Shown: positions 1-64,000 of the stretch, in pieces
How the letters are laid out: every line of letters begins with the position of its first letter
How positions within the stretch are numbered: the stretch's first letter is position 1
NCBI GenBank assembly: GCA_000993275.1
Contig: LBVV01000009.1
Coordinates: forward strand, 2,897 to 66,896
Source: a candidate division CPR2 bacterium GW2011_GWC2_39_10
GTDB taxonomy: Bacteria; Patescibacteriota; CPR2
Length of the DNA: 64,000 bases
Reading direction: 5' to 3'
Notes under the pieces: model-generated
The model's database searches: none
What the model was told of the DNA's origin: nothing
Seen by the model: the letters and a program-made list of their open reading frames with translations, nothing else
Program-made: the position numbers and the translations under genes

Positions 1-1
1 G

Positions 2-1441
2 CTTTTAGAAAAAGCCATTGAAGCAGATGATGCTTTGCTTGAAAAATATCTTGGCGGTGAAAAAATTACCACCGAAGAATTTAAATCGGCAATTCGAAAA
101 TCGGTTCTTAACGGTGATTTTTACTTAGTATTGGGCGGCGATGGAAGAGGCGTTATCGTTCAAACTCTGCTTAATGCGGTTAATGATTATTTGCCAAACC
201 CGCTTGATGTTCCGCCGGTAAAGGGTACGCATCCAAAAACCGGAGAAGAAATAGAAAGAAAAGCCTCCGACTCCGAACCTTTCTCGGCACTTGCCTTTAA
301 GATTGCCGCAGATCCTTTTGTCGGCAAACTTGCTTTCTTTAGAATTTATTCGGGAATCTTAAAATCCGGCTCATATGTTTTAAACTCCTCAACCGGACAA
401 AAGGAAAGAATCGGCCGAATACTTCGAATGCATGCAAATCACAGGGAAGACGTTCCCCAAGTTTATGCCGGAGAAATTGCAGCGGCCGTAGGTCTTAAAA
501 AAACTACAACCGGCGATACACTCTGCGATATTGACAAACCGATAATTTTAGAAAAAATTATTTTTCCGGAACCGGTTATTTCAGTTGCAATTGAGCCGAA
601 AACCAAAGCCGATCAGGAAAAAATGGGCATCGCATTATCCAGACTTGCTGAAGAAGACCCAACCTTTAGAGTAAAAACTGATGAAGAAGTTGCTCAGACT
701 ATTATTGAAGGTATGGGCGAACTTCATTTGGAAATTATCGTTGATCGAATGAAAAGGGAATTTAAGGTTGAAGCTAATGTTGGTAAACCCCAGGTTGCTT
801 ACAAAGAAACCATCCGAAAATCAACCAAAATTGAAGGTAAGTTTATTAGACAATCCGGCGGACGCGGTCAGTACGGTCATTGTTGGTTAGAGTTAGAGCC
901 GAATGAATCCGGAAAAGGTTTTGAGTTTATAAATAAAATCGTTGGCGGCGCCATTCCCAGGGAATATATTAATCCAATCGAACAGGGCGTTAAGGAAGCA
1001 ACAACTAATGGCGTTGTTGCCGGATATCCGGTAGTAGATGTTAAAGTTACCCTGTATGACGGCTCTTATCATGAGGTTGACTCGTCCGAAATGGCCTTTA
1101 AAATTGCCGGTTCCATGGCCCTGCAGGCTGGCGTCAAACAAGCCGATCCGGTCATTTTAGAACCAATTATGAGGGTGGAAGTTACCACCCCTGAAGATTT
1201 TATGGGCGACATTATGGGCGATTTAAATTCCAAAAGGGGACGAATTCAGAAAATGGACGAAAGAGCCGGCGTCAAAATTGTTGATGCTCTTGTTCCGCTT
1301 GCCGAAATGTTTGGTTATACAACCACATTAAGATCAATGTCGCAAGGACGTGCTGCATCTACAATGGAATTTGATCATTACGCTGAGGTTCCAAGAAACA
1401 TAATGGAAGAAATAATCGGAAAAAGAACAACAGCAAAGTAA
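2..1441 (+). CDS. fusA: Elongation factor G, C-terminal ~480 aa. The gene starts upstream of the window.
   Basis: The frame is open from position 2. EF-G domains II-V are recognisable (e.g. [28 protein letters not shown]). tuf lies downstream. Confidence 0.93.
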
Positions 1442-1471
1442 TAAACAATAAGCAAGAAACAATAAACAAAA

Positions 1472-1497
1472 AAGCCTCGAAAGGGGCTTTTTTGTTT
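1472..1497 (+). terminator. Rho-independent terminator after fusA
   Basis: Stem AGCCTC, loop GAAA, stem GGGGCT, followed by a T-run. Confidence 0.7.
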
Positions 1498-1545
1498 CTT
1501 TCGTCATTGCGAAGGAGCGAAGCGACTGCGGCAATCTCATGGGAA
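1497..1545. repeat. Partial copy of the 97-bp repeat family A
   Basis: Shares GTCATTGCGAA and TGCGGCAATCT segments with the full copies at 1722 and 6205. Confidence 0.5.
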
Positions 1546-1721
1546 CACGATTAATGTCTCAGCCAAAGGTTGATCCGCCCTGGAGCGAGACAGGTCTTGG
1601 GCGGAAAATGCCAAATTACAAATAAGAAATATCAAAAAAGTATTAAGAATTGGAATATAGAATTTAGAATATGGTTTTTCTGCTTTATGCCATATTCTTT
1701 ATTCTCGCAAGTATTTGTCAT

Positions 1722-1818
1722 GTAACTGCTCACAATCGTCATTGCGAACGATCCGGCAGCCGCCGGAGAGTGCGGCAATCTTGTTTCAAGCAGAGGAGAT
1801 TGCTTCGTTTCACTCGCA
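1722..1818. repeat. Repeat family A, full copy 1 (97 bp)
   Basis: Near-identical (one mismatch) to 6205-6302. Begins with the TGTAACTGCTCACAATC motif and contains the internal hairpin GCAATCT..AGATTGC. Confidence 0.85.
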
Positions 1819-2132
1819 TTTGTCATTTTCAGCGCTTTTTTGTTCAAAATTCCAAAAAATTGTCTTCATGGGAAGTATTTAAACTATCTAATCTAACCTA
1901 CATTGATCTATTAAAGTTTATTATTATGAAAATGTAATTTTTGAAGCTATAAATTTAGTACCTTAACAGTGCTTGATCATTGTGGTCTAAAACCTGCAGG
2001 TTTAGCGGGGCCAAGCTTTAGGAACTCGAGAAGAGTTCCTAAAGACAGCTCATTACATAAAAAAAGGGGGGCAAAAGAAGTCACTACAAAAGGAGCCATA
2101 GCTGGCTTCTTTTGTTATTTCTAACAAAATAC

Positions 2133-2161
2133 TTGCAAAAAAAGAAAAAAGTAGGTATAAT
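2133..2161 (+). promoter_or_regulatory. Sigma70-like promoter upstream of tuf
   Basis: TTGCAA, 17-nt spacer, TATAAT; about 95 nt upstream of the tuf start. Confidence 0.55.
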
Positions 2162-2256
2162 TTTTAAAGTTAGTGGAAGAGTAAAGTCGTCCACGATTTA
2201 ATTTGTAGACCAACACTAAACTTAAACAAAACCTATAAAAAGAAAGAAAGGAAAAT

Positions 2257-3438
2257 ATGGCAGAAAAATTTCAAAGAAATAAAACCCATGTCAATGTTGG
2301 TACAATTGGTCACGTTGACCATGGAAAAACCACACTTACTGCTGCTATTACCCACGTACTTGCTAAAAAGGGTCTAGCTAAAGCAGAGAAATACGAAGAT
2401 ATCGATAATGCCCCCGAAGAAAAAGAAAGAGGCATTACTATCGCAACTCATCACTCTGAATATGAATCAGAGAAAAGACATTATGCTCACGTGGATTGTC
2501 CGGGTCATGCCGACTATGTTAAAAACATGATTACCGGTGCAGCCCAAATGGACGGTGCTATTTTAGTTGTATCTGCGGCTGACGGGCCAATGCCTCAGAC
2601 CAGAGAGCATATTCTTTTAGCTCACCAAGTTGGTGTTCCACATATGGTTGTTTACATGAACAAAACCGATATGGTTGACGATCCAGAATTAATTGACTTG
2701 GTAGAAATGGAAATTAGAGAGCTTCTATCCAAATACGAATTTCCCGGTGATGACACCCCAATTATTAAAGGATCAGCCCTAAAGGCACTAGAGGGCGATA
2801 AAGACGCCGAACAGTCAATTCTGGACTTAATAGATGCCGTAGACTCTTTTATACCGGATCCAAAACGAGAAATCGACAAACCTTTCTTAATGGCAGTTGA
2901 AGATGTTTTCTCAATTAAAGGACGAGGTACAGTTGCTACCGGAAGAATTGAAAGGGGCAAAGTTAAGGTTAATGAAGAAGTTGAAATAGTAGGTATTCAC
3001 CCAACCAGAAAAACAGTTGTAACCGGCGTTGAAATGTTTAGAAAACTTTTAGACGAAGGTTTCGCCGGCGATAACGTTGGACTACTACTTCGAGGCGTTG
3101 AAAAAGACGACATCGAAAGAGGCCAGGTTGTTATCAAGCCGGGCTCTATTACTCCTCATACAGAATTTGACAGTGAAATATATATTCTAACCAAGGATGA
3201 AGGCGGACGACATACCCCTTTCTTCAAGGGTTACAAACCTCAGTTTTATATTAGAACAACTGACGTTACCGGTGAAGTTACTTTACCTTCAGGTGTAGAA
3301 ATGGTTATGCCTGGCGATACGGTTAAATTAGGAATTAAGTTAATTGCTCCAATTGCAATGGAAGATGGAATGAGATTTGCAATCCGCGAAGGTGGTCGAA
3401 CCGTAGGCGCCGGAGTAGTAACTAAGATCATAAAATAA
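2257..3438 (+). CDS. tuf: Elongation factor Tu
   Basis: [17 protein letters not shown] and NKTD GTPase motifs; full length, 393 aa. Confidence 0.97.
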
Positions 3439-3463
3439 GGTAAGTTTTTAAGGAGTAGGAACT

Positions 3464-3799
3464 TTGACAGCACAAGCAAAAACCCCAGAAAAGACGAAGC
3501 AAAGGATAAGAATCAGGCTAAAAGCTTATGACCATAAGATTATTGATGAGTCATGTAAGCAAATTATTGAAACTGCGGCAAGAACAGGCGCTTTGGTTGC
3601 CGGACCGGTACCGCTTCCAACTCAACGGAATGTGATTACGGTTATCAGATCTCCGCATATCGATAAAAATTCCCGGGAACAGTTCGAGATGAAAACCCAT
3701 AAAAGGCTGATTGACATCCTTGATCCCGCTCCAAAAACAATAGATTCCCTAATGAATCTAAACTTACCGGCCGGTGTAGATATCGAAATTAAGATGTAG
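3464..3799 (+). CDS. rpsJ: 30S ribosomal protein S10
   Basis: [15 protein letters not shown]...PVPLPT; TTG start after an AAGGAG RBS. Confidence 0.93.
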
Positions 3800-3823
3800 A
3801 TAAATTAAGATGTAGATAACAAA

Positions 3824-3853
3824 AAAGAGTCAGGCAGTTGCCAGACTCTTTTT
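3824..3853 (+). terminator. Rho-independent terminator after rpsJ
   Basis: AGAGTC..11-nt loop..GACTCT followed by TTTTTT. Confidence 0.6.
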
Positions 3854-3995
3854 TAATGTCAAATGTCAAATTACAAAATATTTAGTTATTGGCATTAATT
3901 AATATCATTTGGTGGTTATTTTTTTTGTTTTAATCAAACGATTGCGATTTTGCTTTTTGCTTTATATACTTATGATATAAATAAAAGAGGGTGAA

Positions 3996-6068
3996 ATGTT
4001 TTCTAAAATAAAATCCGGTTTTAAGTCGCATAAAAAATTAGTTGTTATTCTATTTTCGTCTTTTTTAATTTTAGGGCTATCGGGCGGAATTTATTATTTT
4101 GACTATTTTAGAGATTCCATAAGTCCGAACATAATATCTAAAAAAAAACCTACTCCTACTCCAAAACTTGAACCATTAAAAGTATCGGATAACAATCTTA
4201 AAAAGTTTTCTTCCTGCAGCACCTTAACTAGCGTTTTTGAAAACAGAAAAAAAGAGCAGCAAAACAGACTTATGGAATTTGCTGCAACGGCACCCGCAGA
4301 TCCTCCGGGCAAGGGCGGCGGAGGCGGCGAATATTCTGAAACCAATGTTCAGGTTGAGGGTGTAGATGAGGGAGATATCGTTAAAACTGATGGTGATTAT
4401 ATTTACACTATTGTTAAAGAGAAGGCCATTAAAATTGTTAAGGCCTTGCCTGCTAACAATATTTCGCTGTCTTCAACTATTAATTTCCCCGACAATTATG
4501 CCGTAAAAGAGTTATTTTTAGATGGAAATAAGTTGGTTGCTCTTGGAAATTCAGCAATCAAAGCCCGGGGCATTACAAATGTGCCGGAATGGTATTCGGA
4601 TTATAATTTTAATGAGGTTTACACTTTTATTAAAATTTGGGATATTACTGATCGGAATAATCCTAATCTGGTTCGTGACCTGCAGTATCAGGGTAATTAT
4701 TCGACTTCCAGAAAAATTAGCAGCTCGGTTTATGTGGTTGTAAATACTGCTCCGGATTTTGAAATTATTAATAAAGACGCTAAGGCTGACCAATATATTC
4801 CCAAAATATCCACGTCTGTTGGATCTTCTCAGTATAAGCCGGCTTGCGAATGTCAGGACGTGCATTATCTCACTTCCTTAAATTCAAAAAAGGAAACCAC
4901 CGAGGCAGAAGATATTAGGAATTTAAAAGATAGCAATTTTGTTTCGGTGATTACTATTAAGGCTCAAGATGTAAGCGCAGATCCGGACAAAAAAGTGATT
5001 GTTGCAAGTACCGATAAGGCTTATGCCTCAGCTAAAAATCTTTATTTAGCAGAGCCGCAATATCCGGAATTAACGACAAATGGGACAGTTTCGAATTTAA
5101 TTCCGGATAGCAATAATACGGCTATTCATAAATTTGCCCTTTCGGCAGAAAGAACCGATTATTTATCAAGCACTATAGTTCCGGGCGAAGTCTTAAACAA
5201 ATACTCGATGGACGAATATAACGATCATCTTAGAATTGCAACCACCAAGGGCAATGTGTGGAACCAAACCACAAAATCAACAAACAATTTGTATGTTTTA
5301 GATAAAAACTTTAAATTAGTGGGCAAAATAGAAGGCTTGGCCGAAGGGGAACATATCTATTCGGCAAGATTTGTGGGAGAAAGAGGCTATCTGGTTACAT
5401 TTAAAAAAGTAGATCCTTTTTTCACCCTGGACCTTAAAGATCCGGCCAGTCCCAAAGTGGTCGGTCAATTAAAGATTCCGGGTTATAGCGATTATCTACA
5501 TCCGATAGACGAAAACCATATTATAGGCATCGGAAAAAACACCATTGAAGCACAGCAGGAGTTAGAAAGCGAGCGAAGGGTTGATTTTGCCTGGTATCAA
5601 GGAATAAAAATGGCAATATTTGATGTGACCGATTTTGCAAATCCAAAGGAAATGCATAAGGTTACCATAGGCGATAGGGGAACGGATTCTTACGCCTTAC
5701 ATGACCCCAAAGCTTTTCTTTACGATAAAAAGAAAAATTTATTAGTCATTCCAATTTTGCTTGCCGAAATGTCCGAGACTCAGAAAAAGCAAGCGGAAGA
5801 TTGGGAATACGGCGCCAATACTTATCAGGGATCTTATGTTTATAATGTAACCCTAGATGCGGGTTTCGAACTTAGGGGCAGGGTCACTCATTATTCGGAA
5901 AATCATTTTAAGGATATCGAAAATAACATGTCATATTATTATTACGGCGACGATAAATCTATAGCCAGATCTTTATATATTGGTGATAATCTTTATACCG
6001 TCTCCAATGGTAAAATTATGGTTAATAATCTATCCAATTTATCCAAACTAAAAGAACTAAGTCTATAG
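3996..6068 (+). CDS. Secreted beta-propeller domain protein (Pfam Beta_propel / COG4880-like) with an N-terminal signal anchor
   Basis: N-terminal TM, Gly-rich linker, then the characteristic GVDEGDIVKTDGDYIYT start and repeated YS.RFVGERGYLVTF / GYSDYLHP blades. Confidence 0.7.
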   Translation: MFSKIKSGFKSHKKLVVILFSSFLILGLSGGIYYFDYFRDSISPNIISKKKPTPTPKLEPLKVSDNNLKKFSSCSTLTSVFENRKKEQQNRLMEFAATAPADPPGKGGGGGEYSETNVQVEGVDEGDIVKTDGDYIYTIVKEKAIKIVKALPANNISLSSTINFPDNYAVKELFLDGNKLVALGNSAIKARGITNVPEWYSDYNFNEVYTFIKIWDITDRNNPNLVRDLQYQGNYSTSRKISSSVYVVVNTAPDFEIINKDAKADQYIPKISTSVGSSQYKPACECQDVHYLTSLNSKKETTEAEDIRNLKDSNFVSVITIKAQDVSADPDKKVIVASTDKAYASAKNLYLAEPQYPELTTNGTVSNLIPDSNNTAIHKFALSAERTDYLSSTIVPGEVLNKYSMDEYNDHLRIATTKGNVWNQTTKSTNNLYVLDKNFKLVGKIEGLAEGEHIYSARFVGERGYLVTFKKVDPFFTLDLKDPASPKVVGQLKIPGYSDYLHPIDENHIIGIGKNTIEAQQELESERRVDFAWYQGIKMAIFDVTDFANPKEMHKVTIGDRGTDSYALHDPKAFLYDKKKNLLVIPILLAEMSETQKKQAEDWEYGANTYQGSYVYNVTLDAGFELRGRVTHYSENHFKDIENNMSYYYYGDDKSIARSLYIGDNLYTVSNGKIMVNNLSNLSKLKELSL

Positions 6069-6204
6069 TAAAAAAACCGCCCCATCATGGGATAGTCTCT
6101 CTCATTTGAGTCTCAATTGGATTACTAAAATCTCCATCTAAATGACTTAAGGCTGGCAGGAAATCGGAAAGACAACTAAAAAAATGAGTGTAACCCAGGC
6201 CCTT

Positions 6205-6302
6205 TGTAACTGCTCATAATCGTCATTGCGAACGATCCGGCAGCCGCCGGAGAGTGCGGCAATCTTGTTTCAAGCAGAGGAGATTGCTTCGTTTCACTCG
6301 CA
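6205..6302. repeat. Repeat family A, full copy 2
   Basis: 98 bp, near-identical to 1722-1818. Confidence 0.85.
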
Positions 6303-6400
6303 AAAAACTGCTTAAAATGTGCTAAAATTTAAAATCAAACAAAAATGCAACTTTACAATTAAATGAAAAATGTCAGCACTGATTTAGGAGGGGAATTAAA

Positions 6401-6766
6401 ATGAAAAGGTTGAATGATTTTAGTATCTATGCGAAATTGATTATTTTCGGAATAATGATTGAAATTTTAAGTTTATTTCTGCCGATGGTTTTTATTAAAT
6501 TATTGCCCTACGTATTGCCCAACATAGTAACTGTGTCGGAAATCCCATTTCCAGTTTTAATGATTCTCAATCTTCGGCCAACATTAGGCCATTATGGATT
6601 TATTTGCATCATGGCTGGATTAGATTATTACTTTTGGCGCAATAATAGCCCTGATGAAGAAAATGGACATTTATATCTATCAAGGCTAGTCATTAAGCAT
6701 TCCCCCGCATTGTTAATGGTTATTTACTCGATAGACTATTTCATTTTTACACGTTTTATTAATTGA
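6401..6766 (+). CDS. Small hypothetical membrane protein
   Basis: GGAGGGG RBS 7 nt upstream; hydrophobic 121-aa product; no recognisable family. Confidence 0.45.
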   Translation: MKRLNDFSIYAKLIIFGIMIEILSLFLPMVFIKLLPYVLPNIVTVSEIPFPVLMILNLRPTLGHYGFICIMAGLDYYFWRNNSPDEENGHLYLSRLVIKHSPALLMVIYSIDYFIFTRFIN

Positions 6767-6819
6767 TGAATGTCGGCACATTTCGCACTGGCAAGATAAC
6801 TGTTTTGAGGAGGTCTATT

Positions 6820-7341
6820 ATGAAAACTACAAGCAGTGGAATTATCGTTGCGCGGCATGTAATCGAGACGATTAAATTGGCACCGATTAGGATAGATCAT
6901 GATCTTGAGTTTGCGAGAATAATAGAGGGCTTATACGGCCACGATTCTGGCATCAACTACACCAATATCCCTGATTGCAACGCAGGAAAAAATGGCATCG
7001 AGGAGGCAAGCCTTTTTCTTGTCAGGCCCGTTCCTTATTGGCAGGTGTGGTTAACAGACAGGGTTTTGTCATTGCTTGATGAAGCAGGATTTGTCCAAGA
7101 AGAGTTTCCTACCCTGTTTTCGCTCATGGGTCATGCCGAAGAACTTTGCAAAGCACGTATTGATAACATCTCGGCTCTTGGTGAGCACTCTCGTTGGAGG
7201 CATTCCAACGGCAATATCTTTGCTCCGTTTATGTCGCTATACGCTGCTAAATTCGGTTATCCTGCATTTTGCGAATTCGAAAGTAAATTTATCGGGAGCA
7301 AATGGTCGGAAGATAATTGGCTTGTTGTCCGCCACAAGTAG
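6820..7341 (+). CDS. Hypothetical protein of ~173 aa with a locally higher GC composition
   Basis: GAGGAGG RBS before the ATG at 6820. The ORF tool's longer 6763 start is less likely. No recognisable family. Confidence 0.5.
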   Translation: MKTTSSGIIVARHVIETIKLAPIRIDHDLEFARIIEGLYGHDSGINYTNIPDCNAGKNGIEEASLFLVRPVPYWQVWLTDRVLSLLDEAGFVQEEFPTLFSLMGHAEELCKARIDNISALGEHSRWRHSNGNIFAPFMSLYAAKFGYPAFCEFESKFIGSKWSEDNWLVVRHK

Positions 7342-7496
7342 TTTTTAAGACATAGGAATTTGAATTATTAATTCTTTAATTCCTTCGGTCCCAAACGGGC
7401 GATTTTGACTTTAAGTTGAGATCGCCTTTTTTTATTGTTGTTTTTAACCCATAAACCCATTGACCAATTAACCCATCCCACCCGCTAATTTTCTTC

Positions 7497-7525
7497 TTGA
7501 CAAATTGAGCTTAAAACCTTATACT
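7497..7525 (+). promoter_or_regulatory. Sigma70-like promoter that restarts the S10 operon at rplC
   Basis: TTGACA, 17-nt spacer, TATACT; followed by a ~115-nt hairpin-rich leader. Confidence 0.55.
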
Positions 7526-7642
7526 TTTTAAGGTAATATTTTATAAAGAAATACTTACAGTATCAAGCGGGGAGTTGGAGCAGTCCGGCGAATGTCGGAA
7601 ACTTTCTAACTGTCCGAAATATTTGTTTGTCTAGGAAACAAA

Positions 7643-8269
7643 ATGAAAGCAGTTTTAGGTAAAAAAGTTGGAATGACCAGAATTTTCGCCGAAAACGGTA
7701 AAATTACACCCGTTACGGTTATTGAAGTTACTCCAAATACTGTCATCCAAATTAAAACCGCAGGCAAAGACGGATACAATGCAGTTCAAATTGGTTTCGG
7801 TAACGTAAAAAATATAAAAAAGCCTCAGGCCGGTCACTTAAAAAAGGCAAAAGTTGAAGCAAAATATTTAAAAGAAGTCCCCTCAATTGACATAGAAACT
7901 GCCGAAGGGCAGGAGCCTAAGGAGCTAAAAGTAGGGGATCAAATTTTAGTTGACATCTTTAACTCCGGCGATAAGGTTGAAGCTGTCGGTGTTTCCAAGG
8001 GCAAGGGCTTTGCCGGCACCATTAAAAGACACAACTTTAGTAGAGGCCCAAAATCGCACGGCTCTCATAATGTCAGAAAACCCGGTTCTATCGGAGCCAT
8101 GTTTCCGCAGCACGTTTTCAAGGGTCAGAAAATGCCTGGAAGAATGGGACATATTCAGGTTACCACCAAAAATTTAGAAATAGTTACAGTAGATAAAGAG
8201 AATAATTTATTAACAATTAAAGGCGCTGTGCCCGGACCGGCAAAAGGGCTAATAGTAATTAGAGGTTAA
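7643..8269 (+). CDS. rplC: 50S ribosomal protein L3
   Basis: MKAVLGKKVGMTRIF... L3 signature. Confidence 0.95.
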   Translation: MKAVLGKKVGMTRIFAENGKITPVTVIEVTPNTVIQIKTAGKDGYNAVQIGFGNVKNIKKPQAGHLKKAKVEAKYLKEVPSIDIETAEGQEPKELKVGDQILVDIFNSGDKVEAVGVSKGKGFAGTIKRHNFSRGPKSHGSHNVRKPGSIGAMFPQHVFKGQKMPGRMGHIQVTTKNLEIVTVDKENNLLTIKGAVPGPAKGLIVIRG

Positions 8270-8270
8270 A

Positions 8271-8945
8271 ATGAAAGCTCCGGTTTACGACATTAAAACC
8301 GATAAAAAAGAAGACAAAACCTTAAAAGACAAAGTTTTCGGTTTGGAAATAAATAAGCCGCTTTTGTCTGAAGTTGCTATTTTAATGCAGTCAAACCTTA
8401 GAGTCGGTTCCGCTAAAACCAAAACCAAGGGTGAAATTTCCGGCGGCGGCAGAAAACCGTGGAAACAAAAAGGTACCGGCAGAGCAAGAACCGGATCTAT
8501 CCGAAATCCAATTTGGCGAGGCGGCGGCACAACTTTTGGGCCAACCGGCGAACAAAATTTTAAAAAGCTTATTCCAATTAAGAAAAGAAGAGCTGCTCTT
8601 TTAAATGCGCTATCTTTAAAAGCTAAAGAAAAGCAAATTATTATGATAAAAGAAGTTCTAGTTAAAGAACCAAAAACCAAAGTAATGACTGAGGTTTTAG
8701 CCAAGATTCCTGTTTCCGGCCGAATTTTAATGGTTTTACCGGAACATAATGAAGTTTTTTACAAATCCGGCCGAAATATTCCAAATCTAAAAATGGTTGT
8801 TTATAAAGAGTTAAATACTCTGGAAGTTCTGCGTGCCGACTACTTAGTTTTAGTTAACGGCGTAGAAGCAAAACTGGAAGAGCTTGCGGTAGCCGGTAAA
8901 CCGAAAGAGCTTGCATTGAGTAAACCTAAGGGAGCGGCAAAATAA
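8271..8945 (+). CDS. rplD: 50S ribosomal protein L4
   Basis: GGGRKPWKQKGTGRAR motif. Confidence 0.95.
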   Translation: MKAPVYDIKTDKKEDKTLKDKVFGLEINKPLLSEVAILMQSNLRVGSAKTKTKGEISGGGRKPWKQKGTGRARTGSIRNPIWRGGGTTFGPTGEQNFKKLIPIKKRRAALLNALSLKAKEKQIIMIKEVLVKEPKTKVMTEVLAKIPVSGRILMVLPEHNEVFYKSGRNIPNLKMVVYKELNTLEVLRADYLVLVNGVEAKLEELAVAGKPKELALSKPKGAAK

Positions 8946-9229
8946 TGAGTTTAGTAGTTATAAAAGAACCAGTTATATCAGAAAAATCGATTACCCAAGC
9001 CGATAAGGGTATCTACATTTTTAAAGTTGCGAAAAGCGCCAATAAACTTATAGTTAAAGAAGCGGTTGAATCAACTTTTAAAGTGAAAGTTACCAATGTA
9101 AACATGTTGATCACCAAGGGTAAAAGAAGACGATTTGGTCGCAAGGGAAAAATGGGCAAAATGGTGGATGTTAAAAAAGCCATTGTTACCTTAAAAGAAG
9201 GCGATAAAATCGAGATAATGAAAGGATAA
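8945..9229 (+). CDS. rplW: 50S ribosomal protein L23
   Basis: Conserved position and L23-like sequence. Confidence 0.9.
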
Positions 9230-9231
9230 AA

Positions 9232-10050
9232 ATGCCGGTAGTTAAAGTTAAACCGACAACAAACGCAAGAAGAGGAATGACAGTTGATACTTTCTCAGAT
9301 ATCACAAAGAAAAAACCTGAGAAGTCTTTATTGGTACCTTTAAAAAAGAATGCCGGCAGATCACACGGTAAAATTACAATTAGGCATAGAGGCGGCGGCG
9401 CAAAAAGAATGTATAGACTTATAGATTTTAAGCAGTTTACTTATAAAAATGCTACAGTTGAGTCAATAGAGTATGATCCAAACAGATCGGCCAGAATTGC
9501 ACTTATTTCTTTTGATGGCGGTAAGGGCTATATGATTTCGCCTCAGGGACTTAAGGTTGGTGCAGAATTAGAATTTGGCGAGGAAGCCGAACCAAAAACA
9601 GGAAACAGAATGAGTTTAAAAAGGATTCCTGTTGGTACCCAAGTATTTAATATCGAAATTTATCCGGGTAGGGGCGCCCAGCTGGTAAGATCGGCTGGTG
9701 TTTCTGCTCAGATCGTGGGTCGTGAGGAAGGATTTATTCACGTTCGAATGCCGTCAGGCGAAATTAGACTTATAAACGAAAATTCCTGGGCAAGTATTGG
9801 TAATGTTTCTAATCCGGAACACGGTCTTATAAAAATTGGCAAAGCCGGCAGAAAAAGATGGATGGGTATTAGACCCACCGTTCGCGGTAAAGCCATGAAC
9901 CCCGTTGACCATCCGCATGGTGGCGGTGAAGGCGGATGCGATATCGGTTTGATCCATCCGAAAACCCCTTGGGGTGCTCCGGCTCTCGGATACAAAACCA
10001 GAAGAACGCCAAATAAAATGGTTATAAGATCAAGGAAGAAAAAGAGGTAA
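9232..10050 (+). CDS. rplB: 50S ribosomal protein L2
   Basis: HPHGGGEG motif and RRGM N-terminus. Confidence 0.96.
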
Positions 10051-10053
10051 GAT

Positions 10054-10329
10054 ATGGGAAGATCACTAAAAAAGGGACCGTTTATAGATCCTAAGTTATT
10101 AAAGAAAATCGAAGGCTCTTCGGCAAATGATAAAAAAATCATTAAAACGTGGGCCAGAAGCTCATCTATTTCTCCGGAAATGGTTGGGTACACAATTGCC
10201 GTGCATAACGGTAAAGAACATCTTCCCGTATATATTACCGAAAACATGGTTGGTCATAAATTTGGTGAATTTTCCCCAACCAGGAAATTTAGAAGTCACG
10301 GCGGTAAAAAAGCTAAGGCTGGAAGGTAA
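10054..10329 (+). CDS. rpsS: 30S ribosomal protein S19
   Basis: GRSLKKGPF...GHKFGEF. Confidence 0.95.
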
Positions 10330-10334
10330 AAAGA

Positions 10335-10766
10335 ATGAAAGTTAAGTCACAAGCAAAATACGTTAGAACATCGCCCAGAAAGGTACGATTAGTAATTGAC
10401 CTTATTCGGGGCAAAAAAGCTGAAGATGCCATGGCTATTTTAAAATTCGTTAATAAGGCCGCAGCAAAGCCTGTTTTAAAGGTTGTTAAATCAGCAGTTG
10501 CTGACGCGGAACATAATTTCAATTTACGAAAAAAGGACCTTGTAATTACCGAGGCAAAAGCCGATGAGGGTCCAACATTAAAAAGAATTCGGCCAAGAGC
10601 CAAAGGTTCCGCTTTCGAAATTAAAAAAAGAACAAGCCACATTACGGTTTGTGTTGAAGCAGAAACTTCGAAAGCAAAAGGCGAATTATCCAAGGCTCGC
10701 TTAAGTTCCAAAGTTATAAAAAAAGCGGCCGTCGGTAAAAAGGAGCAAAATGGGTCAGAAAGTTAA
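10335..10766 (+). CDS. rplV: 50S ribosomal protein L22
   Basis: [19 protein letters not shown]. Confidence 0.93.
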
Positions 10767-11406
10767 TCCAACATCTTTCAGGTTACAACTAACAAGGGAT
10801 TGGCAATCCAGATGGTTTGCTGAACGAAATTATACGCAATTTTTACATGAGGATATAAAAATTAGAGAATTTATTATGGGCAAACACGGCGTAAAAAGCG
10901 GCATAAACAGAGTTGAAATTGAAAGAAGTCCAAGTTTGGTAACGGTAATTATTTATTCTTCAAAACCGGGCATAATAATCGGTCGCGGCGGAGCCGGCAT
11001 AGATGAGCTTAAAAAATCAGTTTCTAAAATAATTAAAATTCCGGTAAAAATTAATATCGAAGAAATTAGAAACGCGGAATTATATGCAAAATTAGTAGGA
11101 GATAACATTGTCGGTCAGTTAGAGCGAAGAATTGCCTTTAAAAGAGCAATTAAGCAGGCAATTGACAGATCCATGAAGGCAGGTGCCAAGGGTATAAAAG
11201 TTTCTGTTTCCGGCCGACTTGGCGGAGCAGATATTGCCAGAAATGAAACAAGGTCAGAAGGTAAAATTCCTTTACAAACCATTAAGGCTGATGTTGATTA
11301 CGCTTTGGCGAAAGCTAAAACCACTTACGGAATTCTTGGTGTAAAGGTCTGGATTTATAAAGGCGACATCCAAAGAAAAGCTGTAAATAAGAAAGAATCC
11401 AAATAA
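10750..11406 (+). CDS. rpsC: 30S ribosomal protein S3
   Basis: [12 protein letters not shown]; KH domain. Confidence 0.95.
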
Positions 11407-11428
11407 ATTTTAGGAGATATGTAATATC

Positions 11429-11845
11429 ATGTTAATGCCCAGAAAAACCAAGTACAGAAAAAGCCATAAATTAGAAATAACCGGTAACGAAACCAGAGGA
11501 CTTGAACTTAGCTTTGGTCAATACGGATTAAAGGCTTTAGAACCCATTTGGTTAAATTCCAGACAGATTGAATCTGCCAGAAGGGCAATGACCAGATATA
11601 TTAAAAGAGGCGGTAAGATTTGGATTAGAGTCTTTCCGGCAAAACCGGTAACCAAAAAACCGCAGGAAGTTAGAATGGGTGGCGGAAAAGGAGCTGTAGA
11701 TCATTATGTGGCAGTTATCAGACCGGGCAGAGTATTGTTTGAAATGGATGGCGTTTCAAAAGAAGTTGCAAAAGAAGCCTTAAGGCTTGCATCTCATAAG
11801 CTTCCAATTAAAACCAAATTTATTTCCAAAGACGAGGTAGAATAA
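11429..11845 (+). CDS. rplP: 50S ribosomal protein L16
   Basis: [14 protein letters not shown]. Confidence 0.95.
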
Positions 11846-12069
11846 TGAAATACAAAGAATTTATTGCAAAAAATGATAAGCAACTGACTAAAGACTTGGC
11901 CGATGCTTTAAAAAATTTAAGGGAATTAAGATTTGGCATTGCAACCAGAGAAGTTAAAAATACAAAGGCAATAGTTAATGTAAGGAAAGATATTGCCAGA
12001 ATTTTGACCTTAAGAAGAGAAAGAGAAATTGCAAAGGTACTAAGTGAGGAGAGCAAAAATGAGTCGTAA
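11845..12069 (+). CDS. rpmC: 50S ribosomal protein L29
   Basis: LRELRFGIATREVKNT. Confidence 0.9.
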   Translation: MKYKEFIAKNDKQLTKDLADALKNLRELRFGIATREVKNTKAIVNVRKDIARILTLRREREIAKVLSEESKNES

Positions 12070-12355
12070 ATTAAAAGGGACGGTAGTCTCCGATAAAATG
12101 GATAAAACAGCAGTCGTAAGAGTTGACAGTCTAAAAACTCATCCGATTTACAAAAAAAAGTTTAAGGTTTCCAAAAAATATAAAATTCATGATGAAGGGA
12201 ATGTCTTAAAGGTTGGTGATGTTGTGGAGTTTGTCGAAACCAGACCAATTTCTAAAGACAAATCATGGGCGCTTTCCAAAGTATTAGAACAGGCTTCTTC
12301 GACAAGCTCACCTCGTGGTGACTCGCCGGAACCAGAACAGGCCAAGGGAGAATAA
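12059..12355 (+). CDS. rpsQ: 30S ribosomal protein S17, with an unusual acidic/Ser-rich C-terminal tail
   Basis: [19 protein letters not shown]. The ATG at 12059 after GGAGAG is preferred over the tool's 12044. Confidence 0.9.
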
Positions 12356-12356
12356 A

Positions 12357-12725
12357 ATGATCCAGGAAAGAACAATGTTAAAAGTTGCAGACAACACCGG
12401 TGCGAAAATTATTCAATGCATTCGTGTTCTTGGCGGTACAAGGAAAAGAACCGCTGCAGTTGGCGAACTTATCGTTGGTACCGTCAAAAGTGCAATGCCT
12501 GGCGGGACGGTAAAAAAGAAGGAAGTTGTAAGGTGCGTTATTGTTAGAGCAGTCAAGGAACAGAAAAGAAAAGACGGCTCAACCATTCGCTTTGATGAAA
12601 ATGCTTGTGTAGTTATTAATAAAGAAGGAAATCCAAGAGGAACCAGAATTTTTGGTCCTGTTGGAAGAGAATTAAGAGATAAAGGTTATTCGAAAATCAT
12701 ATCGCTTGCACCGGAGGTATTATAA
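12357..12725 (+). CDS. rplN: 50S ribosomal protein L14
   Basis: [17 protein letters not shown]; start refined to the ATG at 12357. Confidence 0.95.
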
Positions 12726-13031
12726 ATGAAAGTTAAAAAAGGCGACAATATACTCGTTACCGTTGGTAAGGATAAGGGCAAAACCGGCAAAGTTATGCAA
12801 GTTTTACCTTCAGACGCTGCAGTTATAGTTGAAGGTATCAATATTAAGAAAAAGGCTGTTAAAGCTTCGACAAAGATACCGGCCGGTGGCATTATTGAGG
12901 TTACAAAGTCGATTGATTCATCTAATTTAGCAGTTGTTTGTCCGAGATGTAATAAGCCGGCCAGAATGGGTTATACCGAAATAAAAGGCGGTAAGGTCAG
13001 AATTTGCAAGAGATGCAAGGAGAAAATCTAA
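12726..13031 (+). CDS. rplX: 50S ribosomal protein L24 (KOW domain) with a C-terminal C4 zinc-ribbon insert
   Basis: KKGDNILVTVGKDKGKTGKV KOW motif, then CPRCN...CKRCK. Confidence 0.9.
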   Translation: MKVKKGDNILVTVGKDKGKTGKVMQVLPSDAAVIVEGINIKKKAVKASTKIPAGGIIEVTKSIDSSNLAVVCPRCNKPARMGYTEIKGGKVRICKRCKEKI

Positions 13032-13582
13032 TGGCAAGACTAAAAGATTTATATAAGAAAGAAATAATAAAAAAGATGGAAACTGATTTTGGTTATACGA
13101 ACGCAATGGAGGTACCAAAAATAACGAAGATATCCGTAAACATTGGTGTCGGTCAAGCAATTACCAATTCCAAGTTGTTAGACGAGTTAGAAAATATTGT
13201 CGCTAAAATTACGGGTCAAAAACCAATCAGGACTATAGCCAAGAAATCCATCGCCGGTTTTAAATTAAGAGAAGGATATCCAATTGGCCTGTCTGTTATT
13301 CTAAGGGGCGAAAGAATGTATGATTTTTTAGATAGATTAGTTAATGTTGCTCTTCCGAGAGTCAGGGACTTTAGAGGCATAAAACCCAAAGCCTTTGACG
13401 GTAAAGGCAACTATTCGTTAGGAATTAATGAACATACAGTTTTTCCGGAGGTGTCGCATGATGATATTGTCGGAACGTATGGATTGCAGGTAAATATAAA
13501 TACTACCGCAACAAATAATGAAGAAGCCAAAAAGTTGTTAGAATATTTTGGATTTCCATTTAAGAAAGATGGGAGTAAATAA
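13032..13582 (+). CDS. rplE: 50S ribosomal protein L5
   Basis: [10 protein letters not shown]...NAMEVPKI; start refined to the ATG at 13032. Confidence 0.94.
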
Positions 13583-13584
13583 TT

Positions 13585-13770
13585 ATGGCAAGAAAAGCTT
13601 TAATAGAAAAAGCATTAAGAAAACCTAAATTTTCCACCCGAAAAATTAGTCGTTGCCAAATCTGTGGTCGGCCAAAAGCTTACATCAGAAAATACGGAAT
13701 GTGCAGAATCTGCTTCAGGGAAAGAGCGTCTAGGGGTGAAATTCCGGGTATAACTAAGAGTTCGTGGTAA
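13585..13770 (+). CDS. rpsZ: 30S ribosomal protein S14, type Z (zinc-binding)
   Basis: 61 aa; CQICGRP...CRICFRE. Confidence 0.93.
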
Positions 13771-13795
13771 AATCTAAGGCAAAAAGGAGAAATAA

Positions 13796-14197
13796 ATGGC
13801 AGTATCAGATCCAATCGCTGACATGTTAACAAGAATAAGGAATGCCTTAAAAGTAAGAAAGGCAATAGTTGCATTACCGTCATCCAAGATGAAGATGGAT
13901 ATCCTTTCAATACTTAAAAAACGTGGTTTTATTGCCGATTTTAAGGAAATATCCAAAGAAGGTTTCAAAGAAATTGAAATAGAATTAAAGTATGAATCGG
14001 ATGGTCGAACCCCGGTTATTACTGAAACTTCCAGAATATCCAAACCCGGCAGGAGAGTGTACTCCAAAAAAGATGATATTCCGCGAGTAATGCAAGGTAG
14101 GGGCATTATCGTTATGTCAACTTCAAAAGGCATTATGTCTGGTGACGATGCTAAAAAAGAAGGTTTGGGAGGCGAAGTCCTTCTAAAAGCCTGGTAA
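13796..14197 (+). CDS. rpsH: 30S ribosomal protein S8
   Basis: SDPIADMLTRIRNA. Confidence 0.95.
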   Translation: MAVSDPIADMLTRIRNALKVRKAIVALPSSKMKMDILSILKKRGFIADFKEISKEGFKEIEIELKYESDGRTPVITETSRISKPGRRVYSKKDDIPRVMQGRGIIVMSTSKGIMSGDDAKKEGLGGEVLLKAW

Positions 14198-14218
14198 AGG
14201 GCAAAACCCTCACCCCTG

Positions 14219-14238
14219 CCCTCTCCCAATGGAGAGGG
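14219..14238 (+). other. Perfect 8-bp stem-loop (CCCTCTCC-CAAT-GGAGAGGG) in the rpsH-rplF spacer
   Basis: Seen directly in the sequence; no T-run follows, so it is not a classical terminator. Confidence 0.4.
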
Positions 14239-14270
14239 AGAAAGAGGAAGTTAATCTATAGGGAGAAAAA

Positions 14271-14810
14271 ATGTCAAGAATCGGAAAATTACCAATAGAA
14301 ATCCCAAGCGGAGTAACCGTAGACTTAGAACAAAATCTAGTTAAGGTTATCGGTGCAAAAGGCAGTTTAGAACTGGAAGTGTCTGACCTTTTAGTTATTA
14401 AAAAAGATGAAGCCAGCATTACGGTAGTGCCAAAGGAAGAAACAACAAGCGCCAGACAGCTTTGGGGCTTAACCAGAACTTTAGTTAGCAATATGGTGAT
14501 TGGAGTTTCTGAGGGTTACGAAAAAAAACTTGAAATAGTAGGTATTGGCTATAAGGCGCAGATGCAAGGAAATAAATTGGTAGTAAATGCCGGCTATTCT
14601 CATCCGGTAGAATTTAATCCGCCGGAAGGAATTAGTCTAAAAGTAGAAAAAAATACAATAACCGTTTCGGGTTTTGATAAACAATTGGTAGGCCAGGCAG
14701 CCGCGAATATTAGAGAAATTAGAAAGCCGGAACCATATAAGGGCAAGGGCATAAAGTATGTCGGCGAACATATTAGAAGAAAAGCTGGGAAAGCAGCTAA
14801 GGCGAGGTAA
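14271..14810 (+). CDS. rplF: 50S ribosomal protein L6
   Basis: MSRIGKLPIEIPSGV. Confidence 0.95.
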   Translation: MSRIGKLPIEIPSGVTVDLEQNLVKVIGAKGSLELEVSDLLVIKKDEASITVVPKEETTSARQLWGLTRTLVSNMVIGVSEGYEKKLEIVGIGYKAQMQGNKLVVNAGYSHPVEFNPPEGISLKVEKNTITVSGFDKQLVGQAAANIREIRKPEPYKGKGIKYVGEHIRRKAGKAAKAR

Positions 14811-14812
14811 AA

Positions 14813-15157
14813 ATGACTAAAAGAGAAGCATTAATTAGAAGAAAAAACAGAATAAGGCAAAAAATAAGCGGTAATGCAAAAAGACCAAGATTATCCGTTT
14901 ATACTTCCAATAACCACGTTATTGCCCAACTGATTAACGATGAAAAGGGTAATACTATTGCTTATGCAACCGATATTAATATAAAAAATACTAAAGGTAC
15001 AAAGACCCAAATTGCAGCCTTGGTTGGGACAGAAATTGCCAAAATGGCAAAAACCAAAAAAATTGACGAAGTGGTTTTTGACAGAGGCGGTAAACTATAC
15101 CATGGCCGTGTTAAAGCGTTAGCTGAAGCTGCAAGAGAAGCCGGTCTTAAATTTTAA
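14813..15157 (+). CDS. rplR: 50S ribosomal protein L18
   Basis: RPRLSVYTSNNHVIAQLIND. Confidence 0.93.
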   Translation: MTKREALIRRKNRIRQKISGNAKRPRLSVYTSNNHVIAQLINDEKGNTIAYATDINIKNTKGTKTQIAALVGTEIAKMAKTKKIDEVVFDRGGKLYHGRVKALAEAAREAGLKF

Positions 15158-15166
15158 GGGGAAAAT

Positions 15167-15844
15167 ATGGCAGATTTTGTGAAGTCCGAAGAGAAATTAT
15201 ATGATGAAAGAGTCGTACAAATCGACCGAATCACCCGTGTAGTTGCCGGTGGCAGAAGGCTTAGATTTAGAGCAACCGTAGTGGTTGGAGACAAAAACGG
15301 CAGTGTTGGTGTTGGCATAGCTAAGGGTCGTGAGGTTGTTTTGGCAATTAACAAAGCTTCCCAAAAGGCTCGAAAAAGCATGGTTAAAGTTACCCTTAAA
15401 GGCACAACTATCCCTCATGAAGTCATGGTGAAATTCAGTGGCGCGAAAGTTTTTCTTAAACCCGCATCTAAGGGTACCGGTGTTATTGCCGGCGGAGCGG
15501 TACGCGCAGTGGTGGAGGTTGCCGGCATCCATGATATTTTAAGTAAAATGATTGGTTCTTCCAATAAAATCAATAATGTTTATGCAACTTTTGAAGCTCT
15601 AAAGCAATTAAAGGCAATAAACAATAAACAAGAAACAATAAACAAGAAAACAGAAAAGAAAATGGTAGAAAACCCTGTTAAGGAAGAAAATGAAATCGAA
15701 GAAAAGGCTGATGAAGCAGTAAAGGAAGAAATTGCTAAATCACCAAAAATAGAAAAAGAAAAAGCTGCCGAAGCGGTAAAAATTGAAAAAAAAGAAACTA
15801 AGGCAAAAAAAGATATTAAAGAAGTAAAAAAGAGTAGTAAATAA
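15167..15844 (+). CDS. rpsE: 30S ribosomal protein S5 with a ~70-aa Lys/Glu-rich C-terminal extension
   Basis: [22 protein letters not shown] core, then a KEE/KKE low-complexity tail. Confidence 0.93.
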
Positions 15845-16278
15845 TGAAGTTACACGAAATTACCCAAAAAGTTGGGAAAAAGTCAAAAAGAATTGGTCGC
15901 GGAATTGGTTCCGGGCGAGGCAAAACTGCCGGACGAGGAACAAAAGGTCAAAACTCCAGAACCGGAGGCGGAGTTAGGCCCGGCTTTGAAGGCGGACAGA
16001 CGCCTCTTATTAGGAGAATCCCCAAACTTAAAGGTTTTAAATCCAGAAATCCAAAAGCCAAAGTTATTAATTTGGATGATTTAAATAAATTAAGTGATGG
16101 CGCCAAGATTAATGACGGGACGCTGGTTGCATCCGGTCTGATTTTAAAGGGCCAAAAGTACAAGATATTGAACAGCGGCAATCTTGAAAAAAAATTGACC
16201 CTAGATACAGAAAGCGTTTCTAAAGAAGCCAAAAAAATTATTGATAAATCCACAAAAGAAGCCAAAAAAGCATCATAG
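15844..16278 (+). CDS. rplO: 50S ribosomal protein L15. It directly follows rpsE and there is no L30 gene.
   Basis: GRGIGSGRGKTAGRGTKGQ. Confidence 0.94.
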   Translation: MKLHEITQKVGKKSKRIGRGIGSGRGKTAGRGTKGQNSRTGGGVRPGFEGGQTPLIRRIPKLKGFKSRNPKAKVINLDDLNKLSDGAKINDGTLVASGLILKGQKYKILNSGNLEKKLTLDTESVSKEAKKIIDKSTKEAKKAS

Positions 16279-16364
16279 TTTAGTAAAGAATTGTATATTA
16301 GATCTTTATTAAATTAAAATCGATATATATGGATGGGCTTAAATAAGTCCGAAAGGTAAATTCG

Positions 16365-17681
16365 TTGGAAACAATAAAAGCTATTATCAAAAATAAGGAA
16401 CTTAGAGGAAAGATTTTTTATGTTGCCTTTATTTTGGTTATTTTTAGACTTGTTTCCCATGTTCCGGTTCCGGGTCCGGATCCGGAATTGATCAGACAAT
16501 TTATAAGCGGTTATTTCAATCAAAGTTCGGCATTAGGAGTGTATGAAATCTTAACCGGCGGCGGTTTAAGTAAATTTTCCATACTCTTGATGGGCGTAGG
16601 TCCGTATATTACAGCATCCATTATCATGCAGCTTTTAACTATGGTTGTTCCAAGCCTTCATGCTCTATCCAAGGAAGGTGAACAGGGGCATCACAAAATT
16701 AATCAGTATTCGAGATACCTAACTGTACCAATTTCGATTATTCAGGGTTATTCGATGCTTAAAATCATTGATAATTCTTCCACCGCTATTTTGGACGGAA
16801 CCAGACTAATTGGAAATCCGGGTGTGGGAACTTGGGCGCTAATGTTATTTGCTACAACCGTTGGAACACTTTTTCTGATGTGGATCGGCGAACTTATTAC
16901 CGAAAAAGGCATTGGTAACGGAGTTTCCTTAATAATCTTTGCCGGAATTGTGGCCGGACTTCCGGTTTCAATTTCTAACCAGATTAAAAATATTACTTAC
17001 GAAGGCGGTTTTACACCCACCATTTTCTGGAAAGACATTGGGTTTTTGGTTGCTGGCGCCCTGGCTATTTTTGCGGTTGTTATTATTACCGAAGGTGTCA
17101 GGAAAATTCCAATTTCTTATGCAAAAAAAGTTCGAGGAAATAAAATTTACGGGGGTATGGATACCCATTTACCGGTTAAAGTGAACACGGCTGGTGTTAT
17201 CCCAATTATCTTTGCAGGTGCTTTTATGAGCTTGCCGCAGGTTGTAGGTTTGCTATCTAATGCTAAAACGGCATTTATAGCAAATTTTGCCAAATGGACG
17301 CAGGTTGCTTTCTCTTATGGTAAATGGCCGTATGTTGTTGCTTATTTCTTTTTAATAGTCGGATTTACATATTTTTCCACCTTTTTATACTTTAAACCGG
17401 ATGAGGTATCCGAAAATGTTCAGAAGCATGGCGGGTTTATTCCCGGAATACGCCCCGGCAGACAAACCGCAGAGTATCTCAAGTACGTTTTAAATAGGCT
17501 GACTTTAACCGGATCGGTATTCTTAGGTGTTATTGCGTCAATGCCATTTTTCCTTCAGTATTTCACGGGCGATCCAAGCTTGACAATAGGCGGTACCGGA
17601 CTTCTAATCGTGGTTTCGGTAGTTTTAGAAACAATGAAAAAAGTTCAGGCTCAGCTTATAATGCGTACGTATGAGAAATAA
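16365..17681 (+). CDS. secY: Preprotein translocase SecY
   Basis: 10-TM protein with GVGPYITASIIMQLL. The TTG start is uncertain. Confidence 0.93.
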   Translation: METIKAIIKNKELRGKIFYVAFILVIFRLVSHVPVPGPDPELIRQFISGYFNQSSALGVYEILTGGGLSKFSILLMGVGPYITASIIMQLLTMVVPSLHALSKEGEQGHHKINQYSRYLTVPISIIQGYSMLKIIDNSSTAILDGTRLIGNPGVGTWALMLFATTVGTLFLMWIGELITEKGIGNGVSLIIFAGIVAGLPVSISNQIKNITYEGGFTPTIFWKDIGFLVAGALAIFAVVIITEGVRKIPISYAKKVRGNKIYGGMDTHLPVKVNTAGVIPIIFAGAFMSLPQVVGLLSNAKTAFIANFAKWTQVAFSYGKWPYVVAYFFLIVGFTYFSTFLYFKPDEVSENVQKHGGFIPGIRPGRQTAEYLKYVLNRLTLTGSVFLGVIASMPFFLQYFTGDPSLTIGGTGLLIVVSVVLETMKKVQAQLIMRTYEK

Positions 17682-17761
17682 GATAATGAAAACCCTTGCA
17701 AAAGAGCAAAAATTATAGTATATTAATTAGGTCTTAAATTTAAGGCAAGAAAGTACCAAGA

Positions 17762-17983
17762 ATGACTGATACAAAGGAAGTAATTGAGTTAACGGGAACC
17801 GTCCTCGAAACTCTGCCAAACGCAATGTTTAGGGTAGAGTTGGAGAACGGACATGTTATTTTAGCGCATATCTCCGGCAAAATGAGAATGCACTATATCA
17901 AGATTTTGCCTGGAGACAAAGTTACGGTTGAAATGACCCCATACGATTTAACTAAAGGCCGAATCACATTCAGGCTAAAGTAG
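17762..17983 (+). CDS. infA: Translation initiation factor IF-1
   Basis: S1-like fold; [16 protein letters not shown]. Confidence 0.93.
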
Positions 17984-17984
17984 A

Positions 17985-18036
17985 TCAGGACAGGAAACAG
18001 GAAACAGGAAACAGTAATCAGGAAACAAAGGAAATA
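17985..18036 (+). repeat. Tandem heptamer (CAGGAAA)n microsatellite in the infA-rpmJ spacer
   Basis: CAGGAAACAGGAAACAGGAAACAG... seen directly. Confidence 0.6.
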
Positions 18037-18041
18037 TAGAT

Positions 18042-18155
18042 ATGAAAGTGCGAGCAAGTGTAAAACAAATATGTATGAAATGTAAGGTAATCCGCCGAAA
18101 AGGTGTTTTGCGGGTCATTTGTGAAAACCCCAAACACAAGCAAAGGCAAGGATAA
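18042..18155 (+). CDS. rpmJ: 50S ribosomal protein L36 (37 aa). It is absent from the ORF track because it is shorter than 60 aa.
   Basis: Translation [37 protein letters not shown], with the C..C...C..H zinc ribbon. Confidence 0.93.
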
Positions 18156-18238
18156 AACAAGTTAAACGGTTAGGCAGTTAAATAGGAATTTGTAACTAAT
18201 CAACTAATCAACTGATAGACTGATACCAAAGGAGAAAA

Positions 18239-18625
18239 ATGGCGAGAGTAAAAGGTGTAGACCTTCCAAGAGAAAAAAGAATAGAAATTGCCCTTACATA
18301 TATTTACGGTATTGGGCTCACGAGAAGTCATAAAATTCTTGAACAGGCAAAAATAAATGCTGATACCAGAGTTAGTAAGCTTACCGAATCGGAAGTAAAT
18401 AGAATTAGAGAAATTATTGAGAAGAATTTTACAGTTGAGGGCGATTTAAGAAGAGAAGTTCAAACCGATATAAAAAGATTAAAAGACATAAGTTCCTATA
18501 GGGGAAATAGGCATAAAGCCGGTTTGCCGGTTAGGGGGCAGCGAACGAAAACAAATTCCAGAACCAAAAGAGGCAGAAAAGTAACCATTGGTTCAGGAAA
18601 GAAGAAAGCGCCCGGAAAAACTTAA
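18239..18625 (+). CDS. rpsM: 30S ribosomal protein S13
   Basis: [26 protein letters not shown]. Confidence 0.95.
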
Positions 18626-18652
18626 AAATTTAAATCCAAAACGGAGATATTA

Positions 18653-19045
18653 ATGGCAGCAAAGAAATCAGTTGCGAAAAAAAAGAAAATTAAAAAAGTT
18701 GTCGTCGAAGGCAAGGCCTTTGTACGGTCTACTTTTAATAACACCATAATTACCATTTCCGATAAAGATGGCAATGTTCTTGCTTGGGATAGTTCCGGAG
18801 CTTCCGGTTTTAAAGGTTCCAGAAAAAGCACTCCCTATGCAGCTCAGGTTGCAGCTTCACATGTTGCCGACAAGGCCAAAGCTTATGGCATCAGAAAAGT
18901 TTCTGTTTTTGTAAAAGGTATTGGAAGCGGCAGAGAAACTGCTGTCAGATCAATCCAAAATAGCGGCATTGATGTCACTTCAATAAAAGATATAACTCCA
19001 ATTCCACATAATGGTTGCAGACCAAGAAAGCCGAGGAGAGTATAA
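18653..19045 (+). CDS. rpsK: 30S ribosomal protein S11
   Basis: [15 protein letters not shown]... Confidence 0.95.
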
Positions 19046-19677
19046 TGGCAAGAATGAAAGATGCTCAGTGCAGACTTTGCCGAAGAGCAGGTCAAAAACT
19101 ATTTTTAAAGGGCGATAGATGTTTGGGTCCGAAATGCGCCATCATAACCAAAAACTATCCGCCGGGACAGCATGGTGTTTCCGGTTCCAGAAAATCGTCC
19201 GCTTACGCTATGGCTTTAAAGGAAAAGCAAAAAGTTAAAAGAATGTATGGCGTTTTAGAAAGACAGTTTCGAAATTATTATAAAGCTGCCGATGGGAAAG
19301 AAGGCGTAACCGGAACAATACTTTTACAGTATTTAGAAAAAAGACTAGATAATACTGTTTATCGCTTAGGCTTTGCTTCATCCAGAAGGGCGTCCAGACA
19401 ATTAGTTAACCATGGACATTTTACGGTTAACGGAAAAAAAGTTGATATCCCGTCGTTTCAGGTTAAAAAAGGCGATAAAATAGAAATTTCCGAATTTTCC
19501 AAAAATGATAAATATTTTAAGGAAATATTAAAAGATATTTTAGTAAAGGCAGATGTTCCGCAGTGGTTAAAACAAGACAGTAAAAAAATGACCGGAGAAG
19601 TAACCGGCGAACCGCTAAGAGAAAACATGGACCCGTCCATTCAAGAAGCATTAATAGTCGAGCTATATTCAAAATAA
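19045..19677 (+). CDS. rpsD: 30S ribosomal protein S4 (zinc-finger form)
   Basis: CRLCRRAG...CLGPKC; start refined to the ATG at 19045. Confidence 0.93.
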   Translation: MARMKDAQCRLCRRAGQKLFLKGDRCLGPKCAIITKNYPPGQHGVSGSRKSSAYAMALKEKQKVKRMYGVLERQFRNYYKAADGKEGVTGTILLQYLEKRLDNTVYRLGFASSRRASRQLVNHGHFTVNGKKVDIPSFQVKKGDKIEISEFSKNDKYFKEILKDILVKADVPQWLKQDSKKMTGEVTGEPLRENMDPSIQEALIVELYSK

Positions 19678-19697
19678 TCCTTTAAAGGAGGATATAA

Positions 19698-20648
19698 GTG
19701 ATACAGAATATTCATCTCCCAGAAATTAAAACAATTAAGGAAACCGGCAACCAAGGATCTTACTCCGTTGAGCCTCTTTATCCGGGCTACGGTATGACTC
19801 TTGGCAATTCGCTAAGAAGAGTGATTTTATCTTCTCTTCCGGGGTCTGCGGTGACTGCTGTTAAAATTGACGGGGTAACCCACGAGTTTACAACAATCCC
19901 TCATGTAAAAGAGGACATTGTTGAGATCATTCTTAACCTTAAGCAATTAACTGTCAAATCGCATTCTGAAGAAGAGCAGTATTTGTACTTAAGTGCTTCA
20001 GGTGAAGGCAAGGTAACTGCAAGGGATATCAAAGCCCCTTCTCAGGTAGAGATTTTAAATCCCGATCTTGAAATTGCCACTTTGGGCAATGCTAAAGCCA
20101 AGTTTGAAATGGAAATTAAAGTAGAGCAAGGCAGAGGCTATGTTCCGGTTGATAAAAGAGAAGGCGAAAAGTTACAAGTTGGCATGATTGCGATAGACGC
20201 TATTTATACGCCGGTTAAAAAGGTTCGTTATACCGTTGAAAGCACACGTGTCGGACAAATGACAGATCTTGACAAATTAATTATCGAACTTGAAACCGAT
20301 GGAACAATTTCTCCAAAGGAAGCAATTGTTCAAGCTTCAGAAATTTTAGTCAATCATTTCTTGGTTTTAGCCGGAAAAGAGGTTAAGGGTCAAGGTATGG
20401 TCACGGAAGGTGTGAAACCGGAAAAAAGTGCGGAAGACGCCGCTTCTAAAATTTTGGTTGAAGAAGTTAATCTTTCACCGCGCACTACTAATGCACTTCT
20501 AAACAACGATATCAAAACAATTGCCGATGTTCTAAATCTAACCGATGAAGAACTAAAAAGCCTTAAAGGCTTCGGCAACAAGGCTTATCAGGAAGTTAGA
20601 GAGAAGCTTGACGAATTAGGGTTTAATTTTGAGGTAGCTGGAGAGTAA
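19698..20648 (+). CDS. rpoA: DNA-directed RNA polymerase subunit alpha
   Basis: GTG start after AAAGGAGG; N- and C-terminal alpha domains. Confidence 0.95.
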   Translation: MIQNIHLPEIKTIKETGNQGSYSVEPLYPGYGMTLGNSLRRVILSSLPGSAVTAVKIDGVTHEFTTIPHVKEDIVEIILNLKQLTVKSHSEEEQYLYLSASGEGKVTARDIKAPSQVEILNPDLEIATLGNAKAKFEMEIKVEQGRGYVPVDKREGEKLQVGMIAIDAIYTPVKKVRYTVESTRVGQMTDLDKLIIELETDGTISPKEAIVQASEILVNHFLVLAGKEVKGQGMVTEGVKPEKSAEDAASKILVEEVNLSPRTTNALLNNDIKTIADVLNLTDEELKSLKGFGNKAYQEVREKLDELGFNFEVAGE

Positions 20649-20649
20649 A

Positions 20650-21141
20650 ATGCATAGACACAAATACGTCGGTCGAAAATTTGGAAGAGAAAAAGGCCCA
20701 AGAGAAGCTTTAATTAAGAACTTGGCAACCTCTTTAATTCTTCACGAAAGAATAGAAACCACTTTGGCGAAAGCAAAAGAAATTAGGCCTGTTGTAGAAA
20801 AAATTATTACCAAGGGCAAAAAAGGCGATTTAGCTGCCAGAAGACAGCTTCTAAAAAAACTGCCTGAAAATGCTGCTGCAAAAGTTATAGAAAAACTATC
20901 TGTTGAATATAAAGAAACTCCCGGCGGTTATACCAGAATTTTAAAAACCGGGTTTCGAGGTGGGGATGGAGCACCAACAGCAATAATTGAATTTACCGGA
21001 GCCGAAGTTGCCATCAAAGAAGAGAAAAAGGCCAGAGAGGCTAAAAAGGAAGCCAGAAAAGTAAAGAAAGAGACTAAAGAAAAAAAGCCGGCCGCAAAGA
21101 AGAAAGAAATAGCCAAAAAGCTTAAAGGAGCTTCGAAATGA
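20650..21141 (+). CDS. rplQ: 50S ribosomal protein L17 with a Lys-rich C-terminal extension
   Basis: HRHKYVGRKFGR...LILHERIETT. Confidence 0.93.
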   Translation: MHRHKYVGRKFGREKGPREALIKNLATSLILHERIETTLAKAKEIRPVVEKIITKGKKGDLAARRQLLKKLPENAAAKVIEKLSVEYKETPGGYTRILKTGFRGGDGAPTAIIEFTGAEVAIKEEKKAREAKKEARKVKKETKEKKPAAKKKEIAKKLKGASK

Positions 21142-21563
21142 AAACATACGTAACTAAACCGGCGGAAATAGTTAGAAAATGGTATTTGATTGACGGAAAC
21201 GATGTAGTTTTAGGACGTCTGTCAACAAATGTTGCCGATCTGCTTCGGGGTAAAAGAAAAGCTCATTTTTCCCCATCAGTTGATTGCGGCGACTTTGTAG
21301 TGGTTATTAATGCTTCTCAAATTAAAACCACCGGAAACAAAGAAGAAAAGAAAAAATATTACAGACATTCATGGTATCCGGGCGGGCTTAAAGAAGCAAC
21401 TTTAAGAGAAGTTAAAGCAAAAGACGACAGAATACCCTTATTTTTAGCGGTTAAGGGAATGCTGCCCAAAAATAAACTGCAAAATGAAATGTTAAAAAGG
21501 TTAAAAATATACTCTGGTAGCGACCATCCGCATACCCAGCAATTAGAAGAATACAAAGTATAA
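21138..21563 (+). CDS. rplM: 50S ribosomal protein L13
   Basis: MKTYVTKPAEIVRKWYLIDG. Confidence 0.94.
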   Translation: MKTYVTKPAEIVRKWYLIDGNDVVLGRLSTNVADLLRGKRKAHFSPSVDCGDFVVVINASQIKTTGNKEEKKKYYRHSWYPGGLKEATLREVKAKDDRIPLFLAVKGMLPKNKLQNEMLKRLKIYSGSDHPHTQQLEEYKV

Positions 21564-21625
21564 ATCAAAAGTCAAAATGCATAAAGAATTATATTCAAAA
21601 ATCACTATCTAAATACCCTTAACTG

Positions 21626-21650
21626 TCATTCCCGCGGAGGCGGGAATCCA
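21626..21650. repeat. Palindromic hairpin of the GTCATTCC family (ATTCCCGC-GGAG-GCGGGAAT)
   Basis: Lies in the rplM-rpsI spacer. Confidence 0.6.
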
Positions 21651-21707
21651 GAAGCCTAAAATAGGCAATAAGGATTAGTGAAAGAAAAACCCCAAGAGGA
21701 GACATTA

Positions 21708-22118
21708 ATGGTTGAAGAAAAAAAACAAGTCAAAAAACAATACTACTACGGCTTAGGAAGACGAAAAGAAGCTATTTCTAAAGTTAGGCTATATATTGGA
21801 AAAGGTGAATTTACTATAAACGGAAAGAAAATTGAAGAAATATTTAGTGCTTATTTAATTCAAAGACTAATTCAGCCCCTAAAGTTAACCGGAACAGAAA
21901 ATAAATTTGATATTTCTGTTGTTTCCTCAAGCGGAGGCAAAACCGGTCAAGCAGAAGCCACCAGGCTAGGAATTTCCAGAGCTCTAATAGAATTTAATCC
22001 GGAACTCAGGACCACTCTTAAAAAAGCCGGATTCTTAACCAGAGATCCAAGAGAAAAAGAAAGAAAGAAATACGGCCTAAAAAGAGCCAGAAAAGCACCA
22101 CAATTTGCAAAAAGATAA
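21708..22118 (+). CDS. rpsI: 30S ribosomal protein S9
   Basis: YYYGLGRRKEAISKVRL; ATG at 21708 after a GAGGAG RBS. Confidence 0.93.
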   Translation: MVEEKKQVKKQYYYGLGRRKEAISKVRLYIGKGEFTINGKKIEEIFSAYLIQRLIQPLKLTGTENKFDISVVSSSGGKTGQAEATRLGISRALIEFNPELRTTLKKAGFLTRDPREKERKKYGLKRARKAPQFAKR

Positions 22119-22124
22119 AAAAAA

Positions 22125-22147
22125 CCACTCGAAAGAGTGGTTTTTTA
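22125..22147 (+). terminator. Rho-independent terminator that ends the ribosomal super-operon
   Basis: CCACTC-GAAA-GAGTGG followed by TTTTTT. Confidence 0.8.
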
Positions 22148-22190
22148 GTAAACAGTTAATGGCAAGCAGAAACCACCCTCATTTTTGCTT

Positions 22191-22240
22191 TGTCAATCCG
22201 GACATTCCTTTAGAAAATACAATCAAGTGATCCGGAATCC
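22191..22240. repeat. ~50-nt palindromic element (CCGGACATTC...TGATCCGGAATCC). A second copy sits at 25215-25263.
   Basis: The two copies align almost base for base. Confidence 0.7.
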
Positions 22241-22282
22241 AGAAAGAAAAAAATATCAATCCTGTCCTTTTCTGAAGCAAAA

Positions 22283-22452
22283 AGTAACTGCTCACAATCC
22301 TGCATTTTATGTTCATATATTATATTAAACTATTTATGTCATACCAAACTTGATTTGGGATCCACTTGTTCAGTTAAATATCGAGCTTTCTGGATTCCGG
22401 ATCAAGTCCGGAATGACAAGAAAGGGGGGGGTGATTGTGAGCAGTTACAGCA
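22283..22452. mobile_element. MITE-like element (~170 bp) with perfect 16-bp terminal inverted repeats GTAACTGCTCACAATC. No transposase is present.
   Basis: The left TIR is at 22285-22300 and its reverse complement at 22435-22450. The interior carries an ATTCCGGA-TCAAG-TCCGGAAT hairpin. Confidence 0.6.
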
Positions 22453-22798
22453 AAAAATATTGATTTTTGGCCATATTTATGATAAAATATAAAATCAATC
22501 AAAATGTAACTTTGCAAAAAAATAAAAAAAGTGGAATGAATTTAGGAGGGGATTCGGATGTAATTGAAATGGTATCTCGTTTTGTTTGCAAGTTTCGTTG
22601 TGTGCGGACTGTTTTATTGGTACATAAGAAAGATCAATAAGGTAAGGGCTTTAGAACTCTGGAGATTACAGATTACAGATTCTATTATGGAAAATGGACT
22701 TTCAACAGTAGAAATGGGGGAACGAGGCGCGTAGGTAGAAATCCAACTTGCTTAAGATGTGTAAATTGTTTATGATAATTTAGTAAATAGGAGCAAGA

Positions 22799-23188
22799 AT
22801 GGGCGATCTCTCAGTTGCAATTTTGATATGTTTAATAATAGTTATTCTGATTTATTCCATACCATATCGTATTGTGGGAGATGTAATTGGTTTTATTCCG
22901 CGACATGCGATATCAAACTATCCAGAAATAGCTAAGAAATATTTCGGCTCAGAAATCGCTAATTTAACCTCTATGATAGCCATCTCTGGTGGAATATTTA
23001 GGTATAAAACTAAAATAAAGCAAATTAAAAGTTTTCTAAATGATACAGACTGTTCTCAGGATCCAAGGCTTGTGAAACTTGTCAAAAGGCTTAATATTTT
23101 TTTAGTGATGCGAAAGATCTATTTTGGATTACTAATTATGTTAACTATTTATTTCTTTATTTTTCTTTATCTAACATCGATGAGATAG
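22799..23188 (+). CDS. Hypothetical small membrane protein
   Basis: The ORF has hydrophobic segments; the codon-bias support is weak. Confidence 0.35.
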   Translation: MGDLSVAILICLIIVILIYSIPYRIVGDVIGFIPRHAISNYPEIAKKYFGSEIANLTSMIAISGGIFRYKTKIKQIKSFLNDTDCSQDPRLVKLVKRLNIFLVMRKIYFGLLIMLTIYFFIFLYLTSMR

Positions 23189-23242
23189 TTGCAAGAAAAG
23201 GCTATTGGGTCTATTTATTATTTTCATAAAAGATTTTATCTT

Positions 23243-23460
23243 TTGCCACTTTTTGGAAAGTGGCGTAAAACTTTCGGCTGTCTTCGCCAAAGTGTCGGAA
23301 GTAGCACTCATTCTTTCTCAAAAAAATTGCCGCTCCTCCGGATCGCCCTCACGCCCAGCTAAAGCTGGCCTCCGGTAGGAATTTTTTTGAGATAGTCATT
23401 CGTTTCTTCCTCTCTTTGGCTGCGGAGGCCGATTTAGGACTCGTAAAATCGAAGATTTTT
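23243..23460. repeat. Repeat family B, diverged copy 4
   Basis: Shares the CCACTTTTTGG..AAAGTGG hairpin, the ..AAAACT..CGGC segment and the CTCAAAAA/TTTTTGAGAT inverted pair with the other copies. Confidence 0.5.
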
Positions 23461-23467
23461 TGGTAAT

Positions 23468-24028
23468 ATGAAGTCAAAAGGAGCATTGGTGAAAATAAAA
23501 GATAATAGTGACTTGTTTAATGAATGTAAAGACGCCTTTAGGTTAGAAACGTTATCCGTTTACTCAATACCTGAAGAGGAAAAATACCTCCAATTATATT
23601 ATGATGGCAAGCCACTACCACCACAAGAATGTTGTATGACTGAATGGCACACAATGTTAACAAAAGCGAAAGAAAGAGGCGCCTCTTTTAAAAGATTGAG
23701 GTCTTTACCGGAAAGTTTTAATAACTACATAAGAGCCGAAATTGAATGGGGCTACATATATAATGCCGAATTCGGTGAAAATATAAGAATGATTACTCCT
23801 AGTTTGATAAAAGAGAAAGTTAGCAAGGAAAAACTTGTAGATTTTTGGATTTTTGATAATGCTTCAGTTTTACTAATGAATTACGATACGGAAGGTCATT
23901 TCCTTGGCAGCAATCTAGTGGATGACTTCAGGGAAGTTGATAAATATATAAAGATAAAAGAGTTGCTATGGCCGCTAGGCCAGAAGCTGGAAGATTTTTT
24001 AAAAGAATATCGCGCTAAAAAGTATTAA
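23468..24028 (+). CDS. Hypothetical protein, possibly DUF6879-like (an uncertain recollection of the FWIFD..VLLMNYD.EGHF pattern)
   Basis: The ORF has an AAGGAG RBS that fits an in-frame GTG at 23498. No confident family assignment. Confidence 0.5.
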   Translation: MKSKGALVKIKDNSDLFNECKDAFRLETLSVYSIPEEEKYLQLYYDGKPLPPQECCMTEWHTMLTKAKERGASFKRLRSLPESFNNYIRAEIEWGYIYNAEFGENIRMITPSLIKEKVSKEKLVDFWIFDNASVLLMNYDTEGHFLGSNLVDDFREVDKYIKIKELLWPLGQKLEDFLKEYRAKKY

Positions 24029-24103
24029 AACTCGACAAATTTGTGGTTTTTTTGCTATAATTAAGCCATGAATTTATATTGTGCAATTTTTTTATAAGTT
24101 CTA

Positions 24104-24133
24104 GATTCCCGATCGGGTCGGGAATGACGAAGG
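24104..24133. repeat. GTCATTCC-family hairpin (ATTCCCGA-TCGGGT-CGGGAATGAC)
   Basis: Seen in the sequence. Confidence 0.55.
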
Positions 24134-24205
24134 GAAAGCAGATTCCGGCTTTTATCTAAAGAGGGTAGGCACGTAAAGACTTGTTTATTGCTTATTGCTT
24201 TTTGT

Positions 24206-25126
24206 TTATTTTTTAACTAGTGGTAATGTACAGCATCTAAAGCCTGCTCCGGTTTTGGGGGCTTCGTCAAATTTTACCGGAATAATTTTTATGTTCATAT
24301 CAGTTAAAAGTTTAATTAATCTTGTTGCATTGTGCCGCATAATAATTGTGTTCGGGTCAATTACCAAAACGTTGGAAAATAGGGCGTCTTGTTCTTCCCT
24401 CGAGATATCAATTAACGCGTAATTATCTAAAATCTCTTGAGGAATTTCTTTTAAACCATTTTTATAAATCAGGGCCTTGCCAGCGACAATTGGGCCAAAA
24501 GTACAGTCTAGGTGCAGACATTCTTCGTCGTCTTCCGGTAGTTTCATGAATACGGGAATAACTTTATATTTGGTATCCCTTAAAGCATCTTTCAAAAAAT
24601 TTAAGCCTTCTTCAGTTGATCTTTGACCGATTCCACAAAAAACAAAACCTTTGTCCAAAATTATGTCGCCGCTTTCTAAAATTATCCCTTCGGGAATTCG
24701 AATAATTTTATCTTCAGGAATTAAATCCAAAATATCTTTTAAGGCTTCCCATTCCCGTTTACGGCTTATCTTTTTCATGTTGCAGATAAAAAACAAATCG
24801 CCGATAACAAAGGCAATGTCGCGGGGTGGAAGCTGGTCGCATACGCCGGTAGAACAGGGCAATGGAAGCAAGTGCCGAACGTGAACGCCTAAATCCTTCA
24901 AAACCAATTCTAAACCGTCAAATTCCTTTTTTAAACTTTCGGCCGTAGGTTTATCGTCAGAGAAATAATATTTTTTTTGAGTATTATTAACTATTTCCAA
25001 AGTTTTAGGGTCAGAAAGGAAATTATCCGGATAGCCAATTACCACATCCCTTAAAGTGTCCGTTTCATTCAAGCAATGGGGGATTAAGTTTTCTTTTTTA
25101 TTTTTAGTAATTATTTCTTCTTTCAT
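24206..25126 (-). CDS. Amidinotransferase-superfamily enzyme (DDAH / arginine deiminase-like)
   Basis: C-terminal GAGFRCCTLPL matches the catalytic Cys motif G.G.RC.T.PL of this superfamily; 306 aa. Confidence 0.6.
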   Translation of the reverse strand: MKEEIITKNKKENLIPHCLNETDTLRDVVIGYPDNFLSDPKTLEIVNNTQKKYYFSDDKPTAESLKKEFDGLELVLKDLGVHVRHLLPLPCSTGVCDQLPPRDIAFVIGDLFFICNMKKISRKREWEALKDILDLIPEDKIIRIPEGIILESGDIILDKGFVFCGIGQRSTEEGLNFLKDALRDTKYKVIPVFMKLPEDDEECLHLDCTFGPIVAGKALIYKNGLKEIPQEILDNYALIDISREEQDALFSNVLVIDPNTIIMRHNATRLIKLLTDMNIKIIPVKFDEAPKTGAGFRCCTLPLVKK

Positions 25127-25214
25127 AGGTTCTAGAAGATTTTATCAAGGAAAGGGCTAGGTGTTAAGACGATTTTTCATAAATGCTATTTAGTGGTGTT
25201 TTTCTCACATTTCC

Positions 25215-25263
25215 GTCATTCCGGACATTCATTTAAAAAGTACAATCATTTGATCCGGAATCC
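25215..25263. repeat. Second copy of the ~50-nt CCGGACATTC...GATCCGGAATCC palindromic element
   Basis: Aligns with 22191-22240. Confidence 0.7.
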
Positions 25264-25282
25264 ATTCTTTTTTAAAGTACTT

Positions 25283-25415
25283 TCTTTTCCACTTTTGGCA
25301 GCAAAAGTGGAGCAAAACTGCCGACACGCTACAAAATCGGATTAGCACATAAGGCTCATTCACTCTCAAAAAGTCGAACTCGTCGTGCATCTCGATTTTT
25401 CCGCTACAGTCGGAC
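25283..25415. repeat. Repeat family B, copy 1 (133 bp)
   Basis: Near-identical to 31446-31594 apart from a 17-bp indel. Starts with the hairpin CCACTTTTGGCAGCAAAAGTGG. Confidence 0.85.
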
Positions 25416-25484
25416 AAAAGAAGGGAAATTTGATTTAAAGGCAAAAATTATTTTTTTAATCAATTCTTTGCTATAATAACATTA

Positions 25485-25811
25485 ATGAAAAAGCGGCGGA
25501 TAAAATTTATCTTAAAAGCAACGGATTTTGTTTTGCTAACATTTATTCTTTTTCCGATGGCTTTTTATATTAATCGAATTTATGGTTGCGATGCTTGTCA
25601 TTTAAATTTCATTCAGAACCTCTTAAAATCTATTGCCCAATACTTAATCAAGGTTCAGGTTTTAGTGTTTGCGCCGGCCTTAGTCGTTTTTTTTATCCCG
25701 TTTTCCATTGTCATGGAATGGGCAAGCGGCAGTCCCAGGGAATGGAAGCTGACTGCATATATCGCTTGCATCATTAGTCTTATGGCTCTAATGTATTTTG
25801 TGTTTACATAA
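25485..25811 (+). CDS. Hypothetical membrane protein
   Basis: Three predicted TM segments; no family recognised. Confidence 0.4.
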   Translation: MKKRRIKFILKATDFVLLTFILFPMAFYINRIYGCDACHLNFIQNLLKSIAQYLIKVQVLVFAPALVVFFIPFSIVMEWASGSPREWKLTAYIACIISLMALMYFVFT

Positions 25812-25869
25812 AATACAATTGGCACTTATGAAGCGACCATGGTAAAATAGTTTTTAGTTAAGGAGGGAT

Positions 25870-26265
25870 ATGGGTTATATCGACAAAATTGCTTCTTCAT
25901 TTGCAAACTACCTGGTTGCGGTTTGGCAGCAGATTAGTTGGATTTTTACTACGGATACAATTAAAATGAAGCCGCTGTTATTTTTGGATATTATTTTAGT
26001 GGCCTTTGTTTTCTATTGGATTTACATTTTTCTTAAAAAAACCACAGCTTCACGATTCCTACCCGGGTTCCTCGCATTTTCTGTTTTTGCCGGCCTTGGT
26101 TATCTTTTTGATTTAAATGCCGTTGCTTGGTTATTTTCTAAAATGTTTTTAGTCATAATTGTGGCAATTCCCATAATATTTCAACCGGAAATTAGGGAAG
26201 CATTAAGTTTGATGTCAAAGAAAAAATCTTTGGTTAACGCTCCGATTAATAAGGAAGATAGATGA
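25870..26265 (+). CDS. cdaA: Diadenylate cyclase CdaA, N-terminal transmembrane module only. The catalytic DAC domain is missing.
   Basis: Aligns with the B. subtilis CdaA TM region up to the IIFQPELRRALEQLG junction (here IIFQPEIREALSLM). It stops 14 aa later, and cdaR starts immediately. Confidence 0.65.
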   Translation: MGYIDKIASSFANYLVAVWQQISWIFTTDTIKMKPLLFLDIILVAFVFYWIYIFLKKTTASRFLPGFLAFSVFAGLGYLFDLNAVAWLFSKMFLVIIVAIPIIFQPEIREALSLMSKKKSLVNAPINKEDR

Positions 26266-27482
26266 AGTACATAACCAATAATTTTTTTGTTAAATTTTTA
26301 TGTTTGGTGCTTGCCTTTGTTTTTTGGGTTTTTGTGATGGCAGCTGACACCAGAATGGGTTATTTCCCCAAAGAAATCGAGGTAAAAGTTAGAAATATTG
26401 CTAACGGTCTTGCGGTAGTGGAGGATACTGTTCCAATAAAAATTAAAGTAAAAGCTCCCTTAACCGTATATAATAAATTAAATGATAAAAGTTTTGAGGC
26501 TTACGTGGACGCTTCCAGTATAAAAGAAGCCGGGGCCGAAAATTTAGATATTAAAATTGATTCAAAGGAAGCGGGTGTTCAGGTAGTAGGGTCGGACCCT
26601 AAATCCTTCCTATTAAAATTGGAAGATGAAGAAACTAAAAAAATGGCTATAACCCTAAGCCATAAGGGAAAACCGTCTGATGATTATAAAGTTGGAACCG
26701 GGGAAATTTCGACAAAAGACGTTATAGTGACCGGTTCCCCTACAAAATTAAAAAAAATAGCAGATGTTGTGGCGTTGATAGAGTTAAAGGGTAATGAAAA
26801 AGGAAATATTGATGCCGACATGCCGGTAGTCGCTTTAGACGAAGATAACAATACCATTAATTATCTGGTTTTTGATCCGGAAATTGTGGGTGTTAAGATG
26901 GCCATTATTCCAAAGGTGGTGTCTAAATCCGTTGGTATAAAAGTGAACTTAACAGGTGAGGCGGCTAAAGGCTACTGGGTAAGCAAGATAAAAACCGATC
27001 CGGAGATTGTGGCCGTTAAAGGAGAGCTTGAAAAAATAAAAAATATGGAATATGTGGAAACTGAAAAAATTGATTTGGTGGGGAATTCGCAAACTATGAT
27101 TGCTCGTGCTAAGTTTCAGTTGCCGGAAGGTGTAAAAGTGGCAGATAATATAGACAAAGTTAATGTCCAAATTTTTATTTCTAAAATTGATGCTACCAAA
27201 ACCATATCGCCCGCGGTAAACTTTAAAAGGGGAAATCCGAAATATAAAGCGGAGACCTTAAATATGCCGGCCGTTACCTTGTCCGGTTCGCAAGCCGCCC
27301 TAAATGCCGCTACTTCTGAAAATGTTGTTTTGAATATAGATTTGTCAAGTTACGGACCGGGCGAGCAAAAAATTCAAATTAAAAAAGAAATGGTGACAGT
27401 TTCTGGTGAAGTTGAAGTGACTAAAGTTTTACCGGAGTTTATAACAATAAAAATAACGGAGATAGCAACACCAACCCCATGA
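26262..27482 (+). CDS. cdaR: YbbR-domain protein (CdaR-like regulator of CdaA)
   Basis: N-terminal TM followed by repeated YbbR-like modules (..G.AAKGYWVSKIKTDPEIVAVKG.. pattern). It lies directly downstream of the cdaA remnant. Confidence 0.7.
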   Translation: MKYITNNFFVKFLCLVLAFVFWVFVMAADTRMGYFPKEIEVKVRNIANGLAVVEDTVPIKIKVKAPLTVYNKLNDKSFEAYVDASSIKEAGAENLDIKIDSKEAGVQVVGSDPKSFLLKLEDEETKKMAITLSHKGKPSDDYKVGTGEISTKDVIVTGSPTKLKKIADVVALIELKGNEKGNIDADMPVVALDEDNNTINYLVFDPEIVGVKMAIIPKVVSKSVGIKVNLTGEAAKGYWVSKIKTDPEIVAVKGELEKIKNMEYVETEKIDLVGNSQTMIARAKFQLPEGVKVADNIDKVNVQIFISKIDATKTISPAVNFKRGNPKYKAETLNMPAVTLSGSQAALNAATSENVVLNIDLSSYGPGEQKIQIKKEMVTVSGEVEVTKVLPEFITIKITEIATPTP

Positions 27483-28501
27483 AATTAGAAGATAGACATA
27501 ATTTAAAACTTATCATTATCCTATTCCTGGCGCTGCTATTGGGTGGTACTATTGGTTTTGTTGCTTTTACGGACGAAGACATACTAACCGCTTTCTACAG
27601 GACTATCATTTTAATGCTGACTCACTTTGACCATGAAATTCCGGAGACTTGGGGAGTAAGGCTTCTTGTCTTGGGTCTAATTTTTGGAAGTCTTATCATT
27701 ATGGCATATTTAATAAAGATATTTGCTCAGTATATTTTTGAAGGAACGCTGAGTGATAATATAAGGAGGCGAAGAATGAAAAAAGAAATAGATGCTATGA
27801 AAGACCATTTTATAGTTTGCGGTTTTGGGCGTGTCGGACAACAGATCGTTCAGGAGCTTATAAATGAAGATGTCAATTTTGTCGTTTTAGATCGTGACGA
27901 AAAAGCATTTCATGATAGAATATCAAAGAAGATTAAATTTTTGCCTAAAGATCCAACATTCGAGGATAATTTGCGTGATGCGGGTATTTACAGGGCCAAG
28001 TCTTTAATTGCGGGTTTGGGTGAAGATACGGATAATTTGCTTCTAACATTGGCGGCCAGATCCCTAAATCCCAACCTTTATATCGTTTCCAGATGTAGTT
28101 TTGAGGAAAATGCGGCAAAATTAGAAAAGGCAGGAGCGGACAGAGTTGCAATGCCGTATCAAATTGGCGGATATCATATGGCCACTATGGCCTTGAGGCC
28201 GGCAGTTGTTGATTTTTTAGATGTCATTATAGACAGCAAGCATCACGAATTGCAAATAGAAGAAGTTTGTGTTGAAGAAGATTCGCCGCTAATTGGCAAG
28301 CCATTAACGGAATATTTATCCAGAAAAAGAACGGGTGCCACAATTTTGGCAATTAACCGTTATGATGGAACATCTGTTATTAATCCGGCGGGAGACGAAA
28401 TAATTTATAGTAAAGACAAACTAATAATTATGGGCACAAAGAAGCAGTTGGAAAATTTGGCCAGTTCAATCTTTAGCGAGGAGAGTATTATTGTTAAGTA
28501 A
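27479..28501 (+). CDS. Ion-channel protein with an RCK (TrkA-N/TrkA-C) domain
   Basis: Two N-terminal TM segments and pore region; GFGRVGQQIVQEL Rossmann motif; C-terminal TrkA-C. Confidence 0.7.
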   Translation: MKLEDRHNLKLIIILFLALLLGGTIGFVAFTDEDILTAFYRTIILMLTHFDHEIPETWGVRLLVLGLIFGSLIIMAYLIKIFAQYIFEGTLSDNIRRRRMKKEIDAMKDHFIVCGFGRVGQQIVQELINEDVNFVVLDRDEKAFHDRISKKIKFLPKDPTFEDNLRDAGIYRAKSLIAGLGEDTDNLLLTLAARSLNPNLYIVSRCSFEENAAKLEKAGADRVAMPYQIGGYHMATMALRPAVVDFLDVIIDSKHHELQIEEVCVEEDSPLIGKPLTEYLSRKRTGATILAINRYDGTSVINPAGDEIIYSKDKLIIMGTKKQLENLASSIFSEESIIVK

Positions 28502-28844
28502 AGAATTTACAGAAGAGCAAAAAGAGATTTTGAAAAAAAAGCTTAAAGATATCGAGGCAGAACTGGAAGAAAGAGCAGTTAAGTCGCCGGATAATATTTT
28601 TTGGAAGGCAAAATTTGATGATTTTGGCATAGAGGACGACGATGAGGTCTTAGAAGACGAAGTTTTCGATGTCAAAGTTGCCCAAATAAAAAATTTGTTA
28701 GAAGATAAGGCGCAAATTGAGTTAGCGTTGGAAAAGTTTTATAACGGAAGTTACGGTATTTGTGCGAATTGCCGTCAAGAAATTGATGTAGAAAGATTAA
28801 AGGCTTTCCCTGAAGCAACATTTTGTATAAAATGTGATTCATGA
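28491..28844 (+). CDS. DksA/TraR-family C4 zinc-finger protein
   Basis: Coiled-coil N-terminus and C-terminal CANCRQEI...FCIKCD. Confidence 0.65.
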   Translation: MLSKEFTEEQKEILKKKLKDIEAELEERAVKSPDNIFWKAKFDDFGIEDDDEVLEDEVFDVKVAQIKNLLEDKAQIELALEKFYNGSYGICANCRQEIDVERLKAFPEATFCIKCDS

Positions 28845-29770
28845 AAAAGGATTATAAAATTGATAATGAGGGATCCGGCAAAAGACTGGATGTTTTTTTA
28901 GTTTCCAGGGAGACTAATTATTCCAGGTCTTTTGTCCAGAAATTAATAATTGGGGGTAGGGTGCTAATTAATAATGTTTCCGGAAAAGCGAATATGATAT
29001 TAAAAGTGGGAGACTCCGTTTCATTTACAGCTCCGGAAGCAAAAAAAGAAGAAAAATTAAAGCCGTCTAACGATATAGAGATCCCTATAATTTTTGAGAA
29101 TGAAGAATTTTTAGCAATAAACAAACCGGCCGGGCTTGTTGTTCATCCGGCATTTGGTCACCCGGATGATACCTTAGTAAATATTCTTGTATCAATGCGT
29201 CCGGATTTAATGCGTCTGGATAATTTACGTCCGGGAATTATTCATCGGCTGGATAAAGATACTTCCGGCATAATGCTGGTTGCAAAAACCCAGGAAGCGG
29301 TAACTTTTTTATCCAAGGAAATTGAAAATAGAAAAGTAAAGAAACATTATTTGGCTTTGGTTTTTGGCAAGGTCGATCCTAAAAGGGGAGAGATTAATGT
29401 TCCCCTTAAAAGATCTTCGGTTAATAGAAAAAAAGTTGATGTTTCCGCGGCGGGTAAAACAGCAATTACGAATTATGAAGTGGCGGAGGAACTGGGCAAC
29501 GCGACATTAATAAATGCTTTTCCGGTAACCGGCAGAACGCATCAAATTAGAGTTCATTTTTCGTATATTGGTCATCCAATAATTGGCGATGAAACATATT
29601 CGTCAGGGTTACAACTTCTGGAGGCGAAAAAGTTGGGGGTTACCAGGCAAATGCTTCATGCTTATCGCTTGGGTTTTAAAGACCCCAAAACTAAAAAATG
29701 GCTGGAACTAGAGGCTCCGGTTCCTCAAGATTTTCAAAAGTTACTTCAGAAAACAAGGATGGAAAAATGA
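28841..29770 (+). CDS. rluD: RluA-family 23S rRNA pseudouridine synthase (RluD-like)
   Basis: S4 domain and HRLDKDTSGIMLVAKT catalytic motif. Confidence 0.85.
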   Translation: MKKDYKIDNEGSGKRLDVFLVSRETNYSRSFVQKLIIGGRVLINNVSGKANMILKVGDSVSFTAPEAKKEEKLKPSNDIEIPIIFENEEFLAINKPAGLVVHPAFGHPDDTLVNILVSMRPDLMRLDNLRPGIIHRLDKDTSGIMLVAKTQEAVTFLSKEIENRKVKKHYLALVFGKVDPKRGEINVPLKRSSVNRKKVDVSAAGKTAITNYEVAEELGNATLINAFPVTGRTHQIRVHFSYIGHPIIGDETYSSGLQLLEAKKLGVTRQMLHAYRLGFKDPKTKKWLELEAPVPQDFQKLLQKTRMEK

Positions 29771-30684
29771 TCGGCGACATTATCCAATTGGAGAAGGCGA
29801 GAATGGCCTATAAAAATGGCACCCTAAAACAGTCATATTTAATTACCGGTCCGTGGGATATCGGAAAAAAAGATTTTGCCATAGCGTTTTCGGCAATGAT
29901 TTTTTGCGAAACTAAAGACAATTGCGGTAAATGTAAGGGCTGCAAAAAAACCAATTCTTTTTCTAATCCCGACTTCTATGTTTTAGATGAGGAAGGGCAA
30001 ATAAAAATTGATTCGATAAGAGAGCTAAATAAAAAATTAAATTTAAAGCCCTATGAGTTTGAAAGTAAGGTAGCTTTAATAATTGGGGCAGAGAGAATGA
30101 CAATTGAAGCGGCAAATAGTTTACTAAAGATATTAGAAGAACCGCCGGAAGATTCTGTTATTATTCTTACATCCGCCGTACCCGGTCAATTGCTAGAAAC
30201 CATTAAGTCCAGATGTCAGGATATCAAGTTAAAAAATATGCCTAAAAAAATGATTGTTGAAGAATTAATTAAAAACCATGGCTTGAAAAGCGATGAGGCC
30301 TTAAGAATTGCCAATATCGCTTTAGGAAGGCCAAAATTAGCGGAGAAATTGGTCGTAAATGATGATTATGGTGAAGAGGTTGAATTTTTAAGAGAAATTG
30401 CAAAAAAAAATTTGTGCGATAGGTTCAAATTGGCGTCAGATTTTGCCGAAAAAAAGAATGTGTTAAGGTTAATCGGTTATTGGGAGACTTTTTTTATGGA
30501 TCTTTTAAAAGCAAAAATGGATGGCAGGGATGACCTGTCAACAACAAAACATAAGGTTAAAGATTTCTCTTGGGACATCTGGGCAATCGTAAACATACTT
30601 GACATTTTAGAGAAAATGAGGGAATATATCCAGAGTAAAATCAAAAATAAACTAATTCTAGAGAACATATTCTTAAATATATGA
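29767..30684 (+). CDS. holB: DNA polymerase III delta-prime subunit
   Basis: AAA+ fold with ITGPWDIGKKDFA and the CGKCKGCKK zinc module. The ATG at 29767 overlaps the rluD stop in an ATGA arrangement. Confidence 0.8.
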   Translation: MIGDIIQLEKARMAYKNGTLKQSYLITGPWDIGKKDFAIAFSAMIFCETKDNCGKCKGCKKTNSFSNPDFYVLDEEGQIKIDSIRELNKKLNLKPYEFESKVALIIGAERMTIEAANSLLKILEEPPEDSVIILTSAVPGQLLETIKSRCQDIKLKNMPKKMIVEELIKNHGLKSDEALRIANIALGRPKLAEKLVVNDDYGEEVEFLREIAKKNLCDRFKLASDFAEKKNVLRLIGYWETFFMDLLKAKMDGRDDLSTTKHKVKDFSWDIWAIVNILDILEKMREYIQSKIKNKLILENIFLNI

Positions 30685-31367
30685 AGCTTGCCGGAATCCA
30701 ATTTCAATACTCTCTTAAAATTTATGATTTCGATCAGAACGACCTGGAAATTTCATTGGGTGATTTTGTTTTGGTAGAAACTATTCAGGGTCAGGAAATA
30801 GGAAGGGTGGTTTACTTAAATAAAAAGAAAAAAACGAGTGATGAAGATGCCAGGCCGATACTCCGAAAAGCAACTTTGGAAGACCGGGAAAAAATGAAAG
30901 AGTTAAAAGAGGAAGCTGCCACTTATTTGCCGGATTTCGAAAAACAAGTCAAGAGTTTTGGGCTTAAAATGAGACCGCTTGCCGCTGATATTTCTGTTGA
31001 TGAAAAGAGATTGACTTTTTATTTTATGGCAGAAAGCAGGATTGATTTTAGGGATATGGTAAGAGAATTGGCCAGGGAATATAAAAAGCAAATAAGACTC
31101 TTACAGGTTGGTGCCAGAGACGGAGCCCGAATTGTGGGCGGTTATGGCAGGTGCGGTTTAGTAGTCTGCTGTCAGAGATTCCTTACGGACTTAGAAAGCA
31201 TCACCATGGATATGGCGAGGAATCAGAATTTGGCGGCTAAATCAGGTTCTAAAATTTCCGGAATTTGCGGCAAACTAATGTGCTGTCTTGCATACGAAAC
31301 TGATGATAAAAATAAGATTGAGAAAGAGATGGAAAAAGAAATTGATGCTGCTCAAAGCCGAGACTAA
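30681..31367 (+). CDS. ricT: PSP1 C-terminal domain protein (RicT/YaaT-like)
   Basis: CCQRFL...ICGKLMCCLAYE cysteine motifs; holB-ricT adjacency is conserved. Confidence 0.75.
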   Translation: MKLAGIQFQYSLKIYDFDQNDLEISLGDFVLVETIQGQEIGRVVYLNKKKKTSDEDARPILRKATLEDREKMKELKEEAATYLPDFEKQVKSFGLKMRPLAADISVDEKRLTFYFMAESRIDFRDMVRELAREYKKQIRLLQVGARDGARIVGGYGRCGLVVCCQRFLTDLESITMDMARNQNLAAKSGSKISGICGKLMCCLAYETDDKNKIEKEMEKEIDAAQSRD

Positions 31368-31404
31368 ATAATTGTGCATCTAATTTCAGAATGGGTTTAA
31401 GTAT

Positions 31405-31429
31405 GTCATTCCGGACTTGATCCGGAATC
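31405..31429. repeat. GTCATTCC-family hairpin (ATTCCGGA-CTTGA-TCCGGAAT) after ricT; may act as a terminator
   Basis: Seen in the sequence and followed by a T-rich tract. Confidence 0.55.
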
Positions 31430-31445
31430 TATTATTTCTTTATTT

Positions 31446-31594
31446 CTATTTCCACTTTTGGCAGCAAAAGTGGAGCAAAACTGCCGACACGCTACAAAAT
31501 CGGATTAGCACATAAGGCTCATTCACTCTCAAAAAGTCGAACTCGTCATCTTCTCTTCGCCAAGTGCATCTCGATTTTTCCGCTACAGTCGGAG
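31446..31594. repeat. Repeat family B, copy 2
   Basis: Aligns with 25283-25415. Confidence 0.85.
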
Positions 31595-31643
31595 AAGAAT
31601 TATAGATATTGATATCGCAAATAGTATGGACTATTATTAATTT

Positions 31644-31880
31644 ATGTTTGGTGCATGTTTTGTAACTGATTACGGATATTATATGCTTGCCGGATTTATT
31701 ATTGCAGGTTTATTATCCGGGTACATTTCATTTTTATTAATTAGAAAACTAATCAAGACAAAGAAAGACTCTTTACTGATACCAATAATATTATTAGGAA
31801 TAGTTTTTCTTATTTCGGCCATTTTTATTTTGAATTTTAAACAACTTGCATGGATGTCGACATGTATTGCCTCAGTTTAA
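31644..31880 (+). CDS. Small hypothetical membrane protein
   Basis: Two TM helices; weak support. Confidence 0.35.
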   Translation: MFGACFVTDYGYYMLAGFIIAGLLSGYISFLLIRKLIKTKKDSLLIPIILLGIVFLISAIFILNFKQLAWMSTCIASV

Positions 31881-32019
31881 TACAAATAATAATAACAAAT
31901 AATTGACTATAAGGCATAATTTAGATATAATAGTACAGAATTTCGGCCTCTTTTTTTGTTTTTAAAAATGTGTCAATTGAGTTTTAATGGTAGGGGGCTG
32001 GTTGCATGGATAAAAAAAT

Positions 32020-32100
32020 GCCGATGTAGCGTTAGTGGCAGAGTCCGGCAACTGACGGATAAACAGTAGGTTGACCGTAAGGCTAGGTAAGTGAGCAGGA
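32020..32100 (+). pseudogene. tRNA-like fragment. It duplicates the 5' acceptor/D region and an anticodon-stem piece of the downstream tRNA-Thr but has no T-arm.
   Basis: GCCGATGTAGC and AAACAGTAGGTTG are shared with 32107-32180; no GGTTCGAATCC follows. Confidence 0.45.
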
Positions 32101-32106
32101 AAAATG

Positions 32107-32180
32107 CCGATGTAGCTCAATGGCAGAGCAACTGTTTTGTAAACAGTAGGTTGTGGGTTCGAATCCCTCCATCGGCTCCA
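32107..32180 (+). tRNA. tRNA-Thr (anticodon TGT), CCA encoded
   Basis: Cloverleaf drawn by hand: acceptor GCCGATG/CATCGGC, D-arm GCTC..GAGC, anticodon stem ACTGT/ACAGT with loop TTTGTAA, T-loop TTCGAAT. Confidence 0.8.
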
Positions 32181-32190
32181 TAAAAGTTAT

Positions 32191-32262
32191 CAGGAATCAG
32201 TAACCAGGAAACATTAATAGGGATAGAAGATTGTTTACTGATTACTGTTTCCTGATTCCTGA
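32191..32262. other. Large imperfect inverted repeat between two tRNAs (CAGGAATCAG..CAGGAAACA / TGTTTCCTGATTCCTG)
   Basis: Seen in the sequence. Confidence 0.5.
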
Positions 32263-32265
32263 CAC

Positions 32266-32351
32266 GGGCAGGTACCCAAGTGGCCAACGGGGGCAGACTG
32301 TAAATCTGCTGGCATTCGCCTTCGAAGGTTCGAATCCTTCCCTGCCCACCA
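32266..32351 (+). tRNA. tRNA-Tyr (anticodon GTA) with a long variable arm, CCA encoded
   Basis: Acceptor GGGCAGG/CCTGCCC, anticodon loop CTGTAAA, T-arm GAAGGTTCGAATCCTTC. Confidence 0.8.
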
Positions 32352-32444
32352 ATAACAATAAACAATTAACAAGGAACAAAAAACAAAAGCACAGTTTTAC
32401 GGATAAAATGTTTTTTGTTGATTGCACTTTGTTTTTTGGCTCGG

Positions 32445-32520
32445 GCCCAGATAGCTCAGTTGGCAGAGCGCATCCATGGTAAGGATGAGGTCACGGGTTC
32501 GAATCCCGTTCTGGGCTCCA
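32445..32520 (+). tRNA. tRNA-Thr (anticodon GGT), CCA encoded
   Basis: Acceptor GCCCAGA/TCTGGGC, anticodon stem CATCC/GGATG with loop ATGGTAA, T-arm ACGGGTTCGAATCCCGT. Confidence 0.78.
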
Positions 32521-32617
32521 GATAACTTGCTAAGTTTTCAAACAATGTTACCTCAATAATTTGCCCTAGTAACTTGCAAACTTACCAATTAATAAACTAG
32601 AATAAAAGGAGAAATAA

Positions 32618-32782
32618 ATGGCAAAGAAAGAAAATCGGCCGGTAATTGCACTTGCTTGCGGTGAATGTAAAAACAGGAACTATTCAACTACAAAAAATAA
32701 GAAGAATACGACTGACAGGATAGAATTAAGCAAATTTTGTCCTTTTTGCCGAAAAACCACAGCTCACAAAGAAACGAAATAA
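32618..32782 (+). CDS. rpmG: 50S ribosomal protein L33 (54 aa). It is absent from the ORF track because it is shorter than 60 aa.
   Basis: Translation [29 protein letters not shown]...[15 protein letters not shown], a Cys4 zinc ribbon; RBS AAAGGAG. Confidence 0.88.
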
Positions 32783-32870
32783 AACTTTATATAGTTCGAT
32801 ATTTGACAAGTAAATGTTGATATTTTAGAATGGTTATGGGTGTAAATATAACTGTTGATTATTATTCAAA

Positions 32871-33533
32871 ATGAAAACTAATCTTAAATCAAAAGCCATA
32901 TCTTTGCGTAAGCAAGGCTTCTCTTTGAAAGAAATAAGTGAAGATTTAGGTATAGCAAAAAGTACGGCATCCTTGTGGTTAAGGGATACTGTTTTAAGCG
33001 CAAATGCTATAAAAAGGATTGAAAGTAGAATAACTAAAGGACAAATAAAAGCGGCTGAAATAAAGAGAGAAAAAACAAGAAAATTGTTAAATGAATTTCA
33101 AGCAAAAAGCGATGTGTTAGTTGGGCGAACTATATTAAATATTGATATGATAAAGATAATATGTTCATTGATTTATTGGTGTGAGGGGGGTAAATATAGC
33201 GATAATTTCGTACAATTTACCAATTCAGATCCCAGTCTTATGGGTACATTTCTGCAATTACTTAGGCAGGTATTTATGGTAGATGAAAAAAAATTTAGGG
33301 TTTGTATGCATCTTCATGACTATCATAATGAAAAAAAGCAAAGACAATTTTGGTCTATGGTAACAGAAGTTCCCGAGAGCCAGTTTATAAAGTCATACAA
33401 TAAGCCAAATACGGGAAAGAGAATTAGAAAAGGTTATCAAGGATGTGTGCAGTTGAGGTATTATGATGCGGTAGTATCGAGAGAATTATTAGCAATAGCT
33501 AAATCTTTCATGAATAAACTTGAAAACAAATAA
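32871..33533 (+). CDS. HTH DNA-binding protein with a possible degenerate LAGLIDADG homing-endonuclease-like core
   Basis: N-terminal HTH (SLKEISEDLGIAKSTASLWLRD). The segment LIYWCEGGKYSDNFVQFTNSDPSLMGTFLQLL resembles a LAGLIDADG helix plus following strand. The catalytic acidic position is not conserved. Confidence 0.4.
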   Translation: MKTNLKSKAISLRKQGFSLKEISEDLGIAKSTASLWLRDTVLSANAIKRIESRITKGQIKAAEIKREKTRKLLNEFQAKSDVLVGRTILNIDMIKIICSLIYWCEGGKYSDNFVQFTNSDPSLMGTFLQLLRQVFMVDEKKFRVCMHLHDYHNEKKQRQFWSMVTEVPESQFIKSYNKPNTGKRIRKGYQGCVQLRYYDAVVSRELLAIAKSFMNKLENK

Positions 33534-33534
33534 A

Positions 33535-33610
33535 GGGGCGTTCGTTAATTGGATAAACGGCTACTCTCCAAAAGTAGTCCTGCCGGTTCGAGTCCGGCCG
33601 CCCCTGCCAA
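33535..33610 (+). tRNA. tRNA-Trp (anticodon CCA), CCA encoded
   Basis: Acceptor AGGGGCG/CGCCCCT, D-arm CGTT..AACG, anticodon loop CTCCAAA, T-arm GCCGGTTCGAGTCCGGC. Confidence 0.78.
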
Positions 33611-34041
33611 AAGAATAAATTCACGATTAGCCGATAGCTTATGGCTAGTTATATAAAGAGAAGAAATAAATTTACTGATTGCCAATGACTTGTGGTCATA
33701 AATAAGAAAGCCAAAGAAAGATTTTTAGCTTCGCGCTTGACTAAACTGGACTTACGCAAAATGGCACATCTATCCAAGCCGAAAACAAGTGAGATAAAAT
33801 CTCTTTTCTCTACTGGAAGCGTATTTGTAGATACGCTGACAGGAGAAAAAGGGATTTTAGCCACTTGGGGTGGTTTGGGAGGTGTGGTAGGTTTGCGTAA
33901 GTTCAGTAAAGCCATTTTAGAGTTATTATTTATACCAAGGGGAATAAATATTATGATAAGAATAATTAAAAAATTGGTCGGAGAAAAGCTTAAGGAATAT
34001 TTTTTTGTGTAATAACATTTAATTATTGCCTAATGCATTTT

Positions 34042-34064
34042 CCGGCCGATAAGCCGGTTTTTTT
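34042..34064 (+). terminator. Rho-independent terminator (CCGGC-CGATAA-GCCGG then T7)
   Basis: It closes a ~450-bp ORF-poor segment after tRNA-Trp. Confidence 0.7.
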
Positions 34065-34092
34065 ATGAAAAATTTAAAGAAATACATTTTTA

Positions 34093-34866
34093 ATGCAAAG
34101 ACTTATGTTAATGGATGCTTTCGAATACAGAGCTTCTTATTGGTTTTGGGTATTTATTCAGACCTTGCCAATTATTGGCATTTATTTCTTGTGGAGTGCC
34201 ATTATTCCTGCCGGCGGTTCCTTAAAGGGCTATAATTACCAGGCAATTTTGACTTATTATATTGGCGTTACTATAGCGGTAAGAATAATTCAGTCCACCC
34301 CCGAATGGGACTTAAATTGGAGCATAAACGAAGGATATTTTACATATTATTTATATAGACCAATTAGTCCGTATTTAGAGATGCTATCGGTACGTATCGC
34401 CATGAAAATTTTTAATTTGATGTTATTTATTCCGGCGATATCGCTTATCATTTATTTGCTGGGTTCTAATATTGCCTTGCCCTCGCTGGCTAACCTTCTT
34501 TTATTTTTTGGTTTCTGTTTGATCAGTTTTGTCATAATGTTTACAATTTCTTTTACAGTTGGGCTTATTGCTTTTTGGTGGGAAAATGCGGCGGCCATAT
34601 TTTATTTTAAGAACGCCATTGTTGCCTTATTATCAGGCTATACTATTCCTTTCGAATTTTTTCCGGCAAAATTTCAAAATTTTTTAAACATCTTGCCCTT
34701 TAAATATGTTGCTTATTTTCCGGCAAAAATATTTCAAGGACAGCTTTCTTTAGGCGAGATTGGTAAAGGAGCTTTGCTAGCCTTGCTCTGGATGTTAATT
34801 TTACTGACAATCATGCGTTTTATCTATCTTAAAGGCTTAAGAAGGTATTCGGCGGTGGGAGGATAA
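34093..34866 (+). CDS. ABC-2 family transporter permease
   Basis: Six-TM ABC-2 topology; lies in an operon with a second permease and an ABC ATPase. Confidence 0.7.
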   Translation: MQRLMLMDAFEYRASYWFWVFIQTLPIIGIYFLWSAIIPAGGSLKGYNYQAILTYYIGVTIAVRIIQSTPEWDLNWSINEGYFTYYLYRPISPYLEMLSVRIAMKIFNLMLFIPAISLIIYLLGSNIALPSLANLLLFFGFCLISFVIMFTISFTVGLIAFWWENAAAIFYFKNAIVALLSGYTIPFEFFPAKFQNFLNILPFKYVAYFPAKIFQGQLSLGEIGKGALLALLWMLILLTIMRFIYLKGLRRYSAVGG

Positions 34867-34867
34867 A

Positions 34868-35656
34868 ATGAAAAGACATTTAAAATTAATTTTGTTATTT
34901 ATGAAGCTTTCCTTGATGAAGGAAATGATCTATAAAAAAACCTTTGTTTGGTCTTTTATTACCATAACGGCTTGGTGGCTCGTGCAGCTTACCATGGTTA
35001 ATTTAATATATTATAACGTGAAGGCGATTGCAGGTTGGAATTTTGGCGAGATGCTGGTGCTGCTTGGTACTTTTAATATTGTTGATTCATTGATTTTTGC
35101 TTTTTTCGTTAATAATATGGGCAAAATTGCTGATTATATTAGAAAGGGCGACTTAGACTTCTTCTTGATAAAACCTATTAGCAGTCAATTTTATGTAACT
35201 TTTAAGCTTTTTAGCTTTAACGAATTATATGAAGTTTTTCTGGGTATGTTCCTTGTATTTTTTGGTTTAGGAAAAATTAGTTATAATATCCCTCTAATAA
35301 ATTGGTCAGTTTTTATAATTATGATTTTTTCGGCCATTGCTATTTCTTATGCGTTATGGCTTATTACTTCCTGTTTCGCTTTTATTTCGCCTCGTATCAG
35401 CGAAATTCATGAGGCATTCATTTCGATTTCCCAGTTTTCGAAATATCCGGTTGGAATATATAACAAATTTTTTAACCGGTTGCTTGTTTGGTTTTTCCCA
35501 GTTCTATTTATGGCCGCCATACCTGCTGGAGTGTTGCTAGGCAAATATAGTTTTATTTATGCCGCTTTTTCCATTATTCTAGCCGTTATGTTCATTCTTA
35601 TTTCGACAAAAATTTGGAATTTTTCTTTAAAATATTATCAGAGTGCATCTAGTTAA
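34868..35656 (+). CDS. ABC-2 family transporter permease (second subunit)
   Basis: Paralogous topology to the first permease; adjacent to it. Confidence 0.7.
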   Translation: MKRHLKLILLFMKLSLMKEMIYKKTFVWSFITITAWWLVQLTMVNLIYYNVKAIAGWNFGEMLVLLGTFNIVDSLIFAFFVNNMGKIADYIRKGDLDFFLIKPISSQFYVTFKLFSFNELYEVFLGMFLVFFGLGKISYNIPLINWSVFIIMIFSAIAISYALWLITSCFAFISPRISEIHEAFISISQFSKYPVGIYNKFFNRLLVWFFPVLFMAAIPAGVLLGKYSFIYAAFSIILAVMFILISTKIWNFSLKYYQSASS

Positions 35657-35665
35657 AGGAGTTTT

Positions 35666-36642
35666 ATGGCAATTATAGAAGTGAAAAATTTAGTAAAAAA
35701 TTTTCCTTATCACGAAAAAAGGCGGGTCTTAAAGATTCGGTTAAGAATTTATTTGTTAGGGAAAGACTAATCAAAGAAGCGGTTAACGGTATTTCTTTTG
35801 AGATTGACGAAGGAGAGATGGTGGGTTTTATTGGTCCAAACGGTGCCGGCAAAACAACCACTTTAAAGATACTTTCCGGAATTATGTATCCGACGTCCGG
35901 CAAAGTTAGGGTAGATGGATTTATCCCATGGGAAAGAAAAAAAGAATATCAGAGGCAGATATCAATTGTAATGGGACAGAAAGCTCAGCTTTGGTGGGAT
36001 TTGCCGCCGATGGATTCCTTTATTCTAATTAAAGAAATTTATCAGATACCCAAAAAACAGTTTGAAGAAAAGGTAGGCGCTCTAATTGATCTATTAGATA
36101 TTAAAGAGCAACTCGCAACTCAGGTTAGAAAATTATCCTTAGGTCAAAGAATGAAATGTGAAATAATTGCGGCCTTGCTTTATGGTCCAAGAATTTTATA
36201 TCTGGACGAACCAACTATCGGAGTTGATCTTGTAACTCAGGAAAAAATCAGAAATTTCTTAAAAGATCATAACGATAGGGAAAAAACTACCATCATTTTA
36301 ACTTCTCATTATATGCAGGACATAGAAAGAGTTTGCGACAGGGTAATATTTATCGATCGCGGTAAAATAATTTTTGATGGCCAAATTTCTACTTTGTATG
36401 ATAAATATGCCAAAGAAAAAAATTTAGAACTTTTGTTTAAGAAGCAAGTTGCCGCGAAAGACCTCGAAGTTTATGGCCAACTTACAAAATTGGAAGGCAA
36501 AAAAGCCATAATTAAGGTTGAAAGAAATAAAAGCCCCGAGATAGCCGGCAAAATTTTAAGTAAGTTACCGGTAGAAGATATTTTAATAACGGAACCGGAT
36601 TTAGAAGAAATTATCCAGAGATTTTACGGCACTTCTTCTTGA
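35666..36642 (+). pseudogene. ABC transporter ATP-binding protein, apparently frameshifted in an A6 homopolymer (~35713-35720)
   Basis: The ATG at 35666 plus a good N-terminus (MAIIEVKNLVKNFPYHEK) hits a stop 33 codons in. The +2 frame continues as ..KKAGLKDSVKNLFVRERLIKEAVNGISFEIDEGEMVGFIGPNGAGKTT (Walker A), then the Q-loop, LSLGQR signature and Walker B. Confidence 0.7.
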
Positions 36643-36673
36643 ATGGTTTGCTGATTAGTCTTATGCTTAATAT

Positions 36674-37159
36674 ATGAAAAAAATATTTCCGATATTTTTA
36701 GTGAGTTTAGGTGCTGTTTTTTTGTTTTTTCATTGGCAAGATCAAAAAAACATGACCTTAAAAGTCATCAATAATTACCCTTACTATGAAAAAACTGCAT
36801 TTGATATGGCCAGGTTAAATTATGAGGATCATTTTTTAAAGTTAAAAAAGATTGTTATCTCTTTTGGAGGTCCGGGCGATCCCATAGCATATTATGTATA
36901 TAGCTCCAAATATTCGCCAAAAGCTTATATAGCGGTGCATTTAAAAAACGGCAATCAGGCCGTACCCGAAGAAAAAATTAAGAATTATATTGAACAAAAT
37001 GTTTTAAAAGGAGATGATTTATCAAGTGCGGATTTTGTTGAATTTACAAAAAACAACCTAGGAAAAAAAACTTATCTAACGGAAATTGAGAAACAAAATT
37101 CTCAAATAAAATTTAAGGCTTGCAATATAGGCAAAAATGGTAGTATCATATGCGCATAA
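36674..37159 (+). CDS. Hypothetical secreted protein
   Basis: Signal-peptide-like N-terminus; no family recognised. Confidence 0.45.
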   Translation: MKKIFPIFLVSLGAVFLFFHWQDQKNMTLKVINNYPYYEKTAFDMARLNYEDHFLKLKKIVISFGGPGDPIAYYVYSSKYSPKAYIAVHLKNGNQAVPEEKIKNYIEQNVLKGDDLSSADFVEFTKNNLGKKTYLTEIEKQNSQIKFKACNIGKNGSIICA

Positions 37160-37262
37160 AGTCTATTTTGAATTGACAATTGTGGATAAAGTACCTATAG
37201 TACATTTAGGTTAATATCGGCTTCTAATTTTAGAATGCGAAAGTATAAAAGAGGAGTATTAA

Positions 37263-38201
37263 ATGAGAAAAAAGGTTTTCAAGCTTGTGGTTGGGATTTT
37301 TGCATTAGCGGCAATACTGGCAATGCCCAAACACATTTATGCGGAGGGTGATACGGGGGGAGCGCGTGGAATAACCATAGTCCCTTTAAATTTCGAGTTG
37401 TTTGCTAATCCGGGAGAAAGTATTACCGACAAGGTTAGAGTTACCAACACATCCGATGTCGAAGGTAGTTATCAAATTCTAATCCAAGATTTTGCGGCTA
37501 CGGGCGAAGAAGGCAATGTATCTTTATTTGAGGATGATCAAACTAACCACAGCTTTTCTTTGGCTAAGTGGATTCAGCCGGAGCCCAAAAATTTTACCCT
37601 GAAAGCAAAAGAAGAGAAAACCATATATTTTACTATAAATGTACCCAAAGATGCTGAACCGGGCGGCCACTATGCATCTGTTTTGGTTAATATGGGCGGT
37701 GATGTAAAGCCAAGCGGCGGTGCGTCAGTTGCTTCCAGAATTGGATCTCTCATTCTTCTAAGAGTTTCCGGCAATATCAGAGAAGAAGCTAATATAGAGT
37801 CCTTTACCGCACCGAGTTATTCCGAAAAGAGTCCAATCGAATTTGATTTAAGAGTAAAAAATACCGGCAATAATCACATCAGACCAAAAGGCACCATTGT
37901 TATCACAAATATTTTAGGCCAAAAAGTTACCGAAGTTCCCTTGGACGGTTTAAATGTTTTGCCGAATGCTATTAGAAAAATACCAACCACTTGGAAACCG
38001 AATCAAATGTTGGCAGGACGTTACACGGCAACTCTGGTAGCTAACTATGGTTCATCAAACAAGCAATTAACATCGACAGTATCATTTATAGTTTTTCCTA
38101 AATGGCTTGCATTAGTTGTTGGTACAGGTATTATTTTGCTTGCTGTTGTTATATCAAACAAGAAAGCAGTTAAAAAATTACTGCATAAGTTAACTAAATA
38201 A
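37263..38201 (+). CDS. Cell-surface protein, DUF916/DUF3324-like architecture (signal peptide, Ig-like core, C-terminal TM with a basic tail). Paralog of 56191-57129.
   Basis: It aligns with 56191-57129 along the whole length (e.g. FELF.NPGE...V.NTS.VEGS, AEPGG.YAS..VNMGG, AGRYTATLVA.YG). Confidence 0.55.
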   Translation: MRKKVFKLVVGIFALAAILAMPKHIYAEGDTGGARGITIVPLNFELFANPGESITDKVRVTNTSDVEGSYQILIQDFAATGEEGNVSLFEDDQTNHSFSLAKWIQPEPKNFTLKAKEEKTIYFTINVPKDAEPGGHYASVLVNMGGDVKPSGGASVASRIGSLILLRVSGNIREEANIESFTAPSYSEKSPIEFDLRVKNTGNNHIRPKGTIVITNILGQKVTEVPLDGLNVLPNAIRKIPTTWKPNQMLAGRYTATLVANYGSSNKQLTSTVSFIVFPKWLALVVGTGIILLAVVISNKKAVKKLLHKLTK

Positions 38202-38262
38202 TAACTTACTTGAGCTTTTGTTAACAAAGCTCTTAGGGGGTGGCAAGAGTTTGGGTTTGGGT

Positions 38263-39498
38263 ATGAGAAAACTTACAAAGAATATAATAGTTGGTGTCAC
38301 CCTGTTTATTGCCTTCTTTGTCTTTTCGGCTGACAAGGCAAGCGCTGCGGTTCAGGGGCTAAATTTCCCAAGAGATACAATTAACACGGGTAATCCCGAA
38401 GCATACGCCCAGCATTTAATTAAATTCGGACTGCCTTTAGAATCTCTACAGGTAAGTGCCGGCGACTATATTTTAATAGATTTTCCATTTTATTCATCGC
38501 TGACCGAGCCAACTTTTTTGAGTGGTTCTTTTACGGGGAATCCGGTTTTTAGCGTGATTGATAAGAGAATTAGAATTACCGGCATAGAACTGTTGCCGGG
38601 TAAAACGTTGCAAATTAATGGTATTAATGCCTATAATCCGGCCAATAGGGACGAATATGACGTTTATATTCGTATTTCTTCTGATCCGGACGGAATAGTT
38701 ACTAGAAATATGGCCCAGATCATAGCCACGCCGACCGATAATTCGGTCTCAGTTTCAGCCACAATAATGGCCAATGTTGGAACTCTAAAAGTAACAGGCT
38801 ATGCCGCTCCGGGACTTTTTTTGACATTTTCGGAAAACGGTACCATTATCGGCACCACTACCGGCACGCCCACCGGAACATTTTCTCAAATCTTTCCCGG
38901 CATTAATCCGGTTCAGCACACCATTATTATATTTGGTACGGATTCCGTAAATAGAACCACATCTCCCGTGACGATAGAGGCATTCACCAGGGTTAGGGAA
39001 TTGACCATAGTATCCGGCGTATTAATGCCGCCAACCATGTCTATTGATAAAGATCAAATTACTCAAGGGGAGTCCTTAACTATCTCAGGGATGGGCGTAC
39101 CTGGTCACATGATTATTATTTATACTCAACCGGCTCCCGATGAAAGCTATCAGACTGCGCCGGAATTGGATGGGGCTTGGTCTCATACTATTACCGATAC
39201 ATCCAGTTTCGAGATTGGCGTTCATTCGGTTTGGGCGATTGATCAAGATATTTTTGGAGGGCAAAGCTTGTATAGCCGTACTTTGGATTTTAGAGTGACG
39301 CAGGCCTTGCCACCAAACCCCGGTCCTCCTTGCGATATAGAAAAAGGCGATTTATCCTGTGACTTGCTTGTTAATATCGTAGATTTTTCGATTCTTTTAT
39401 ATTATTGGGGCACCAATAACGGTGTTGCCGATATCAATGCTGATGGCAGCGTCAATCTCATCGATTTCTCTGTCATGATGTTCTATTGGCAAGGATAA
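38263..39498 (+). CDS. Secreted protein with a C-terminal dockerin-like module
   Basis: Signal peptide ending ASA-AVQG. The C-terminus has two calcium-binding-loop repeats: GDLSCDLLVNIVDFSILLYYW and DINADGSVNLIDFSVMMFYW (D1 N3 D5 G6 N9 D12 pattern). The ATG at 38263 is preferred over the tool's 38218. Confidence 0.6.
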   Translation: MRKLTKNIIVGVTLFIAFFVFSADKASAAVQGLNFPRDTINTGNPEAYAQHLIKFGLPLESLQVSAGDYILIDFPFYSSLTEPTFLSGSFTGNPVFSVIDKRIRITGIELLPGKTLQINGINAYNPANRDEYDVYIRISSDPDGIVTRNMAQIIATPTDNSVSVSATIMANVGTLKVTGYAAPGLFLTFSENGTIIGTTTGTPTGTFSQIFPGINPVQHTIIIFGTDSVNRTTSPVTIEAFTRVRELTIVSGVLMPPTMSIDKDQITQGESLTISGMGVPGHMIIIYTQPAPDESYQTAPELDGAWSHTITDTSSFEIGVHSVWAIDQDIFGGQSLYSRTLDFRVTQALPPNPGPPCDIEKGDLSCDLLVNIVDFSILLYYWGTNNGVADINADGSVNLIDFSVMMFYWQG

Positions 39499-39693
39499 AG
39501 ACCGCTAACGCGGAATATCAAATTAAAAATGTCAAATGTCTAATGAAATTCTAATGATTAAATTCCGAAAATTAAGATTTAAGATTTTGACATTCATTTG
39601 TAATTGACATTTGACATTAAGATCTTCATATCTTCCAAATTTCACAAATTCGTTATGTCATTCCAAACTCGACTACAGAATCTAGGAAGAATG

Positions 39694-39771
39694 GATTCCT
39701 GGTCAAGCCTGCCTCGCTTTGCTCATCAAGGCGGGCCAGGAATGACAAGTTGGGATTGTGAGCAGTTACAG
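39694..39771. repeat. Composite repeat end: a GTCATTCC-family hairpin (..CCAGGAATGACAAG) followed by the reverse-complement GATTGTGAGCAGTTACAG motif. The architecture matches 22394-22452.
   Basis: The GAATGACAAG, short spacer, GATTGTGAGCAGTTACAG order is shared with the MITE's right end. Confidence 0.6.
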
Positions 39772-40796
39772 TTATGTCTCTTGACTAAAATCGTTTGCTT
39801 GTGATCTTTAAGTTTGTTAAAATTGATGCTAGAGAGCGCAAAGGATGAAAAAACATTTTATTCACACAAAAAAAGCATTTGCGGTTATTTTAACTATATT
39901 CTTATTTTTATCCCTATTTTTCTTTGATGTTTCTAAAGTGACAGCGGCAGATCCGCCTTATTTTGTGTATCTTACTAATTTTAGCGTAGATGCAAAAATC
40001 GTCGGGCAGCCTTTTAATCTACAGATTCAAGCCTGGGATCCTAATAATATGGGCAACAATCCTATTCAGACAATGAATGGAACAATTTCGCTTCAAAACT
40101 CCACTTCTTCTATTTCTCCAAGCCAGGTTACTATGTCGGGGGGGGAGTGGATAGGACAGGTAACTATTACCAAATCTACGACAAGTGAAGTTATAACGGC
40201 CATGGCTACCGGTTTTGTGTCTTCATCTTCGCCGCAGTTTACTGTTTTGCCTGATAGTAGACAGGTAATACTGGGTGTTTATGGAGGGAATGTCCAATCT
40301 AAAACAGTAACGAACAGACTGGATAACTCTTTGCAAGTTAGAGCTATGGATAAATATGGTAATGCTATATCAAATGCCGGTATTTTATTTAAAAGCGTTG
40401 GTTTTCCGCCGGGTGCTAGCGGATATTCATTATCCTCCGGCAGCGTTTTGACGGATATAAATGGCATTGCTTCGACCCAATTTACTTTGGGCAACAAAAT
40501 AGGTACGTATATGGTTCAGGCCACTATTATTTCTGGCCTTTCGCCGCCGGTTACTTTTTATTCGAATGCAACAGCAGATGTCTTAAACAATCTTTTTATC
40601 TCACCAATTATTGCGGTTATACCCAAGGGAGCCCAACAGGTTTTTCAAACTACCGGAACCGATCGGCATGGCAATCCTGTTTCTGTTTCCGGAGTTGCGT
40701 GGTCGGTAGAAAGAGGCGGCGGTACCATTGATCAAAACGGTGTCCTGATCGAGGTCTTTTATCGCGATCTGCCGGGAAGCGACAAGGAGTTCCTCC

Positions 40797-41758
<962 letters not shown>

Positions 41759-41767
41759 GAGGGTATT

Positions 41768-42304
41768 TTGGCTGATTGGTTAATAAATATATTTATCACA
41801 TCCGTGTGTTTATTCACTTTGGGCTTATATTTTACTTACAGGGAAAGAGAACTGGAAGCAATTGCCAAAAGTAAGCTTGATGAAACTAAAGAAAAATACT
41901 TGGATCAAATTGCCAAAAGAAAAGCCAGGGAAAGAGAAGAAATAAGTAAATTACAAGCTATTGTTGCAGAAATTGAAAAGAAACATCAGGAAGTGGAAGT
42001 GGCGAGGCAAAATATTGGGCAAGGATCCGAGAGGGGTGCCGGTCAAAATGTATCCAATGTATCCACGGAAGAAGCTGAAAAAATTCTTGAAAGCGCAAGG
42101 GAAAGAGCAGCGGAAATTGAAGAAGAGGCGAAGAAAAAAGCTGACGAGTTTTTAGACAAACAAAAGAAGGAAGTTCAAACGAAAATGGTTGATTTGGTAA
42201 TGGGCGTAGTCAAAAAAGTTATTGGCCAGTTAGTAAGCTATGAGGATCACAAGAAAATAATTAAATCGGCGTTGGATGATATGGAGGGGGAGGGCAAGCG
42301 TTAG
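41768..42304 (+). CDS. atpF: F0 ATP synthase subunit b
   Basis: Single N-terminal TM and a long charged helix; operon position. Confidence 0.75.
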   Translation: MADWLINIFITSVCLFTLGLYFTYRERELEAIAKSKLDETKEKYLDQIAKRKAREREEISKLQAIVAEIEKKHQEVEVARQNIGQGSERGAGQNVSNVSTEEAEKILESARERAAEIEEEAKKKADEFLDKQKKEVQTKMVDLVMGVVKKVIGQLVSYEDHKKIIKSALDDMEGEGKR

Positions 42305-42843
42305 TGAAAACCATAAAGGATCATATAGATACAATCCTAGGTTCCATACATTCCAAGAAGGATTTGGATGAGGCGGTTTTTTGTGTGTGTTCTTTCGCCG
42401 AGCTTGTAGATTATAAGTCGGTTGGCGGCGACCAAAGCCAGAAAAGAAAACTCTTAATTGCCTCGGAAGTTAAAAATATCCAATCTGTTATTATCGGGGA
42501 TTATTTTACTAAACTTGTGAAGGCAAACCAAATGTGGCTTTTCGAGCCGTCACATTTTGCCGATTTTAATACGGCACTAAGTAGCATGGCATCTGAAACG
42601 TCAGCTATCGACTTAAAAGTAGCCATCGATTTAAAAGAAAGTGATATCCGGGAAATTGCCGATTATTTTTCCGCGAAGCAGCAGCATAAAGTCATCTTAA
42701 ATATTTCAGTTGATAAGTCGCTAATTGGCGGCGCCATAATAAAAAAGGATAATTACATAATGGACTTTTCCTTAAAAAATAAGCTTTCTACCTTAAGCGC
42801 TCAATGGAAAAAGTCTATTAAATTAAGTAAAGCCGATGAGTAA
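42304..42843 (+). CDS. atpH: F1 ATP synthase subunit delta (OSCP)
   Basis: Lies between atpF and atpA; OSCP-like C-terminus. Confidence 0.65.
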   Translation: MKTIKDHIDTILGSIHSKKDLDEAVFCVCSFAELVDYKSVGGDQSQKRKLLIASEVKNIQSVIIGDYFTKLVKANQMWLFEPSHFADFNTALSSMASETSAIDLKVAIDLKESDIREIADYFSAKQQHKVILNISVDKSLIGGAIIKKDNYIMDFSLKNKLSTLSAQWKKSIKLSKADE

Positions 42844-44590
42844 AAGCATAGTCGATTTTTTAAATGAAATTGATGAAAAACCAAAAGATAAGGCAGCGCC
42901 TAAAAAGAAAAAAAAGACGGTTGCTGCATTTAAGCCTTCTTTAAATTCCCCAAAAACTGTTAAAAATATTTCTAAAGTTTTGGAAGAATCAATGCCGGTA
43001 AACGAGTTGTCGCCGGATATAGTTGAGGTGGGCGAGGTTGTTTATATCGGTGATGGTGTCTGCAAGATTGAAGGCTTATCTAACGCTCGAATTGACGACG
43101 TTTTAAAAATTGAAACAGAAAAAGGTGAGGTTTTAACGTTGGTTCTGGGTATGTCGGACAGTCTGGTAGAAACAGTTGTTTTGGGAGACTATTTTGGCAT
43201 CAAAAAGGGGCAAAATGTTATTTCAACCAGAAAGACTTTAAAAATTTCCAGTGGCGAAGATATTTTAGGAAGAGTAATTTCTCCAATCGGAAAACCCTTG
43301 GACGGCAGGGGCCCGATTAAAGGGGGGAAAATGATGCAGGTTGAACGTCCTGCGCCGCCCGTTTATATGCGCTCTCCGATAGTGGATCAATTAAAGACTG
43401 GTTTTCTGGTGGTTGACTCTATTATTCCTGTCGGTCTTGGGCAGAGGGAGTTGGTAATAGGCGATAGAAAGACCGGCAAAACAAGATTTATGGCTGACGT
43501 AATATGCAACTTAAAGGGAGCCGGCATCTATTGCGTATATGTTGCTATTGGTGCTCAAAAAGCAAAAGTCAAGGGATTCACCGAATATTTGGATAGGTTT
43601 GGTGCTTTAGAATATACGGCAATTGTTATGAGTAGCTCGGATGATCCGCCATCTTTAAATTATTTGGCGCCGTATGCCGGATCTGCCTTGGCGGAATATT
43701 TTTTAGATCAGGGAAAGAATGCTTTAGTGATATATGACGATTTATCAAAACACGCCAAAGCTTATCGCCAGATGGCACTTCTTTTAAAAAGATCTCCGGG
43801 GCGAGATGCCTATCCCGGCGACATTTTCTTTTTGCATTCAAGGCTTTTAGAACGAAGCGCCAAGCTTTCTGGACAGTATGGCGGGGGTTCCATTACAGCC
43901 CTTCCGATGGCGGAAACGCAAAACGGTGATATTTCCGAATACATCACTACCAACTTGATGTCTATTACCGACGGCCACATCTACTTGGACAGTCTTATGA
44001 TGCACGATGGTATTCTGCCGGCAGTTAATTCCGGAGCATCGGTTTCTCGTATTGGCGGCAGCATTCAGCCGCCTATGCTTAGAAAACTGGCTGAGCTTGC
44101 AGCGGGTCAGTTAGCCAGGTATAACGAGGTAAAATCCTATGAAATAATGAATACGGAAATATCCATAGAAACAGAAAGAGAAATTGCTAAAGGCAAAAGA
44201 ATCTTAGAGATTTTCACGCAAAAATCAGGTATTAATTATTTGCAAGATGAAGAAGTTTTGCTCCTATATTTAGTGACTACCGGCCTCTTGGACTTTATCG
44301 ATTTGTCGGTCGTAACTAACATTAAAAGTGAAATAATTGAATTTTATCGGAACAATAGAGATAACTTTTCCGATTTTGCTAAAGGCGCTTTAAGCGTTAT
44401 GAAAAGTGTTGATGAAATAAAACCGTTTGCCGATCACCTTATTGAGGGATTTTATGCTAAATCCGAATCCGAAAGTGCTAAAACTTTAAAAAATGCCTAT
44501 TTGAAAGATGTAGAGGATAAAGAGACAAAGGAAAAAGAAAAGGCAAGTAAGGAAGCGGAAAATAAAGCTAAAGAAGGCGATAAAACGTAA
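42836..44590 (+). CDS. atpA: F1 ATP synthase subunit alpha, with N- and C-terminal Lys/Glu-rich extensions
   Basis: GDRKTGKT Walker A and conserved alpha-subunit blocks. Confidence 0.92.
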   Translation: MSKSIVDFLNEIDEKPKDKAAPKKKKKTVAAFKPSLNSPKTVKNISKVLEESMPVNELSPDIVEVGEVVYIGDGVCKIEGLSNARIDDVLKIETEKGEVLTLVLGMSDSLVETVVLGDYFGIKKGQNVISTRKTLKISSGEDILGRVISPIGKPLDGRGPIKGGKMMQVERPAPPVYMRSPIVDQLKTGFLVVDSIIPVGLGQRELVIGDRKTGKTRFMADVICNLKGAGIYCVYVAIGAQKAKVKGFTEYLDRFGALEYTAIVMSSSDDPPSLNYLAPYAGSALAEYFLDQGKNALVIYDDLSKHAKAYRQMALLLKRSPGRDAYPGDIFFLHSRLLERSAKLSGQYGGGSITALPMAETQNGDISEYITTNLMSITDGHIYLDSLMMHDGILPAVNSGASVSRIGGSIQPPMLRKLAELAAGQLARYNEVKSYEIMNTEISIETEREIAKGKRILEIFTQKSGINYLQDEEVLLLYLVTTGLLDFIDLSVVTNIKSEIIEFYRNNRDNFSDFAKGALSVMKSVDEIKPFADHLIEGFYAKSESESAKTLKNAYLKDVEDKETKEKEKASKEAENKAKEGDKT

Positions 44591-44615
44591 GGAAAAAGAA
44601 AGGGTAAAATAAAAA

Positions 44616-45494
44616 ATGCCGACGCTAAATGAGGTTAAAGAACAAATTGCGGTTGTAGGATCTGTGGGTGATTTTGCCAATGCGCTCCAACAAATTGCGG
44701 CAATGCGGATGGTAGCCCTGCGAAACCAGGTCTTAAACAGCAAGAGGTTTGTAGATGAGGCAACCGAAATTTTAAAAGAACTTAAATATTATCGTGAACT
44801 TTTATTTTTGGAAGAATACGAAAGAACCTCAAAAAAAGCATTTGGCAAGAACGAGAAAAAAGAGGAAAAGCCCATTAAAGATGCAGTAATGGTGGTGTCT
44901 TCAAACCAGGGTTTATGCGGTAGGTTCAACGCCGAAATATTTAAAAAAATGGAAAACTATATTTTTCCTAGAAATCCGGATGCCGATTATTATCTTTTAG
45001 GCAAAAAATGTCAGGAGCATTATTTGTCGTCTAAAAGGTTTAAGTTAAAGTTTTTCCCATATAACGTACCCGATAATTTTACAGCAAAAGATTTGATAAG
45101 GCTAACGGGTGTCTTTTCTCACTACAATAAAATTATTTTAATTTATACGAGGTATATAAACACTGTTAACAGTCAAGTAGTCGAAACTTTATTAGTTACA
45201 CCGCCAACCCCCATAGAGAAACAAAAAAAGGGTGACAAGGTTCAATATTTATTTGAACCTTCAATCGAAGATTTAATTATTGATGCTTCCGCTAAGTTGA
45301 GGGCGGCGGCATTTCAGCAGCAGATATTGGATTCAAGGCTGGCCCAATATTCAGCGCAAATGGTGGGTATGCAAGGAGCCTCAGAAAACGCCAAAGTAAT
45401 GCTTGATGATCTCGGGCACGAATATAATAAGCAAAGAAGAAAAATGATTGATAAAAAAATTGGGGAAGTTTTTGCCGGAAGCGCTTTATGGTAG
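44616..45494 (+). CDS. atpG: F1 ATP synthase subunit gamma
   Basis: Operon position and gamma-like N/C helices. Confidence 0.8.
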   Translation: MPTLNEVKEQIAVVGSVGDFANALQQIAAMRMVALRNQVLNSKRFVDEATEILKELKYYRELLFLEEYERTSKKAFGKNEKKEEKPIKDAVMVVSSNQGLCGRFNAEIFKKMENYIFPRNPDADYYLLGKKCQEHYLSSKRFKLKFFPYNVPDNFTAKDLIRLTGVFSHYNKIILIYTRYINTVNSQVVETLLVTPPTPIEKQKKGDKVQYLFEPSIEDLIIDASAKLRAAAFQQQILDSRLAQYSAQMVGMQGASENAKVMLDDLGHEYNKQRRKMIDKKIGEVFAGSALW

Positions 45495-45512
45495 AGATAG
45501 GCTAAAAGTTAA

Positions 45513-46905
<1,393 letters not shown>

Positions 46906-46921
<16 letters not shown>

Positions 46922-47262
46922 AAGAGATTAAACCCCAAGAGGAAGCTGAAAAACAGAACAAAGATACTCCGGAATTTGTGGCTAAGGAAAAACAGGACTT
47001 GGCCGCAAAAGAATTTCCGGAAACTTTTAATTTGGTAATTGTTGATATGGACAGGGTAACCTTCGAGGGGCCGGCAAAATCCCTCATTGCTCCCGGATCG
47101 AATGGAAATTTTGCCATTTTGCCCGGGCATACGCCTTTATTTGCTAAAATCGATTCGGGCAAGCTTTTCATCGAACATAAATTTGGCACTGAGGAATTAC
47201 AGATAAAGGGCGGTATTGCTAAAATTAATCAATTTCAGGTAACAATATTGGTGGATTTTTAA
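46906..47262 (+). CDS. atpC: F1 ATP synthase subunit epsilon. It has the N-terminal beta-sandwich only, plus an acidic N-terminal extension.
   Basis: ILPGHTPLF motif; operon position. Confidence 0.7.
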
Positions 47263-47310
47263 TAAGTCCAGTAAAATATAAACATATTTTATAGGTACCT
47301 AAAAATTATG

Positions 47311-47339
47311 TTGACATGTTTTTAAGCATTATTTATTAT
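47311..47339 (+). promoter_or_regulatory. Sigma70-like promoter (TTGACA, 17 nt, TATTAT) upstream of the WxL-like gene
   Basis: Seen in the sequence. Confidence 0.45.
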
Positions 47340-47536
47340 AGATATAACTTGTTTAAGCAAAGGCAAGTTTTATAAGCAGTTAGTTTATTAATAACCAAAT
47401 AAAAAATAGCAAAGAGTTGGCAAAGGAGGTGAATATAGGAGCATAAACTTCTATTACGTGCGTGTAAATTTGAAAAAACCATCAATTAACAGGGGGAATG
47501 AAAACAAATATTATTTAAAATTTAAAAGGAGAGAAG

Positions 47537-48685
47537 ATGTTACAACGCTTCCAAAAATTACTGGTCTACACCACTGCTGTAATGGCAATGTTTGTAAACG
47601 GCCTACCGGCAATGGCGGCCGATAAGTTAGACGATACAAACGTCAGGCTATCTGAGCCAAGAGCCAGCCAATCGTCCACCTATACTTTTGCAACCAAGGC
47701 TAAAACCACCGGTTCAATAAAAGGTATTAAAATGAAATTTAGAAGAGAGGCCTCTAACGGTCAGCAGCACCCAACGGATATGACTCAAACCAGTGCCGCA
47801 AAAGGCACCATGACAGGCGGCCTTACTGCAGCCAATTACACTCTAGACAGGACAACCGATGCCGGAACCGGTATTTTATACCTGCAAAATAACACTGGCG
47901 ATACTATAAATGGCGGGACTAGCATTACCTGGGAAGTTACCGGTATGGGCAATCCGTCAATTGGCGCAACTAACGCCGGTTGTACCCCAAGCTCAAATAA
48001 TTCCAGCGGTACTTGCTACCTAAGAATTCTTACTTTTAACACCGATACTTTAGCAGATCTTCAGGCAGAAACTCCTGCTAACATATTAGACACTGCCACC
48101 GTATCTTACACTGTTACTTCCGATGTTACCGTAACTGCCACCGTAGATCCGTCGCTTACCTTCACCGTAACCGGTGTCGCTTCCGGTGCAAGTGCTAACG
48201 GTCAGACCACTTCTCACACTTCAACCTTTACCACTTTACCCTTCGGTAATTTAGCAACCAATACCCCGAAGTATTTGGCTCATGACTTAACTGTTAGAAC
48301 CAATGCTACTAAGGGCTATCAGGTAACAATGAAAATGAGAGATGACATGACCGGAACTTATGCGGCGAACAACATTGATCCATACGTTGGTAACGCTGCT
48401 ACTTGGGCTGTTCCACAAGCTTGGACATCTCCAACTAGCGCAACTGCCAATGAGGACACAGGTTGGATTGGCGCCAATACTCCGGACACTGATGTATCCG
48501 GCTGGGCGGCACCATCCGGTAAATGGGGCCCTGTAAACGGTACCGAAAATCAAGTAATGCTTTCATCCGGTCCGGACATAGGCACTGTTGCAACCAGAAT
48601 CAGCTACACTATGGAAACCGACGTATATCAGCCAGCTGACAATTACACTGGATACCTAATATACAACTGCATCCCAACTTACTAA
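47537..48685 (+). CDS. Secreted Thr-rich surface protein, WxL-like family candidate. Paralog of 49077-50153.
   Basis: Signal peptide. It shares a C-terminal ~75-aa block with 49077-50153 (TGWIGANT.DT.VSGW....G..GPV...EVM.S.G.D.GT.....Y..E...YQP.D.Y.G.LIY...PTY). Confidence 0.5.
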   Translation: MLQRFQKLLVYTTAVMAMFVNGLPAMAADKLDDTNVRLSEPRASQSSTYTFATKAKTTGSIKGIKMKFRREASNGQQHPTDMTQTSAAKGTMTGGLTAANYTLDRTTDAGTGILYLQNNTGDTINGGTSITWEVTGMGNPSIGATNAGCTPSSNNSSGTCYLRILTFNTDTLADLQAETPANILDTATVSYTVTSDVTVTATVDPSLTFTVTGVASGASANGQTTSHTSTFTTLPFGNLATNTPKYLAHDLTVRTNATKGYQVTMKMRDDMTGTYAANNIDPYVGNAATWAVPQAWTSPTSATANEDTGWIGANTPDTDVSGWAAPSGKWGPVNGTENQVMLSSGPDIGTVATRISYTMETDVYQPADNYTGYLIYNCIPTY

Positions 48686-48707
48686 CAAAACCTAGTTAAG
48701 TTTAAAA

Positions 48708-48736
48708 AAGAAGACCCGCAAGGGTCTTCTTTTGAT
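48708..48736 (+). terminator. Rho-independent terminator (AGAAGACCC-GCAA-GGGTCTTCT then T-run)
   Basis: Seen in the sequence. Confidence 0.8.
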
Positions 48737-49076
48737 TCCGAGGAAAAACTAGAATTAAGAATAACGAATTATGAATTAATTATGCGAATGAAGAATAAGG
48801 GATAAGCAGGACTTACGTACATCAATATTGTTCGACCTTGCCTGCCTGCCCGAAGCAAAGCGGAGGAGGATGGAGAACTACATTAATGCAACTTCAGTGT
48901 CTGGCAGCTGCCGGATCCTGAAGAGTAAAATAAGCAGTTCTGCGTAAGTCCCATAAAGCAAAAAGTTCTATCTTCTAATATTCTATATTCCCATACTTAA
49001 TACCTTATACTAGATTCTTTATTCTTCCCCCTTCTCTTATTGCTTTTCTGTCTAAAATTAGGTTACAATTAGATCA

Positions 49077-50153
49077 ATGAATAAGAGTTTCTGGGCTTCA
49101 AAAATAGTTGTTGGTTTGTTATTTTTTATAATCTTTTTTAATTGGCCCAATTTAGCGTTTGCGGGCACCTTAACCGGTGTTTCGGTTACTTTAGGATCAG
49201 TTACCCCCAAAACCACCACAACACACACAGCCGGATTTACAACAGCCACAGAAGCAACTTTAAAGCAGGTTACTTTCCAGTGGGAAAAAGATGCCGGTGA
49301 TTCGACTAAGCCTACAAGCTTAAACTTGGTTAATATAACTATCGGATCGGTAAGCGGTTTAAATTCATCAAATTGGACATTAGATACAGCGTCTTATAAT
49401 ACGGGACTTATCAAATATAATAATTCAGATGGCGAAAGCAAGACGGCATCCAGTGCCATAAGCATGGCTTTTGACAACGTATATAATGCGGAAATAGGTG
49501 ATTGCACTGTTTCGGGGAAAATGTTTGATACTTGTCACTTAACTGTCAAAACCTACAGCGACGCCGGAATAACTTTAGTTGATAATGCCACAACGTCTTA
49601 TCAACTGGAAGACGTGCCGTCCTTAACGTACAAGGTAGAAGGTGTGGTACAAGACACTGTTACAAATAATATTACTACCACTATAGATACCGGTTATGAT
49701 GAAATTGCTTTCGGTAAGCTGGGATTAAGAGAGGTGGAGTATGGCGCCCATAAGCTGTATGTAGAAACGACTGCTGCGGATGGATATACGGTTACAATGA
49801 AATTGGATGGGTACATACAAGGGCTAAAAGCGGCCAATAAAATAGATCCGTTTGCGGCCGTAGATTGCACATGGACTACCCCTAAGTCATGGACGACGCC
49901 TACGGGAACCGCAAATAGCACCGATACGGGTTGGATTGGGGCAAATACAAGTGATACCAGAGTAAGTGGCTGGAGTACGGATTCCGGGGGTAAATTTGGT
50001 CCCGTAAGTTCTACGGCTCATGAAGTTATGAAATCGACAGGGAAAGACTATGGAACCTATAAATATGTCACCTATGCGCTAGAGGTTAACGAATATCAGC
50101 CGTACGATTCTTATGCAGGAACTTTAATTTATGAAATTACGCCCACTTACTAA
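49077..50153 (+). CDS. Secreted surface protein, paralog of 47537-48685; it contains an SNWTLD (WxL) motif
   Basis: Signal peptide and the shared C-terminal block ending YEITPTY. Confidence 0.5.
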   Translation: MNKSFWASKIVVGLLFFIIFFNWPNLAFAGTLTGVSVTLGSVTPKTTTTHTAGFTTATEATLKQVTFQWEKDAGDSTKPTSLNLVNITIGSVSGLNSSNWTLDTASYNTGLIKYNNSDGESKTASSAISMAFDNVYNAEIGDCTVSGKMFDTCHLTVKTYSDAGITLVDNATTSYQLEDVPSLTYKVEGVVQDTVTNNITTTIDTGYDEIAFGKLGLREVEYGAHKLYVETTAADGYTVTMKLDGYIQGLKAANKIDPFAAVDCTWTTPKSWTTPTGTANSTDTGWIGANTSDTRVSGWSTDSGGKFGPVSSTAHEVMKSTGKDYGTYKYVTYALEVNEYQPYDSYAGTLIYEITPTY

Positions 50154-51273
50154 TTTAATTATCCTTTTACTTTTATTATTGCCGGTGAAAGTTTTGGGCT
50201 TGCCGGAAGTAGCAGGATTAATGATATCTTCCGTGTCTCCCTTTGCCGGACAAACTAACGTGCCGGTAAAAATTAATGAAGGCGCAAAAATAGTTTTTGC
50301 TAACTCATCTCTAAACATTAATGAAAGCTCTTTAGAAAATAATATAATTATTCTCTCAAGTGACAGCAGCGAAAAAATGTTCGCTAAAAACTTCCAGACA
50401 CATAACAGTCAAGACCCTATAATTGATACAGTTGTTAATTTTTATTTTGGTAGGGCGGGGGATGCTTCAAGTTTAAACTGCCAGTTAAAAAACAATACAA
50501 CCTACACTGTCACCTTAAAAGGCGGCAGTAGCGGCATAAAGGGTATAGCCGATGGGTATAGCCAAATAATGGCTTCGGATTATTCTTGGTCGTTTACGAC
50601 AGGGGACGATACTTTTAGTCCTGATGTTAAAATTTTGTCCGGAAAAAATCAACCCAACGTTAATGCGCTTTTTTCTTTCGAAACAGACGAGCCAACCAAT
50701 TACGAGATAAATTATGGTTATGCGGGCGGCACACAAGCTAAATTTTCATCAAATAATTTTAAAAGCAGACACGATTTTTATATGCCGGTTTTAATGGTTG
50801 GAAAAAACTATAATTTAAAACTAACGGCAAAGGATCGACAAGGAAATACCAAGGAAGTTGATTTTATAATTGAGGTGTTAAATATTTCCAATGTTAGTAT
50901 CAAGATCGGCGAAAAATCGGCTCAAATTACTTGGCAAACTTCGCGGCCCACGGCAACAGCCATCGAATATGGCGTATCAACCAAATATGAAATAAAGAAA
51001 AATATTAATGAATCTAGGACAAGCCACCAATTAGCATTAAATGATCTTTTGCTTGGGCAAAACAAGTATCATTTTCGAATAAAGGCCGAAGAAAAATCCG
51101 GCATCTCATACTCTATTGATTATGATTTTCAAACGTTGGCGAATAATCCGACTTATTATAATGATGAAGGTTTCTGGAGGAATGTGGGCGGCGAAACGGT
51201 GTCTGATGCGGGTACGCTTGAGCTAGTAACGCCCGTTAAAGACGCGGCGCAGGCAATTGGTAAAAGGGCTTAG
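50131..51273 (+). CDS. Secreted protein with Big_5-like and FN3 / purple-acid-phosphatase-N-like domains
   Basis: Signal peptide; SSVSPFAGQTNVPVKINEGAKIVF and SAQITWQTSRPTATAIEYGVS. Confidence 0.5.
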   Translation: MKLRPLTNLIILLLLLLPVKVLGLPEVAGLMISSVSPFAGQTNVPVKINEGAKIVFANSSLNINESSLENNIIILSSDSSEKMFAKNFQTHNSQDPIIDTVVNFYFGRAGDASSLNCQLKNNTTYTVTLKGGSSGIKGIADGYSQIMASDYSWSFTTGDDTFSPDVKILSGKNQPNVNALFSFETDEPTNYEINYGYAGGTQAKFSSNNFKSRHDFYMPVLMVGKNYNLKLTAKDRQGNTKEVDFIIEVLNISNVSIKIGEKSAQITWQTSRPTATAIEYGVSTKYEIKKNINESRTSHQLALNDLLLGQNKYHFRIKAEEKSGISYSIDYDFQTLANNPTYYNDEGFWRNVGGETVSDAGTLELVTPVKDAAQAIGKRA

Positions 51274-51515
51274 CGATGACAAGAGCCAGCCGGCAGATAG
51301 TTTTGGTGACGTTATTCTATATATGTTACTTATTATTGGGTTAGGTTCCGTAATCTATTTAAAGCAAAAAGAACTTAGCCTCTTAGGGAAGAGGGTTTAT
51401 TCAGGGCTTCTGTCGCCTTTTAAGGCTAACAATAAACTAAATAAAACAATCGATTCAGCGATAGAAGAAGAGATAAAGAAAAAAAGGGGTCAATAGTTTC
51501 TTTCTAGAGAACTTC

Positions 51516-51715
51516 TCTTTCTACTTTTTGGCAGCAAAAAGATAGCAAAAACTGCCGACAAAGCTACAAAATTGGGTTAGGACTGAGTCTTGTTCACTCT
51601 CAAAAAGTCGAACTCGTCGTAACCTCCTCAAACACAACTTTTTGAGATGTTCCCTGCGACATCCGACCTCAGCTTCGCCGAAGGCGAGACGGGAGTCCAC
51701 CACAATTTTTACGCT
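51516..51715. repeat. Repeat family B, copy 3. It carries a ~70-bp insertion flanked by CTCAAAAA / TTTTTGAGAT.
   Basis: Aligns with copies 1 and 2 at both ends (CTACTTTTTGGCAGCAAAAAG..CTGCCGAC..CTCTCAAAAAGTCGAACTCGTCG ... CGCTACAGTCGGA). Confidence 0.7.
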
Positions 51716-51738
51716 ACAGTCGGAAAAAATGAAATATT

Positions 51739-52923
51739 CTATATCAGACTTCGGAGTTTCTTAAAGAATCCTTTGGCTGATCTAATTTTCATTGTCAATG
51801 ACTCGGTGGTTTTGTTGCCGGCATCATCGTCAATTTCAATATCAACCTTGTATTTGCCAATGGGATACTTATCGAAAGAAAAGTTCTCGGAATCCGTTTC
51901 GTATTTGATGCCGTCAACAGTGACAAAAATTTTATTTACGCCCGAGGTAACATCCTTAACGGTATATCTTAAGTTTACGCCATCTATTGAAGCGTTCAAA
52001 TTTTCGGGAGGAATATTGTCCGTTTTAACGGCAAAGATGGTTTCCGGTCCATTTTTGTCACTTGCTATTGGGATTATATGGAAATACCATTCTCCTTCCT
52101 TAGCATCCAATTCTAAATTTGTCTGATTAGTACTACTTAAATCCGTACAGCTTTTTAATTCTTGATTTAAGCAGTATTTAAAATTTGTTACCCCCGATTC
52201 TCTTAGCCAGCCCAAATTAATTTTCTTAGAATTGTACCAATGGTTAGTGTCCGGATGGGTGGTTGAAAAAATCGTAATTTTTTGAAGTTGTCCGGGTAAT
52301 TTGTTCGACTTTATCTTAGAAACTATATAATCGCCGGACGCCGTTTGTCCTTTTATGGTGGTGGAGAAGTTTTCCTTATTTTTTATAAAAGTATCGCTTT
52401 CAACCAGCTTTATGTTGGCCGTGCCGGGATTATAGTACTTAAAAGTTATGGAAGCAATTTCAAAAGCCGGTGCTTTTGAAACGAAATTATCGGGTGGCAG
52501 GCAAGTGATATTTACAAAGCCGATGTCATTATCAAAATGCCGATTAAAAACAGTTTTGCAAACGGAGGAAGATAAATCTATGGATTCGGCAATTATGATA
52601 TCTTTTGAAAACTGTATTTTTGCCTGAATAGCCGTAACGGTCAAATTGGAGTTGGTTGAAGCTAGTAATTTAACAGTTGATTTTTCGTTCTCATCGATAA
52701 AGCTTCGTCCAACATTAAAAAACATTTTAGGGTTATTCCTTGCAGGATCGCTACTTCCTATTTCTTCCAAATTTTTTTGCTGGGCATCGTATATCTGATT
52801 AAAAACCGGAAAACAAATTAGCGTTAATATAAAGATTGACATAAAAGCCCATAAAATATGAAAAGAAGGTTTTTTCACCTTTGGCGTTAATCTTGTAATA
52901 ATTTTTGTAAGTATTTTTTTCAA
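51739..52923 (-). CDS. Membrane-anchored surface protein with a cohesin-like module
   Basis: N-terminal TM. LTVTAIQAKIQFSKDIIIAESIDLSSSVCKTV...NDIGFVNITC aligns with the cohesin-like modules of 57149 and 57703, with a conserved Cys pair. Confidence 0.45.
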   Translation of the reverse strand: MKKILTKIITRLTPKVKKPSFHILWAFMSIFILTLICFPVFNQIYDAQQKNLEEIGSSDPARNNPKMFFNVGRSFIDENEKSTVKLLASTNSNLTVTAIQAKIQFSKDIIIAESIDLSSSVCKTVFNRHFDNDIGFVNITCLPPDNFVSKAPAFEIASITFKYYNPGTANIKLVESDTFIKNKENFSTTIKGQTASGDYIVSKIKSNKLPGQLQKITIFSTTHPDTNHWYNSKKINLGWLRESGVTNFKYCLNQELKSCTDLSSTNQTNLELDAKEGEWYFHIIPIASDKNGPETIFAVKTDNIPPENLNASIDGVNLRYTVKDVTSGVNKIFVTVDGIKYETDSENFSFDKYPIGKYKVDIEIDDDAGNKTTESLTMKIRSAKGFFKKLRSLI

Positions 52924-52924
52924 T

Positions 52925-54133
52925 TTACATCCTTATAAACTTTTCTTTGTAAGCAAAGATTGTAAGTGCCAAAGTGCTTAAGATTGTTAGTATTAGCCAT
53001 GCTTGGACACTCACATAATTATTTCCCAAAAAAGACACCGTTATGATATTACCGGCACTTTTATCGCCTGCGTCTTTTATAGTTGAAGAATATACAGTAT
53101 ATATTTGCCCGCCTTTTGCAATTACCGCTCCTTCATTTTTTGAGGATAAGGGCGTAAAATTTTGAGAGGCGAAAAATCGAAGAATATCTTTTGAGTCGCT
53201 ATAGTACCCATAAATCTTGCCGTCAGTTAAAAACCCGACATTAATATGTGTTTTGTTGTGCAAGCTTTTTGATAGCTTGTCATTAAAAAGGTATCCTCCA
53301 AAGATTGCGCCAATAATTTTGCCATCTTTTATAATGGGAGTGCCGGCAGTATTAGAGAGTAAGCCATCGGAACTTCTTTCAATACTGTTGGCGGGCTTAC
53401 CTTCGAGGATTTCTTTTGCAAAGGGGTTGGAATTTAAAATATTGTCTCCAAAAGATGCGGGTTTATGCGCGCGCACTAAAACATACCCCAACTCATTGGT
53501 TATTGTAAGCGAGGACAAATCGTTTTGTAGCATTTTAGTTTGAGAATAGGTAGATAGCTCAGAAGTTTTGTTTGATGCAATATAAGCACTAATTACAGGG
53601 TCTTCGGCGATGGTTTTTGTCTTTTTTGCCGCCACATCTTTGGCAGCGCTTATTTCGTTATCTATTGTTTGGTTTTGACTTTTGGCCTTTAAAATAGAGT
53701 TTCGTATAAATTTATCATTAAGAGCAGATTCTATAAACGGCAAAATAGCTATAAAAAATATCCCGACAATATAGATATATTTTAAAGTGTCCATGTCTTT
53801 TTTTTCTAAACGTACAGTCAATTTATTTTTTTGTACGATAAAATAAATAATAGCAATTAACGGAAATATCGTCAGCCAAAACCAGCTCACCCTTAGGGTT
53901 AAAAAGAAAAAAACAAATCCTAATAACACGTATGAGCCTCCAATGAAATGCTTCTTCCTGGATTTCTGTTTAAATCCGTCAAAAACAAAAATTGTGGCGA
54001 TGGAAATAGCCGTAAGGAGGAAAAAGCCGGCGAAAATTATAGAGCCAAAACTAACAATTGCCGGCAAAACGGCAAGCGAAAAAATTACTTCAAACGGGTG
54101 GCGAATTAAAAATTGAATAATTTTTTGAACCAT
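52925..54133 (-). CDS. Polytopic membrane protein with a Cache-like extracytoplasmic domain and a C-terminal TM; no output domain
   Basis: Four to five N-terminal TM helices, a ~230-aa extracellular domain, and a terminal TM. Confidence 0.4.
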   Translation of the reverse strand: MVQKIIQFLIRHPFEVIFSLAVLPAIVSFGSIIFAGFFLLTAISIATIFVFDGFKQKSRKKHFIGGSYVLLGFVFFFLTLRVSWFWLTIFPLIAIIYFIVQKNKLTVRLEKKDMDTLKYIYIVGIFFIAILPFIESALNDKFIRNSILKAKSQNQTIDNEISAAKDVAAKKTKTIAEDPVISAYIASNKTSELSTYSQTKMLQNDLSSLTITNELGYVLVRAHKPASFGDNILNSNPFAKEILEGKPANSIERSSDGLLSNTAGTPIIKDGKIIGAIFGGYLFNDKLSKSLHNKTHINVGFLTDGKIYGYYSDSKDILRFFASQNFTPLSSKNEGAVIAKGGQIYTVYSSTIKDAGDKSAGNIITVSFLGNNYVSVQAWLILTILSTLALTIFAYKEKFIRM

Positions 54134-54135
54134 GT

Positions 54136-56079
54136 TTATCTGTTAGAAGAATTATTTGATGAATAATTTTTTGAAATAAACTCTATCGAATTTATCATTT
54201 CCTGAACTCTTTTTTCGTCATCAGAATTTTCGCCCGGTAAGTAGGTGCGATACCATATGCGGTAAATATGCTGGTTGAACTTTGCAATAAAATAGTTTCC
54301 TTTGACGGCCAAATCTTCTTGAAGGACTAATTTGATAGCAGGTACTCCCTTAATAACAACTTTCTCCACACCATATTTAGCAGTCATTTTTGAGGAGGCA
54401 AAGAAGTCATCTAGCGATTTAGCGTATTCAATTCTGTCTATGCTCATCAAATATCCGTCTTGTCTTAAAAACCAAATGTTTTCGCTGCCCATTGGTTTTA
54501 ACCTATGGCTTGTATTTTGAGGGTAAGTTACGGTGATGCCATAATCGGTATCTTTGTATACTTGCCAAATTGTTTTATCAAAGGGTACTTCGGCAAAAGC
54601 TTCTTTGTATCTTTTTTCGGGATCGGTGGCGGCCATGCCGTAGGGGTCTGTTTTATTTGTGCCGCTATTTGTTGTTTGCACACCTTTAACCTGGGCAACG
54701 TACATTTCGGTTGTTTTTTTGGCGTTTCTGACCTGATAAATGAAGCCGGCGGCAAAGATTGCCAAAAGAAAAACAGCTGCCTTAATAAAGGGTATTCCGC
54801 CCGTAGCTTCCACTTTATCAGCTTCAATTTCGTTTGTGGTTACAGCTGCTTTTGTGTCCGCTTTTTTATTTTTTCTGTTTTTTGATTTTTCAAAAATTAA
54901 CGTAAATAGCTTAAGTACCAATTTGAAAGGAAGCATGATCAAAGCAAGAATTTTTTTAACAATTCCTTTTTTGGGTTTATCTTTTTCAGGCGCAGTGTTA
55001 GTTGCAGCCGAGCTTGGTATATCAACCGGATTGACGCCGGCTTGTATGAGTATTTTATTAATGCTTTCGGCGGCGGCCAGGTCTGTAGCGCTTGTATCAG
55101 TATCAGCGGGCTTTACATCATTTGAAATAACCGCCGGCGCAGTATCGGGAGACTTCTCTTTATCCGTTTCTGTTTTTGTGCCAGCTGCCAGATCGATTAT
55201 ATTTGTAGTAGTATCTTTCGATGCCTCTTCTGCCGGTTTTGGCGCATCATCCGAGATTTCAATTGCAGAAGCTTCTTTTTCCAAATTTAGCAGTTCTTGT
55301 TTTATCCGGTCAAAATCACTAAAATCCTCTTCCACAACATCCGCACCCATGTCAACAACATTTACTGGTATTTGCGCTTGTTTTTCCTCGCCTGTAACCG
55401 CTGTTTCTTCTCCGATAGTACTTTTCGTTTCTTCACCTATGGTAGATTCCTTTATGGCAGTTTCTTCATTCTTTTCCGGATTCTTGGTAGGTTCGTTTTG
55501 AACGGAAGAAAATAAGGCTTTTGTCTCCTCGATGCTATCTTTTTTAACTTCTACGCTGCCGGGTGTCGTATCTAAATGCTCTGTATTGTTCTTAATCTTA
55601 CTGTCCTCCAAGACCTTTAAAGATTCCATTATTCTGGTCTGGAATTCTTCGGCTTGTTTGGAAACATTGCTTTTTAAGCTTCCGATAACTGATTTTAAGC
55701 CGTCCATTTCACTTTGGTATGCGGAAATTTTTTCTTTAAGTTCTTGGTTCTCTTTTTGCAGGTTCGATATATTTAGAGCTTCTTTTTCGCTTTCTTCCTT
55801 GGTTTTTATATCTTCTTTCTTTTTTAGGTCCTCGAGGTCTACTTTCATTTTATTTAATTCTTCAAAAGTTTCCTGAGCTTTTTTCAACTTATCCTGAATA
55901 GCCAAAATTTGAGCATCTAAATTGCTAGCTCCTTTTGTGTTTTTGCCCTCGGTAGCTGCACTGGTTGTGCTCGTTTTGTGGTTTCCCTCTTCTATTTTTT
56001 CTTCGGTTTTATGTTCCGGCATATATAATATATTTAACAGTTTGGGCAAGCCTTTGTAAAGACATTTTAATAAATTCAT
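54136..56079 (-). CDS. Large coiled-coil / Glu-Lys-Thr-rich membrane protein with a C-terminal globular domain
   Basis: Low-complexity coiled coil, one TM (GGIPFIKAAVFLLAIFAAGFIYQV), and a structured C-terminus. Confidence 0.45.
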   Translation of the reverse strand: MNLLKCLYKGLPKLLNILYMPEHKTEEKIEEGNHKTSTTSAATEGKNTKGASNLDAQILAIQDKLKKAQETFEELNKMKVDLEDLKKKEDIKTKEESEKEALNISNLQKENQELKEKISAYQSEMDGLKSVIGSLKSNVSKQAEEFQTRIMESLKVLEDSKIKNNTEHLDTTPGSVEVKKDSIEETKALFSSVQNEPTKNPEKNEETAIKESTIGEETKSTIGEETAVTGEEKQAQIPVNVVDMGADVVEEDFSDFDRIKQELLNLEKEASAIEISDDAPKPAEEASKDTTTNIIDLAAGTKTETDKEKSPDTAPAVISNDVKPADTDTSATDLAAAESINKILIQAGVNPVDIPSSAATNTAPEKDKPKKGIVKKILALIMLPFKLVLKLFTLIFEKSKNRKNKKADTKAAVTTNEIEADKVEATGGIPFIKAAVFLLAIFAAGFIYQVRNAKKTTEMYVAQVKGVQTTNSGTNKTDPYGMAATDPEKRYKEAFAEVPFDKTIWQVYKDTDYGITVTYPQNTSHRLKPMGSENIWFLRQDGYLMSIDRIEYAKSLDDFFASSKMTAKYGVEKVVIKGVPAIKLVLQEDLAVKGNYFIAKFNQHIYRIWYRTYLPGENSDDEKRVQEMINSIEFISKNYSSNNSSNR

Positions 56080-56108
56080 GAATTAAAATATGTACCCCTT
56101 GAATCTGT

Positions 56109-56137
56109 TTGACTTTAACGTGCTTATGTTGTATATT
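56109..56137 (+). promoter_or_regulatory. Sigma70-like promoter (TTGACT, 17 nt, TATATT) for the DUF916-like gene
   Basis: Seen in the sequence. Confidence 0.5.
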
Positions 56138-56190
56138 GCCCTTAGTATTTTTTAATAAATTGATATTCATTTTCTTTAAAGGAGAAAATT

Positions 56191-57129
56191 ATGGTTAAGA
56201 AAGTGCTGTTTTTTGGTGCTAGTGTTGTCCTTGCATTTATTGTTACTTTTGTTCCGACAAAAATTAAAGCCGCGGATACGCCGGCTACGGGATCTGTTAC
56301 TGTTGTGCCGCCTCGATTTGAATTATTTGGAAATCCCGGCGAAGATGTGCCGAACCAGGCTTTAAAAGTTACAAATGAGTCGACTGTCGAAGGAAGCTTC
56401 ATGGTGGATATGGAAGATTTTAAGGCTGTTGGAGAGGACGGAAACGTCAATTTGATGGAGCAGAATTCTGACATCACTTATTCTCTTGCCAAGTGGATTA
56501 CCGTTAACCCCAGCTCGTTTACTTTAAAACCAAAAGAAACAAAAATCATTAATTTTTCAGTCAGCATCCCTAAAAATGCCGAACCGGGCGGAAGGTACGC
56601 CAGTATTATTGTTAATATGGGCGGCCAAGTTAAGGTAGAGGGTGGTGCTGTCGTTGCTCCCAGGGTTGTATCTTTAGTACTTTTAAGGGTTTCCGGTAAT
56701 GTTAAGGAAGAAGCCTCGGTGGAATCATTCACGGCGCCACAGTATTCGGAAAAAGCGCCGGTAAAATTTGACCTCAGAATGAAAAATTCCGGCCGAAATC
56801 ATATAAAACCGAAAGGCACCATTATTATTACTAATCTTTTGGGACAAAAGGTAGATGAAATTCAGCTAAGCGGCGAAAACGTTTTGCCCGGGGCCATAAG
56901 GAAAATGACTACGGAATGGAAAACAAATAAGTTTTTAGCCGGTCGTTACACTGCCACTTTGGTTGCTACTTACGGCGAAAAAAATGATAAGCCGTTATCA
57001 ACAACTGTTTCTTTTTTTGTAATGACTAAATCAACAGCTTACACACTGGGTATTGGTACGGTCGCCCTTGCCCTTGCCTTTGTTAAAAGAAAGTCACTTA
57101 GAAAGACTTTACATAATTTGACTAAATAA
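56191..57129 (+). CDS. Cell-surface protein, DUF916/DUF3324-like; paralog of 37263-38201
   Basis: See 37263; same length (312 aa) and architecture. Confidence 0.55.
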   Translation: MVKKVLFFGASVVLAFIVTFVPTKIKAADTPATGSVTVVPPRFELFGNPGEDVPNQALKVTNESTVEGSFMVDMEDFKAVGEDGNVNLMEQNSDITYSLAKWITVNPSSFTLKPKETKIINFSVSIPKNAEPGGRYASIIVNMGGQVKVEGGAVVAPRVVSLVLLRVSGNVKEEASVESFTAPQYSEKAPVKFDLRMKNSGRNHIKPKGTIIITNLLGQKVDEIQLSGENVLPGAIRKMTTEWKTNKFLAGRYTATLVATYGEKNDKPLSTTVSFFVMTKSTAYTLGIGTVALALAFVKRKSLRKTLHNLTK

Positions 57130-57148
57130 TCTTTAAATAGAGTTTGCA

Positions 57149-57706
57149 TTGAGAGAGAAAATTAAAAAAGTTGCGTCAAAAAAAGAATTTTTAATTGCTG
57201 CTTTTTTAGTTTCTCTTTTAGTCGTAATTTATTTTAAAAATAATCCCCCCAAAAGGGTTGATTGGAACATGGTTTCTTGGGGGAAAAGTCCGGCTTCTTT
57301 AATAATTATCGGTCCAAGTGAAATACCGGGAGCCGGAACTCCTTTTAAGATAAGCTTAGATCTTGATACCAACGAGTACTTGATAAACGCCATTCAGGCT
57401 AATATTGAGTATGATCCAGCGGTTTTAGAGGCTCTGAAATTGGATACCACCGATTCCTTTTGCAAACTCTATATAGAAAACAAATATCAAAACGAAAAAG
57501 GTCTTGTGAAAGTTGCCTGCGGCTTGCCGTCCCCCGGATTTAAAGGTAAAAACAGAGTTTTAACAATAGATTTTATTGCAAAGTCTTTTTCAAATACTAC
57601 AATAAGAGTAAGAGAAGATAGCATGATAATGGCTAATGGAAAAAAAGGAATCAATATATTAAAGAATTTTGATTCCAAGATAATTAGGGTGAGGGTTGCT
57701 GTTTGA
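57149..57706 (+). CDS. Small anchored protein with a cohesin-like module
   Basis: LINAIQANIEYDPAVLEAL resembles the cohesin FQFDLSYDPSVLE strand; conserved Cys pair (SFCKLY...VACGLPSPGF). Confidence 0.5.
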   Translation: MREKIKKVASKKEFLIAAFLVSLLVVIYFKNNPPKRVDWNMVSWGKSPASLIIIGPSEIPGAGTPFKISLDLDTNEYLINAIQANIEYDPAVLEALKLDTTDSFCKLYIENKYQNEKGLVKVACGLPSPGFKGKNRVLTIDFIAKSFSNTTIRVREDSMIMANGKKGINILKNFDSKIIRVRVAV

Positions 57707-58740
57707 TGAAAAATAAAAAAATAATTTTTTATCTTATAATTTGTGTTATAAATGCGCTTTTTTTGTTGCCGGGAAAAGCTAGTGCGGCCAAAATAGTATA
57801 TTTGACTTCCGCAAACAATACCGTGGAAACCGGCAAGGCTATTAAATATGAATTACGAATTAATACTGATGCTGAAAAAATAAATGCGGTCCAAGTCAAA
57901 ATTAATTTTCCAACGGAAATATTAGAAGGTTTGCAGCCGGAGCAAAGCGGATCGTTCTGTAATAGATGGATAGAAAGCTCGTCGACTACTCTGGCCTGTG
58001 GCGTTACCGGTACTCAAGGGTTTTCCGGAGATGGACTAATAGCCAAGTTGGTTTTTAAGGGGAAAAATCCGGGCGAAGCTTCTATAACCTTAAATGATAT
58101 TTGGGTGACTTTTAACGGCACGGTTTTGAATAATTACGGTCAAGGTTCTGCCCAGCTTACGGTTTTTGGTGAAGGTCAAACTCCAACACCAACAAGGCAG
58201 CCTATCATAACTCCCACACCAATCCCATCCTCGGCAATTACTCCTCCTCCCGTATCAGGGAATACTTCCGGTGTCACTGATAATTCAGGCGGCCAATCTT
58301 TTTCCGGAAGCGAACCTAAGGTTCAGGGACAAGGAGGAACAACACCCGAAGAACCGCTGGCTAAGCAAACGCCCGCCGATGTTGAAATTACGGTTTCACA
58401 GAATCCATCAACTGCCACAAGCGGTATATTAGTTAAGGATTTTTTTTCCGATAACAAGAAAGCCTTGTTTGGCTTTTTCCCAACCCTTTTGCTTTTAGCG
58501 CTTGTTGTTCATTTGGCAATCAAACTCTATTTTACGGAGAAAAGAAGAAAAATGGAGCTGGAAAAACTTTACGAGGAACAGCTGGGCGCATTGTCTGCTT
58601 TGGAGAGCAAACTAGATCTTCTTGATCAAAAGGGAGAGCAGGGCAGAGAGGCTTTCGAACAAGGATTTAAAGATGCTAAATCTCAAATACTAAATCAAGC
58701 TAACCCAACGCTTCAGGGTGGGACCGGACCTGCTCAGTAA
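57703..58740 (+). CDS. Cohesin-like module protein with a Pro/Thr-rich linker, a TM anchor and a C-terminal coiled coil
   Basis: INAVQVKINFPTEILEGL..SFCNRW..LACGVTGTQGF; then PTPTPT linker and TM LLLLALVVHLAIKLYF. Confidence 0.5.
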   Translation: MMKNKKIIFYLIICVINALFLLPGKASAAKIVYLTSANNTVETGKAIKYELRINTDAEKINAVQVKINFPTEILEGLQPEQSGSFCNRWIESSSTTLACGVTGTQGFSGDGLIAKLVFKGKNPGEASITLNDIWVTFNGTVLNNYGQGSAQLTVFGEGQTPTPTRQPIITPTPIPSSAITPPPVSGNTSGVTDNSGGQSFSGSEPKVQGQGGTTPEEPLAKQTPADVEITVSQNPSTATSGILVKDFFSDNKKALFGFFPTLLLLALVVHLAIKLYFTEKRRKMELEKLYEEQLGALSALESKLDLLDQKGEQGREAFEQGFKDAKSQILNQANPTLQGGTGPAQ

Positions 58741-58742
58741 AA

Positions 58743-59753
58743 TTAAACGCCCAGCTTGGAAAACCCATATTCAAAGAGATTGATACCGTCGTTCATTCCA
58801 TCATTTGTATCTAAATATATCATCACTATTTTTCTATCATTTTTTTGGGCGACTCCGATTAAAGTATGTCCGGCGCCATAAGTGAATCCCGGTTTCGAGG
58901 CAATCATGTATGGGTAGTTTTTAAGCAGATCGCTGATATGCGCAGTATAATGTTCGTAGTTTAAATTCTCAGTGCCGGAAACAGTATGTTCCCGAATTCC
59001 GGCATAACGAATAACGTCGGGAGTTTTATCCATGGCATATCTAACAATAGTGGCCATGTCGAGCGCCGAAGTATAAAAACCATCCTCATCGAGCCCGGAG
59101 GGGTTTTTGTAGTGAGTGTTAGCAAGACCAAGATCACTAATTTTTTCGTTTAATTTGCTTATAAATGCTTCTCGTCCGCCGGGAAAATTTTCGGCAATAA
59201 CTTCTGCAGCGTCATTTGCCGAAGCTGTCATTAGGCATATAAGCAAATCTTCAAGCCTTATTTCTTCATCGGCTTGAAGATAAGCTTTATTTGGTTCTAT
59301 TGCTGCAGCTGCCTCAGACACCTTTAATCGTTTGTTTAGATCTATGTTTTCGATGGCAACTATAGCCGTCAAGATTTTTGCAATGCTGGCAGGCGGTCTT
59401 TTGGTGTTAATGTCTTTTTCAAAAAGCACATTGCCGGTTGAGTTATCCACCACAATGGCGGACTTGGCGCTTACATAAAGGTTGCTTTCATTGCCCGCTC
59501 CCTGAGAAATTTTCGGGTGATATTTTTGGTTCTGAATCTGTTTCAGCTTGGTAAGATTAACTTGAGCAAGCTCCGTTTTAATTCCCTTAACTTGCGTATT
59601 AGTTTTTTTATGACGATAGGCTAGTGGAATAATTATGACTAAAGCTACTATTGCCGATACAAGGTAAGTCTTTCTGGTAATTCTCATGGTTACCATTTTA
59701 ATGTTATTCTTTAAATTTTTCAAAAGTTTTTTATTTGGGAAATAGGTTGACAC
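58743..59753 (-). CDS. Serine-type D-Ala-D-Ala carboxypeptidase (PBP5/DacA-like)
   Basis: SxxK motif in PPASIAKILTA, SAN motif (TASAND) and KTG-like region. Confidence 0.75.
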   Translation of the reverse strand: MSTYFPNKKLLKNLKNNIKMVTMRITRKTYLVSAIVALVIIIPLAYRHKKTNTQVKGIKTELAQVNLTKLKQIQNQKYHPKISQGAGNESNLYVSAKSAIVVDNSTGNVLFEKDINTKRPPASIAKILTAIVAIENIDLNKRLKVSEAAAAIEPNKAYLQADEEIRLEDLLICLMTASANDAAEVIAENFPGGREAFISKLNEKISDLGLANTHYKNPSGLDEDGFYTSALDMATIVRYAMDKTPDVIRYAGIREHTVSGTENLNYEHYTAHISDLLKNYPYMIASKPGFTYGAGHTLIGVAQKNDRKIVMIYLDTNDGMNDGINLFEYGFSKLGV

Positions 59754-59773
59754 TTTGGAAGGAAGAAAATAAG

Positions 59774-60751
59774 ATGGTTTCGAAAGGTATAAGTATGAAG
59801 CTTTTAGTTGCTATTCCTTGTTTTAATGAAGAAAAAACCATAAGTAAGGTTATCGGTGATGTTCCCAAAAAAATTCAGGGGATTAGTGAAATAAACATAT
59901 TGGTAATGGACGATGGATCTGAGGATGCAAGCGCTATGGTTGCCAAAGAATGCAAGGCGGAAGTCCATTCATTTCCAAAAAATAGAGGGCTTGGATGGGT
60001 TTTTACCAAAAGTGTCAGTGTGGCTCTTTCAAAAAAAGTGGATATTTTGGTAACAATTGATGGCGACGGGCAATTCAAGGCGAAGGATATTTCAAAATTA
60101 ATTAAACCGATTATTGCAAAAGAAGCGGACTTTGTAACCTGTTCCCGTTTTATTGATAAGGACTTAACGCCAAATATGTCGGTTATTAAGCTTTGGGGCA
60201 ACCGTTTTATGTCGAAATTTATAAGCATGCTAATTAAAAGAAAATTTTATGATGTGTCTTGCGGGTTTAGAGCTTATTCTAGAGAGGCTCTGCTTAACGT
60301 TAATCTATTCGGCAAATTTACCTATACCCAGGAAGCATTTCTGGATTTAGCATATAAGGGCATTAGAATAAAAGAAATTCCATTAAAAGTTAGGGCAAAA
60401 CGACAATTTGGTAGGTCAAAAATTTCCGACAATTTGCTTGCTTACGGTTATAAAACTTTAAAAATAATTTTCCGTACGTTAAGAGACTACAAGCCTTTAA
60501 AATTTTTCGGTTCACTGGGACTTATTATTTTTATGATAGGATTCGTTTTTGATTTTTTCCTTTTATATCATTATGTTTTTACCCATTCCCTAAGCCCTTA
60601 TAAGTCATTAGGGTTTATTGGGGGTTTTTTAAATGCTATTGGGCTTGTTATATTGGTCCTTGCCTTAGTGGCTGATATGCTGGAACGAATACGGTTAAAC
60701 CAGGAAAAAATACTTTATTTGCAAAAGAAAAGGGAGTACGAGATTGACTGA
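59774..60751 (+). CDS. GT2-family glycosyltransferase (DPM1 / GtrB-like) with C-terminal TM helices
   Basis: IPCFNEEKTI, MDDGSEDAS and DGDGQ motifs. A start at 59774 after GGAAGGAAG is preferred over the tool's 59735. Confidence 0.75.
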   Translation: MVSKGISMKLLVAIPCFNEEKTISKVIGDVPKKIQGISEINILVMDDGSEDASAMVAKECKAEVHSFPKNRGLGWVFTKSVSVALSKKVDILVTIDGDGQFKAKDISKLIKPIIAKEADFVTCSRFIDKDLTPNMSVIKLWGNRFMSKFISMLIKRKFYDVSCGFRAYSREALLNVNLFGKFTYTQEAFLDLAYKGIRIKEIPLKVRAKRQFGRSKISDNLLAYGYKTLKIIFRTLRDYKPLKFFGSLGLIIFMIGFVFDFFLLYHYVFTHSLSPYKSLGFIGGFLNAIGLVILVLALVADMLERIRLNQEKILYLQKKREYEID

Positions 60752-61853
60752 AAAAAACAAAAAAGGTGTGAAGATATTTATTATTTTAGGAACAAAAGCT
60801 CAATTAATAAAAATGGCTCCAATTATGCTGGAGTTTGATAAACAAAAGATACCCTATAAATTCATTTTTACCGGACAGCATAAAGAAACAATAAATAAAT
60901 TAGAGTTGGATTTTAAAATAAGAAAGCCTGATTTTGTTTTATATGACGGTCCGGATATTACAAGTATCTTTAAAATGATTATTTGGGCATGTAAGATTAC
61001 CACAAAAGCTATTCTAAATAAGAAAAAATTTTTTGGAAAAACAAAGAATGGCATAGTGCTTGTTCACGGCGACACATTTTCTACGTTAGTAGGGGCGATT
61101 ATCGGCAAATTGGCCGGCTTCAAAGTTGGACATGTGGAGGCGGGTCTTAGGTCCTTTAATTTGAGAGATCCCTTTCCTGAAGAGCTAATAAGAGTAATAG
61201 TTTTTAGAATGGCAGATTATTTTTTTTGCCCCGGCAATTGGGCGTTAAAAAACCTAAAGAAATATTCTGGAAAAAAAATTAATCTTCATAATAACACTTT
61301 GCAAGATTCTTTAAGTCTGGCGCTAATCTCCGTCAATAATACGAAATCAAATATTCCCGAAGAACCATATTGCGTTTGTTCTATCCATCGTTTTGAAAAT
61401 ATTTTTAATAAAAATAAGTTGAAGGATATTGTCGATAAAATTGAAAAAATCTCGAAGGACTTTCCGGTGGTCTTTATTCTTCATATGCCAACAAAAAAAA
61501 AGTTGAATGAATTTAATCTTTTAGTAAATCTGAAAAGCAATAAAAATATTGAGCTTAGAAATCGATGTGGTTATTTTGACTTTATTAAATTGATAAATAG
61601 CTCCCGGTTTTTAATATCGGACGGCGGGAGTAATCAGGAAGAGACATATTATTTGGGCTTGCCGGTGTTACTATTTAGAAACGCTACTGAAAGAAAAGAA
61701 GGATTAGGAAAAAATGCTTTTTTATCTCATCTAAGTGAAAAAAAGATTAATTACTTTCTAAAAAATATTAATAAGTTTAGGACGAATAAAATTAATATTA
61801 TAGAAAGCCCTTCTTCAATTGCCGTTGAATTTTTAAAAAAGGAATTTGCTTAA
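60744..61853 (+). CDS. UDP-N-acetylglucosamine 2-epimerase (WecB family)
   Basis: VHGDTFSTLVGAIIGKLAGFKVGHVEAGLRSFNLRDPFPEE. Confidence 0.8.
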   Translation: MTEKNKKGVKIFIILGTKAQLIKMAPIMLEFDKQKIPYKFIFTGQHKETINKLELDFKIRKPDFVLYDGPDITSIFKMIIWACKITTKAILNKKKFFGKTKNGIVLVHGDTFSTLVGAIIGKLAGFKVGHVEAGLRSFNLRDPFPEELIRVIVFRMADYFFCPGNWALKNLKKYSGKKINLHNNTLQDSLSLALISVNNTKSNIPEEPYCVCSIHRFENIFNKNKLKDIVDKIEKISKDFPVVFILHMPTKKKLNEFNLLVNLKSNKNIELRNRCGYFDFIKLINSSRFLISDGGSNQEETYYLGLPVLLFRNATERKEGLGKNAFLSHLSEKKINYFLKNINKFRTNKINIIESPSSIAVEFLKKEFA

Positions 61854-63276
61854 AATGAGCGAATTTAATTACAAAAAATATTGGATTAAAAGGCATAATA
61901 AAATAAAAGACTATTCAAGCGTTGGCATAAAAAGTATAGGAAATAAAGCAAATGAACTTTCTTATAATATTCTCCTAAAAAGATACGAAGCAGTCTTGGA
62001 AAAACTGGAATTAAAAAAAAGTACTACCTTTCTGGATGCTGGTGCCGGAATAGGGATTTTGTCAAGTTTTCTAGCAAAAAATAAATTTGATGTGACAGCA
62101 ATAGATATTTCCACGGAAGCTTTGGATCAAATAAAAAATAAGAGAATTAAGACTCATTGTTCTAAAATTTCAACTTTTAAAAATGGCAATTTTGAGGTTG
62201 TACAGTGCTTCGACGTTTTATATCATATTACCGATGATGGGGAGTGGCAAAAAAGCATTAAAGCTTTGTGCGCGCTTTCAAAGGACTATGTTATTTTGCA
62301 TCAGCGTTTTTTAAAAATAAAGCCGCTTATAAACCCTTCTCATATAAAATTCAGGAGTTATAAAGACATAACTTTAGAGATGCAAAAAAATGGGTTTAGA
62401 GAAGTCTTATCGGTTCCTTCTCATGTGGTTCAGAGAGTCCCTATCTATATTTTGTATAAGATAATGCCGGTTTTCCTCTCAAAAATTGATAATTTTCTAC
62501 TTAAGAATTGGCCTTTTGGCTTGTTAGGCATAAGTTCCCACGAGATAAAAGTTTTTAAACAACAAGGAGAAAAGGAGAAAGAAAAAATATCGGGAGTAAT
62601 TTACAATATAAAATATTTTGAAAAAGAATTTGATGGTCAAAAAAGTAACAATAAACATTATAATAATAAGGCAAAGAATGTCTTGACAATGGTTTTGCCG
62701 ATAAAAAGAGGAGAAAAGATTCTTGATATCGGGACTTGCAGCGGCACCTTTGCCTTTGAGTGCGCAAAACACAAATGCAATGTTATCGGAACGGATCTTT
62801 CTGCTATAGCAATAAAAAAGTGCAATGAAATCAGTAGCAAAAAAAAGATAGAAAATGTAAAGTTTATAGTTTGTTCGGCCGATAAGCAGCCGTTTCAAGA
62901 TGAGCATTTTGATAAAATTATTATGGGGGACATTGCAGAACATTTAAAACCAAAAATTTTTCAAAGAACAATTAAGGAGTGCCATCGCTTATTAAAAAAC
63001 GGCGGAAGCTTGATAATTTATACGCCCAACAAATATCATTTATTTGAATTATTAAAAAAGAATAATTTTTTGCTAAAGAAGGACCCTACCCATATTAATT
63101 TATTGTCCAAAAAAGATATTTGCAAAGTATTAAAAAAGAATGAATTTAAAATTTTAGAGGCATATTTCAGGCCGTCTCATTTGCCGGTTTATGGCGTTTT
63201 GGAGGAGGTTTTAATAAATATTCCTATTTTCGGCAATTTGTTCAGGCGCCGAATATGCATTGTTGCAAAGAAATAA
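61846..63276 (+). CDS. Protein with two tandem class-I SAM-dependent methyltransferase domains
   Basis: Two motif-I glycine loops: LDAGAGIGILS and ILDIGTCSGTFA. Confidence 0.65.
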   Translation: MLKMSEFNYKKYWIKRHNKIKDYSSVGIKSIGNKANELSYNILLKRYEAVLEKLELKKSTTFLDAGAGIGILSSFLAKNKFDVTAIDISTEALDQIKNKRIKTHCSKISTFKNGNFEVVQCFDVLYHITDDGEWQKSIKALCALSKDYVILHQRFLKIKPLINPSHIKFRSYKDITLEMQKNGFREVLSVPSHVVQRVPIYILYKIMPVFLSKIDNFLLKNWPFGLLGISSHEIKVFKQQGEKEKEKISGVIYNIKYFEKEFDGQKSNNKHYNNKAKNVLTMVLPIKRGEKILDIGTCSGTFAFECAKHKCNVIGTDLSAIAIKKCNEISSKKKIENVKFIVCSADKQPFQDEHFDKIIMGDIAEHLKPKIFQRTIKECHRLLKNGGSLIIYTPNKYHLFELLKKNNFLLKKDPTHINLLSKKDICKVLKKNEFKILEAYFRPSHLPVYGVLEEVLINIPIFGNLFRRRICIVAKK

Positions 63277-63277
63277 G

Positions 63278-64000
63278 ATGAAAAAAATATCTATAATAAC
63301 ACCAATATATAATGAGTCTAATAATATTGAACATTTTTTATGTTCAATAGAAAAAATTAAATATTCTTATACTAGTTTTGAATTAGTTTTAATAAATGAT
63401 GGTTCCATGGATGAAACTTTAAAAATAATTATTGATTTTAAAAAACAAACAAAAATCGATTTAAAAATAATTAGTTTTAGAAAGAATAGGGGACGAGCTT
63501 ATGCCAGACATATAGGCGCAAAAAAGGCAAAGTATGATTTACTATTTTTTTTGGATTGCAGGTGTGTCGTTTTCCCTGATGCCCTAATAGTATTAAATAG
63601 TATTAAGTATCAGCCACTTTTGGGCGTTGCAATACAAGAAACAGGCGATTTGGTTAGCCGTTTTTTTCATAAAGTAAGAAAAAAAATTTATAAAGATAGT
63701 TTTTCATCTAGTTTTAAAGACTTATATATAAATGAAAGCAATTTCAATCATATTTCAAAAGGGATGGCCACTTTTTTTTGTAATCGAAAATTATTTCTTA
63801 AGTGCCAAATTAAAAATCTGGAGGACAAGGATTCCTCAGATGATACCAAATTGCTACAAAACATTATCCGCAACAAACCAATTTTGAAAACAGCGAAAAT
63901 TAAAGTTACATATTATATGCGGTCTAGTTTGTGGGAAAATTTACTGCACATATATAAAAGAGGTCCAAAGTTTAGTGATTATTATATCAATAATAAGGGG
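63278..64000 (+). CDS. GT2-family glycosyltransferase, 5' portion. The gene runs off the window end.
   Basis: The frame is open from the ATG at 63278 to the end; ITPIYNESNNIE..LINDGSMDET..FLDCR motifs. Confidence 0.7.
   Translation, partial: MKKISIITPIYNESNNIEHFLCSIEKIKYSYTSFELVLINDGSMDETLKIIIDFKKQTKIDLKIISFRKNRGRAYARHIGAKKAKYDLLFFLDCRCVVFPDALIVLNSIKYQPLLGVAIQETGDLVSRFFHKVRKKIYKDSFSSSFKDLYINESNFNHISKGMATFFCNRKLFLKCQIKNLEDKDSSDDTKLLQNIIRNKPILKTAKIKVTYYMRSSLWENLLHIYKRGPKFSDYYINNKG

Follow-up and report, generated by a model that had tools for sequence, protein, structure and literature searches.

In cyanobacteria, plastids and archaea, the gene for ribosomal protein S10 travels with those for S12, S7, EF-G and EF-Tu, apart from the L3 cluster. 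The locus described here, from a 64,000-nucleotide stretch of DNA (the window) of the candidate division CPR2 bacterium GW2011_GWC2_39_10, resembles this str-linked arrangement in that rpsJ closes the series fusA-tuf-rpsJ and appears transcriptionally apart from rplC, the first gene of a separate operon. In contrast, both units stay chromosomal neighbours here, with lineage-specific accessory genes between them. The locus also recalls flexible genomic islets, which have conserved fixed flanks, unrelated cargo in close relatives and small repeats or indels at their junctions; however, it is located where two operons meet that are among the most conserved and most highly expressed of the cell, and the rpsJ/rplC slot involves neither a tRNA nor an integrase nor att-like repeats. 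Two further systems are relevant: the leader of the Escherichia coli S10 operon, which acts by L4-mediated attenuation and translational repression (PMC3616713), and the C-type-lectin-fold variable proteins of diversity-generating retroelements (DGRs), known from Mtd, TvpA and TaqVP as well as from DUF1566 and FGE-sulfatase type targets (PMC5006420, PMC6328139, PMC5758913). Our analysis suggests, with a probability of about three in four, that the rpsJ/rplC junction is an old operon boundary carrying a variable accessory-gene slot and not a freshly broken operon, because the promoter and leader of rplC are conserved, the cargo of the relatives is unrelated and the rpsJ-rplC gap is wide in most of the metagenomic relatives.

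By sequence match, the window belongs to the same population as the MAGs GW2011_GWC1_39_9 and GWC2_39_10. The anatomy given by the original prediction, which runs from rpsJ through a terminator, three genes, a promoter and a structured leader to rplC, was borne out by profile searches, folding and consensus scans, all features lying on the plus strand. The gene tuf (EF-Tu, 2257-3438, a full-length 393-aa ORF) is the upstream partner of rpsJ (S10, 3464-3799; PF00338, E 3.5e-38), the last gene of this str-type unit, which would end at the strong intrinsic terminator at 3821-3854 (hairpin and T-run, dG -22.8 kcal/mol, z -6.4). The rplC gene (L3, 7643-8269; PF00297), which heads the downstream ribosomal-protein operon, lies 3843 bp from rpsJ and would be transcribed from its own conserved sigma-70 promoter through a conserved structured leader. 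Between the two are cargo gene 1 (3996-6068), encoding a 690-aa membrane-anchored or secreted beta-propeller protein, cargo gene 2 (6401-6766), encoding a 121-aa polytopic membrane protein, and cargo gene 3 (6820-7341), encoding a 173-aa protein of C-type-lectin fold with GAGGAGG upstream; no further ORF of at least 50 aa with coding support was found in 3800-7642. An intrinsic terminator (7397-7427; 14-bp stem and T7 run, fold z -5.0) closes the cargo. The slot in this genome, at about 3874-7439, is occupied by one terminator-closed three-gene unit. The three genes may be co-transcribed from the candidate promoter TTGCGA-17-TATACT at 3942-3970, a weak consensus match (9/12 positions) placed 26 nt before the beta-propeller ATG. 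The consensus scan gave no further plus-strand promoter-like site in 5990-7497.

The order fusA-tuf-rpsJ is found in all CPR2 loci. The closest relative, L001, has flanks 88-91% identical to those of the window (blastn), its tuf and rplC being 99% and 92% identical, compared with 87% and 69% for the second CPR2 relative, L002. Homology to L001 is lost at 3798, inside the rpsJ stop codon, and regained at 7485, 12 nt upstream of the -35 box of rplC; in between, only a 25-nt island behind the terminator (3849-3873, 96% match to L001 2027-2051) is retained, as the last homology before the cargo. Instead of the three genes, L001 has a 1047-bp gap with one unrelated 220-aa ORF, and L002 has 1932 bp with a 136-aa minus-strand ORF, membrane-embedded as judged by eye, and a 131-aa ORF. 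An empty slot is absent among the three CPR2 genomes, and the relatives without this cargo carry other genes. A tblastn search of 128 loci with the three cargo proteins gave no match at an E value of 1e-5 or lower, and on this sequence evidence the cargo genes are specific to this species-level population. In the sister lineages L004 and L009 the gaps measure 3.6 and 5.4 kb and hold TrpR-like, DoxX, NUDIX and class IV aminotransferase genes, with L009 having an additional methylase-Mrr gene relative to L004, an unambiguous single-gene indel in the same slot. Of 43 other metagenomic relatives, picked solely by S10 similarity (68-75%), 33 have gaps of 450 bp or more that hold diverse ORFs, whereas control gaps in Proteobacteria and Mycoplasma span 27 to about 340 bp, mostly 90-140 bp, and are too short for a gene. 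The separation of rpsJ from rplC is conserved among the relatives, while the cargo, which is missing from the nearest of them and replaced there by unrelated genes, shows neither a conserved order nor, in one gene, a native composition. The DNA between two fixed landmarks would thus behave as a variable slot, with different accessory genes in each relative, although the CPR2 comparison, made on three distinct genomes, constrains the rate and direction of cargo change poorly.

The rplC promoter, TTGACA-17-TATACT at 7497-7525 (11/12 consensus positions), outscores every other sigma-70 match in 12 kb; both boxes and their spacing are identical in L001 and L002, and the sister lineages L004, L009 and L003 have TTGAC(A/T)-17-TATAAT at the same place before rplC. 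The promoter and the structured leader therefore exist as originally described, but the promoter, conserved in all relatives examined, is not the fresh one that had been proposed. The leader hairpin (7568-7616; MFE structure z -4.2) lies between the -10 box, which ends at 7525, and the rplC ATG at 7643, a position shared by six lineages, and comprises a helix, an internal loop and an AGUCC-loop-GGAAACU core. A covariance model built from three CPR2 sequences, whose match in the window spans 7548-7633, also matches directly upstream of rplC in L009, L004 and L003. In the resulting alignment, which has six sequences only and is fitted to the model, 90.5% of cells are paired, compared with 24-52% in slid-partner controls, 11 of 16 pairs have compensatory double changes, and the covariation score was reached by none of 500 shuffles. 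Outside CPR2, the leader occurs in only two or three sister lineages, and Rfam yielded no leader family match, with nothing above 21 bits (E 0.75 or worse) in 7340-7700. As in the E. coli S10 leader, a structured 5' leader precedes an operon encoding L3 and L4, and its hairpin is followed by a U-rich tract near the start codon; however, the CPR2 leader precedes rplC and not rpsJ, and has no sequence or structure match to Rfam. We infer from these features that it is a putative autoregulatory ribosomal-protein leader. A search for rRNA mimicry, made against E. coli 16S and 23S, returned only fuzzy matches with at least two mismatches, at chance level.

These results bear directly on the idea, central to the original prediction, that a recently acquired mobile or horizontal cassette broke an intact rpsJ-rplC operon, with the rplC promoter arising or coming in to restore expression. 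The absence of the cargo from the closest relatives would agree with it, as would a MITE-like repeat within the cargo, a 16-nt duplication at the rpsJ end and the composition of the third gene, which is GC-rich as had been noted (GC 0.446; GC3 0.466, the mean for the window being 0.343 with sd 0.042; z about +2.9) and has the highest GC3 among 70 ORFs. This gene is, however, the sole compositional outlier of the three, the beta-propeller gene (GC3 0.340) and the 121-aa ORF (0.344) being genome-typical, so the suggested GC and codon profile singles out one gene and leaves the other two with native composition. In addition, CPR2 and its sister lineages retain the promoter and the covarying leader whatever lies upstream, and in every CPR2 relative a terminator follows rpsJ and the gap reaches 1 kb or more. 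No recombinase is present either: the interval encodes no integrase or transposase, its three ORFs being a PF09826 protein, a membrane ORFan and a C-type-lectin-fold protein. The longest repeats shared by the borders 3799-3995 and 7342-7500 measure 9 nt (direct) and 8 nt (inverted), and 300 shuffles gave repeats at least as long in 93 and 210 cases, respectively; a tblastn search of a phage collection gave no match for the 121-aa and 173-aa proteins and one weak match, at 28.5% identity, for the beta-propeller. The cargo is indeed population-specific, and the deviant third gene has relatives in DGR cassettes and high-GC genomes, but the marks of a mobile element are missing, and the splitting of an operon is contradicted by the terminator in all three CPR2 genomes and by the promoter and leader in L004, L009 and L003 as well. 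We consider such an operon-splitting insertion very improbable.

One could also propose that the CPR2 ancestor possessed a large multi-gene spacer from which each descendant kept another subset, the cassette being a vertical relic. The antiquity of the split itself and the fully native codon usage of the beta-propeller gene and the 121-aa ORF would be compatible with such a history. Nevertheless, no cargo gene is common to the three genomes despite flanks about 90% identical between the window and L001, and differential loss would therefore need several independent complete losses; the compositional outlier among the cargo and the methylase-Mrr indel that separates L009 from L004 also argue against it, making this history unlikely. 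For the old boundary with a variable slot that we favour, the cargo would have come by recombination in the spacer, with the 16-nt duplication, a swapped terminator stem and the MITE-like element inside the cargo as its possible footprints.

The beta-propeller ORF, predicted as such from the start, covers positions 1-494 of the 495 in the PF09826 profile (522.7 bits against a cut-off of 22.4; E 1.4e-156) and has a single N-terminal transmembrane segment at residues 13-35. With this full-length match and N-terminal anchor it resembles the secreted beta-propellers of PF09826/COG4880, of which it is an ordinary divergent member, its best non-self homologue being 48% identical. Among the matches listed, the few with a source name are mostly from DPANN archaea, with Woykebacteria, Actinobacteria and Geothermincolia also represented. 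The second gene encodes the small membrane protein that had been anticipated, with hydrophobic segments in a hydropathy scan and an AGGAGG ribosome-binding site 8 nt upstream; it has no Pfam or NCBIfam match and forms a singleton 90% cluster found on 16 contigs, the label ORFan referring to Pfam, NCBIfam, 90% clusters and the phage collection only. The nearest homologues of both proteins are in genomes with 36-40% GC, and composition is therefore a weak test of import for these two genes; their native composition would give no positive sign of import over relocation or retention.

The 173-aa product of the third gene had been called an orphan, a label that no longer applies. Although it has no Pfam or NCBIfam match, Pfam remaining empty even at E 1, its C-terminal approximately 100 residues model as a C-type-lectin-like fold, in agreement with the fold type and C-terminal variable region of DGR variable proteins, and the protein is a member of a small, unannotated C-type-lectin-fold family; it is a predicted soluble protein, having no signal peptide and no transmembrane segment. 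Some members of this family are DGR variable proteins, with a variable repeat (VR) at the 3' end of the gene matched by a template repeat (TR), plus Avd and a reverse transcriptase (RT). Genuine DGR targets of this family occur in L043 and L045: in L043, RVT_1 (E 2.5e-16) and bAvd (E 5e-19) adjoin the homologue, and in L045, where bAvd adjoins, 18 of the 19 mismatches in a 131-nt alignment of TR and VR are at adenines of the TR. A second subgroup occurs in genomes of 65-68% GC, without a DGR and paired with a PL14-like protein. The GC-richness of the 173-aa gene may be a family trait, because homologues are far GC-richer (0.57) than their own low-GC host contigs (0.43-0.47).

Given these relatives and the shared fold, it could be argued that the 173-aa gene is an active target whose C-terminal region is diversified by a DGR elsewhere, and that the cassette is a diversification locus. 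The 64-kb window, however, contains no TR-like copy of the 3' part of the gene, and none of its 20 RT-sized ORFs is a reverse transcriptase, Avd also being absent among them. Moreover, 14 contigs from several samples, themselves consensus sequences, encode an identical protein, and the only changes in the two known variants are at residues 76, 82 and 94, outside the VR-equivalent region; the protein also deviates from the family consensus in its C-terminal NWLVVRHK and by an insertion within the VR-equivalent segment. We find remote diversification very improbable. Since there is no TR, Avd or RT nearby and no variation, the protein is most likely a fixed-specificity binding protein descended from the DGR variable-protein family, as far as its sequence can tell. 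Compared with known DGR variable proteins, whose C-type-lectin-like fold it shares and whose 3'-terminal VR, adenine-directed TR mismatches, bAvd and RT are found with its homologues, it is very small, lacks a Pfam match and, in the window, is invariant and without a DGR.

It is tempting to speculate, in a tentative way, that in CPR2 and neighbouring Patescibacteria the rpsJ/rplC junction is a dedicated, lineage-wide landing pad for accessory genes, insulated on one side by a terminator and flanked on the other by a previously undescribed rplC leader RNA that could be a functional counterpart of the gammaproteobacterial L4/S10 attenuator. Among the genes settling there might then be domesticated descendants of DGR variable proteins that do not diversify, drawn from an unannotated mini C-type-lectin family.

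The only repeat within the interval is a 98-nt copy at 6205-6302, between cargo genes 1 and 2, 99% identical to its partner at 1721-1818 in the fusA-tuf spacer. Five other assemblies have 39 extra nt at 6304/6305, which restore a terminal inverted repeat, and by this comparison the copy in the window is a truncated form of a MITE-like element of about 140 nt. The repeat had originally been placed after the third gene, where nothing in 7342-7500 recurs anywhere in the window. Its presence at two sites, and a break in the NCBI assembly of GWC1_39_9 at precisely the 6205-6302 copy, could raise the suspicion that the cassette is a chimeric join made through a sequence common to the fusA-tuf spacer. 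However, five contigs from different samples and assemblers (L018, L019, L027, L028 and L030) span the repeat in the same order, and even without that join the beta-propeller gene would directly follow rpsJ and the 173-aa gene would directly precede rplC, so an assembly artefact is extremely unlikely.

At the left junction, an exact tandem duplication of 16 nt (3788-3819, two adjacent copies of ATTAAGATGTAGATAA) takes in the last 12 nt of rpsJ; it is missing from L001 and L002 in the alignment, and nothing at the right border matches it. This duplication may be a footprint of local remodelling. The terminator that follows is present in all three CPR2 genomes (window, L001 and L002), where L001 and L002 share a mutually homologous stem, AAAAACCGCCC...GGGCGGTTTTT, and the window has a different stem at the same place. 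The 25-nt island behind it contains the 16-mer ATGTCAAATGTCAAAT, which occurs again at 39529 on the plus strand and at 39602 on the minus strand, giving three matches compared with 0.09 expected.

Across the locus, fusA ends at 1441, tuf lies at 2257-3438 and rpsJ at 3464-3799, while rplC (7643-8269), followed by rplD and the remaining operon genes, is separated from rpsJ by three genes: a PF09826 beta-propeller gene (3996-6068; E 1.4e-156) whose product has one N-terminal transmembrane segment, a 121-aa membrane ORF (6401-6766) and a 173-aa ORF (6820-7341). A strong terminator (3821-3854; fold z -6.4) lies 3' of rpsJ and another (7397-7427; fold z -5.0) 3' of the 173-aa ORF. The top sigma-70 match of the first 12 kb, a TTGACA-17-TATACT promoter at 7497-7525, precedes rplC, and the rplC 5' UTR folds significantly better than shuffled sequence (z -4.2). 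Most of the anatomy in the original prediction, namely the rpsJ terminator, the three-gene cassette, the promoter and the structured leader, was therefore found. The repeat copy placed after the 173-aa ORF was not: the sole repeat of the interval occupies 6205-6302, 3' of the beta-propeller gene and 5' of the 121-aa ORF, and no stretch of 7342-7500 recurs elsewhere in the 64-kb window.

This 98-nt repeat recurs at 99% identity in the fusA-tuf spacer (1721-1818), and its structure as RNA is not significant (z -0.9). In five other assemblies of this population, 39 extra nt stand at window position 6304/6305. With them a terminal inverted repeat is complete, so the 98-nt copy corresponds to a truncation of a ~140-nt MITE-like element, of which locus L018 carries a longer form (12742-12878) with terminal inverted repeats GTAACTGCTCAYAA... 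A chimeric join through the repeat could in principle have created the gene order, and the public NCBI assembly of GWC1_39_9 does break at this element; however, the whole rpsJ-to-rplC interval has the same order in these five assemblies, whose contigs come from different samples and assemblers, which argues for a genuine arrangement. The window derives from candidate division CPR2 (Patescibacteria), and the MAGs GW2011_GWC1_39_9 and GWC2_39_10 contain entries identical to its 173-aa and 121-aa proteins. The fusA-tuf spacer is also variable in the lineage, measuring 815 bp in the window (1442-2256), where it contains the MITE-like repeat, ~2 kb in the CPR2 genome L002 (4493-6527), with a 231-aa minus-strand ORF without Pfam match, and 197 bp in the sister lineage L004 (4708-4903). 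An Rfam search of the spacer at a permissive E-value gave chance-level hits only. On a short contig of the same population (L026, 264-1330), tuf is called as two ORFs of 205 and 134 aa, which suggests a frameshift or an assembly error.

Was an operon split here? Compared with L001 (MAG CG2_30_37_16), a nearest other genome (L3 92% and EF-Tu 99% identical), the flanks are 88-91% identical; homology is lost at 3798, inside the rpsJ stop codon, and comes back at 7485, 12 nt 5' of the rplC -35 box, the sole match in between being a 25-nt island (3849-3873). The rpsJ-rplC gap of L001 (1047 bp) holds a single 220-aa ORF unrelated to the window cargo, and that of L002 (CPR2 GW2011_GWC2_39_35; L3 69% identical) measures 1932 bp and holds a 136-aa minus-strand ORF, membrane-embedded by eye, and a 131-aa ORF. 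Across the 128 collected loci, no match was obtained for any of the three cargo proteins. The cargo is wholly different between genomes that are ~90% identical in the flanks. The edges of the interval, in contrast, are shared with these relatives that lack the cargo: each of the three CPR2 genomes has a terminator immediately 3' of rpsJ, the hexamers and spacing of their rplC promoters are identical, and TTGAC(A/T)-17-TATAAT is found at the equivalent place in L004, L009 and L003, which are more distant lineages. Because the rpsJ terminator is present in all three CPR2 genomes and the promoter and leader are conserved across lineages, the terminator/promoter-leader boundary is older than the cargo. 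Two conserved transcription boundaries flank a replaceable interval; the locus thus represents a variable slot, placed where an ancestral operon boundary lies, and genome features of this kind are known. A lineage-specific, partly foreign cargo is supported, while an insertion that split the operon is not.

No recombinase gene was found in the cargo interval, border repeats and target-site duplications occur at chance level, and tblastn against a phage collection gave no match for the 121-aa and 173-aa proteins and a single weak one (28.5% identity) for the beta-propeller. Mobile-element machinery is absent and junction scars are present. The left junction is locally remodelled: a perfect 16-nt tandem duplication (ATTAAGATGTAGATAA) at 3788-3819, missing in L001 and L002, spans the last 12 nt of rpsJ including the stop codon, and the stem of the rpsJ terminator is unrelated to the one common to L001 and L002, yet conservation is seen in the 25 nt that follow the T-run. 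Cargo turnover would then proceed through recombination inside the spacer. The three cargo genes may form one unit, read from a weak candidate promoter at 3942-3970 to the terminator at 7397-7427; a consensus scan detected no promoter-like site on the + strand of 5990-7497. Two short sequences deserve mention. The 16-mer ATGTCAAATGTCAAAT has three copies in the window against 0.09 expected, at 3856-3871 and as an inverted pair at 39529-39544 (+) and 39602-39617 (-), and lies again 3' of the rpsJ terminator in L001 (2034-2049); it is possibly a small repeat or the binding site of a protein. The left arm of the rpsJ terminator in the relatives has a lookalike, AAAAACCGCCCC, at 6071-6085, 3' of the beta-propeller stop; this string has no terminator fold (z -0.7) and the resemblance is treated as coincidence.

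Composition sets one cargo gene apart. Against a window GC3 mean of 0.343 (sd 0.042, 70 ORFs), the 173-aa ORF reaches 0.466, the highest of all, whereas the beta-propeller (0.340) and the 121-aa ORF (0.344) do not deviate. The top non-self homologue of the beta-propeller is 48% identical; a minority of the matches listed carry a source name, and these are mostly DPANN archaea, with Woykebacteria, Actinobacteria and Geothermincolia also represented. Two close homologues lie on contigs of 36-40% GC, so its native composition is compatible with transfer between similar genomes. The small genes adjoining one beta-propeller homologue (locus L129) were tested as kin of the 121-aa ORF and are unrelated.

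The 173-aa protein had been described as an orphan. A word-indexed homology search indeed returned only the protein itself, so an exhaustive search was needed, and phmmer against 1.84 billion representatives recovered 22 homologues, at identities of <=45%. These can be aligned from end to end and share a conserved core and, at the C-terminus, the motif WFVVRRK, and no member matched Pfam; the entries listed beside the 173-aa protein are the Legionella Lcl C-terminal domain (8q4e) and an FGE paralogue. What the family is was settled by gene neighbourhoods. The closest retrievable homologue (P0144, locus L043; 44% identity) adjoins a reverse transcriptase gene (RVT_1, E 2.5e-16) and bAvd (E 5e-19), the partner genes of diversity-generating retroelements (DGRs), and its locus has two tandem gene ends of variable-repeat (VR) type. 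In another locus (L045), the gene for P0126 ends in 131 nt that recur beside bAvd at 85% identity, and 18 of the 19 mismatches fall at adenines of the second copy, the pattern by which a template repeat (TR) and VR of a DGR are recognized. A second subgroup, from genomes of 65-68% GC, has no DGR nearby; directly downstream of its members there is always a gene for a ~300-aa protein with weak similarity to polysaccharide lyase 14 (L036 6741-7652, L040 6517-7401, L046 8608-9501, L047 3255-4151). The L036 and L040 copies of this protein are 81% identical despite different upstream neighbours, which suggests a two-gene module.

Nothing points to diversification of the window copy: the 64-kb window contains no TR-like copy of the gene's 3' end, and Pfam identified no reverse transcriptase among its 20 RT-sized ORFs. 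Within the VR-equivalent segment, this copy has an insertion and a divergent terminal motif. Its sequence does not vary among 14 contigs, and residues 76, 82 and 94 are the only positions at which the two known variants differ. We therefore take the 173-aa gene to be descended from a family of DGR variable proteins and to be static itself. The protein has no signal peptide and no transmembrane segment, and is likely a fixed-specificity binding module. Elsewhere, family members have a GC of 0.57 on low-GC host contigs of 0.43-0.47, so the GC excess in the window could be either a family trait or incomplete adaptation to host composition after transfer. This unannotated mini C-type-lectin family, which includes DGR targets, is modestly new. 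With its DGR targets and DGR-free descendants, it offers a compact case for the fate of variable proteins after retroelement loss.

The rplC leader is also modestly new. A covariance model built on the three CPR2 leaders found its only other matches directly 5' of rplC in the sister lineages L009 (E ~4e-6), L004 (2e-5) and L003 (4e-3). In the six-sequence alignment, which was itself fitted to the model, 90.5% of cells pair, against 24-52% with slid partners, and 11 of the 16 leader pairs show compensatory double changes; helix 1 has entirely different sequences in CPR2 and in L004/L009. A second-iteration model detected no more copies among 68 other loci, so the motif is narrow. Rfam, including at a permissive E-value, matched no family to the leader and gave chance-level hits only, and no convincing mimicry of E. 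coli rRNA was seen for the core AGUCC...GGAAACU. A literature search not aimed at one surfaced no ribosomal-protein leader for this group. The E. coli S10 leader, which is controlled by L4 (PMC3616713), has no similarity to the CPR2 RNA; by analogy with that control, this motif, limited to CPR2 and its sister lineages, is a candidate ribosomal-protein leader that may regulate the rplC operon.

Separation of rpsJ from rplC extends beyond CPR2. The gaps of L004 (3.6 kb) and L009 (5.4 kb) encode TrpR-like, DoxX, NUDIX and class IV aminotransferase proteins and a conserved ~180-aa protein. L009 also encodes, at 5923-7422, an N6_N4_Mtase DNA methylase that carries a fused Mrr-type nuclease domain, a gene missing from its close relative L004, and this difference is a clean single-gene indel within the slot. 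An S10 scan of metagenomes yielded 80 loci. In the 43 non-CPR2 loci with both genes visible, relatives by S10 similarity of 68-75%, to which our claim is restricted, the gap is <300 bp in 9, 399 bp in 1 and 450-2842 bp in 33. By contrast, gaps in a genome scan of controls (Proteobacteria, Mycoplasma) range from 27 to ~340 bp, mostly 90-140 bp, too short for a gene. The metagenomic gaps contain a ~90-aa two-transmembrane family (16 loci), NUDIX (6), M29 peptidase (3) and many singletons. The ~90-aa protein (motif HDHFxIDRKIEYA; no Pfam match) is coded directly 5' of rplC in 16 of the 43 relatives (L055, L061, L064, L068, L074, L075, L085, L105, L107, L111, L112, L116, L119, L121, L122 and L125), and was rejected as kin of the 121-aa ORF (E 3.2). 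No rpsJ occurs upstream of rplC within 4.9 kb in L010 (a Zoogloeaceae MAG), 4.1 kb in L003 or 1.8 kb in L013, so the two genes are separated in further lineages, one of them labelled a proteobacterium. In cyanobacteria, plastids and archaea, rpsJ is linked to str genes and lies apart from rplC, an arrangement that resembles the one in CPR2.

In the Candidate Phyla Radiation (CPR), phylogenies are built as standard on a marker block of 16 ribosomal proteins, usually handled as one syntenic operon. That S10 stands apart from L3, across a variable slot, in CPR2 and many S10-similar relatives bears on binning and on assumptions about marker contigs, and the slot provides a fixed address at which to compare accessory-gene turnover among very reduced genomes. 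None of these findings overturns current understanding.

The window holds other repeats. A direct repeat of ~130 nt (99 nt fully identical and a further 33 nt at 97%; 25286-25417 and 31449-31596), for which Rfam gave no match, brackets a 6.2-kb housekeeping block encoding YbbR, TrkA, a pseudouridine synthase, a HolB-like protein and PSP1, and a third copy, diverged to 62-82%, follows after another 20 kb (51520-51727). Near this 25-31 kb block, direct and inverted copies of a further family of short repeats, GTCATTCCGGAC...GATCCGGAATC, are found at 22192-22241, 25215-25264, 22393-22418 and 31404-31429. Finally, consecutive genes of 37263-51273 code for predicted surface proteins (WxL-interacting PGBD, dockerin, Big_1, fn3, and several without Pfam match), with GC above average and up to 0.47 at 47537-48685.

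Follow-up and report, generated by a model that had tools for sequence, protein, structure and literature searches.

Genomic context of the repeat copies

The window (the whole 64-kb stretch of DNA that was analysed) is chromosomal and has a GC content of 37.8%. It carries fusA-tuf-rpsJ, a gene for a beta-propeller protein, the S10, spc and alpha ribosomal-protein operons up to rplQ-rplM-rpsI, a tRNA cluster, and ordinary housekeeping and surface-protein genes. Directly after rpsE comes rplO, the L30 gene being absent at this place (15167-16278); together with the accession series, this arrangement presumably points to a host from the Candidate Phyla Radiation (CPR), an uncultivated groundwater bacterium. 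Identical proteins are encoded on Rifle groundwater metagenome contigs (PRJNA268031) and on LBXQ01000055.1 of GCA_000995565.1. Four MITE-type copies were identified: one complete element of 165 bp, two truncated 122-bp relatives and one one-ended remnant. All four are intergenic and located in or next to translation-factor and ribosomal-protein operons, where the insertions occupy spacers (fusA-tuf, downstream of rpsI) with no gene disrupted. A screening of the window against Rfam identified only four tRNAs and no match at the MITE-type elements, and the program-made list of open reading frames contains none of 90 aa or more within the 165-bp or 122-bp elements.

Separately from these copies, a 220-aa ORF with a weak HTH_23 match is located at 32871-33533 (+) between tRNA-Thr(GGU) and tRNA-Trp, the position that tuf often occupies in many bacteria; it may be the remnant of a mobile-element gene or a regulator.

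A complete 165-bp element downstream of rpsI

The 16-mer GTAACTGCTCACAATC is present exactly at 1722-1737 (+), 22284-22299 (+), 22433-22448 (-), and 39754-39769 (-), and a fifth occurrence with one mismatch (6206-6221, +) reads GTAACTGCTCATAATC. The five matches compare with an expectation of 0.04, and none of 100 shuffles of the window reached five. Two of the exact copies, the left TIR at 22284-22299 (+) and its reverse complement at 22433-22448 (-, 16/16 nt), delimit a non-coding element of 165 bp (22284-22448). The first-pass annotation had described a 170-bp element at 22283-22452 with perfect 16-bp terminal inverted repeats; the perfect repeats were recovered and the coordinates had to be corrected. 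A perfect 8-bp direct repeat, AGCAAAAA, which the first-pass annotation had not described, can be read directly next to both ends of the element (22276-22283 and 22449-22456).

On one side of the element is the rpsI terminator (22119-22146), and on the other the next gene is preceded by promoter-like sequence. As single-stranded DNA the element forms a long hairpin (-29.6 kcal/mol, z = -6.1 relative to 200 shuffles). The internal palindromic hairpin that had been noted earlier is the perfect palindrome GTCATTCCGGACTTGATCCGGAATCCAG at 22390-22417 (-), which is similar to the SRM/NTS repeats discussed below, and it is accompanied by a second, degenerate SRM-like hairpin, GTCATACCAAACTTGATTTGGGATCC, at 22338-22363 (+) that has a homologue in the metagenomic locus L062. 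The sequence of the element is 100% identical across five independent assemblies of the same population, all with the same rplM gene, indicating that it is not an assembly artefact. Empty insertion sites were not found among the sibling assemblies, all of which carry the insertions.

The leaders downstream of two of the MITE copies are alike (6303-6400 and 22449-22560, also 2133-2164). They share the form ..AAAATCAAnCAAAAATGyAACTTTrCAA....TTTAGGAGGGGA..ATG and look like a shared promoter and Shine-Dalgarno region before small membrane-protein genes.

Truncated and one-ended relatives in the window

Two copies of a second repeat, family A, are located at 1722-1818 (+) and 6206-6302 (+; annotated here to 6304). 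They are 97-98 bp long, 99% identical to each other, and lack a second TIR in the window. Both had been described as opening with the 16-mer, which holds exactly for the copy at 1722; the other copy starts at 6206 rather than 6205 and carries one mismatch in its left TIR (GTAACTGCTCATAATC). An SRM-like hairpin, GTCATTGCGA...GCGGCAATCT, directly follows the TIR of copy 1 (1738-1780, +), and the equivalent unit of copy 2 is located at 6222-6264.

One-ended transposition was initially considered for the 97-bp copies because copy 1 is flanked by a perfect TSD (TTTGTCAT at 1714-1721 and 1819-1826) and has no right TIR. This explanation was rejected on the basis of complete 122-bp family-A elements with 14-nt TIRs in sibling assemblies of the same groundwater population (L233, L234, L236, and L237). 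In these assemblies copy 1 reads TTTGTCAT / GTAACTGCTCACAATC...CACTCGCAAAGACGCAGGGTTGTGAGCAGTTAC / TTTGTCAT and copy 2 reads GGCCCTTT / GTAACTGCTCAT...GTGAGCAGTTAT / GGCCCTTT. Relative to the complete form, copy 1 lacks its last 25 bp, including the right TIR (complete in L233/L237), and copy 2 lacks 39 bp comprising the right TIR, the right copy of the TSD and a few flanking bases. The left TSD copy of the latter is present at 6198-6205 and the right one only in the sibling assemblies L233/L234. A 144-bp relative with both TIRs was identified in other metagenomes (L119/L155) and shows 92% identity over the shared 97 bp.

The fourth copy (39659-39769, -) contains a single TIR (39754-39769) and two SRM-like hairpins (39695-39746, -, and 39657-39685, +), and is identical in five sibling assemblies. 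The direct repeat that flanks it matches in 7 out of 8 positions, which is not significant since 7 out of 32 control 8-mers do equally well; because of the single TIR and the non-significant flanking repeat, the copy was treated as a remnant. Its right-hand part displays the succession of hairpin, short spacer and reverse-complement 16-mer (39694-39769) that had been pointed out as common to it and to the complete element, where it spans 22390-22448.

The first-pass annotation had proposed that several repeat types share the motif. The sharing is evident from these data, but the types are not separate, as family A is itself a 122-bp MITE that is truncated in this assembly. The seemingly different repeat types of this genome are one mobile family.

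A widespread MITE family in environmental metagenomes

Outside the host population, the 12-nt core of the terminus, GTAACTGCTCAC, bounds a 153-bp element in bacterium CG2_30_37_16 (L062) that is flanked by the perfect 8-bp repeat GCTTGTTA and adjoined by a homologue of the window element (84% identity). A scan of metagenome contigs with the pattern GTAACTGCTCAC-N(115-145)-GTGAGCAGTTAC, which specifies 24 bases, identified 97 stretches, compared with approximately 0.1 estimated by chance for a collection assumed to be roughly 500 Gb. The suggestion that the motif should be sought beyond the window thus led to the end of a widespread family, with full-length elements on 97 metagenome contigs.

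After removal of duplicates, 88 unique insertion sites with readable flanks remained. Of these, 51 display a perfect 8-bp duplication, 10 match in 7 of 8 positions and 4 in 6 of 8; three or more mismatches were counted at 27 of the 88, probably as a result of age or rearrangement. Control 8-mers taken 12 nt further out always have three or more mismatches, and no exact abutting repeats of any length other than 8 bp were found among the 88 sites. No clear consensus emerges from the duplicated 8-mers, which vary widely and have a GC content of 38%. The inverted repeat usually extends past the 12-mer to a total of 13-16 nt and differs between subfamilies. Target-site duplications, which had been named as a check on the element, are accordingly present as 8-bp repeats at 22284-22448, at the copy at 1722 and, in the sibling assemblies, at both family-A copies, in addition to the 51 metagenomic sites. 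Judged from the sequences, the conserved termini, the fixed 8-bp duplication and the unrelated interiors are the signature of a MITE family derived from a DDE transposon.

Searches with the 16-mer outside the metagenome contigs were less productive. Seven single matches in unrelated sequence were found among the viral contigs scanned, consistent with chance, and the species-representative genomes contain at least 107 single matches, almost all of them due to chance; the informative ones among those listed are L062, L094, and L035. Clustering of the ORFs that flank the metagenomic MITEs revealed no recurrent transposase or nuclease, and IS-sized pairs of termini were not found in the metagenomic loci.

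An IS66-family insertion sequence with the same termini

The 1604-bp contig L035 contains an inverted pair of the 12-mer 1453 bp apart, which defines an insertion sequence at 150-1602 with the ends GTAACTGCTCACAATCCTGAG and GTAACTGCTCACAAATTTGAG. A single ORF of 456 aa fills the 1453 bp, no TnpA/TnpB accessory genes are present, and residues 171-420 of the protein match the Pfam domain DDE_Tnp_IS66 (PF03050, E = 6.7e-37). The gene-distal end, GTAACTGCTCACAATCCTGAG, is identical to the left end of the complete window MITE over 19 out of 19 nt (up to position 22302) and to the other window copies over 16-17 nt. A transposase with matching termini had been called for as a check, and this IS, located outside the window, encodes one. 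A total of 2401 homologues of the L035 transposase were identified at E ≤ 1e-20, nearly all of them about 448 aa long and mostly located on contigs of 1.4-2 kb, the typical appearance of multicopy insertion sequences that have been collapsed during assembly.

A transposase that is 92% identical is encoded in L212, where the 1453-bp IS has the same termini and lies within a 13-kb contig. The ends of the L212-type IS match those of the window MITE over 14-15 nt. This is the only copy of the L035 type with both flanks readable, and no clean TSD was found there. A 58%-identical transposase in L217 belongs to an IS of 1454 bp with 25-nt TIRs, GTACGAGCTCACCATCTCGAGTAAT (ends GTACGAGCTCAC...), and a perfect 8-bp TSD, CAAGTTTT. 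A related IS in L220 has the ends GTATCAGCTCACAACTCTGAG, and related IS copies combine GTAnnnGCTCAC ends with an 8-bp duplication. All MITE ends and the ends of the L035 and L212 ISs begin with GTAACTGCTCAC, and the more distant IS copies begin with GTAY (GTATC.., GTACG..).

In L213 (1-3204), two different IS66-family ISs abut, the end of one (..GTGAATGGTTAC) being 8 bp from the start of an L035-type IS.

When the window and every retrieved locus were searched by tblastn with the L035 transposase, the only match was the protein itself, and no IS66 gene is present in the 64-kb window. The window copies are therefore non-autonomous, which agrees with the earlier proposal of a non-autonomous family whose transposase is absent from the window, the matching-ended IS being that of L035 and L212. 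The L035-type IS and the closest transposases come from samples other than that of the host. Against plasmids, the L035 protein matched annotated IS66 family transposases with approximately 28% identity for the top ones (e.g., ISH10 and ISNpe24), and no match reached 60% identity.

The explanation that we favour, with a probability of roughly 0.9, is that the window element is a MITE mobilised in trans by an ISBst12-group IS66-family DDE transposase encoded elsewhere. The element at 22284-22448 would be a non-coding deletion or fold-back derivative that carries the TIRs of an ISBst12-group IS. In the mechanism that we infer, the termini of 14-19 nt (GTAACTGCTCACAA...) are the binding sites of the DDE transposase, a protein of roughly 450 aa, which makes its cuts at the GTAA.../...TTAC ends. 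The element would then be joined to a target cut with an 8-bp stagger, whose repair would generate the 8-bp duplication. The NTS/SRM-type hairpins just inside the termini, arranged as a head-out inverted pair, would then be copied wherever the MITE goes.

The elements could also be true MITEs that are mobilised by a transposase of another family, the shared termini being coincidental, and 8-bp TSDs are likewise given by other families, among them IS6, ISL3, IS256, and IS1595. Such a coincidence is very improbable in view of the 19/19-nt match to the end of the L035 IS and the 14-15-nt match to L212-type ends. Furthermore, termini that start with GTAA are a hallmark of the IS66 family, which also produces 8-bp direct repeats (PMC11946415), and 11 out of 12 terminal nucleotides are shared with ISDge4 of Deinococcus geothermalis. 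This member of the single-ORF ISBst12 group of the IS66 family has a direct repeat of 8 bp, encodes a transposase of 449 aa and carries the TIR GTAACTGCTCAGCA (PMC12898284).

Hairpins carried by the MITEs

The palindromes beside the termini have the form (C)GTCATT-stem-loop-stem-AATC. They are similar to the NTS repeat of Neisseria, CGTCATTCCCGCGMAVGCGGGAATCYRG, one representative of a larger group called Ssn-related motifs, or SRM (Chenal et al. 2025, PMC11893778). According to that paper, NTS/SRM repeats are the targets of small GIY-YIG nucleases (Ssn), which bind them in single-stranded form and cleave the DNA a few nucleotides upstream (PMC11893778). A free-standing hairpin outside the MITE, TGTCATTCCCGCGGAGGCGGGAATCCAG (21624-21651, +), agrees with the published NTS consensus in 26 out of 28 positions, and a hairpin within the metagenomic MITE L124 agrees in 27 out of 28, differing in the first base. 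The published degenerate SRM pattern has no match in the window because the loops of the window copies differ, and the window hairpins are placed with the NTS/SRM class by resemblance only. A generic scan of the window for GTCWY-tagged hairpins identified six clear copies.

Free-standing NTS/SRM-like hairpins are intergenic and located outside the MITEs at 1502-1540, 21624-21651, 22192-22241, 24104-24130 (-), 25214-25264, and 31404-31429. They follow the form GTCATT[CG]C...G[CG]AATC, and several share the loop CTTGA with stems that differ in a compensated manner (CCGGA/TCCGG, CCAAA/TTTGG). The hairpin at 22192-22241 (+) is degenerate with an enlarged loop, is located 43 bp upstream of the complete MITE and has a paralogue at 25215-25264.

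Among 87 unique metagenomic MITEs, 25 contain GTCWY-tagged hairpins, compared with a mean of 2.9 in shuffled interiors, and the remaining MITEs carry different palindromes. The density of the hairpins is 3.5 per kb inside the MITEs and 0.53 per kb in the flanks (approximately 6.6-fold), and the GTC tag faces the nearer terminus in 39 out of 43 MITE hairpins. The hairpins are accordingly a frequent cargo and a separate repeat class, and not the end that the transposase recognises.

The proximity of the two features raises the alternative that the 16-mer belongs to an Ssn-related hairpin repeat as its oriented 5' flank, and that a GIY-YIG single-strand nuclease of the Ssn type, rather than a DDE transposase, would spread or process the units. 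Of the five 16-mers, four are located 0-15 nt 5' of a GTCATT...AATC hairpin, and in L062 a frameshifted GIY-YIG gene (YVYILASKRNGTLFIGVTSDL...REKRLKVWERKWKIELIEK, 3630-3904, -) lies beside two MITE copies and several SRM hairpins (also L132 and L185). NTS repeats also include a conserved portion on their upstream side, and the arrangement NTS-ssnA-NTS has been compared with that of an IS (PMC11893778). However, such a hairpin is missing from 62 out of the 87 unique MITEs that share the 12-nt termini, and where one is present its spacing from the terminus varies widely, with the GTC tag 14-54 nt from the element end. A TSD with a constant length of 8 bp is the mark left by a staggered cut through both strands of the target, an IS66 transposase gene lies between identical termini, and neither tblastn with the L062 fragment nor a scan for the motif detected a GIY-YIG gene in the 64-kb window. 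These observations largely refute the involvement of an Ssn-type nuclease, and we consider it highly improbable that it explains the 16-mer.

A still smaller probability is assigned to the elements being REP doublets (REPINs/BIMEs) mobilised by a RAYT. They do resemble such doublets in being intergenic, inverted pairs of short palindromes that fold into a long hairpin, but the GTAG tag is absent (the tag here is GTCAT) and both exact 8-bp TSDs and conserved TIRs are present. Transposition of the IS200/IS605 Y1 type produces no TSD and does not need TIRs, and the cognate IS found here is of the DDE type. The least probable reading takes the 16-mer for a binding site, of the regulator or operator kind, that recurs in front of several genes, since the copies, though all intergenic and in some cases upstream of promoter-like sequence, occur in both orientations and also downstream of genes, are bounded by TSDs, coincide with the ends of a transposase-encoding IS, and share a 12-mer that bounds unrelated interiors in dozens of metagenomes.

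Deletions relative to the sibling assemblies

Over the stretches compared, the window differs from the sibling assemblies (L233, L234, L237, L223, and L225) by only three internal deletions of 25, 39, and 42 bp and by no base substitution. The first two are those that truncate family-A copy 1 (at 1818/1819) and copy 2 (at 6302-6304), and the third removes 42 nt at 25384/25385 within another hairpin-forming repeat (25282-25417), so that all three fall inside hairpin-forming repeats. The NCBI contig L235 lacks 30 bp at family-A copy 1 and stops at the very position where copy 2 is truncated. The 25-, 30-, and 39-bp deletions of the window and L235 all begin after ..CACTCGCA, at the edge of the SRM-like unit. 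The deletions are either real strain variants, marking a breakage hotspot, or assembly errors at hairpins.

The repeat affected by the third deletion belongs to a third repeat family in the window, with copies at 25282-25417, 31445-31596, and 51516-51727 (all +). Two parts of the repeat are conserved, approximately 100 nt at the 5' side (TTTCCACTTTTGGCAGCAAAAGTGGAGCAAAACTGCCGAC...GTCGAACTCGTC) and 33 nt at the 3' side (GTGCATCTCGATTTTTCCGCTACAGTCGGA), and they are separated by a variable insert of 0, 16 or 76 nt, and copy 1 has an insert of 42 nt in the sibling assemblies. Copies 1 and 2 are each preceded by an SRM hairpin. The family has no Rfam match at E ≤ 1 and may represent a structured RNA or another small mobile element.

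A broader and speculative reading, which we consider rather unlikely, is that ISBst12-type MITEs serve quite generally as carriers by which NTS/SRM hairpins, the sites recognised by Ssn single-strand nucleases, are multiplied and dispersed in groundwater (CPR-like) genomes, and that the deletions with a common start point mark a hotspot of hairpin- or nuclease-directed breakage rather than an assembly artefact. If true, it would provide a concrete mechanism for the proliferation of hairpin repeats.

Significance and comparison with known systems

By this analysis, a repeat common to many environmental metagenomes is attributed to a defined transposase group (IS66/ISBst12), and it can be annotated by the 12-nt terminus GTAACTGCTCAC and the 8-bp duplication. 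The MITEs carry hairpins in pairs, which is direct evidence that at least some members of the NTS/SRM class travel as passengers of a DDE transposon and bears on how Ssn-associated repeats multiply. Neither MITEs nor the ISBst12 group are new in themselves; modestly new are the wide occurrence of the family in environmental metagenomes and the frequency with which it carries NTS/SRM hairpins, and a narrow literature search found no published description of an IS66- or ISBst12-derived MITE family.

REPINs/BIMEs are, as here, inverted doublets of short intergenic palindromes, but the elements in the window differ from them by the missing GTAG tag, by their TIRs and 8-bp TSDs, and by a partner transposase of the DDE rather than the Y1 type. 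The NTS/SRM repeats of the Ssn system have the CGTCATT-stem-loop-stem-AATC layout in common with the hairpins described here, whereas the latter appear as cargo inside DDE-type MITEs in a window without an ssn gene (GIY-YIG, cd10448).

Other bacterial MITEs (the Correia elements of Neisseria, MITEPsy1/2, and MITECca01) are likewise short, non-coding, multicopy, intergenic and hairpin-forming, with TIRs and TSDs, and bacterial MITEs generally need the transposase of an IS in trans, as is proposed here. The family described here differs from them in its parent, which would be an IS66/ISBst12 element. The TSD of Correia elements is TA, in contrast to the 8 bp observed here.

The closest resemblance is to the ISBst12 group itself. 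In ISDge4 and ISBst12, as in the ISs and MITEs described here, the termini begin with GTAA and the direct repeats are 8 bp long, the ISDge4 TIR being the one that agrees at 11 of 12 terminal positions. The members of the group and the L035-type IS of 1453 bp both consist of a single ORF for a transposase of approximately 450 aa with a DDE_Tnp_IS66 domain. The L035/L212-type IS stems from uncultivated environmental bacteria and is only distantly related (approximately 28% identity) to the best-scoring annotated plasmid-borne IS66 transposases. Compared with the insertion sequences of the ISBst12 group, the elements in the window are reduced to 122-165 bp and carry no gene.

Follow-up and report, generated by a model that had tools for sequence, protein, structure and literature searches.

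The window, the whole 64,000-nucleotide stretch analysed here, carries four copies of a repeat (family B). They lie where the preliminary description had placed them and recur far more often than expected by chance: the 25-mer TCACTCTCAAAAAGTCGAACTCGTC occurs three times against 0 expected, CGCTACAGTCGGA three times against 0.27 expected and AAAACTGCCGAC exactly three times. A family profile search matched three clear copies, with E values of 1e-32 to 1e-39, and a fourth at 23246-23327 with E = 0.004, in agreement with its description as a diverged relative; this copy lacks both AAAACTGCCGAC and CGCTACAGTCGGA. The copies, their parts and an accompanying hairpin repeat are as follows.

23230-23456, + strand: copy 4, diverged, subfamily 'B2', with leader AAGATTTTATCTTTT
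23245-23264, + strand: copy 4 hairpin GCCACTTT-TTGG-AAAGTGGC, with linker GTAAAA
~23274-23432, + strand: copy 4 rod, with helix TCTCAAAAAAATT/AATTTTTTTGAGA; the diverged 3' end of the copy is ..TCGTAAAATCGAAGA
25215-25264, + strand: companion hairpin repeat GTCATTCCGGAC..GATCCGGAATC (family D7), 22 nt 5' of copy 1
31405-31429 (20 nt 5' of copy 2), 22192-22241 and, on the - strand, 24100-24125: further hairpins of the companion type
25287-25413, + strand: copy 1, canonical, apex deleted in the present assembly; leader ~25268-25286, tail to ~25435
25287-25312, + strand: copy 1 P1 hairpin, with loop GGCAGC at 25297-25302
25313-25317 and 25318-25320, + strand: copy 1 linker CAAAA and pseudoknot partner CUG
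25321-25325 with 25409-25413, + strand: copy 1 end-joining helix, CCGAC with GUCGG
31450-31592, + strand: copy 2, canonical, with a 28-nt apex deletion in the present assembly
31450-31475, + strand: copy 2 P1 hairpin, with loop at 31460-31465; CUG at 31481-31483
31484-31488 with 31588-31592, + strand: copy 2 end-joining helix, CCGAC with GUCGG
51521-51723, + strand: copy 3, full length with an insert
51521-51545, + strand: copy 3 P1 hairpin, with loop at 51530-51535; linker at 51546-51551, CUG at 51552-51554
51555-51559 with 51719-51723, + strand: copy 3 end-joining helix, CCGAC with GUCGG
51600-51649, + strand: copy 3 inner helix and conserved apex (UCUCAAAAAGU..GAACUC..CUCAAACA..ACUUUUUGAGA)
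51662-51692, + strand: extra GC-rich hairpin of 31 nt, TCCGACCTCAGCTTCGCCGAAGGCGAGACGGG, lying inside the 3' arm of copy 3

At full length the element measures about 170 nt and ends in ..GCUACAGUCGG. It begins some 15 nt further 5' of the hairpin and runs 10 nt or more beyond GTCGG, and copy 3 ends at 51723/51724 rather than at 51715. The perfect hairpin CCACTTTT-GGCAGC-AAAAGTGG that had been attributed to all copies is present in two only, copy 3 having the bulged CTACTTTTT-GGCAGC-AAAAAGATAG. Copies 1 and 2 are near-identical as claimed (99 of 99 positions between 25286-25384 and 31449-31547), but the 17-bp indel said to separate them is the difference of two deletions, since full-length copies stand at both loci in other assemblies. 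Copies 1 and 2 arose by the loss of 45 nt and 28 nt, respectively, and both deletions are found in the present assembly only. Elsewhere in the population the two loci carry identical 173-nt full-length copies (100% identity over about 170 nt), in five assemblies at the 25283 locus and four at the 31446 locus; the full-length allele is represented by L160, L162 and L164-L166 at the first and by L064, L152-L154 and L158 at the second. A description of the short copies as decaying was dropped in view of these full-length counterparts. The ~70-bp 'insert' of copy 3, flanked by CTCAAAAA/TTTTTGAGAT, proved to be ancestral, consisting of the conserved rod apex together with one genuine addition, the 31-nt hairpin at 51662-51692, which in a comparison with L030, L064 and L093 recurs only in L093. 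Copy 3 is otherwise stable within the population, L167-L171 being identical save for one A/G polymorphism (GGACTAAGTC versus GGACTGAGTC). The rod is thus tolerant of large deletions and insertions.

Fold of the element

One strand, written here as +, folds into a hairpin (P1), a loop pseudoknot, an end-joining helix and a rod. P1 is U/A-rich and 8-13 bp long. Positions 5-7 of its loop (CAG) pair with the CUG just 3' of an A-rich linker to form a 3-bp pseudoknot, and contiguous with the pseudoknot strand a 5-bp helix, CCGAC/GUCGG, joins the 3' end of the element to the 5' module. The rod comprises about 60 bp with pyrimidine-rich internal loops, which in Saccharibacteria contain CCUCC, and has a conserved apex, RAACUC-(variable)-YUCAAACA; GCUAC motifs on its two arms are direct, not inverted.

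The earlier term 'structured intergenic element' is borne out by compensatory changes, through which all four parts keep their pairing across lineages. Among 36 copies admitted by a criterion independent of the pseudoknot, all three free positions are paired in 20 and two in 14, where chance would give 5% and 26%. Two pseudoknot pairs covary (CG21/UA5/GC1 and AU20/GC7); their covariation score of 0.564 compares with 0.167 for shuffled data and was reached by none of 500 shuffles. Loop position 4 was considered as a fourth pair and rejected: it is unpaired in 14 of 30 copies, and its partner is paired instead with the element's final base. The end helix covaries as CCGAC/GUCGG, GCGAC/GUCGC and UCGAC/GUCGA. 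Because MAFFT with RNAalifold cannot align the rods across lineages, these were analysed lineage by lineage; in one, 14 pairs have changed on both sides compared with 7.3 in shuffles (0/500), and compensated pairs number 5-14 in five of the six lineages examined and one in the remaining GGUGG lineage. The hairpin of the B2 subfamily, which in copy 4 lacks the loop pseudoknot, also covaries (GCCACUUU/AAAGUGGC versus GUUCUUUC/GAAAGAAC, from copy 4 and two further B2 copies in the related species L054). The structure of the element is therefore under selection. For some positions of the 5' module, the apparent invariance arises solely from their having been specified in the search patterns.

In 60 of 66 modules (rho 0.91) the linker has an A-run as long as the U-A run of P1, a match which suggests that the linker may form base triples with P1. 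In Parcubacteria the linker CAAAGAAAA mirrors the P1 purine arm AAAAGAAAG. Groove-bound linkers are a feature of the H-type pseudoknots of preQ1-I and SAM-II riboswitches, telomerase RNA and luteovirus frameshift sites. Family B resembles these in having two covarying helices that share a hairpin loop, with loop bases paired downstream and an A-rich linker (U-rich on the other strand) that tracks the length of the stem. It differs in lacking a ligand pocket, since the loop is fully used, in lacking a shared gene context and in being multi-copy, outside a reading frame and set on a 60-bp rod.

Five approaches to strand assignment give conflicting answers. The raw minimum free energy favours the - strand in 61 of 73 copies, whereas dinucleotide-shuffle z-scores favour the + strand in 37 of 53 (-4.72 versus -4.10, p = 0.001). 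At 1x1 mismatches on the + strand, G-U occurs 10 times and A-C 15 times, and consensus folds are alike on the two strands (97 versus 108 G-U cells). Unpaired bases on the + strand are C-rich and G-poor, which is atypical for RNA; those of the - strand would be typical.

Distribution, turnover and genomic context

Pattern scans place the family in at least 14 MAGs, from Saccharibacteria, Howlettbacteria, Doudnabacteria, Parcubacteria and a Saprospiraceae, and in over 100 contigs from metagenomes, with several copies per genome, so that its copies are not segmental duplicates confined to the present genome. Rfam 15 at the gathering score returned only four tRNAs from the whole window, and E-value scans (E up to 10) of 22900-25700, of eight full-length-copy loci and of two isolated copies gave only noise; in the Rfam search suggested earlier, the element thus matched no family even at relaxed thresholds. 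A pattern scan of IMG/VR and blastn against plasmids and phages each gave 0 matches, and literature searches for a comparable CPR repeat or RNA returned nothing relevant. Family B is a real, uncatalogued non-coding repeat family of many CPR bacteria and some Bacteroidota.

Copies are dense: the 64-kb window has four, an 11.7-kb stretch of L054 has three, and several partial MAGs have 4-8 exact-pattern copies each; the sampled regions of this lineage hold one 170-nt repeat per 5-15 kb. Positions differ between species that are about 86% identical. In L054, relative to the window, copy 2 is absent, an additional copy stands 3' of a 306-aa gene and a B2-type copy occupies the locus of copy 1. The alignment of the two sequences is broken at the companion hairpins, and where they differ, segments delimited by GTCATTCC..GGAATC hairpins have been replaced; recombination could therefore account for them, instead of transposition. 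In L093, L097 and L150 a solo 5' module immediately precedes a full copy. L005 (Saprospiraceae) and L107 (Howlettbacteria-type) carry copies that have an identical 45-nt 5' module and unrelated rods. Such multi-copy, fast-turnover behaviour is more readily reconciled with a repeat that moves or recombines than with a conventional sRNA gene; the small RNA family suggested earlier is still a candidate.

The genes that flank the copies are unrelated housekeeping genes with no common theme. All-against-all BLAST of ORFs within 3-3.5 kb, for 35 and then 91 copies, revealed no recurrent neighbour protein, returning only synteny pairs and spurious ORFs that overlap the element, and Pfam detected no transposase, integrase, reverse transcriptase or TnpB among 30 window ORFs. 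The kept position 5' of functionally related genes that would mark a riboswitch or gene-specific cis-regulator was not observed. In CPR bacteria 13 copies have the same orientation as both neighbours, eight lie between convergent genes, four between divergent genes and at most two are antisense to both, as judged from naive ORF calls and confounded with replication direction; the Bacteroidota copies do not share this bias, two of the three scorable ones being antisense to both neighbours. The four copies of the window share the G-rich strand with 66 of the 72 ORFs. Nine copies start within 32 nt of an upstream stop codon, and copy 3 occupies a convergent intergenic gap of about 240 nt. The tails 3' of GUCGG are purine-rich and often GGAG-like, that of L008 being the ribosome-binding site of the next gene. 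Consensus scans for promoters and terminators gave matches that were no commoner than in shuffled sequence and none that was tied to the element, which was itself not flagged as an intrinsic terminator: no U-tract follows it and its tails are A/G-rich. Pairing of leader with tail (a 'P0' helix) is slightly better than with the leaders or tails of other copies, at a marginal p = 0.043.

Nature of the element

We tentatively favour the view that family B is a non-coding, non-autonomous and structure-dependent selfish repeat that multiplies or is homogenised within genomes and moves between lineages. Its density, within-genome identity, fast turnover and nested and partial forms count in favour of this reading, as do the lack of a shared neighbour, the selected structure, the A-run match, the orientation bias and the spread across phyla. 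In the mechanism that we envisage, the linker would lie in the P1 groove as a stack of base triples, and the compact cap and rod would be recognised on a single strand, either a transcript or lagging-strand template DNA, by a factor encoded elsewhere; recognition would lead to the element being copied, moved or recombined. Insertion or retention would be favoured just 3' of sites with a hairpin and T-tract at gene ends, in one orientation. Effects on adjacent mRNAs, such as end protection, termination or processing, would be by-products, as with REP/REPIN, ERIC and Correia repeats. Several observations stand against a selfish repeat: no mobilising enzyme was found in the 30 window ORFs scanned or recurring near other copies, no clean empty site, target-site duplication or terminal inverted repeat was found, and the conserved mid-element apex and the pseudoknot with its triplex-like linker would be more usual in a functional RNA than in the known MITEs or REPs of bacteria. 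Identical copies could also reflect purifying selection and gene conversion acting on an RNA useful to the host.

Close parallels exist with the REP/REPIN sequences of Pseudomonas and Enterobacteria and their RAYT transposases. These sequences are likewise non-coding repeats, abundant outside genes and about 100-200 nt long, which fold into long hairpins as single-stranded DNA or mRNA, show compensatory changes, occur as singlets and clusters, lack target-site duplications (TSDs) and terminal inverted repeats (TIRs) and are proposed to be mobilised by a single-copy transposase encoded elsewhere (PMC3116915). A REPIN, however, is a symmetric doublet of inverted REPs, whereas family B is asymmetric, with its 5' hairpin, loop pseudoknot, A-tract linker and conserved-apex rod; no symmetric doublet was seen, and no RAYT among the 30 window ORFs scanned. 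REPIN-RAYT systems are described (bioRxiv 10.1101/2022.05.22.493013) as mostly vertically inherited within lineages, whereas the 5' module of family B is found in different phyla.

The preliminary suggestion of a MITE agrees with the small size, non-coding nature, multiple copies and variable placement of the element, but a classical MITE is not supported. There are no TIRs, the 5' end being a hairpin and linker and the complementary arms internal; no TSD was detected, as the longest direct repeat in a copy's own flanks averages 5.64 nt compared with 5.43 nt for the flanks of others (permutation p = 0.096, 50 copies); and no transposase was found nearby. Correia (CREE), ERIC, BOX and RUP repeats are similar in being small, dispersed, intergenic or 3'-regional and able to fold as RNA rods. 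In Neisseria, NIME mosaics consist of variable segments bounded by short dRS3 hairpins, and the variable segments of family B are comparably bounded by short ATTCC..GGAAT-type hairpins. Correia and other MITEs nevertheless have TIRs and TA or other target duplications, neither of which was found here, and none of these repeats is known to have a covarying pseudoknot, as family B does. Retron msr-msd RNA shares weak flanking inverted repeats (compare a1/a2) and a short 5' hairpin followed by a long rod, but no family B copy has a reverse transcriptase within 3.5 kb, the element is multi-copy and its flank pairing is marginal. An integron attC site is not indicated, as the base of the rod is CCGAC/GUCGG and not RYYYAAC...GTTRRRY and the flanking genes are housekeeping genes.

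It is possible, if rather doubtful, that family B instead benefits the host as an RNA module that acts in cis at the boundaries of genes and is transcribed either together with the gene 5' of it or in front of the gene 3' of it. The pseudoknot/triplex cap and the rod would then block exoribonucleases, terminate or insulate transcription, or provide an RNase III site, and the purine-rich, Shine-Dalgarno-like tail could be a pairing partner for the leader and loops, which are rich in pyrimidines (UCCC, CCUCC). The sense orientation of nearly all CPR copies to at least one neighbour, the starts close behind stop codons, the convergent gap filled by copy 3, the GGAG-like tails (with that of L008), the CCUCC loops of Saccharibacteria, the leader-tail pairing and the better composition-corrected z-score of the + strand are all consistent with such a module. 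Copy 2, however, lies between a terminator-like companion hairpin (31408-31428, the only one flagged in the scan) and a promoter-like site of the next gene (31609-31637), and may therefore be in neither mRNA. The missing U-tract, the varied neighbours, the positions that are not kept between related species, the lack of G-U enrichment over A-C mismatches on the + strand and the marginal value of the leader-tail pairing likewise argue against it.

A trans-acting RNA that serves a protein encoded elsewhere, either as a scaffold or sponge with a rod like that of 6S or Y RNA or as an orphan guide-RNA-like scaffold whose 3' flank is the guide, is unlikely. In guide RNAs of the TnpB/TldR/Cas12 type, a pseudoknot links the five guide-flanking nucleotides to the loop that caps the 'triplex-loop' stem, and the RNA can do without its distal stems (PMC10711439; PMC11844463; bioRxiv 2026.09.22.753285). 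Family B resembles these omega-RNA and reRNA scaffolds in kind: P1 and its linker look triplex-like, the P1 loop makes a covarying pseudoknot, the five nucleotides GUCGG that adjoin the variable 3' flank pair beside it, and the rod tolerates large changes while its conserved apex and symmetric internal loops resemble protein-binding sites. The order of elements differs, the pseudoknot strand lying 5' of the long stem, unlike in ISDra2. No TnpB-, Cas12-, IscB- or IS110-like ORF, nor any adjacent tnpA, was found in the window or beside some 90 copies. The 3' flanks are not diverse but purine-rich and of low complexity, no promoter or terminator of the element's own is evident, and Rfam, among whose models those for IS605-orfB (omega-RNA) should be, returned no match at E up to 10.

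A purely DNA-level element is equally unlikely. Here, an imperfect palindrome would fold on the single-stranded lagging-strand template and act as a substrate for a tyrosine HUH transposase (RAYT or IS200/IS605 TnpA-like) or as a recombination site, with no RNA role. The parity of G-U and A-C mismatches and of G-U cells on the two strands is what would be expected if neither RNA strand were selected, and the lack of TSDs and TIRs also agrees. If the G-rich, ORF-rich strand is the leading strand, as GC skew would imply, the window copies match the lagging-strand template sequence, an orientation reportedly seen for IS608-type elements; a linker that mirrors the P1 purine arm fits the A.A-T / G.G-C code of purine-motif DNA triplexes. 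However, there is one P1-type hairpin rather than similar hairpins at both ends, as opposed to an IS200/IS605 derivative (PATE), no Y1 transposase gene was seen, and the 3-bp loop pseudoknot and conserved apex are without known precedent in REP, REPIN or PATE. This reading also overlaps with the selfish repeat that we favour, which allows recognition as RNA or DNA.

More speculatively, and with a low likelihood slightly below that of the two preceding readings, the copies might be dispersed orphan guide-RNA-like genes (triplex/pseudoknot core, dispensable rod, guide in the 3' flank) for an RNA-guided protein encoded elsewhere, or an entirely novel kind of structured RNA or ribozyme, spreading selfishly between CPR and Bacteroidota. 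Class C group II introns insert in the sense orientation after a hairpin and T-tract. A self-cleaving ribozyme or intron-like retroelement with a catalytic pseudoknotted core, although it would recall this habit and suit a multi-copy element with a compact conserved core and a variable peripheral rod, is very improbable: Rfam showed no match to hammerhead, twister, pistol, hatchet, HDV or group I/II at relaxed thresholds, no reverse transcriptase lies nearby, and a group II intron would be very much larger than about 170 nt.

The family is absent from Rfam and from the literature searched, and is common to several CPR classes and a Saprospiraceae. In practical terms, the element breaks assemblies, many contigs ending inside it. 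CPR/Patescibacteria genomes are about 1 Mb in size and have little spare DNA, yet a 170-nt repeat is dense in the regions sampled, combining the behaviour of a selfish intergenic repeat with an RNA-style tertiary core (a covarying loop pseudoknot and a stem-tracking linker), an unusual pairing. If family B is mobile, it points to a novel mobilisation system that reads structure and to genes passing between episymbionts and other bacteria; as a functional RNA, it would represent a new and abundant class of non-coding RNA in a poorly understood part of the tree.

Family B in the window and its anatomy

The repeat family proposed in the preliminary description was borne out by direct reading of the four places and by motif counts, which show three unambiguous copies and one diverged relative, each on the + strand:
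25287–25413 (+), copy 1
31450–31592 (+), copy 2
51521–51723 (+), copy 3
23230–23456 (+), copy 4, a diverged relative of subfamily B2

The 25-mer TCACTCTCAAAAAGTCGAACTCGTC occurs three times in the window (0 expected), as does CGCTACAGTCGGA (0.27 expected), and a profile built from relatives matched the three clear copies with E values of 1e-32 to 1e-39. Copies 1 and 2, described as near-identical, agree at 99 of 99 positions (25286–25384 and 31449–31547); the third shares both ends as claimed (51520–51727) and the diverged fourth was recovered with the same profile (23246–23327, E = 0.004). The profile scan of the window gave no further credible match, the remaining matches all having E > 2. 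For every copy, folding was better than in dinucleotide-shuffled versions of it (z = −3.9, −2.3, −2.7 and −3.7). The suggested MITE identity, in its classical sense, is not supported: neither terminal inverted repeats nor a target-site duplication (p = 0.096) were found.

Parts of the family B element (full length ∼165–185 nt)
leader: 5′ end, ∼15 nt, pyrimidine-rich
P1 hairpin: 8–13 bp, the loop-proximal part a run of 4–6 U-A pairs
P1 loop: six bases, G-N-N-N-G-C
linker: 3′ of P1, with an A-run at its end
pseudoknot strand: three bases after the linker, pairing with loop positions 5–7
end-joining helix: CCGAC with GUCGG, the latter the very end of the element
rod: ∼60 bp between CCGAC and GUCGG
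rod base: small asymmetric loops, AC versus UACA, UAUU or AUA
rod bubble: large, pyrimidine-rich on both strands
rod A/U helix: UCUCAAAAAGU/ACUUUUUGAGA in the window type
rod apex: RAACUC and YUCAAACA around 6–20 nt, often a mini-hairpin
tail: 3′ of GUCGG, purine-rich

Across five lineages, sequence conservation is highest in the 5′ module, followed by the apex motif. A 31-nt GC-rich hairpin (TCCGACCTCAGCTTCGCCGAAGGCGAGACGGG, window 51662–51692) interrupts the 3′ arm both in copy 3 and in a single metagenome copy (L093), where a similar second insert follows CCGAC; this hairpin may itself be a repeat, nested and smaller still. In one copy (contig L071, 170–250) a 12-mer (CCCCTTCATTTA) repeated four times in tandem takes the place of the rod.

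Covariation and the possible functional strand

For the pseudoknot, the metagenome search pattern placed no constraint on the three bases in the middle of the loop or on those facing them, and matches were sorted by P1 complementarity alone. Among 36 matches with a good P1, all three free positions were paired in 20 and two in 14 (5 and 26% by chance); with a poor P1 these positions look random. Loop position 5 and its partner were CG in 21 cases, UA in five, GC in one and UG in one; position 6 gave AU in 20 and GC in seven. Slid controls pair at 44–62%, versus 92%. The loop/partner variants include GGCAG/CUGCC, GGUGG/CCACC, GGCGG/CCGCC, GAUAG/CUACC, GAACG/CGUUC, GAGCG/CGCUC and GAGGG/CCCUC. 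Loop position 4 was rejected as a pseudoknot pair, being unpaired in 14 of 30; a G-to-A variant (GACAGC) is recurrent in several lineages. The base that would pair with it covaries instead with the element's final base:
CCGAC/GUCGG
GCGAC/GUCGC, in L056, L089, L109, L124 and L133
GCGAC with AUCGC, in L043, four of five pairs
UCGAC/GUCGA, in L104

The pseudoknot is therefore of 3 bp, stacked immediately against the 5-bp helix that joins the ends.

P1 also varies widely (CCAC/GUGG, CCGC/GCGG, CAAC/GUUG, GUUAC/GUAAC, ACUUUC/GAAAGU), and rods differ entirely between lineages with pairing kept. Per-lineage alignments gave 5–14 rod pairs with both bases changed in five of six lineages, and a single such pair in the GGUGG lineage, whose copies are near-identical. 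The whole-structure covariation score was 0.564 versus 0.167 shuffled (0 of 500), and one rod lineage had 91.5% of cells paired with 14 doubly changed pairs versus 7.3 ± 1.8 shuffled (0 of 500); these shuffle controls overstate independence, since copies within a lineage are kin. In 60 of 66 distinct modules the linker A-run is as long as that of the P1 3′ arm (4, 5 or 6; rho 0.91), and in Parcubacteria, L049, L106 and L042 the linker also mirrors a G within the run (CAAAGAAAA versus AAAAGAAAG). From these sequence correspondences we infer that the linker may lie along P1 in register, as base triples.

The active molecule might be the + strand, the − strand or DNA. In favour of the + strand are its sense orientation relative to neighbours, the composition-corrected folding score (z −4.72 versus −4.10, better in 37 of 53, p = 0.001) and a near-zero-length connector, which spans a short pseudoknot helix more easily. 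In favour of the − strand are lower raw and consensus energies, a frequent loop variant that becomes G-U instead of A-C, unpaired bases that are G-rich and C-poor (27% versus 14%), as in known RNAs and the reverse of the + strand, and a U-run linker parallel to the purine arm, matching the U.A-U/C+.G-C code, which is the classical major-groove triplex code. Helix mismatches of G-U and A-C type are equally common (10 versus 15), which would suit DNA, and the + strand agrees with the purine-motif DNA triplex code. In the window, GC skew is positive on the + strand, which also carries 66 of the 72 ORFs, so that transcription and replication orientation are inseparable there.

Distribution, turnover and neighbours

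An exact-pattern scan (TTGGCAGCAAAA-N5-16-AAACTGCCGAC; one genome per species, taxonomy as named in the sequence records) gave 32 loci in ∼14 MAGs, including:
Saccharibacteria, five copies in one MAG
Howlettbacteria, seven copies
'bacterium CG2_30_37_16', four copies, the window's closest relative
Doudnabacteria and Parcubacteria/Moranbacteria, present
a Saprospiraceae MAG, three copies, on contigs of 0.5 and 1.6 Mb

When six positions were freed, the loosened pattern matched at least 118 metagenome contigs, about half of the matches listed being family members; conservation cannot be claimed from these matches for the positions that the patterns fix (TTTTG..GCAAAA..AAAAC..CGAC). A pattern scan of IMG/VR and blastn against plasmids and phages gave no matches, and Rfam gave none at any threshold used. 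The window comes from a CPR bacterium of Rifle aquifer groundwater, with the same proteins in the GCA_000995565.1 and PRJNA268031 assemblies. A subfamily with a GGUGGC loop and CCACC partner comprises 15 copies (metagenome contigs L038, L050, L095, L105, L113–L118 and L148); it has an additional upstream hairpin (GCACTCCGTGC), often CCCTCTCC..GGGAGAGGG hairpins upstream, and a conserved TTGAC(C/T)T directly after GUCGG that resembles a −35 box.

The 11.7-kb contig L054, from a species ∼86% identical and syntenic with 23227–33649, lacks copy 2 and the 78-aa ORF, has an additional canonical copy downstream of a 306-aa amidinotransferase-like gene and carries a B2-type copy exactly at the site of copy 1, where flank alignment resumes inside the tail (AGTCGGACAAAAG versus AGTCAGACAAAGG). 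The Howlettbacteria contig L021 (syntenic with 20040–31298) carries a single copy, in the S9–TrkA gap, and lacks one downstream of the PSP1 gene. Other assemblies of the population have identical full-length 173-nt copies at the 25283 (five) and 31446 (four) loci. The internal deletions of the window, 45 nt in copy 1 and 28 nt in copy 2 (junctions 25385 and 31548), occur in no other population assembly examined and are thus rare variants or assembly artefacts; the window sequence there may reflect local mis-assembly or a minor variant. The NCBI assembly (L151) carries another deletion at the 31446 locus, a 5′ one, many population contigs end inside an element, and solo 5′ modules lie immediately upstream of full copies in L093, L097 and L150.

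No protein family was found to recur beside family B, the neighbours being unrelated housekeeping genes, and the 30 window ORFs scanned contain no transposase, integrase, RT or TnpB domain. Naive, mechanical ORF calls place 13 CPR copies sense to both neighbours, eight in convergent gaps, four in divergent gaps and at most two antisense to both; Bacteroidota copies do not follow this rule. Nine copies start within 32 nt of the upstream stop codon, and for about a third a hairpin of the form GTCATTCC..GGAATC, followed by a T-rich stretch, lies 18–45 nt upstream. In the window this hairpin scored as terminator-like, with the promoter-like site of the next gene beyond the element. A host-useful mRNA boundary element is unlikely but has some weight.

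These hairpins, GTCATTCC(N)..(N)GGAATC(C/T)AG, some split by a long loop, form a second repeat family at gene ends, often upstream of family B at that spacing, and mark the points where window/L054 alignability stops. They resemble Neisseria dRS3 in form:
window 22192–22241, 24100–24125 (−), 25215–25264 and 31405–31429
L021 2245–2330 and 3415–3441

In the sister species, a further conserved hairpin, AAGAT(G/A)AAGGCC(A/G)CCG..CGGTGGTA(G/A)TTTGC, lies ∼25 nt downstream of two family B copies (L015 1350–1400, L016 3240–3290). Elsewhere in the window, a 98-nt direct repeat (1721–1818 and 6205–6302, 99% identical) includes a hairpin, CGTCATTGCGAACGA..GCGGCAATC; one of its two copies separates fusA from tuf, and the other follows a 690-aa β-propeller protein. 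A 220-aa protein with an N-terminal helix–turn–helix and otherwise no Pfam match (32871–33533) is encoded between tRNA-Thr(GGU) and tRNA-Trp in the tRNA cluster Thr-Tyr-Thr-(L33)-x-Trp. Downstream of copy 1, an extended −10-like TGCTATAAT (25460–25487), conserved in L054, lies ∼8 nt before the ATG of a 108-aa membrane-protein gene, which suggests that its mRNA may be leaderless or have a very short leader.

Nature of the element

Several features argue that family B propagates, or is homogenised, to its own benefit: its copies are dense and near-identical, some of them partial or nested; they are rapidly gained, lost and replaced from one related species to the next; they have no gene context in common; and a cross-phylum 5′ module stands on unrelated rods. 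As the compensatory changes show, selection acts on the single-strand fold.

A trans-acting or guide-like RNA is improbable, although the cap is similar in kind to TnpB/TldR guide RNAs, in which a triplex is combined with two stems whose distal parts are dispensable, and the triplex-loop apex pseudoknots with five nucleotides flanking the guide (PMC10711439; PMC11844463; bioRxiv 2026.09.22.753285); no copy has an effector gene next to it, and the elements come in a different order. The idea nevertheless deserves attention. A purely DNA-level HUH substrate, which overlaps with the selfish-repeat reading and would suit the mismatch and purine-motif observations, is equally doubtful, and a ribozyme or intron-like element is very improbable.

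Our tentative preference is for a non-autonomous, structure-dependent selfish repeat. It would resemble REPINs in the logic of its mobilisation (PMC3116915), but its asymmetric, pseudoknotted architecture is not described for such repeats. Family B would then depend on a factor encoded elsewhere that reads its single-strand fold.

Follow-up and report, generated by a model that had tools for sequence, protein, structure and literature searches.

A CdaA membrane module lacking the diadenylate cyclase domain, encoded next to an intact cdaR in a candidate division CPR2 bacterium

Gene content of the cdaA-cdaR locus

The window, meaning the whole 64-kb stretch of DNA analyzed here, comes from candidate division CPR2 bacterium GW2011_GWC2_39_10 / GWC1_39_9, in agreement with the CPR origin suggested by the first-pass annotation, which was made from the letters alone. 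The host is a small, uncultured groundwater bacterium. The features of the locus are listed in Table 1. A 131-aa ORF, hereafter the stub, is preceded by AAGGAGG and encodes the membrane module of CdaA, the most widespread c-di-AMP synthase; its stop codon is overlapped by 4 nt (ATGA) by the start of an intact YbbR-domain gene, cdaR, as had been claimed.

Table 1. Features of the cdaA-cdaR locus, in positions of the window.
Feature	Positions	Strand	Size or sequence	Description
Upstream membrane ORF	25485-25811	+	108 aa, CxxC motif	No Pfam or NCBIfam match
Promoter-like site 5' of the stub	25819-25848	+	TTGGCA, 18-nt spacer, TG-TAAAAT	10/12 consensus matches
cdaA stub	25870-26265	+	131 aa, ATG start	CdaA N-terminal membrane module without diadenylate cyclase domain
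Stub, conserved core	25870-26220	+	aa 1-117	Strong purifying selection
Stub, variable tail	26221-26262	+	aa 118-131	K/E/S-rich C-terminal tail
cdaR	26262-27482	+	406 aa	N-terminal TM helix and four extracytoplasmic YbbR domains
RCK channel-like gene	27479-28501	+	340 aa	MthK-like 2-TM pore, RCK_N and RCK_C
Downstream genes	28491-31367	+		dksA/traR-type zinc finger, rluD-type pseudouridine synthase, holB, PSP1-domain (Pfam)
Terminator-like hairpin	31408-31428

The CdaR product contained four stretches matching the Pfam YbbR profile (E 4.8e-20) behind a hydrophobic N-terminus (FFVKFLCLVLAFVFWVFVMAA), the family architecture being an N-terminal TM helix followed by three to four YbbR domains. A comparison of this protein with PDB sequences gave no match.

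No glmM follows cdaR. The order of cdaR after cdaA is the same as in the cdaA-cdaR-glmM module, whereas the place of glmM is taken by an RCK channel-like gene, which is joined to the end of cdaR by another ATGA overlap. Its product matched the Pfam families TrkA_N (3.7e-28) and TrkA_C (4.6e-12), Ion_trans_2 being reached only at E 0.12, and aligned in the PDB with MthK (E 6e-19 over residues 12-330) and GsuK (E 5e-32), so that the 2-TM pore, RCK_N and RCK_C of an MthK-type channel are all present. The pore region gave a weak match to NaK, and the filter position reads THFDHE in the window and THFFHE in the related locus L019, versus canonical TVGYGD; the T-V-G-Y-G sequence of a K+ filter was not found. 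The RCK_C domain retains the A-T-I adenine-pocket residues of the BusR type.

Upstream of the stub, orthologues of the 108-aa membrane ORF were found in L018 (86%), L019 (43%), L099 (33%) and L001, and were absent in L100, L103 and L098; because it is conserved in only part of the clade, this ORF may be an accessory member. Promoter-like sites were no more frequent in the region than in shuffled sequence, so the candidate 5' of the stub counts as weak evidence.

Homology, distribution and origin of the stub

Homology of the stub to CdaA was assessed in four independent searches (Pfam, NCBIfam, PDB and phmmer), all of which matched the three-TM module through the IIFQPEIR.AL junction, as the first-pass annotation had read it. 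Residues 38-108 aligned with positions 10-81 of 81 in the Pfam CdaA_N profile (PF19293) at 25.6 bits, above the curated gathering cutoff of 23.8, placing the stub in the CdaA_N family. The NCBIfam CdaA profile (TIGR00159) was covered at positions 14-99 of 254 only, with 41.8 bits, short of the whole-protein cutoff of this equivalog (188.8), and no DAC domain (PF02457) follows the TM module. The chain of full-length L. lactis CdaA (PDB 9g69_C) was matched with E 1.5e-7 (query 18-121, chain 12-113). A word-index protein search with the single sequence found 3 relatives only, and exhaustive phmmer and profile searches were required: phmmer returned 1210 matches at E <= 1e-3 among 1.84 billion proteins, and among the matches listed, proteins of about 255-300 aa run on into DAC right after FQPE[LI]R. 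Across 80 loci, an HMM built from the stub clade matched all full-length CdaA proteins in their N-domain (E 1e-15 to 1e-26), and residues D40, I41, Y49, A60, L82, W87, P101, I103, F104, Q105, E107 and L112 are common to the stub and these 80 proteins. The 131-aa ORF is a true homologue of the CdaA three-helix membrane domain, and membership in a different family, which had been raised as a possible objection, was not found: it belongs to CdaA_N alone.

Full-length CdaA/DacA proteins (TIGR00159; L. lactis PDB 9G69, B. subtilis, L. monocytogenes) carry the homologous module with the same signature residues to FQPE(I/L)R.AL, and their genes likewise lie immediately upstream of cdaR. In contrast, the stub stops just after the junction, 22 residues past FQPEIR; the DAC domain is missing, together with the linker continuation ALE.(L/I)GR and with R110, which is nearly invariant in full-length CdaA, and a short disordered K/E/S-rich tail stands in their place. 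An AF2 model (mean pLDDT 76) placed an amphipathic N-terminal helix at 2-26, TM1 at 35-56, TM2 at 60-79, TM3 at 83-104 and a juxtamembrane helix at 106-122, ahead of a disordered tail (pLDDT < 55). Hydropathy peaks coincided with these helices, and the CdaA_N architecture of three TM helices plus the FQPE(I/L)R.AL juxtamembrane motif is present; a Foldseek comparison of the model with the PDB gave nothing meaningful (best E 5.4). In an alignment of 8 orthologues the tail ranged from 10 to 57 aa without conserved sequence, and even the longest tails showed no similarity to DAC. Since the catalytic domain is absent, c-di-AMP synthesis by the stub is not expected.

Because cdaR starts at the stub stop codon, there is no space for a DAC domain between the two genes. 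A six-frame search of the window, which covers about one tenth of the genome, with an HMM built from 33 DAC domains (positive control 5.5e-63) found none (best E 1.4); the earlier claim that the locus has no room for DAC held. No DAC domain was found in 127 kb of related loci.

The proposed synteny comparison with relatives showed that the pair of stub and cdaR is kept in 8 species-level lineages of the CPR2 clade, the window included, with stub identities to the window of 92% (L018), 72% (L019), 64% (L001), 62% (L103), 58% (L099), 49% (L098) and 36% (L100), and an RpoA divergence across the stub loci of 83% down to 72%. In all eight, cdaR lies directly 3' of the stub, with a junction that differs among lineages (overlaps of 1, 4, 20 or 29 nt, or a 9-nt gap). 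On sufficiently long contigs the order is rpsI ... stub-cdaR-(RCK)-dksA-rluD-holB-PSP1; the downstream genes, which are co-directional and overlapping or abutting, serve as synteny anchors, their order being repeated in L012, L019, L098, L099 and L100. The window, L018, L019, L103 and L100 have the RCK channel gene after cdaR; L098 and L099 lack it, the dksA/traR-type zinc-finger gene being next to cdaR there. RCK-domain cation transporters flank every stub locus. This adjacency may be inherited gene order in a compact genome, and the transcription unit also contains housekeeping genes.

The TM domain was fused to DAC in 78 of 78 outgroup loci (GTDB representative genomes, mostly Chloroflexota, with the cdaA gene complete on the contig), where CdaA measured 256-366 aa and cdaR was usually the next gene, as well as in the other Patescibacteria L104, L106 and L107. 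In a neighbour-joining tree with one Patescibacteria outgroup CdaR, the CdaR proteins from the stub loci were monophyletic and sister to that of L104, which adjoins a full-length CdaA. As the stub-locus CdaRs form one clade, sister to a CdaR beside full-length CdaA, the tree points to a single origin of the stub through one ancient deletion of DAC. The L104 locus (GCA_964574655.1) resembles the stub locus in being from Patescibacteria, in having cdaA followed by cdaR, and in encoding the nearest outgroup CdaR, but its CdaA of 253 aa retains DAC, genes for a DarA-type c-di-AMP receptor and a DHH-DHHA1 protein lie nearby, and its neighbourhood (infB-rbfA ... clpP) is different.

A TM-only ancestral state with later fusion was rejected, full-length CdaA being present in many phyla and the stub clade lying beside a full-length-CdaA locus of Patescibacteria. 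Short CdaA_N-only matches outside the CPR2 clade were not counted as further DAC-less families, as in most of those examined the sequence past the junction runs off the contig or looks frameshifted.

Retention of the stub and its possible roles

The stub core gave dN/dS values of 0.016 against L018 (dS 0.23), 0.045 against L019 and 0.08 against L001, with a range of 0.016-0.09 where dS was measurable. In the L018 comparison it had the lowest value among the cluster genes compared; cdaR gave 0.044 in the same comparison, and a value of 0.22 was obtained for the 108-aa ORF. The tail reached about 1.4 against L018, over 14 codons. The first-pass annotation had offered loss of c-di-AMP synthesis, its relocation, or a separate role of the TM module with CdaR as options. 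Strong purifying selection on the core and the constant pairing with cdaR exclude simple decay and favour a retained role, and the strong conservation beside CdaR suggests that the anchor is probably useful without the enzyme.

Previous work established that TM domains mediate the interaction of CdaR with CdaA (PMC10243994), the proteins concerned being from Firmicutes (PMC10243994, PMC10117814), and that CdaA tetramerises through its TM domains, behind which lies a conserved amphipathic region (PMC11686323). Reviews list the function of CdaR as unknown and do not decide between activation and inhibition of CdaA (PMC10243994, PMC10117814).

The reading we favour, with a probability of roughly 0.55, is that the stub is a remnant of cdaA left by a single DAC deletion in a CPR2 ancestor and has remained a functional protein, most likely serving CdaR as membrane partner or scaffold. 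The deletion would have spared the three TM helices together with the conserved FQPEIR.AL juxtamembrane helix, the part through which full-length CdaA oligomerises in the membrane and touches the CdaR TM helix. For CdaR, with its extracytoplasmic YbbR domains, this piece would be an obligate partner in the membrane or a scaffold, and the pair would perform an envelope- or ion-homeostasis-related job, with no c-di-AMP output from the locus. The pair may act on or with the co-translated RCK-domain cation channel. We infer a physical stub-CdaR complex by analogy with the published TM-TM interactions, as well as a c-di-AMP-independent function of the stub; its link to the RCK channel is possible.

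A rather unlikely alternative is that c-di-AMP is still made by a soluble DAC protein encoded elsewhere (a detached CdaA catalytic domain, DisA, or a CdaS/CdaM-like protein), for which the stub and CdaR would provide a membrane docking and regulatory platform through the juxtamembrane helix. Such a platform would be useful, as CdaA becomes over 100 times more active when tethered to the membrane (PMC11686323). Although no domain is attached to it, helix 106-117 on the cytoplasmic side (QPEIREALSLMSKK) has been conserved, the adenine-pocket residues persist in the adjacent RCK_C, and the RCK-domain cation transporters found at every stub locus are classic c-di-AMP targets. Against this, the DAC search was negative in both the window and the related loci with a strong positive control, and the linker continuation and R110 are lost. 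Patescibacteria DarA and DHH-DHHA1 queries, whose genes cluster with cdaA in L104, had no phmmer match in the window; an Rfam scan of the window returned 4 tRNAs only and no ydaO-type c-di-AMP riboswitch, and Pfam searches of 30 further window ORFs found no c-di-AMP-related gene. Genomes of the CPR are, moreover, strongly reduced. CdaA is also the sole cyclase in most CdaA-bearing bacteria (PMC10284832).

It is very improbable that the stub is a non-functional pseudogene fragment, tolerated only for the translational coupling or ribosome-binding site that its 3' end gives to cdaR. The 4-nt overlap does place the cdaR translation-initiation region in the 3' end of the stub, and the tail evolves neutrally; however, the core is constrained, the family signature residues are kept, the ORF is intact in 8 lineages down to 36% identity, with synonymous sites saturated, and the protein persists while its junction with cdaR varies. 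On the comparative sequence evidence, these selection data effectively refute the fragment reading.

The chance that mis-assembly, a frameshift or an alternative genetic code conceals a normal full-length cdaA is close to nil: although one database entry (P0001) reads TGA as Trp, read-through adds 3 codons only, ruling out an alternative code, the identical 131-aa protein recurs on 18 contigs assembled independently of one another, with several samples and assemblers represented (NCBI GCA_000995565.1 among them), cdaR begins at once with DAC encoded in no frame of the window, and in other species the orthologues end at the same place. At the level of assembled contigs, the stub is not an assembly error, and the full-length cdaA that would have overturned the first-pass annotation was found in neither the 18 contigs nor the 8 related lineages.

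Comparison with known systems and significance

Searches of the literature covering DAC in Patescibacteria or CPR2 and PF19293 yielded no earlier description of a DAC-less CdaA. Some relatives of second-messenger enzymes, such as degenerate GGDEF/EAL proteins, have lost catalysis but persist as scaffolds or receptors; the stub resembles them as a messenger-enzyme module that may be kept for a non-catalytic role. Those proteins retain the catalytic fold in inactivated form, whereas the stub has no catalytic domain at all and consists of the membrane module. Natural CdaA-CdaR fusion proteins occur in some streptococci (PMC10243994). Like the stub pair, these rearrangements stress the tight coupling of the CdaA TM domain with the CdaR TM helix; the fusions keep DAC and join both proteins, whereas the stub pair has lost DAC and consists of two separate polypeptides.

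The stub is labelled 'TIGR00159 family protein' at NCBI, and its JGI orthologues 'diadenylate cyclase' or 'DisA with diadenylate cyclase activity'. These cyclase labels call for caution, as the stub and its orthologues all lack DAC and would not be expected to synthesize c-di-AMP.

That strong purifying selection still acts on the membrane module and on CdaR after the loss of the catalytic domain argues for a value of the pair beyond tethering of the cyclase; alternatively, the pair is able to function with a cyclase provided in trans. In both cases, the 131-aa stub and CdaR make a compact natural construct for interaction, structural and heterologous complementation tests, and the locus adds a data point on the dismantling of second-messenger systems during CPR genome reduction. 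More tentatively, and on balance doubtful, the CdaA membrane domain and CdaR could be a self-sufficient envelope-sensing or ion-homeostasis device with no need of c-di-AMP and with a direct connection to an RCK-gated cation channel whose filter is non-canonical, in a CPR2 lineage that lost c-di-AMP synthesis altogether. If this were true, the CPR2 lineage would be a natural separation-of-function mutant, revealing the long-sought function of CdaR and the CdaA TM domain.

A CdaA homologue ending at the cyclase junction

A 131-aa ORF (hereafter the stub), a cdaR gene and an MthK-like RCK gene overlap in succession in the window (see the table below). The stub matched Pfam CdaA_N (PF19293) with 25.6 bits, above the gathering score of 23.8 and as far as the last profile position, NCBIfam TIGR00159 (diadenylate cyclase CdaA) only over profile positions 14-99 of 254 (41.8 bits, cutoff 188.8), and PDB 9g69 chain C, the experimentally characterised full-length L. 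lactis CdaA, with an E-value of 1.5e-7 (residues 18-121 on 12-113); these matches agree on the homology to the CdaA membrane module that the first-pass annotation had claimed. With four YbbR stretches (E 4.8e-20) and a hydrophobic N-terminus, the 406-aa product shows the architecture of CdaR; the 340-aa product has TrkA_N, TrkA_C and a 2-TM region (Pfam).

In the alignment, the stub was collinear with the full-length proteins P0008, P0009, P0012 and P0016 (~277 aa) through IIFQPEIREAL, past which they run on through ALERLGR into the cyclase (DAC) domain (GALIV ... PLHDGAV ... GTRHKAA ... VSEETG), the stub having just a short K/E/S-rich tail before its stop. It had been reported to end at the IIFQPEIR junction, with an intact YbbR gene starting at a 4-nt overlap; the ATGA overlap and the YbbR stretches bear this out, and that observation was right in all details. 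An HMM trained on the DAC parts of 33 full-length matches recovered its positive control, the patescibacterial locus L104, at 5.5e-63; it found no DAC in the six frames of the window (best E 1.4) or in 127 kb of related CPR2-clade loci. Reading the TGA as a sense codon (P0001, ...EDRWST) adds three codons and no more. Two database copies of the stub (P0001 and P0157) are 134 aa long, the gene caller having taken TGA for Trp; they reflect a code-4 call on short contigs and are not evidence of recoding.

Features of the window and their coordinates
Feature	Coordinates	Strand	Remarks
Beta_propel (PF09826) protein	3996-6068		690 aa; inserted between rpsJ (S10) and the remaining ribosomal protein operon
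DUF6879 protein	23468-24028	+	between ribosomal operon and stub cluster
Amidinotransferase/arginine deiminase/DDAH-like protein	24206-25126	-	between ribosomal operon and stub cluster
Small membrane ORF	25485-25811		CxxC motif, no family assignment; directly upstream of stub
Stub	25870-26265	+	131 aa; ATG start preceded by AAGGAGG, TGA stop
cdaR	26262-27482	+	406 aa; ATG within the stub's TGA stop (ATGA overlap)
RCK gene	27479-28501	+	340 aa; second ATGA overlap, with cdaR end
ATP synthase beta, N-terminal half	45531-46574
ATP synthase beta, C-terminal half	46355-46921

The exact stub sequence was called on 18 contigs, which different pipelines (ENA, JGI, Logan, NCBI GCA_000995565.1) had assembled independently out of several groundwater samples from Rifle, under the source names candidate division CPR2 bacterium GW2011_GWC2_39_10 and GWC1_39_9; cdaR and then the RCK gene follow on all those that extend far enough. 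An assembly artefact is effectively excluded by this identical protein on 18 independent contigs.

By its sequence, the stub belongs to the CdaA_N domain family. It misses the defining features of the CdaA/TIGR00159 enzyme family, for it lacks DAC and scores far under the cutoff. NCBI labels it 'TIGR00159 family protein' and JGI annotates its orthologues as diadenylate cyclase; it should not be annotated as such.

Conservation of the stub and its full-length relatives

An exhaustive phmmer search with the stub against 1.84 billion representatives yielded 1210 matches at E <= 1e-3. Among the best 70 of these, proteins of ~255-300 aa run into DAC past the junction; the closest of those listed are all short, stopping soon past it with unrelated charged tails (P0002, 64% identity; P0004, 62%; P0005, 52%; P0011, 37%; also P0003 and P0007). 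The comparison of cdaA-cdaR synteny in CPR relatives, proposed in the first-pass annotation, placed the stub-cdaR pair in eight species-level lineages of the CPR2 clade: that of the window, and those of L018 (bacterium CG2_30_37_16; 131 aa, 92% identity to the window stub), L019 (CPR2 GW2011_GWC2_39_35; 151 aa, 72%), L001-8 (139 aa, 64%), L103 (127 aa, 62%), L099 (174 aa, 58%), L098 (148 aa, 49%) and L100-102 (GCA_964346865.1 / GCA_012974965.1; 127 aa, 36%). On long-enough contigs, in all lineages except L001-8, the shared order was ribosomal operon ... rpsI - (variable insert) - stub - cdaR - (RCK channel) - dksA-type zinc finger - rluD - holB - PSP1; the ~1 kb contigs of L001-8 still cover the membrane ORF upstream, the stub and the beginning of cdaR.

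Since identities over the same loci were 83-72% for RpoA, 51-45% for RluD and 41-31% for HolB, the stub diverges as an ordinary constrained protein. Nei-Gojobori dN/dS of its core (aa 1-117) was 0.016 between the window and L018 (dS 0.23; one non-synonymous versus 15 synonymous differences), 0.045 against L019 and 0.08 against L001, the values for more distant pairs (0.08-0.43, dN at most ~0.7) being unreliable with synonymous sites saturated or nearly so. Against L018, the neighbours gave 0.044 (cdaR), 0.073 (RCK gene) and 0.22 (upstream 108-aa ORF), and the 14-codon tail of the stub ~1.4; this tail varies from 10 to 57 residues across lineages, with no sequence in common. By these sequence comparisons the stub is a conserved protein family, and decay to a pseudogene is effectively excluded by the eight-lineage conservation and the low core dN/dS.

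The stub clade keeps all positions conserved over 80 full-length CdaA N-domains (D40, I41, Y49, A60, L82, W87, P101, I103, F104, Q105, E107 and L112), its specific changes including R110 to E and the loss of the E.(L/I)GR that follows. An AlphaFold2 model (40-row alignment, mean pLDDT 76) has a confident N-terminal amphipathic helix (2-26) with hydropathy below that of a TM span, three TM helices (35-56, 60-79 and 83-104), a juxtamembrane helix (106-122) and a disordered end. The description of the stub and its conservation is solid. The sequences are already public, yet appear unremarked: no paper was found on a conserved DAC-less CdaA, or on c-di-AMP biology in CPR2 or Patescibacteria.

When one genome per GTDB species was scanned, the best 80 loci comprised two CPR2 stubs and 78 others, mostly from Chloroflexota, with some from Atribacterota, Bacillota and Acidobacteriota. 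In these 78 the TM-domain ORF (256-366 aa) also bears DAC, with the sole exception of L075, cut by the contig end, and cdaR is usually next downstream. Full-length CdaA also occurs in other Patescibacteria (L104, L106 and L107); in L104 a 253-aa CdaA adjoins a 399-aa CdaR, and genes for a DarA-type receptor and a DHH-DHHA1 protein precede them by a few kb. Neighbour-joining of 67 CdaR proteins grouped the seven from stub loci in one clade, with the CdaR of L104 as its sister. The simplest history would be that the DAC-coding part was deleted once, in an ancestor of this CPR2 clade, and that the stub was then inherited vertically.

Neighbouring genes and other features of the window

The upstream CxxC ORF (106-115 aa) was also found at L018 1782-2108, L019 9566-9892, L099 1616-1936 and L001 169-516, and was absent from L100, L103 and L098. 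The insert at 23468-25126 is variable among relatives. In L010 (GCA_000995565.1 LBXQ01000034.1), an otherwise identical strain, the place behind the RCK channel is taken by a large serine recombinase (Resolvase/Recombinase/Zn_ribbon_recom; 12622-13646) and not by the dksA-type gene; this marks an insertion or rearrangement breakpoint at strain level, directly past the cluster. The rluD-type gene, 309 aa in the window, was called as 221 aa plus 39 aa in one Rifle assembly (L009 12972-13857); a frameshift variant or differing assemblies may account for this. In the window, the beta subunit of ATP synthase (45531-46921) appears split into two overlapping ORFs in different frames, its conserved FIQAG-to-GYQ segment shortened near 46320-46345, for which a frameshift, a deletion or faulty assembly may be responsible. 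The stretches 37263-41405 and 49077-58740 contain genes for several large proteins of secreted or surface type (WxLIP_PGBD, Dockerin, Big_1, fn3, Cohesin, BACON and dCache_3 matches), as well as several 345-647-aa ORFs without any Pfam family.

Putative role of the stub with CdaR

CdaR and CdaA interact via their TM domains (PMC10243994, citing Rismondo 2016 and Gibhardt 2020), and the CdaA TM domains, followed by a conserved amphipathic stretch, form the tetramerisation interface (PMC11686323). CdaR has no known function according to PMC10243994 and PMC10117814, and the stub is relevant to its role and to that of the CdaA TM domain. By these published data, the stub corresponds to precisely the CdaA portion responsible for oligomerisation in the membrane and for contact with CdaR. 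As the best-supported reading we infer, with a probability of roughly 55%, that it is retained as a membrane partner or scaffold of CdaR, the pair having a role that no longer yields c-di-AMP from this locus; this inference covers the stub-CdaR contact as well as the kind of role.

In the main rival reading, the stub-CdaR platform would serve as the docking site for a soluble DAC whose gene lies elsewhere. The BusR-type adenine-pocket residues of the adjacent RCK_C domain (see below) speak for it; against it, the window contains neither DAC nor DarA, nor a DHH-type phosphodiesterase or c-di-AMP riboswitch, and it seems less likely.

For the scaffold role, gene context suggests a possible tie to cation homeostasis. 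An RCK-domain cation transporter adjoins every stub locus with sequenced flanks, as a 2-TM RCK gene downstream of stub-cdaR (window, L018, L019, L103 and L100) or a CPA2 gene (Na_H_Exchanger + TrkA_N) immediately upstream (L098 1204-5653, L103 4187-5914, L099 3-1619), and 0/78 full-length loci had one within the flanks examined. This adjacency may be plain synteny, since the stub loci share descent and the genomes are compact. A P-type cation ATPase also lies upstream in L098 (1204-5653). The RCK gene has T-H-F-D-H-E, and that of L019 (11676-12698) T-H-F-F-H-E, where K+ channels have T-V-G-Y-G-D; with such a non-canonical filter position the MthK-like protein might lack ion selectivity, or might not be a K+ channel at all. 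In its RCK_C domain the adenine-pocket stretch T-G-A-T-I, as in the c-di-AMP receptor BusR, is preserved; the polar-rim residues differ.
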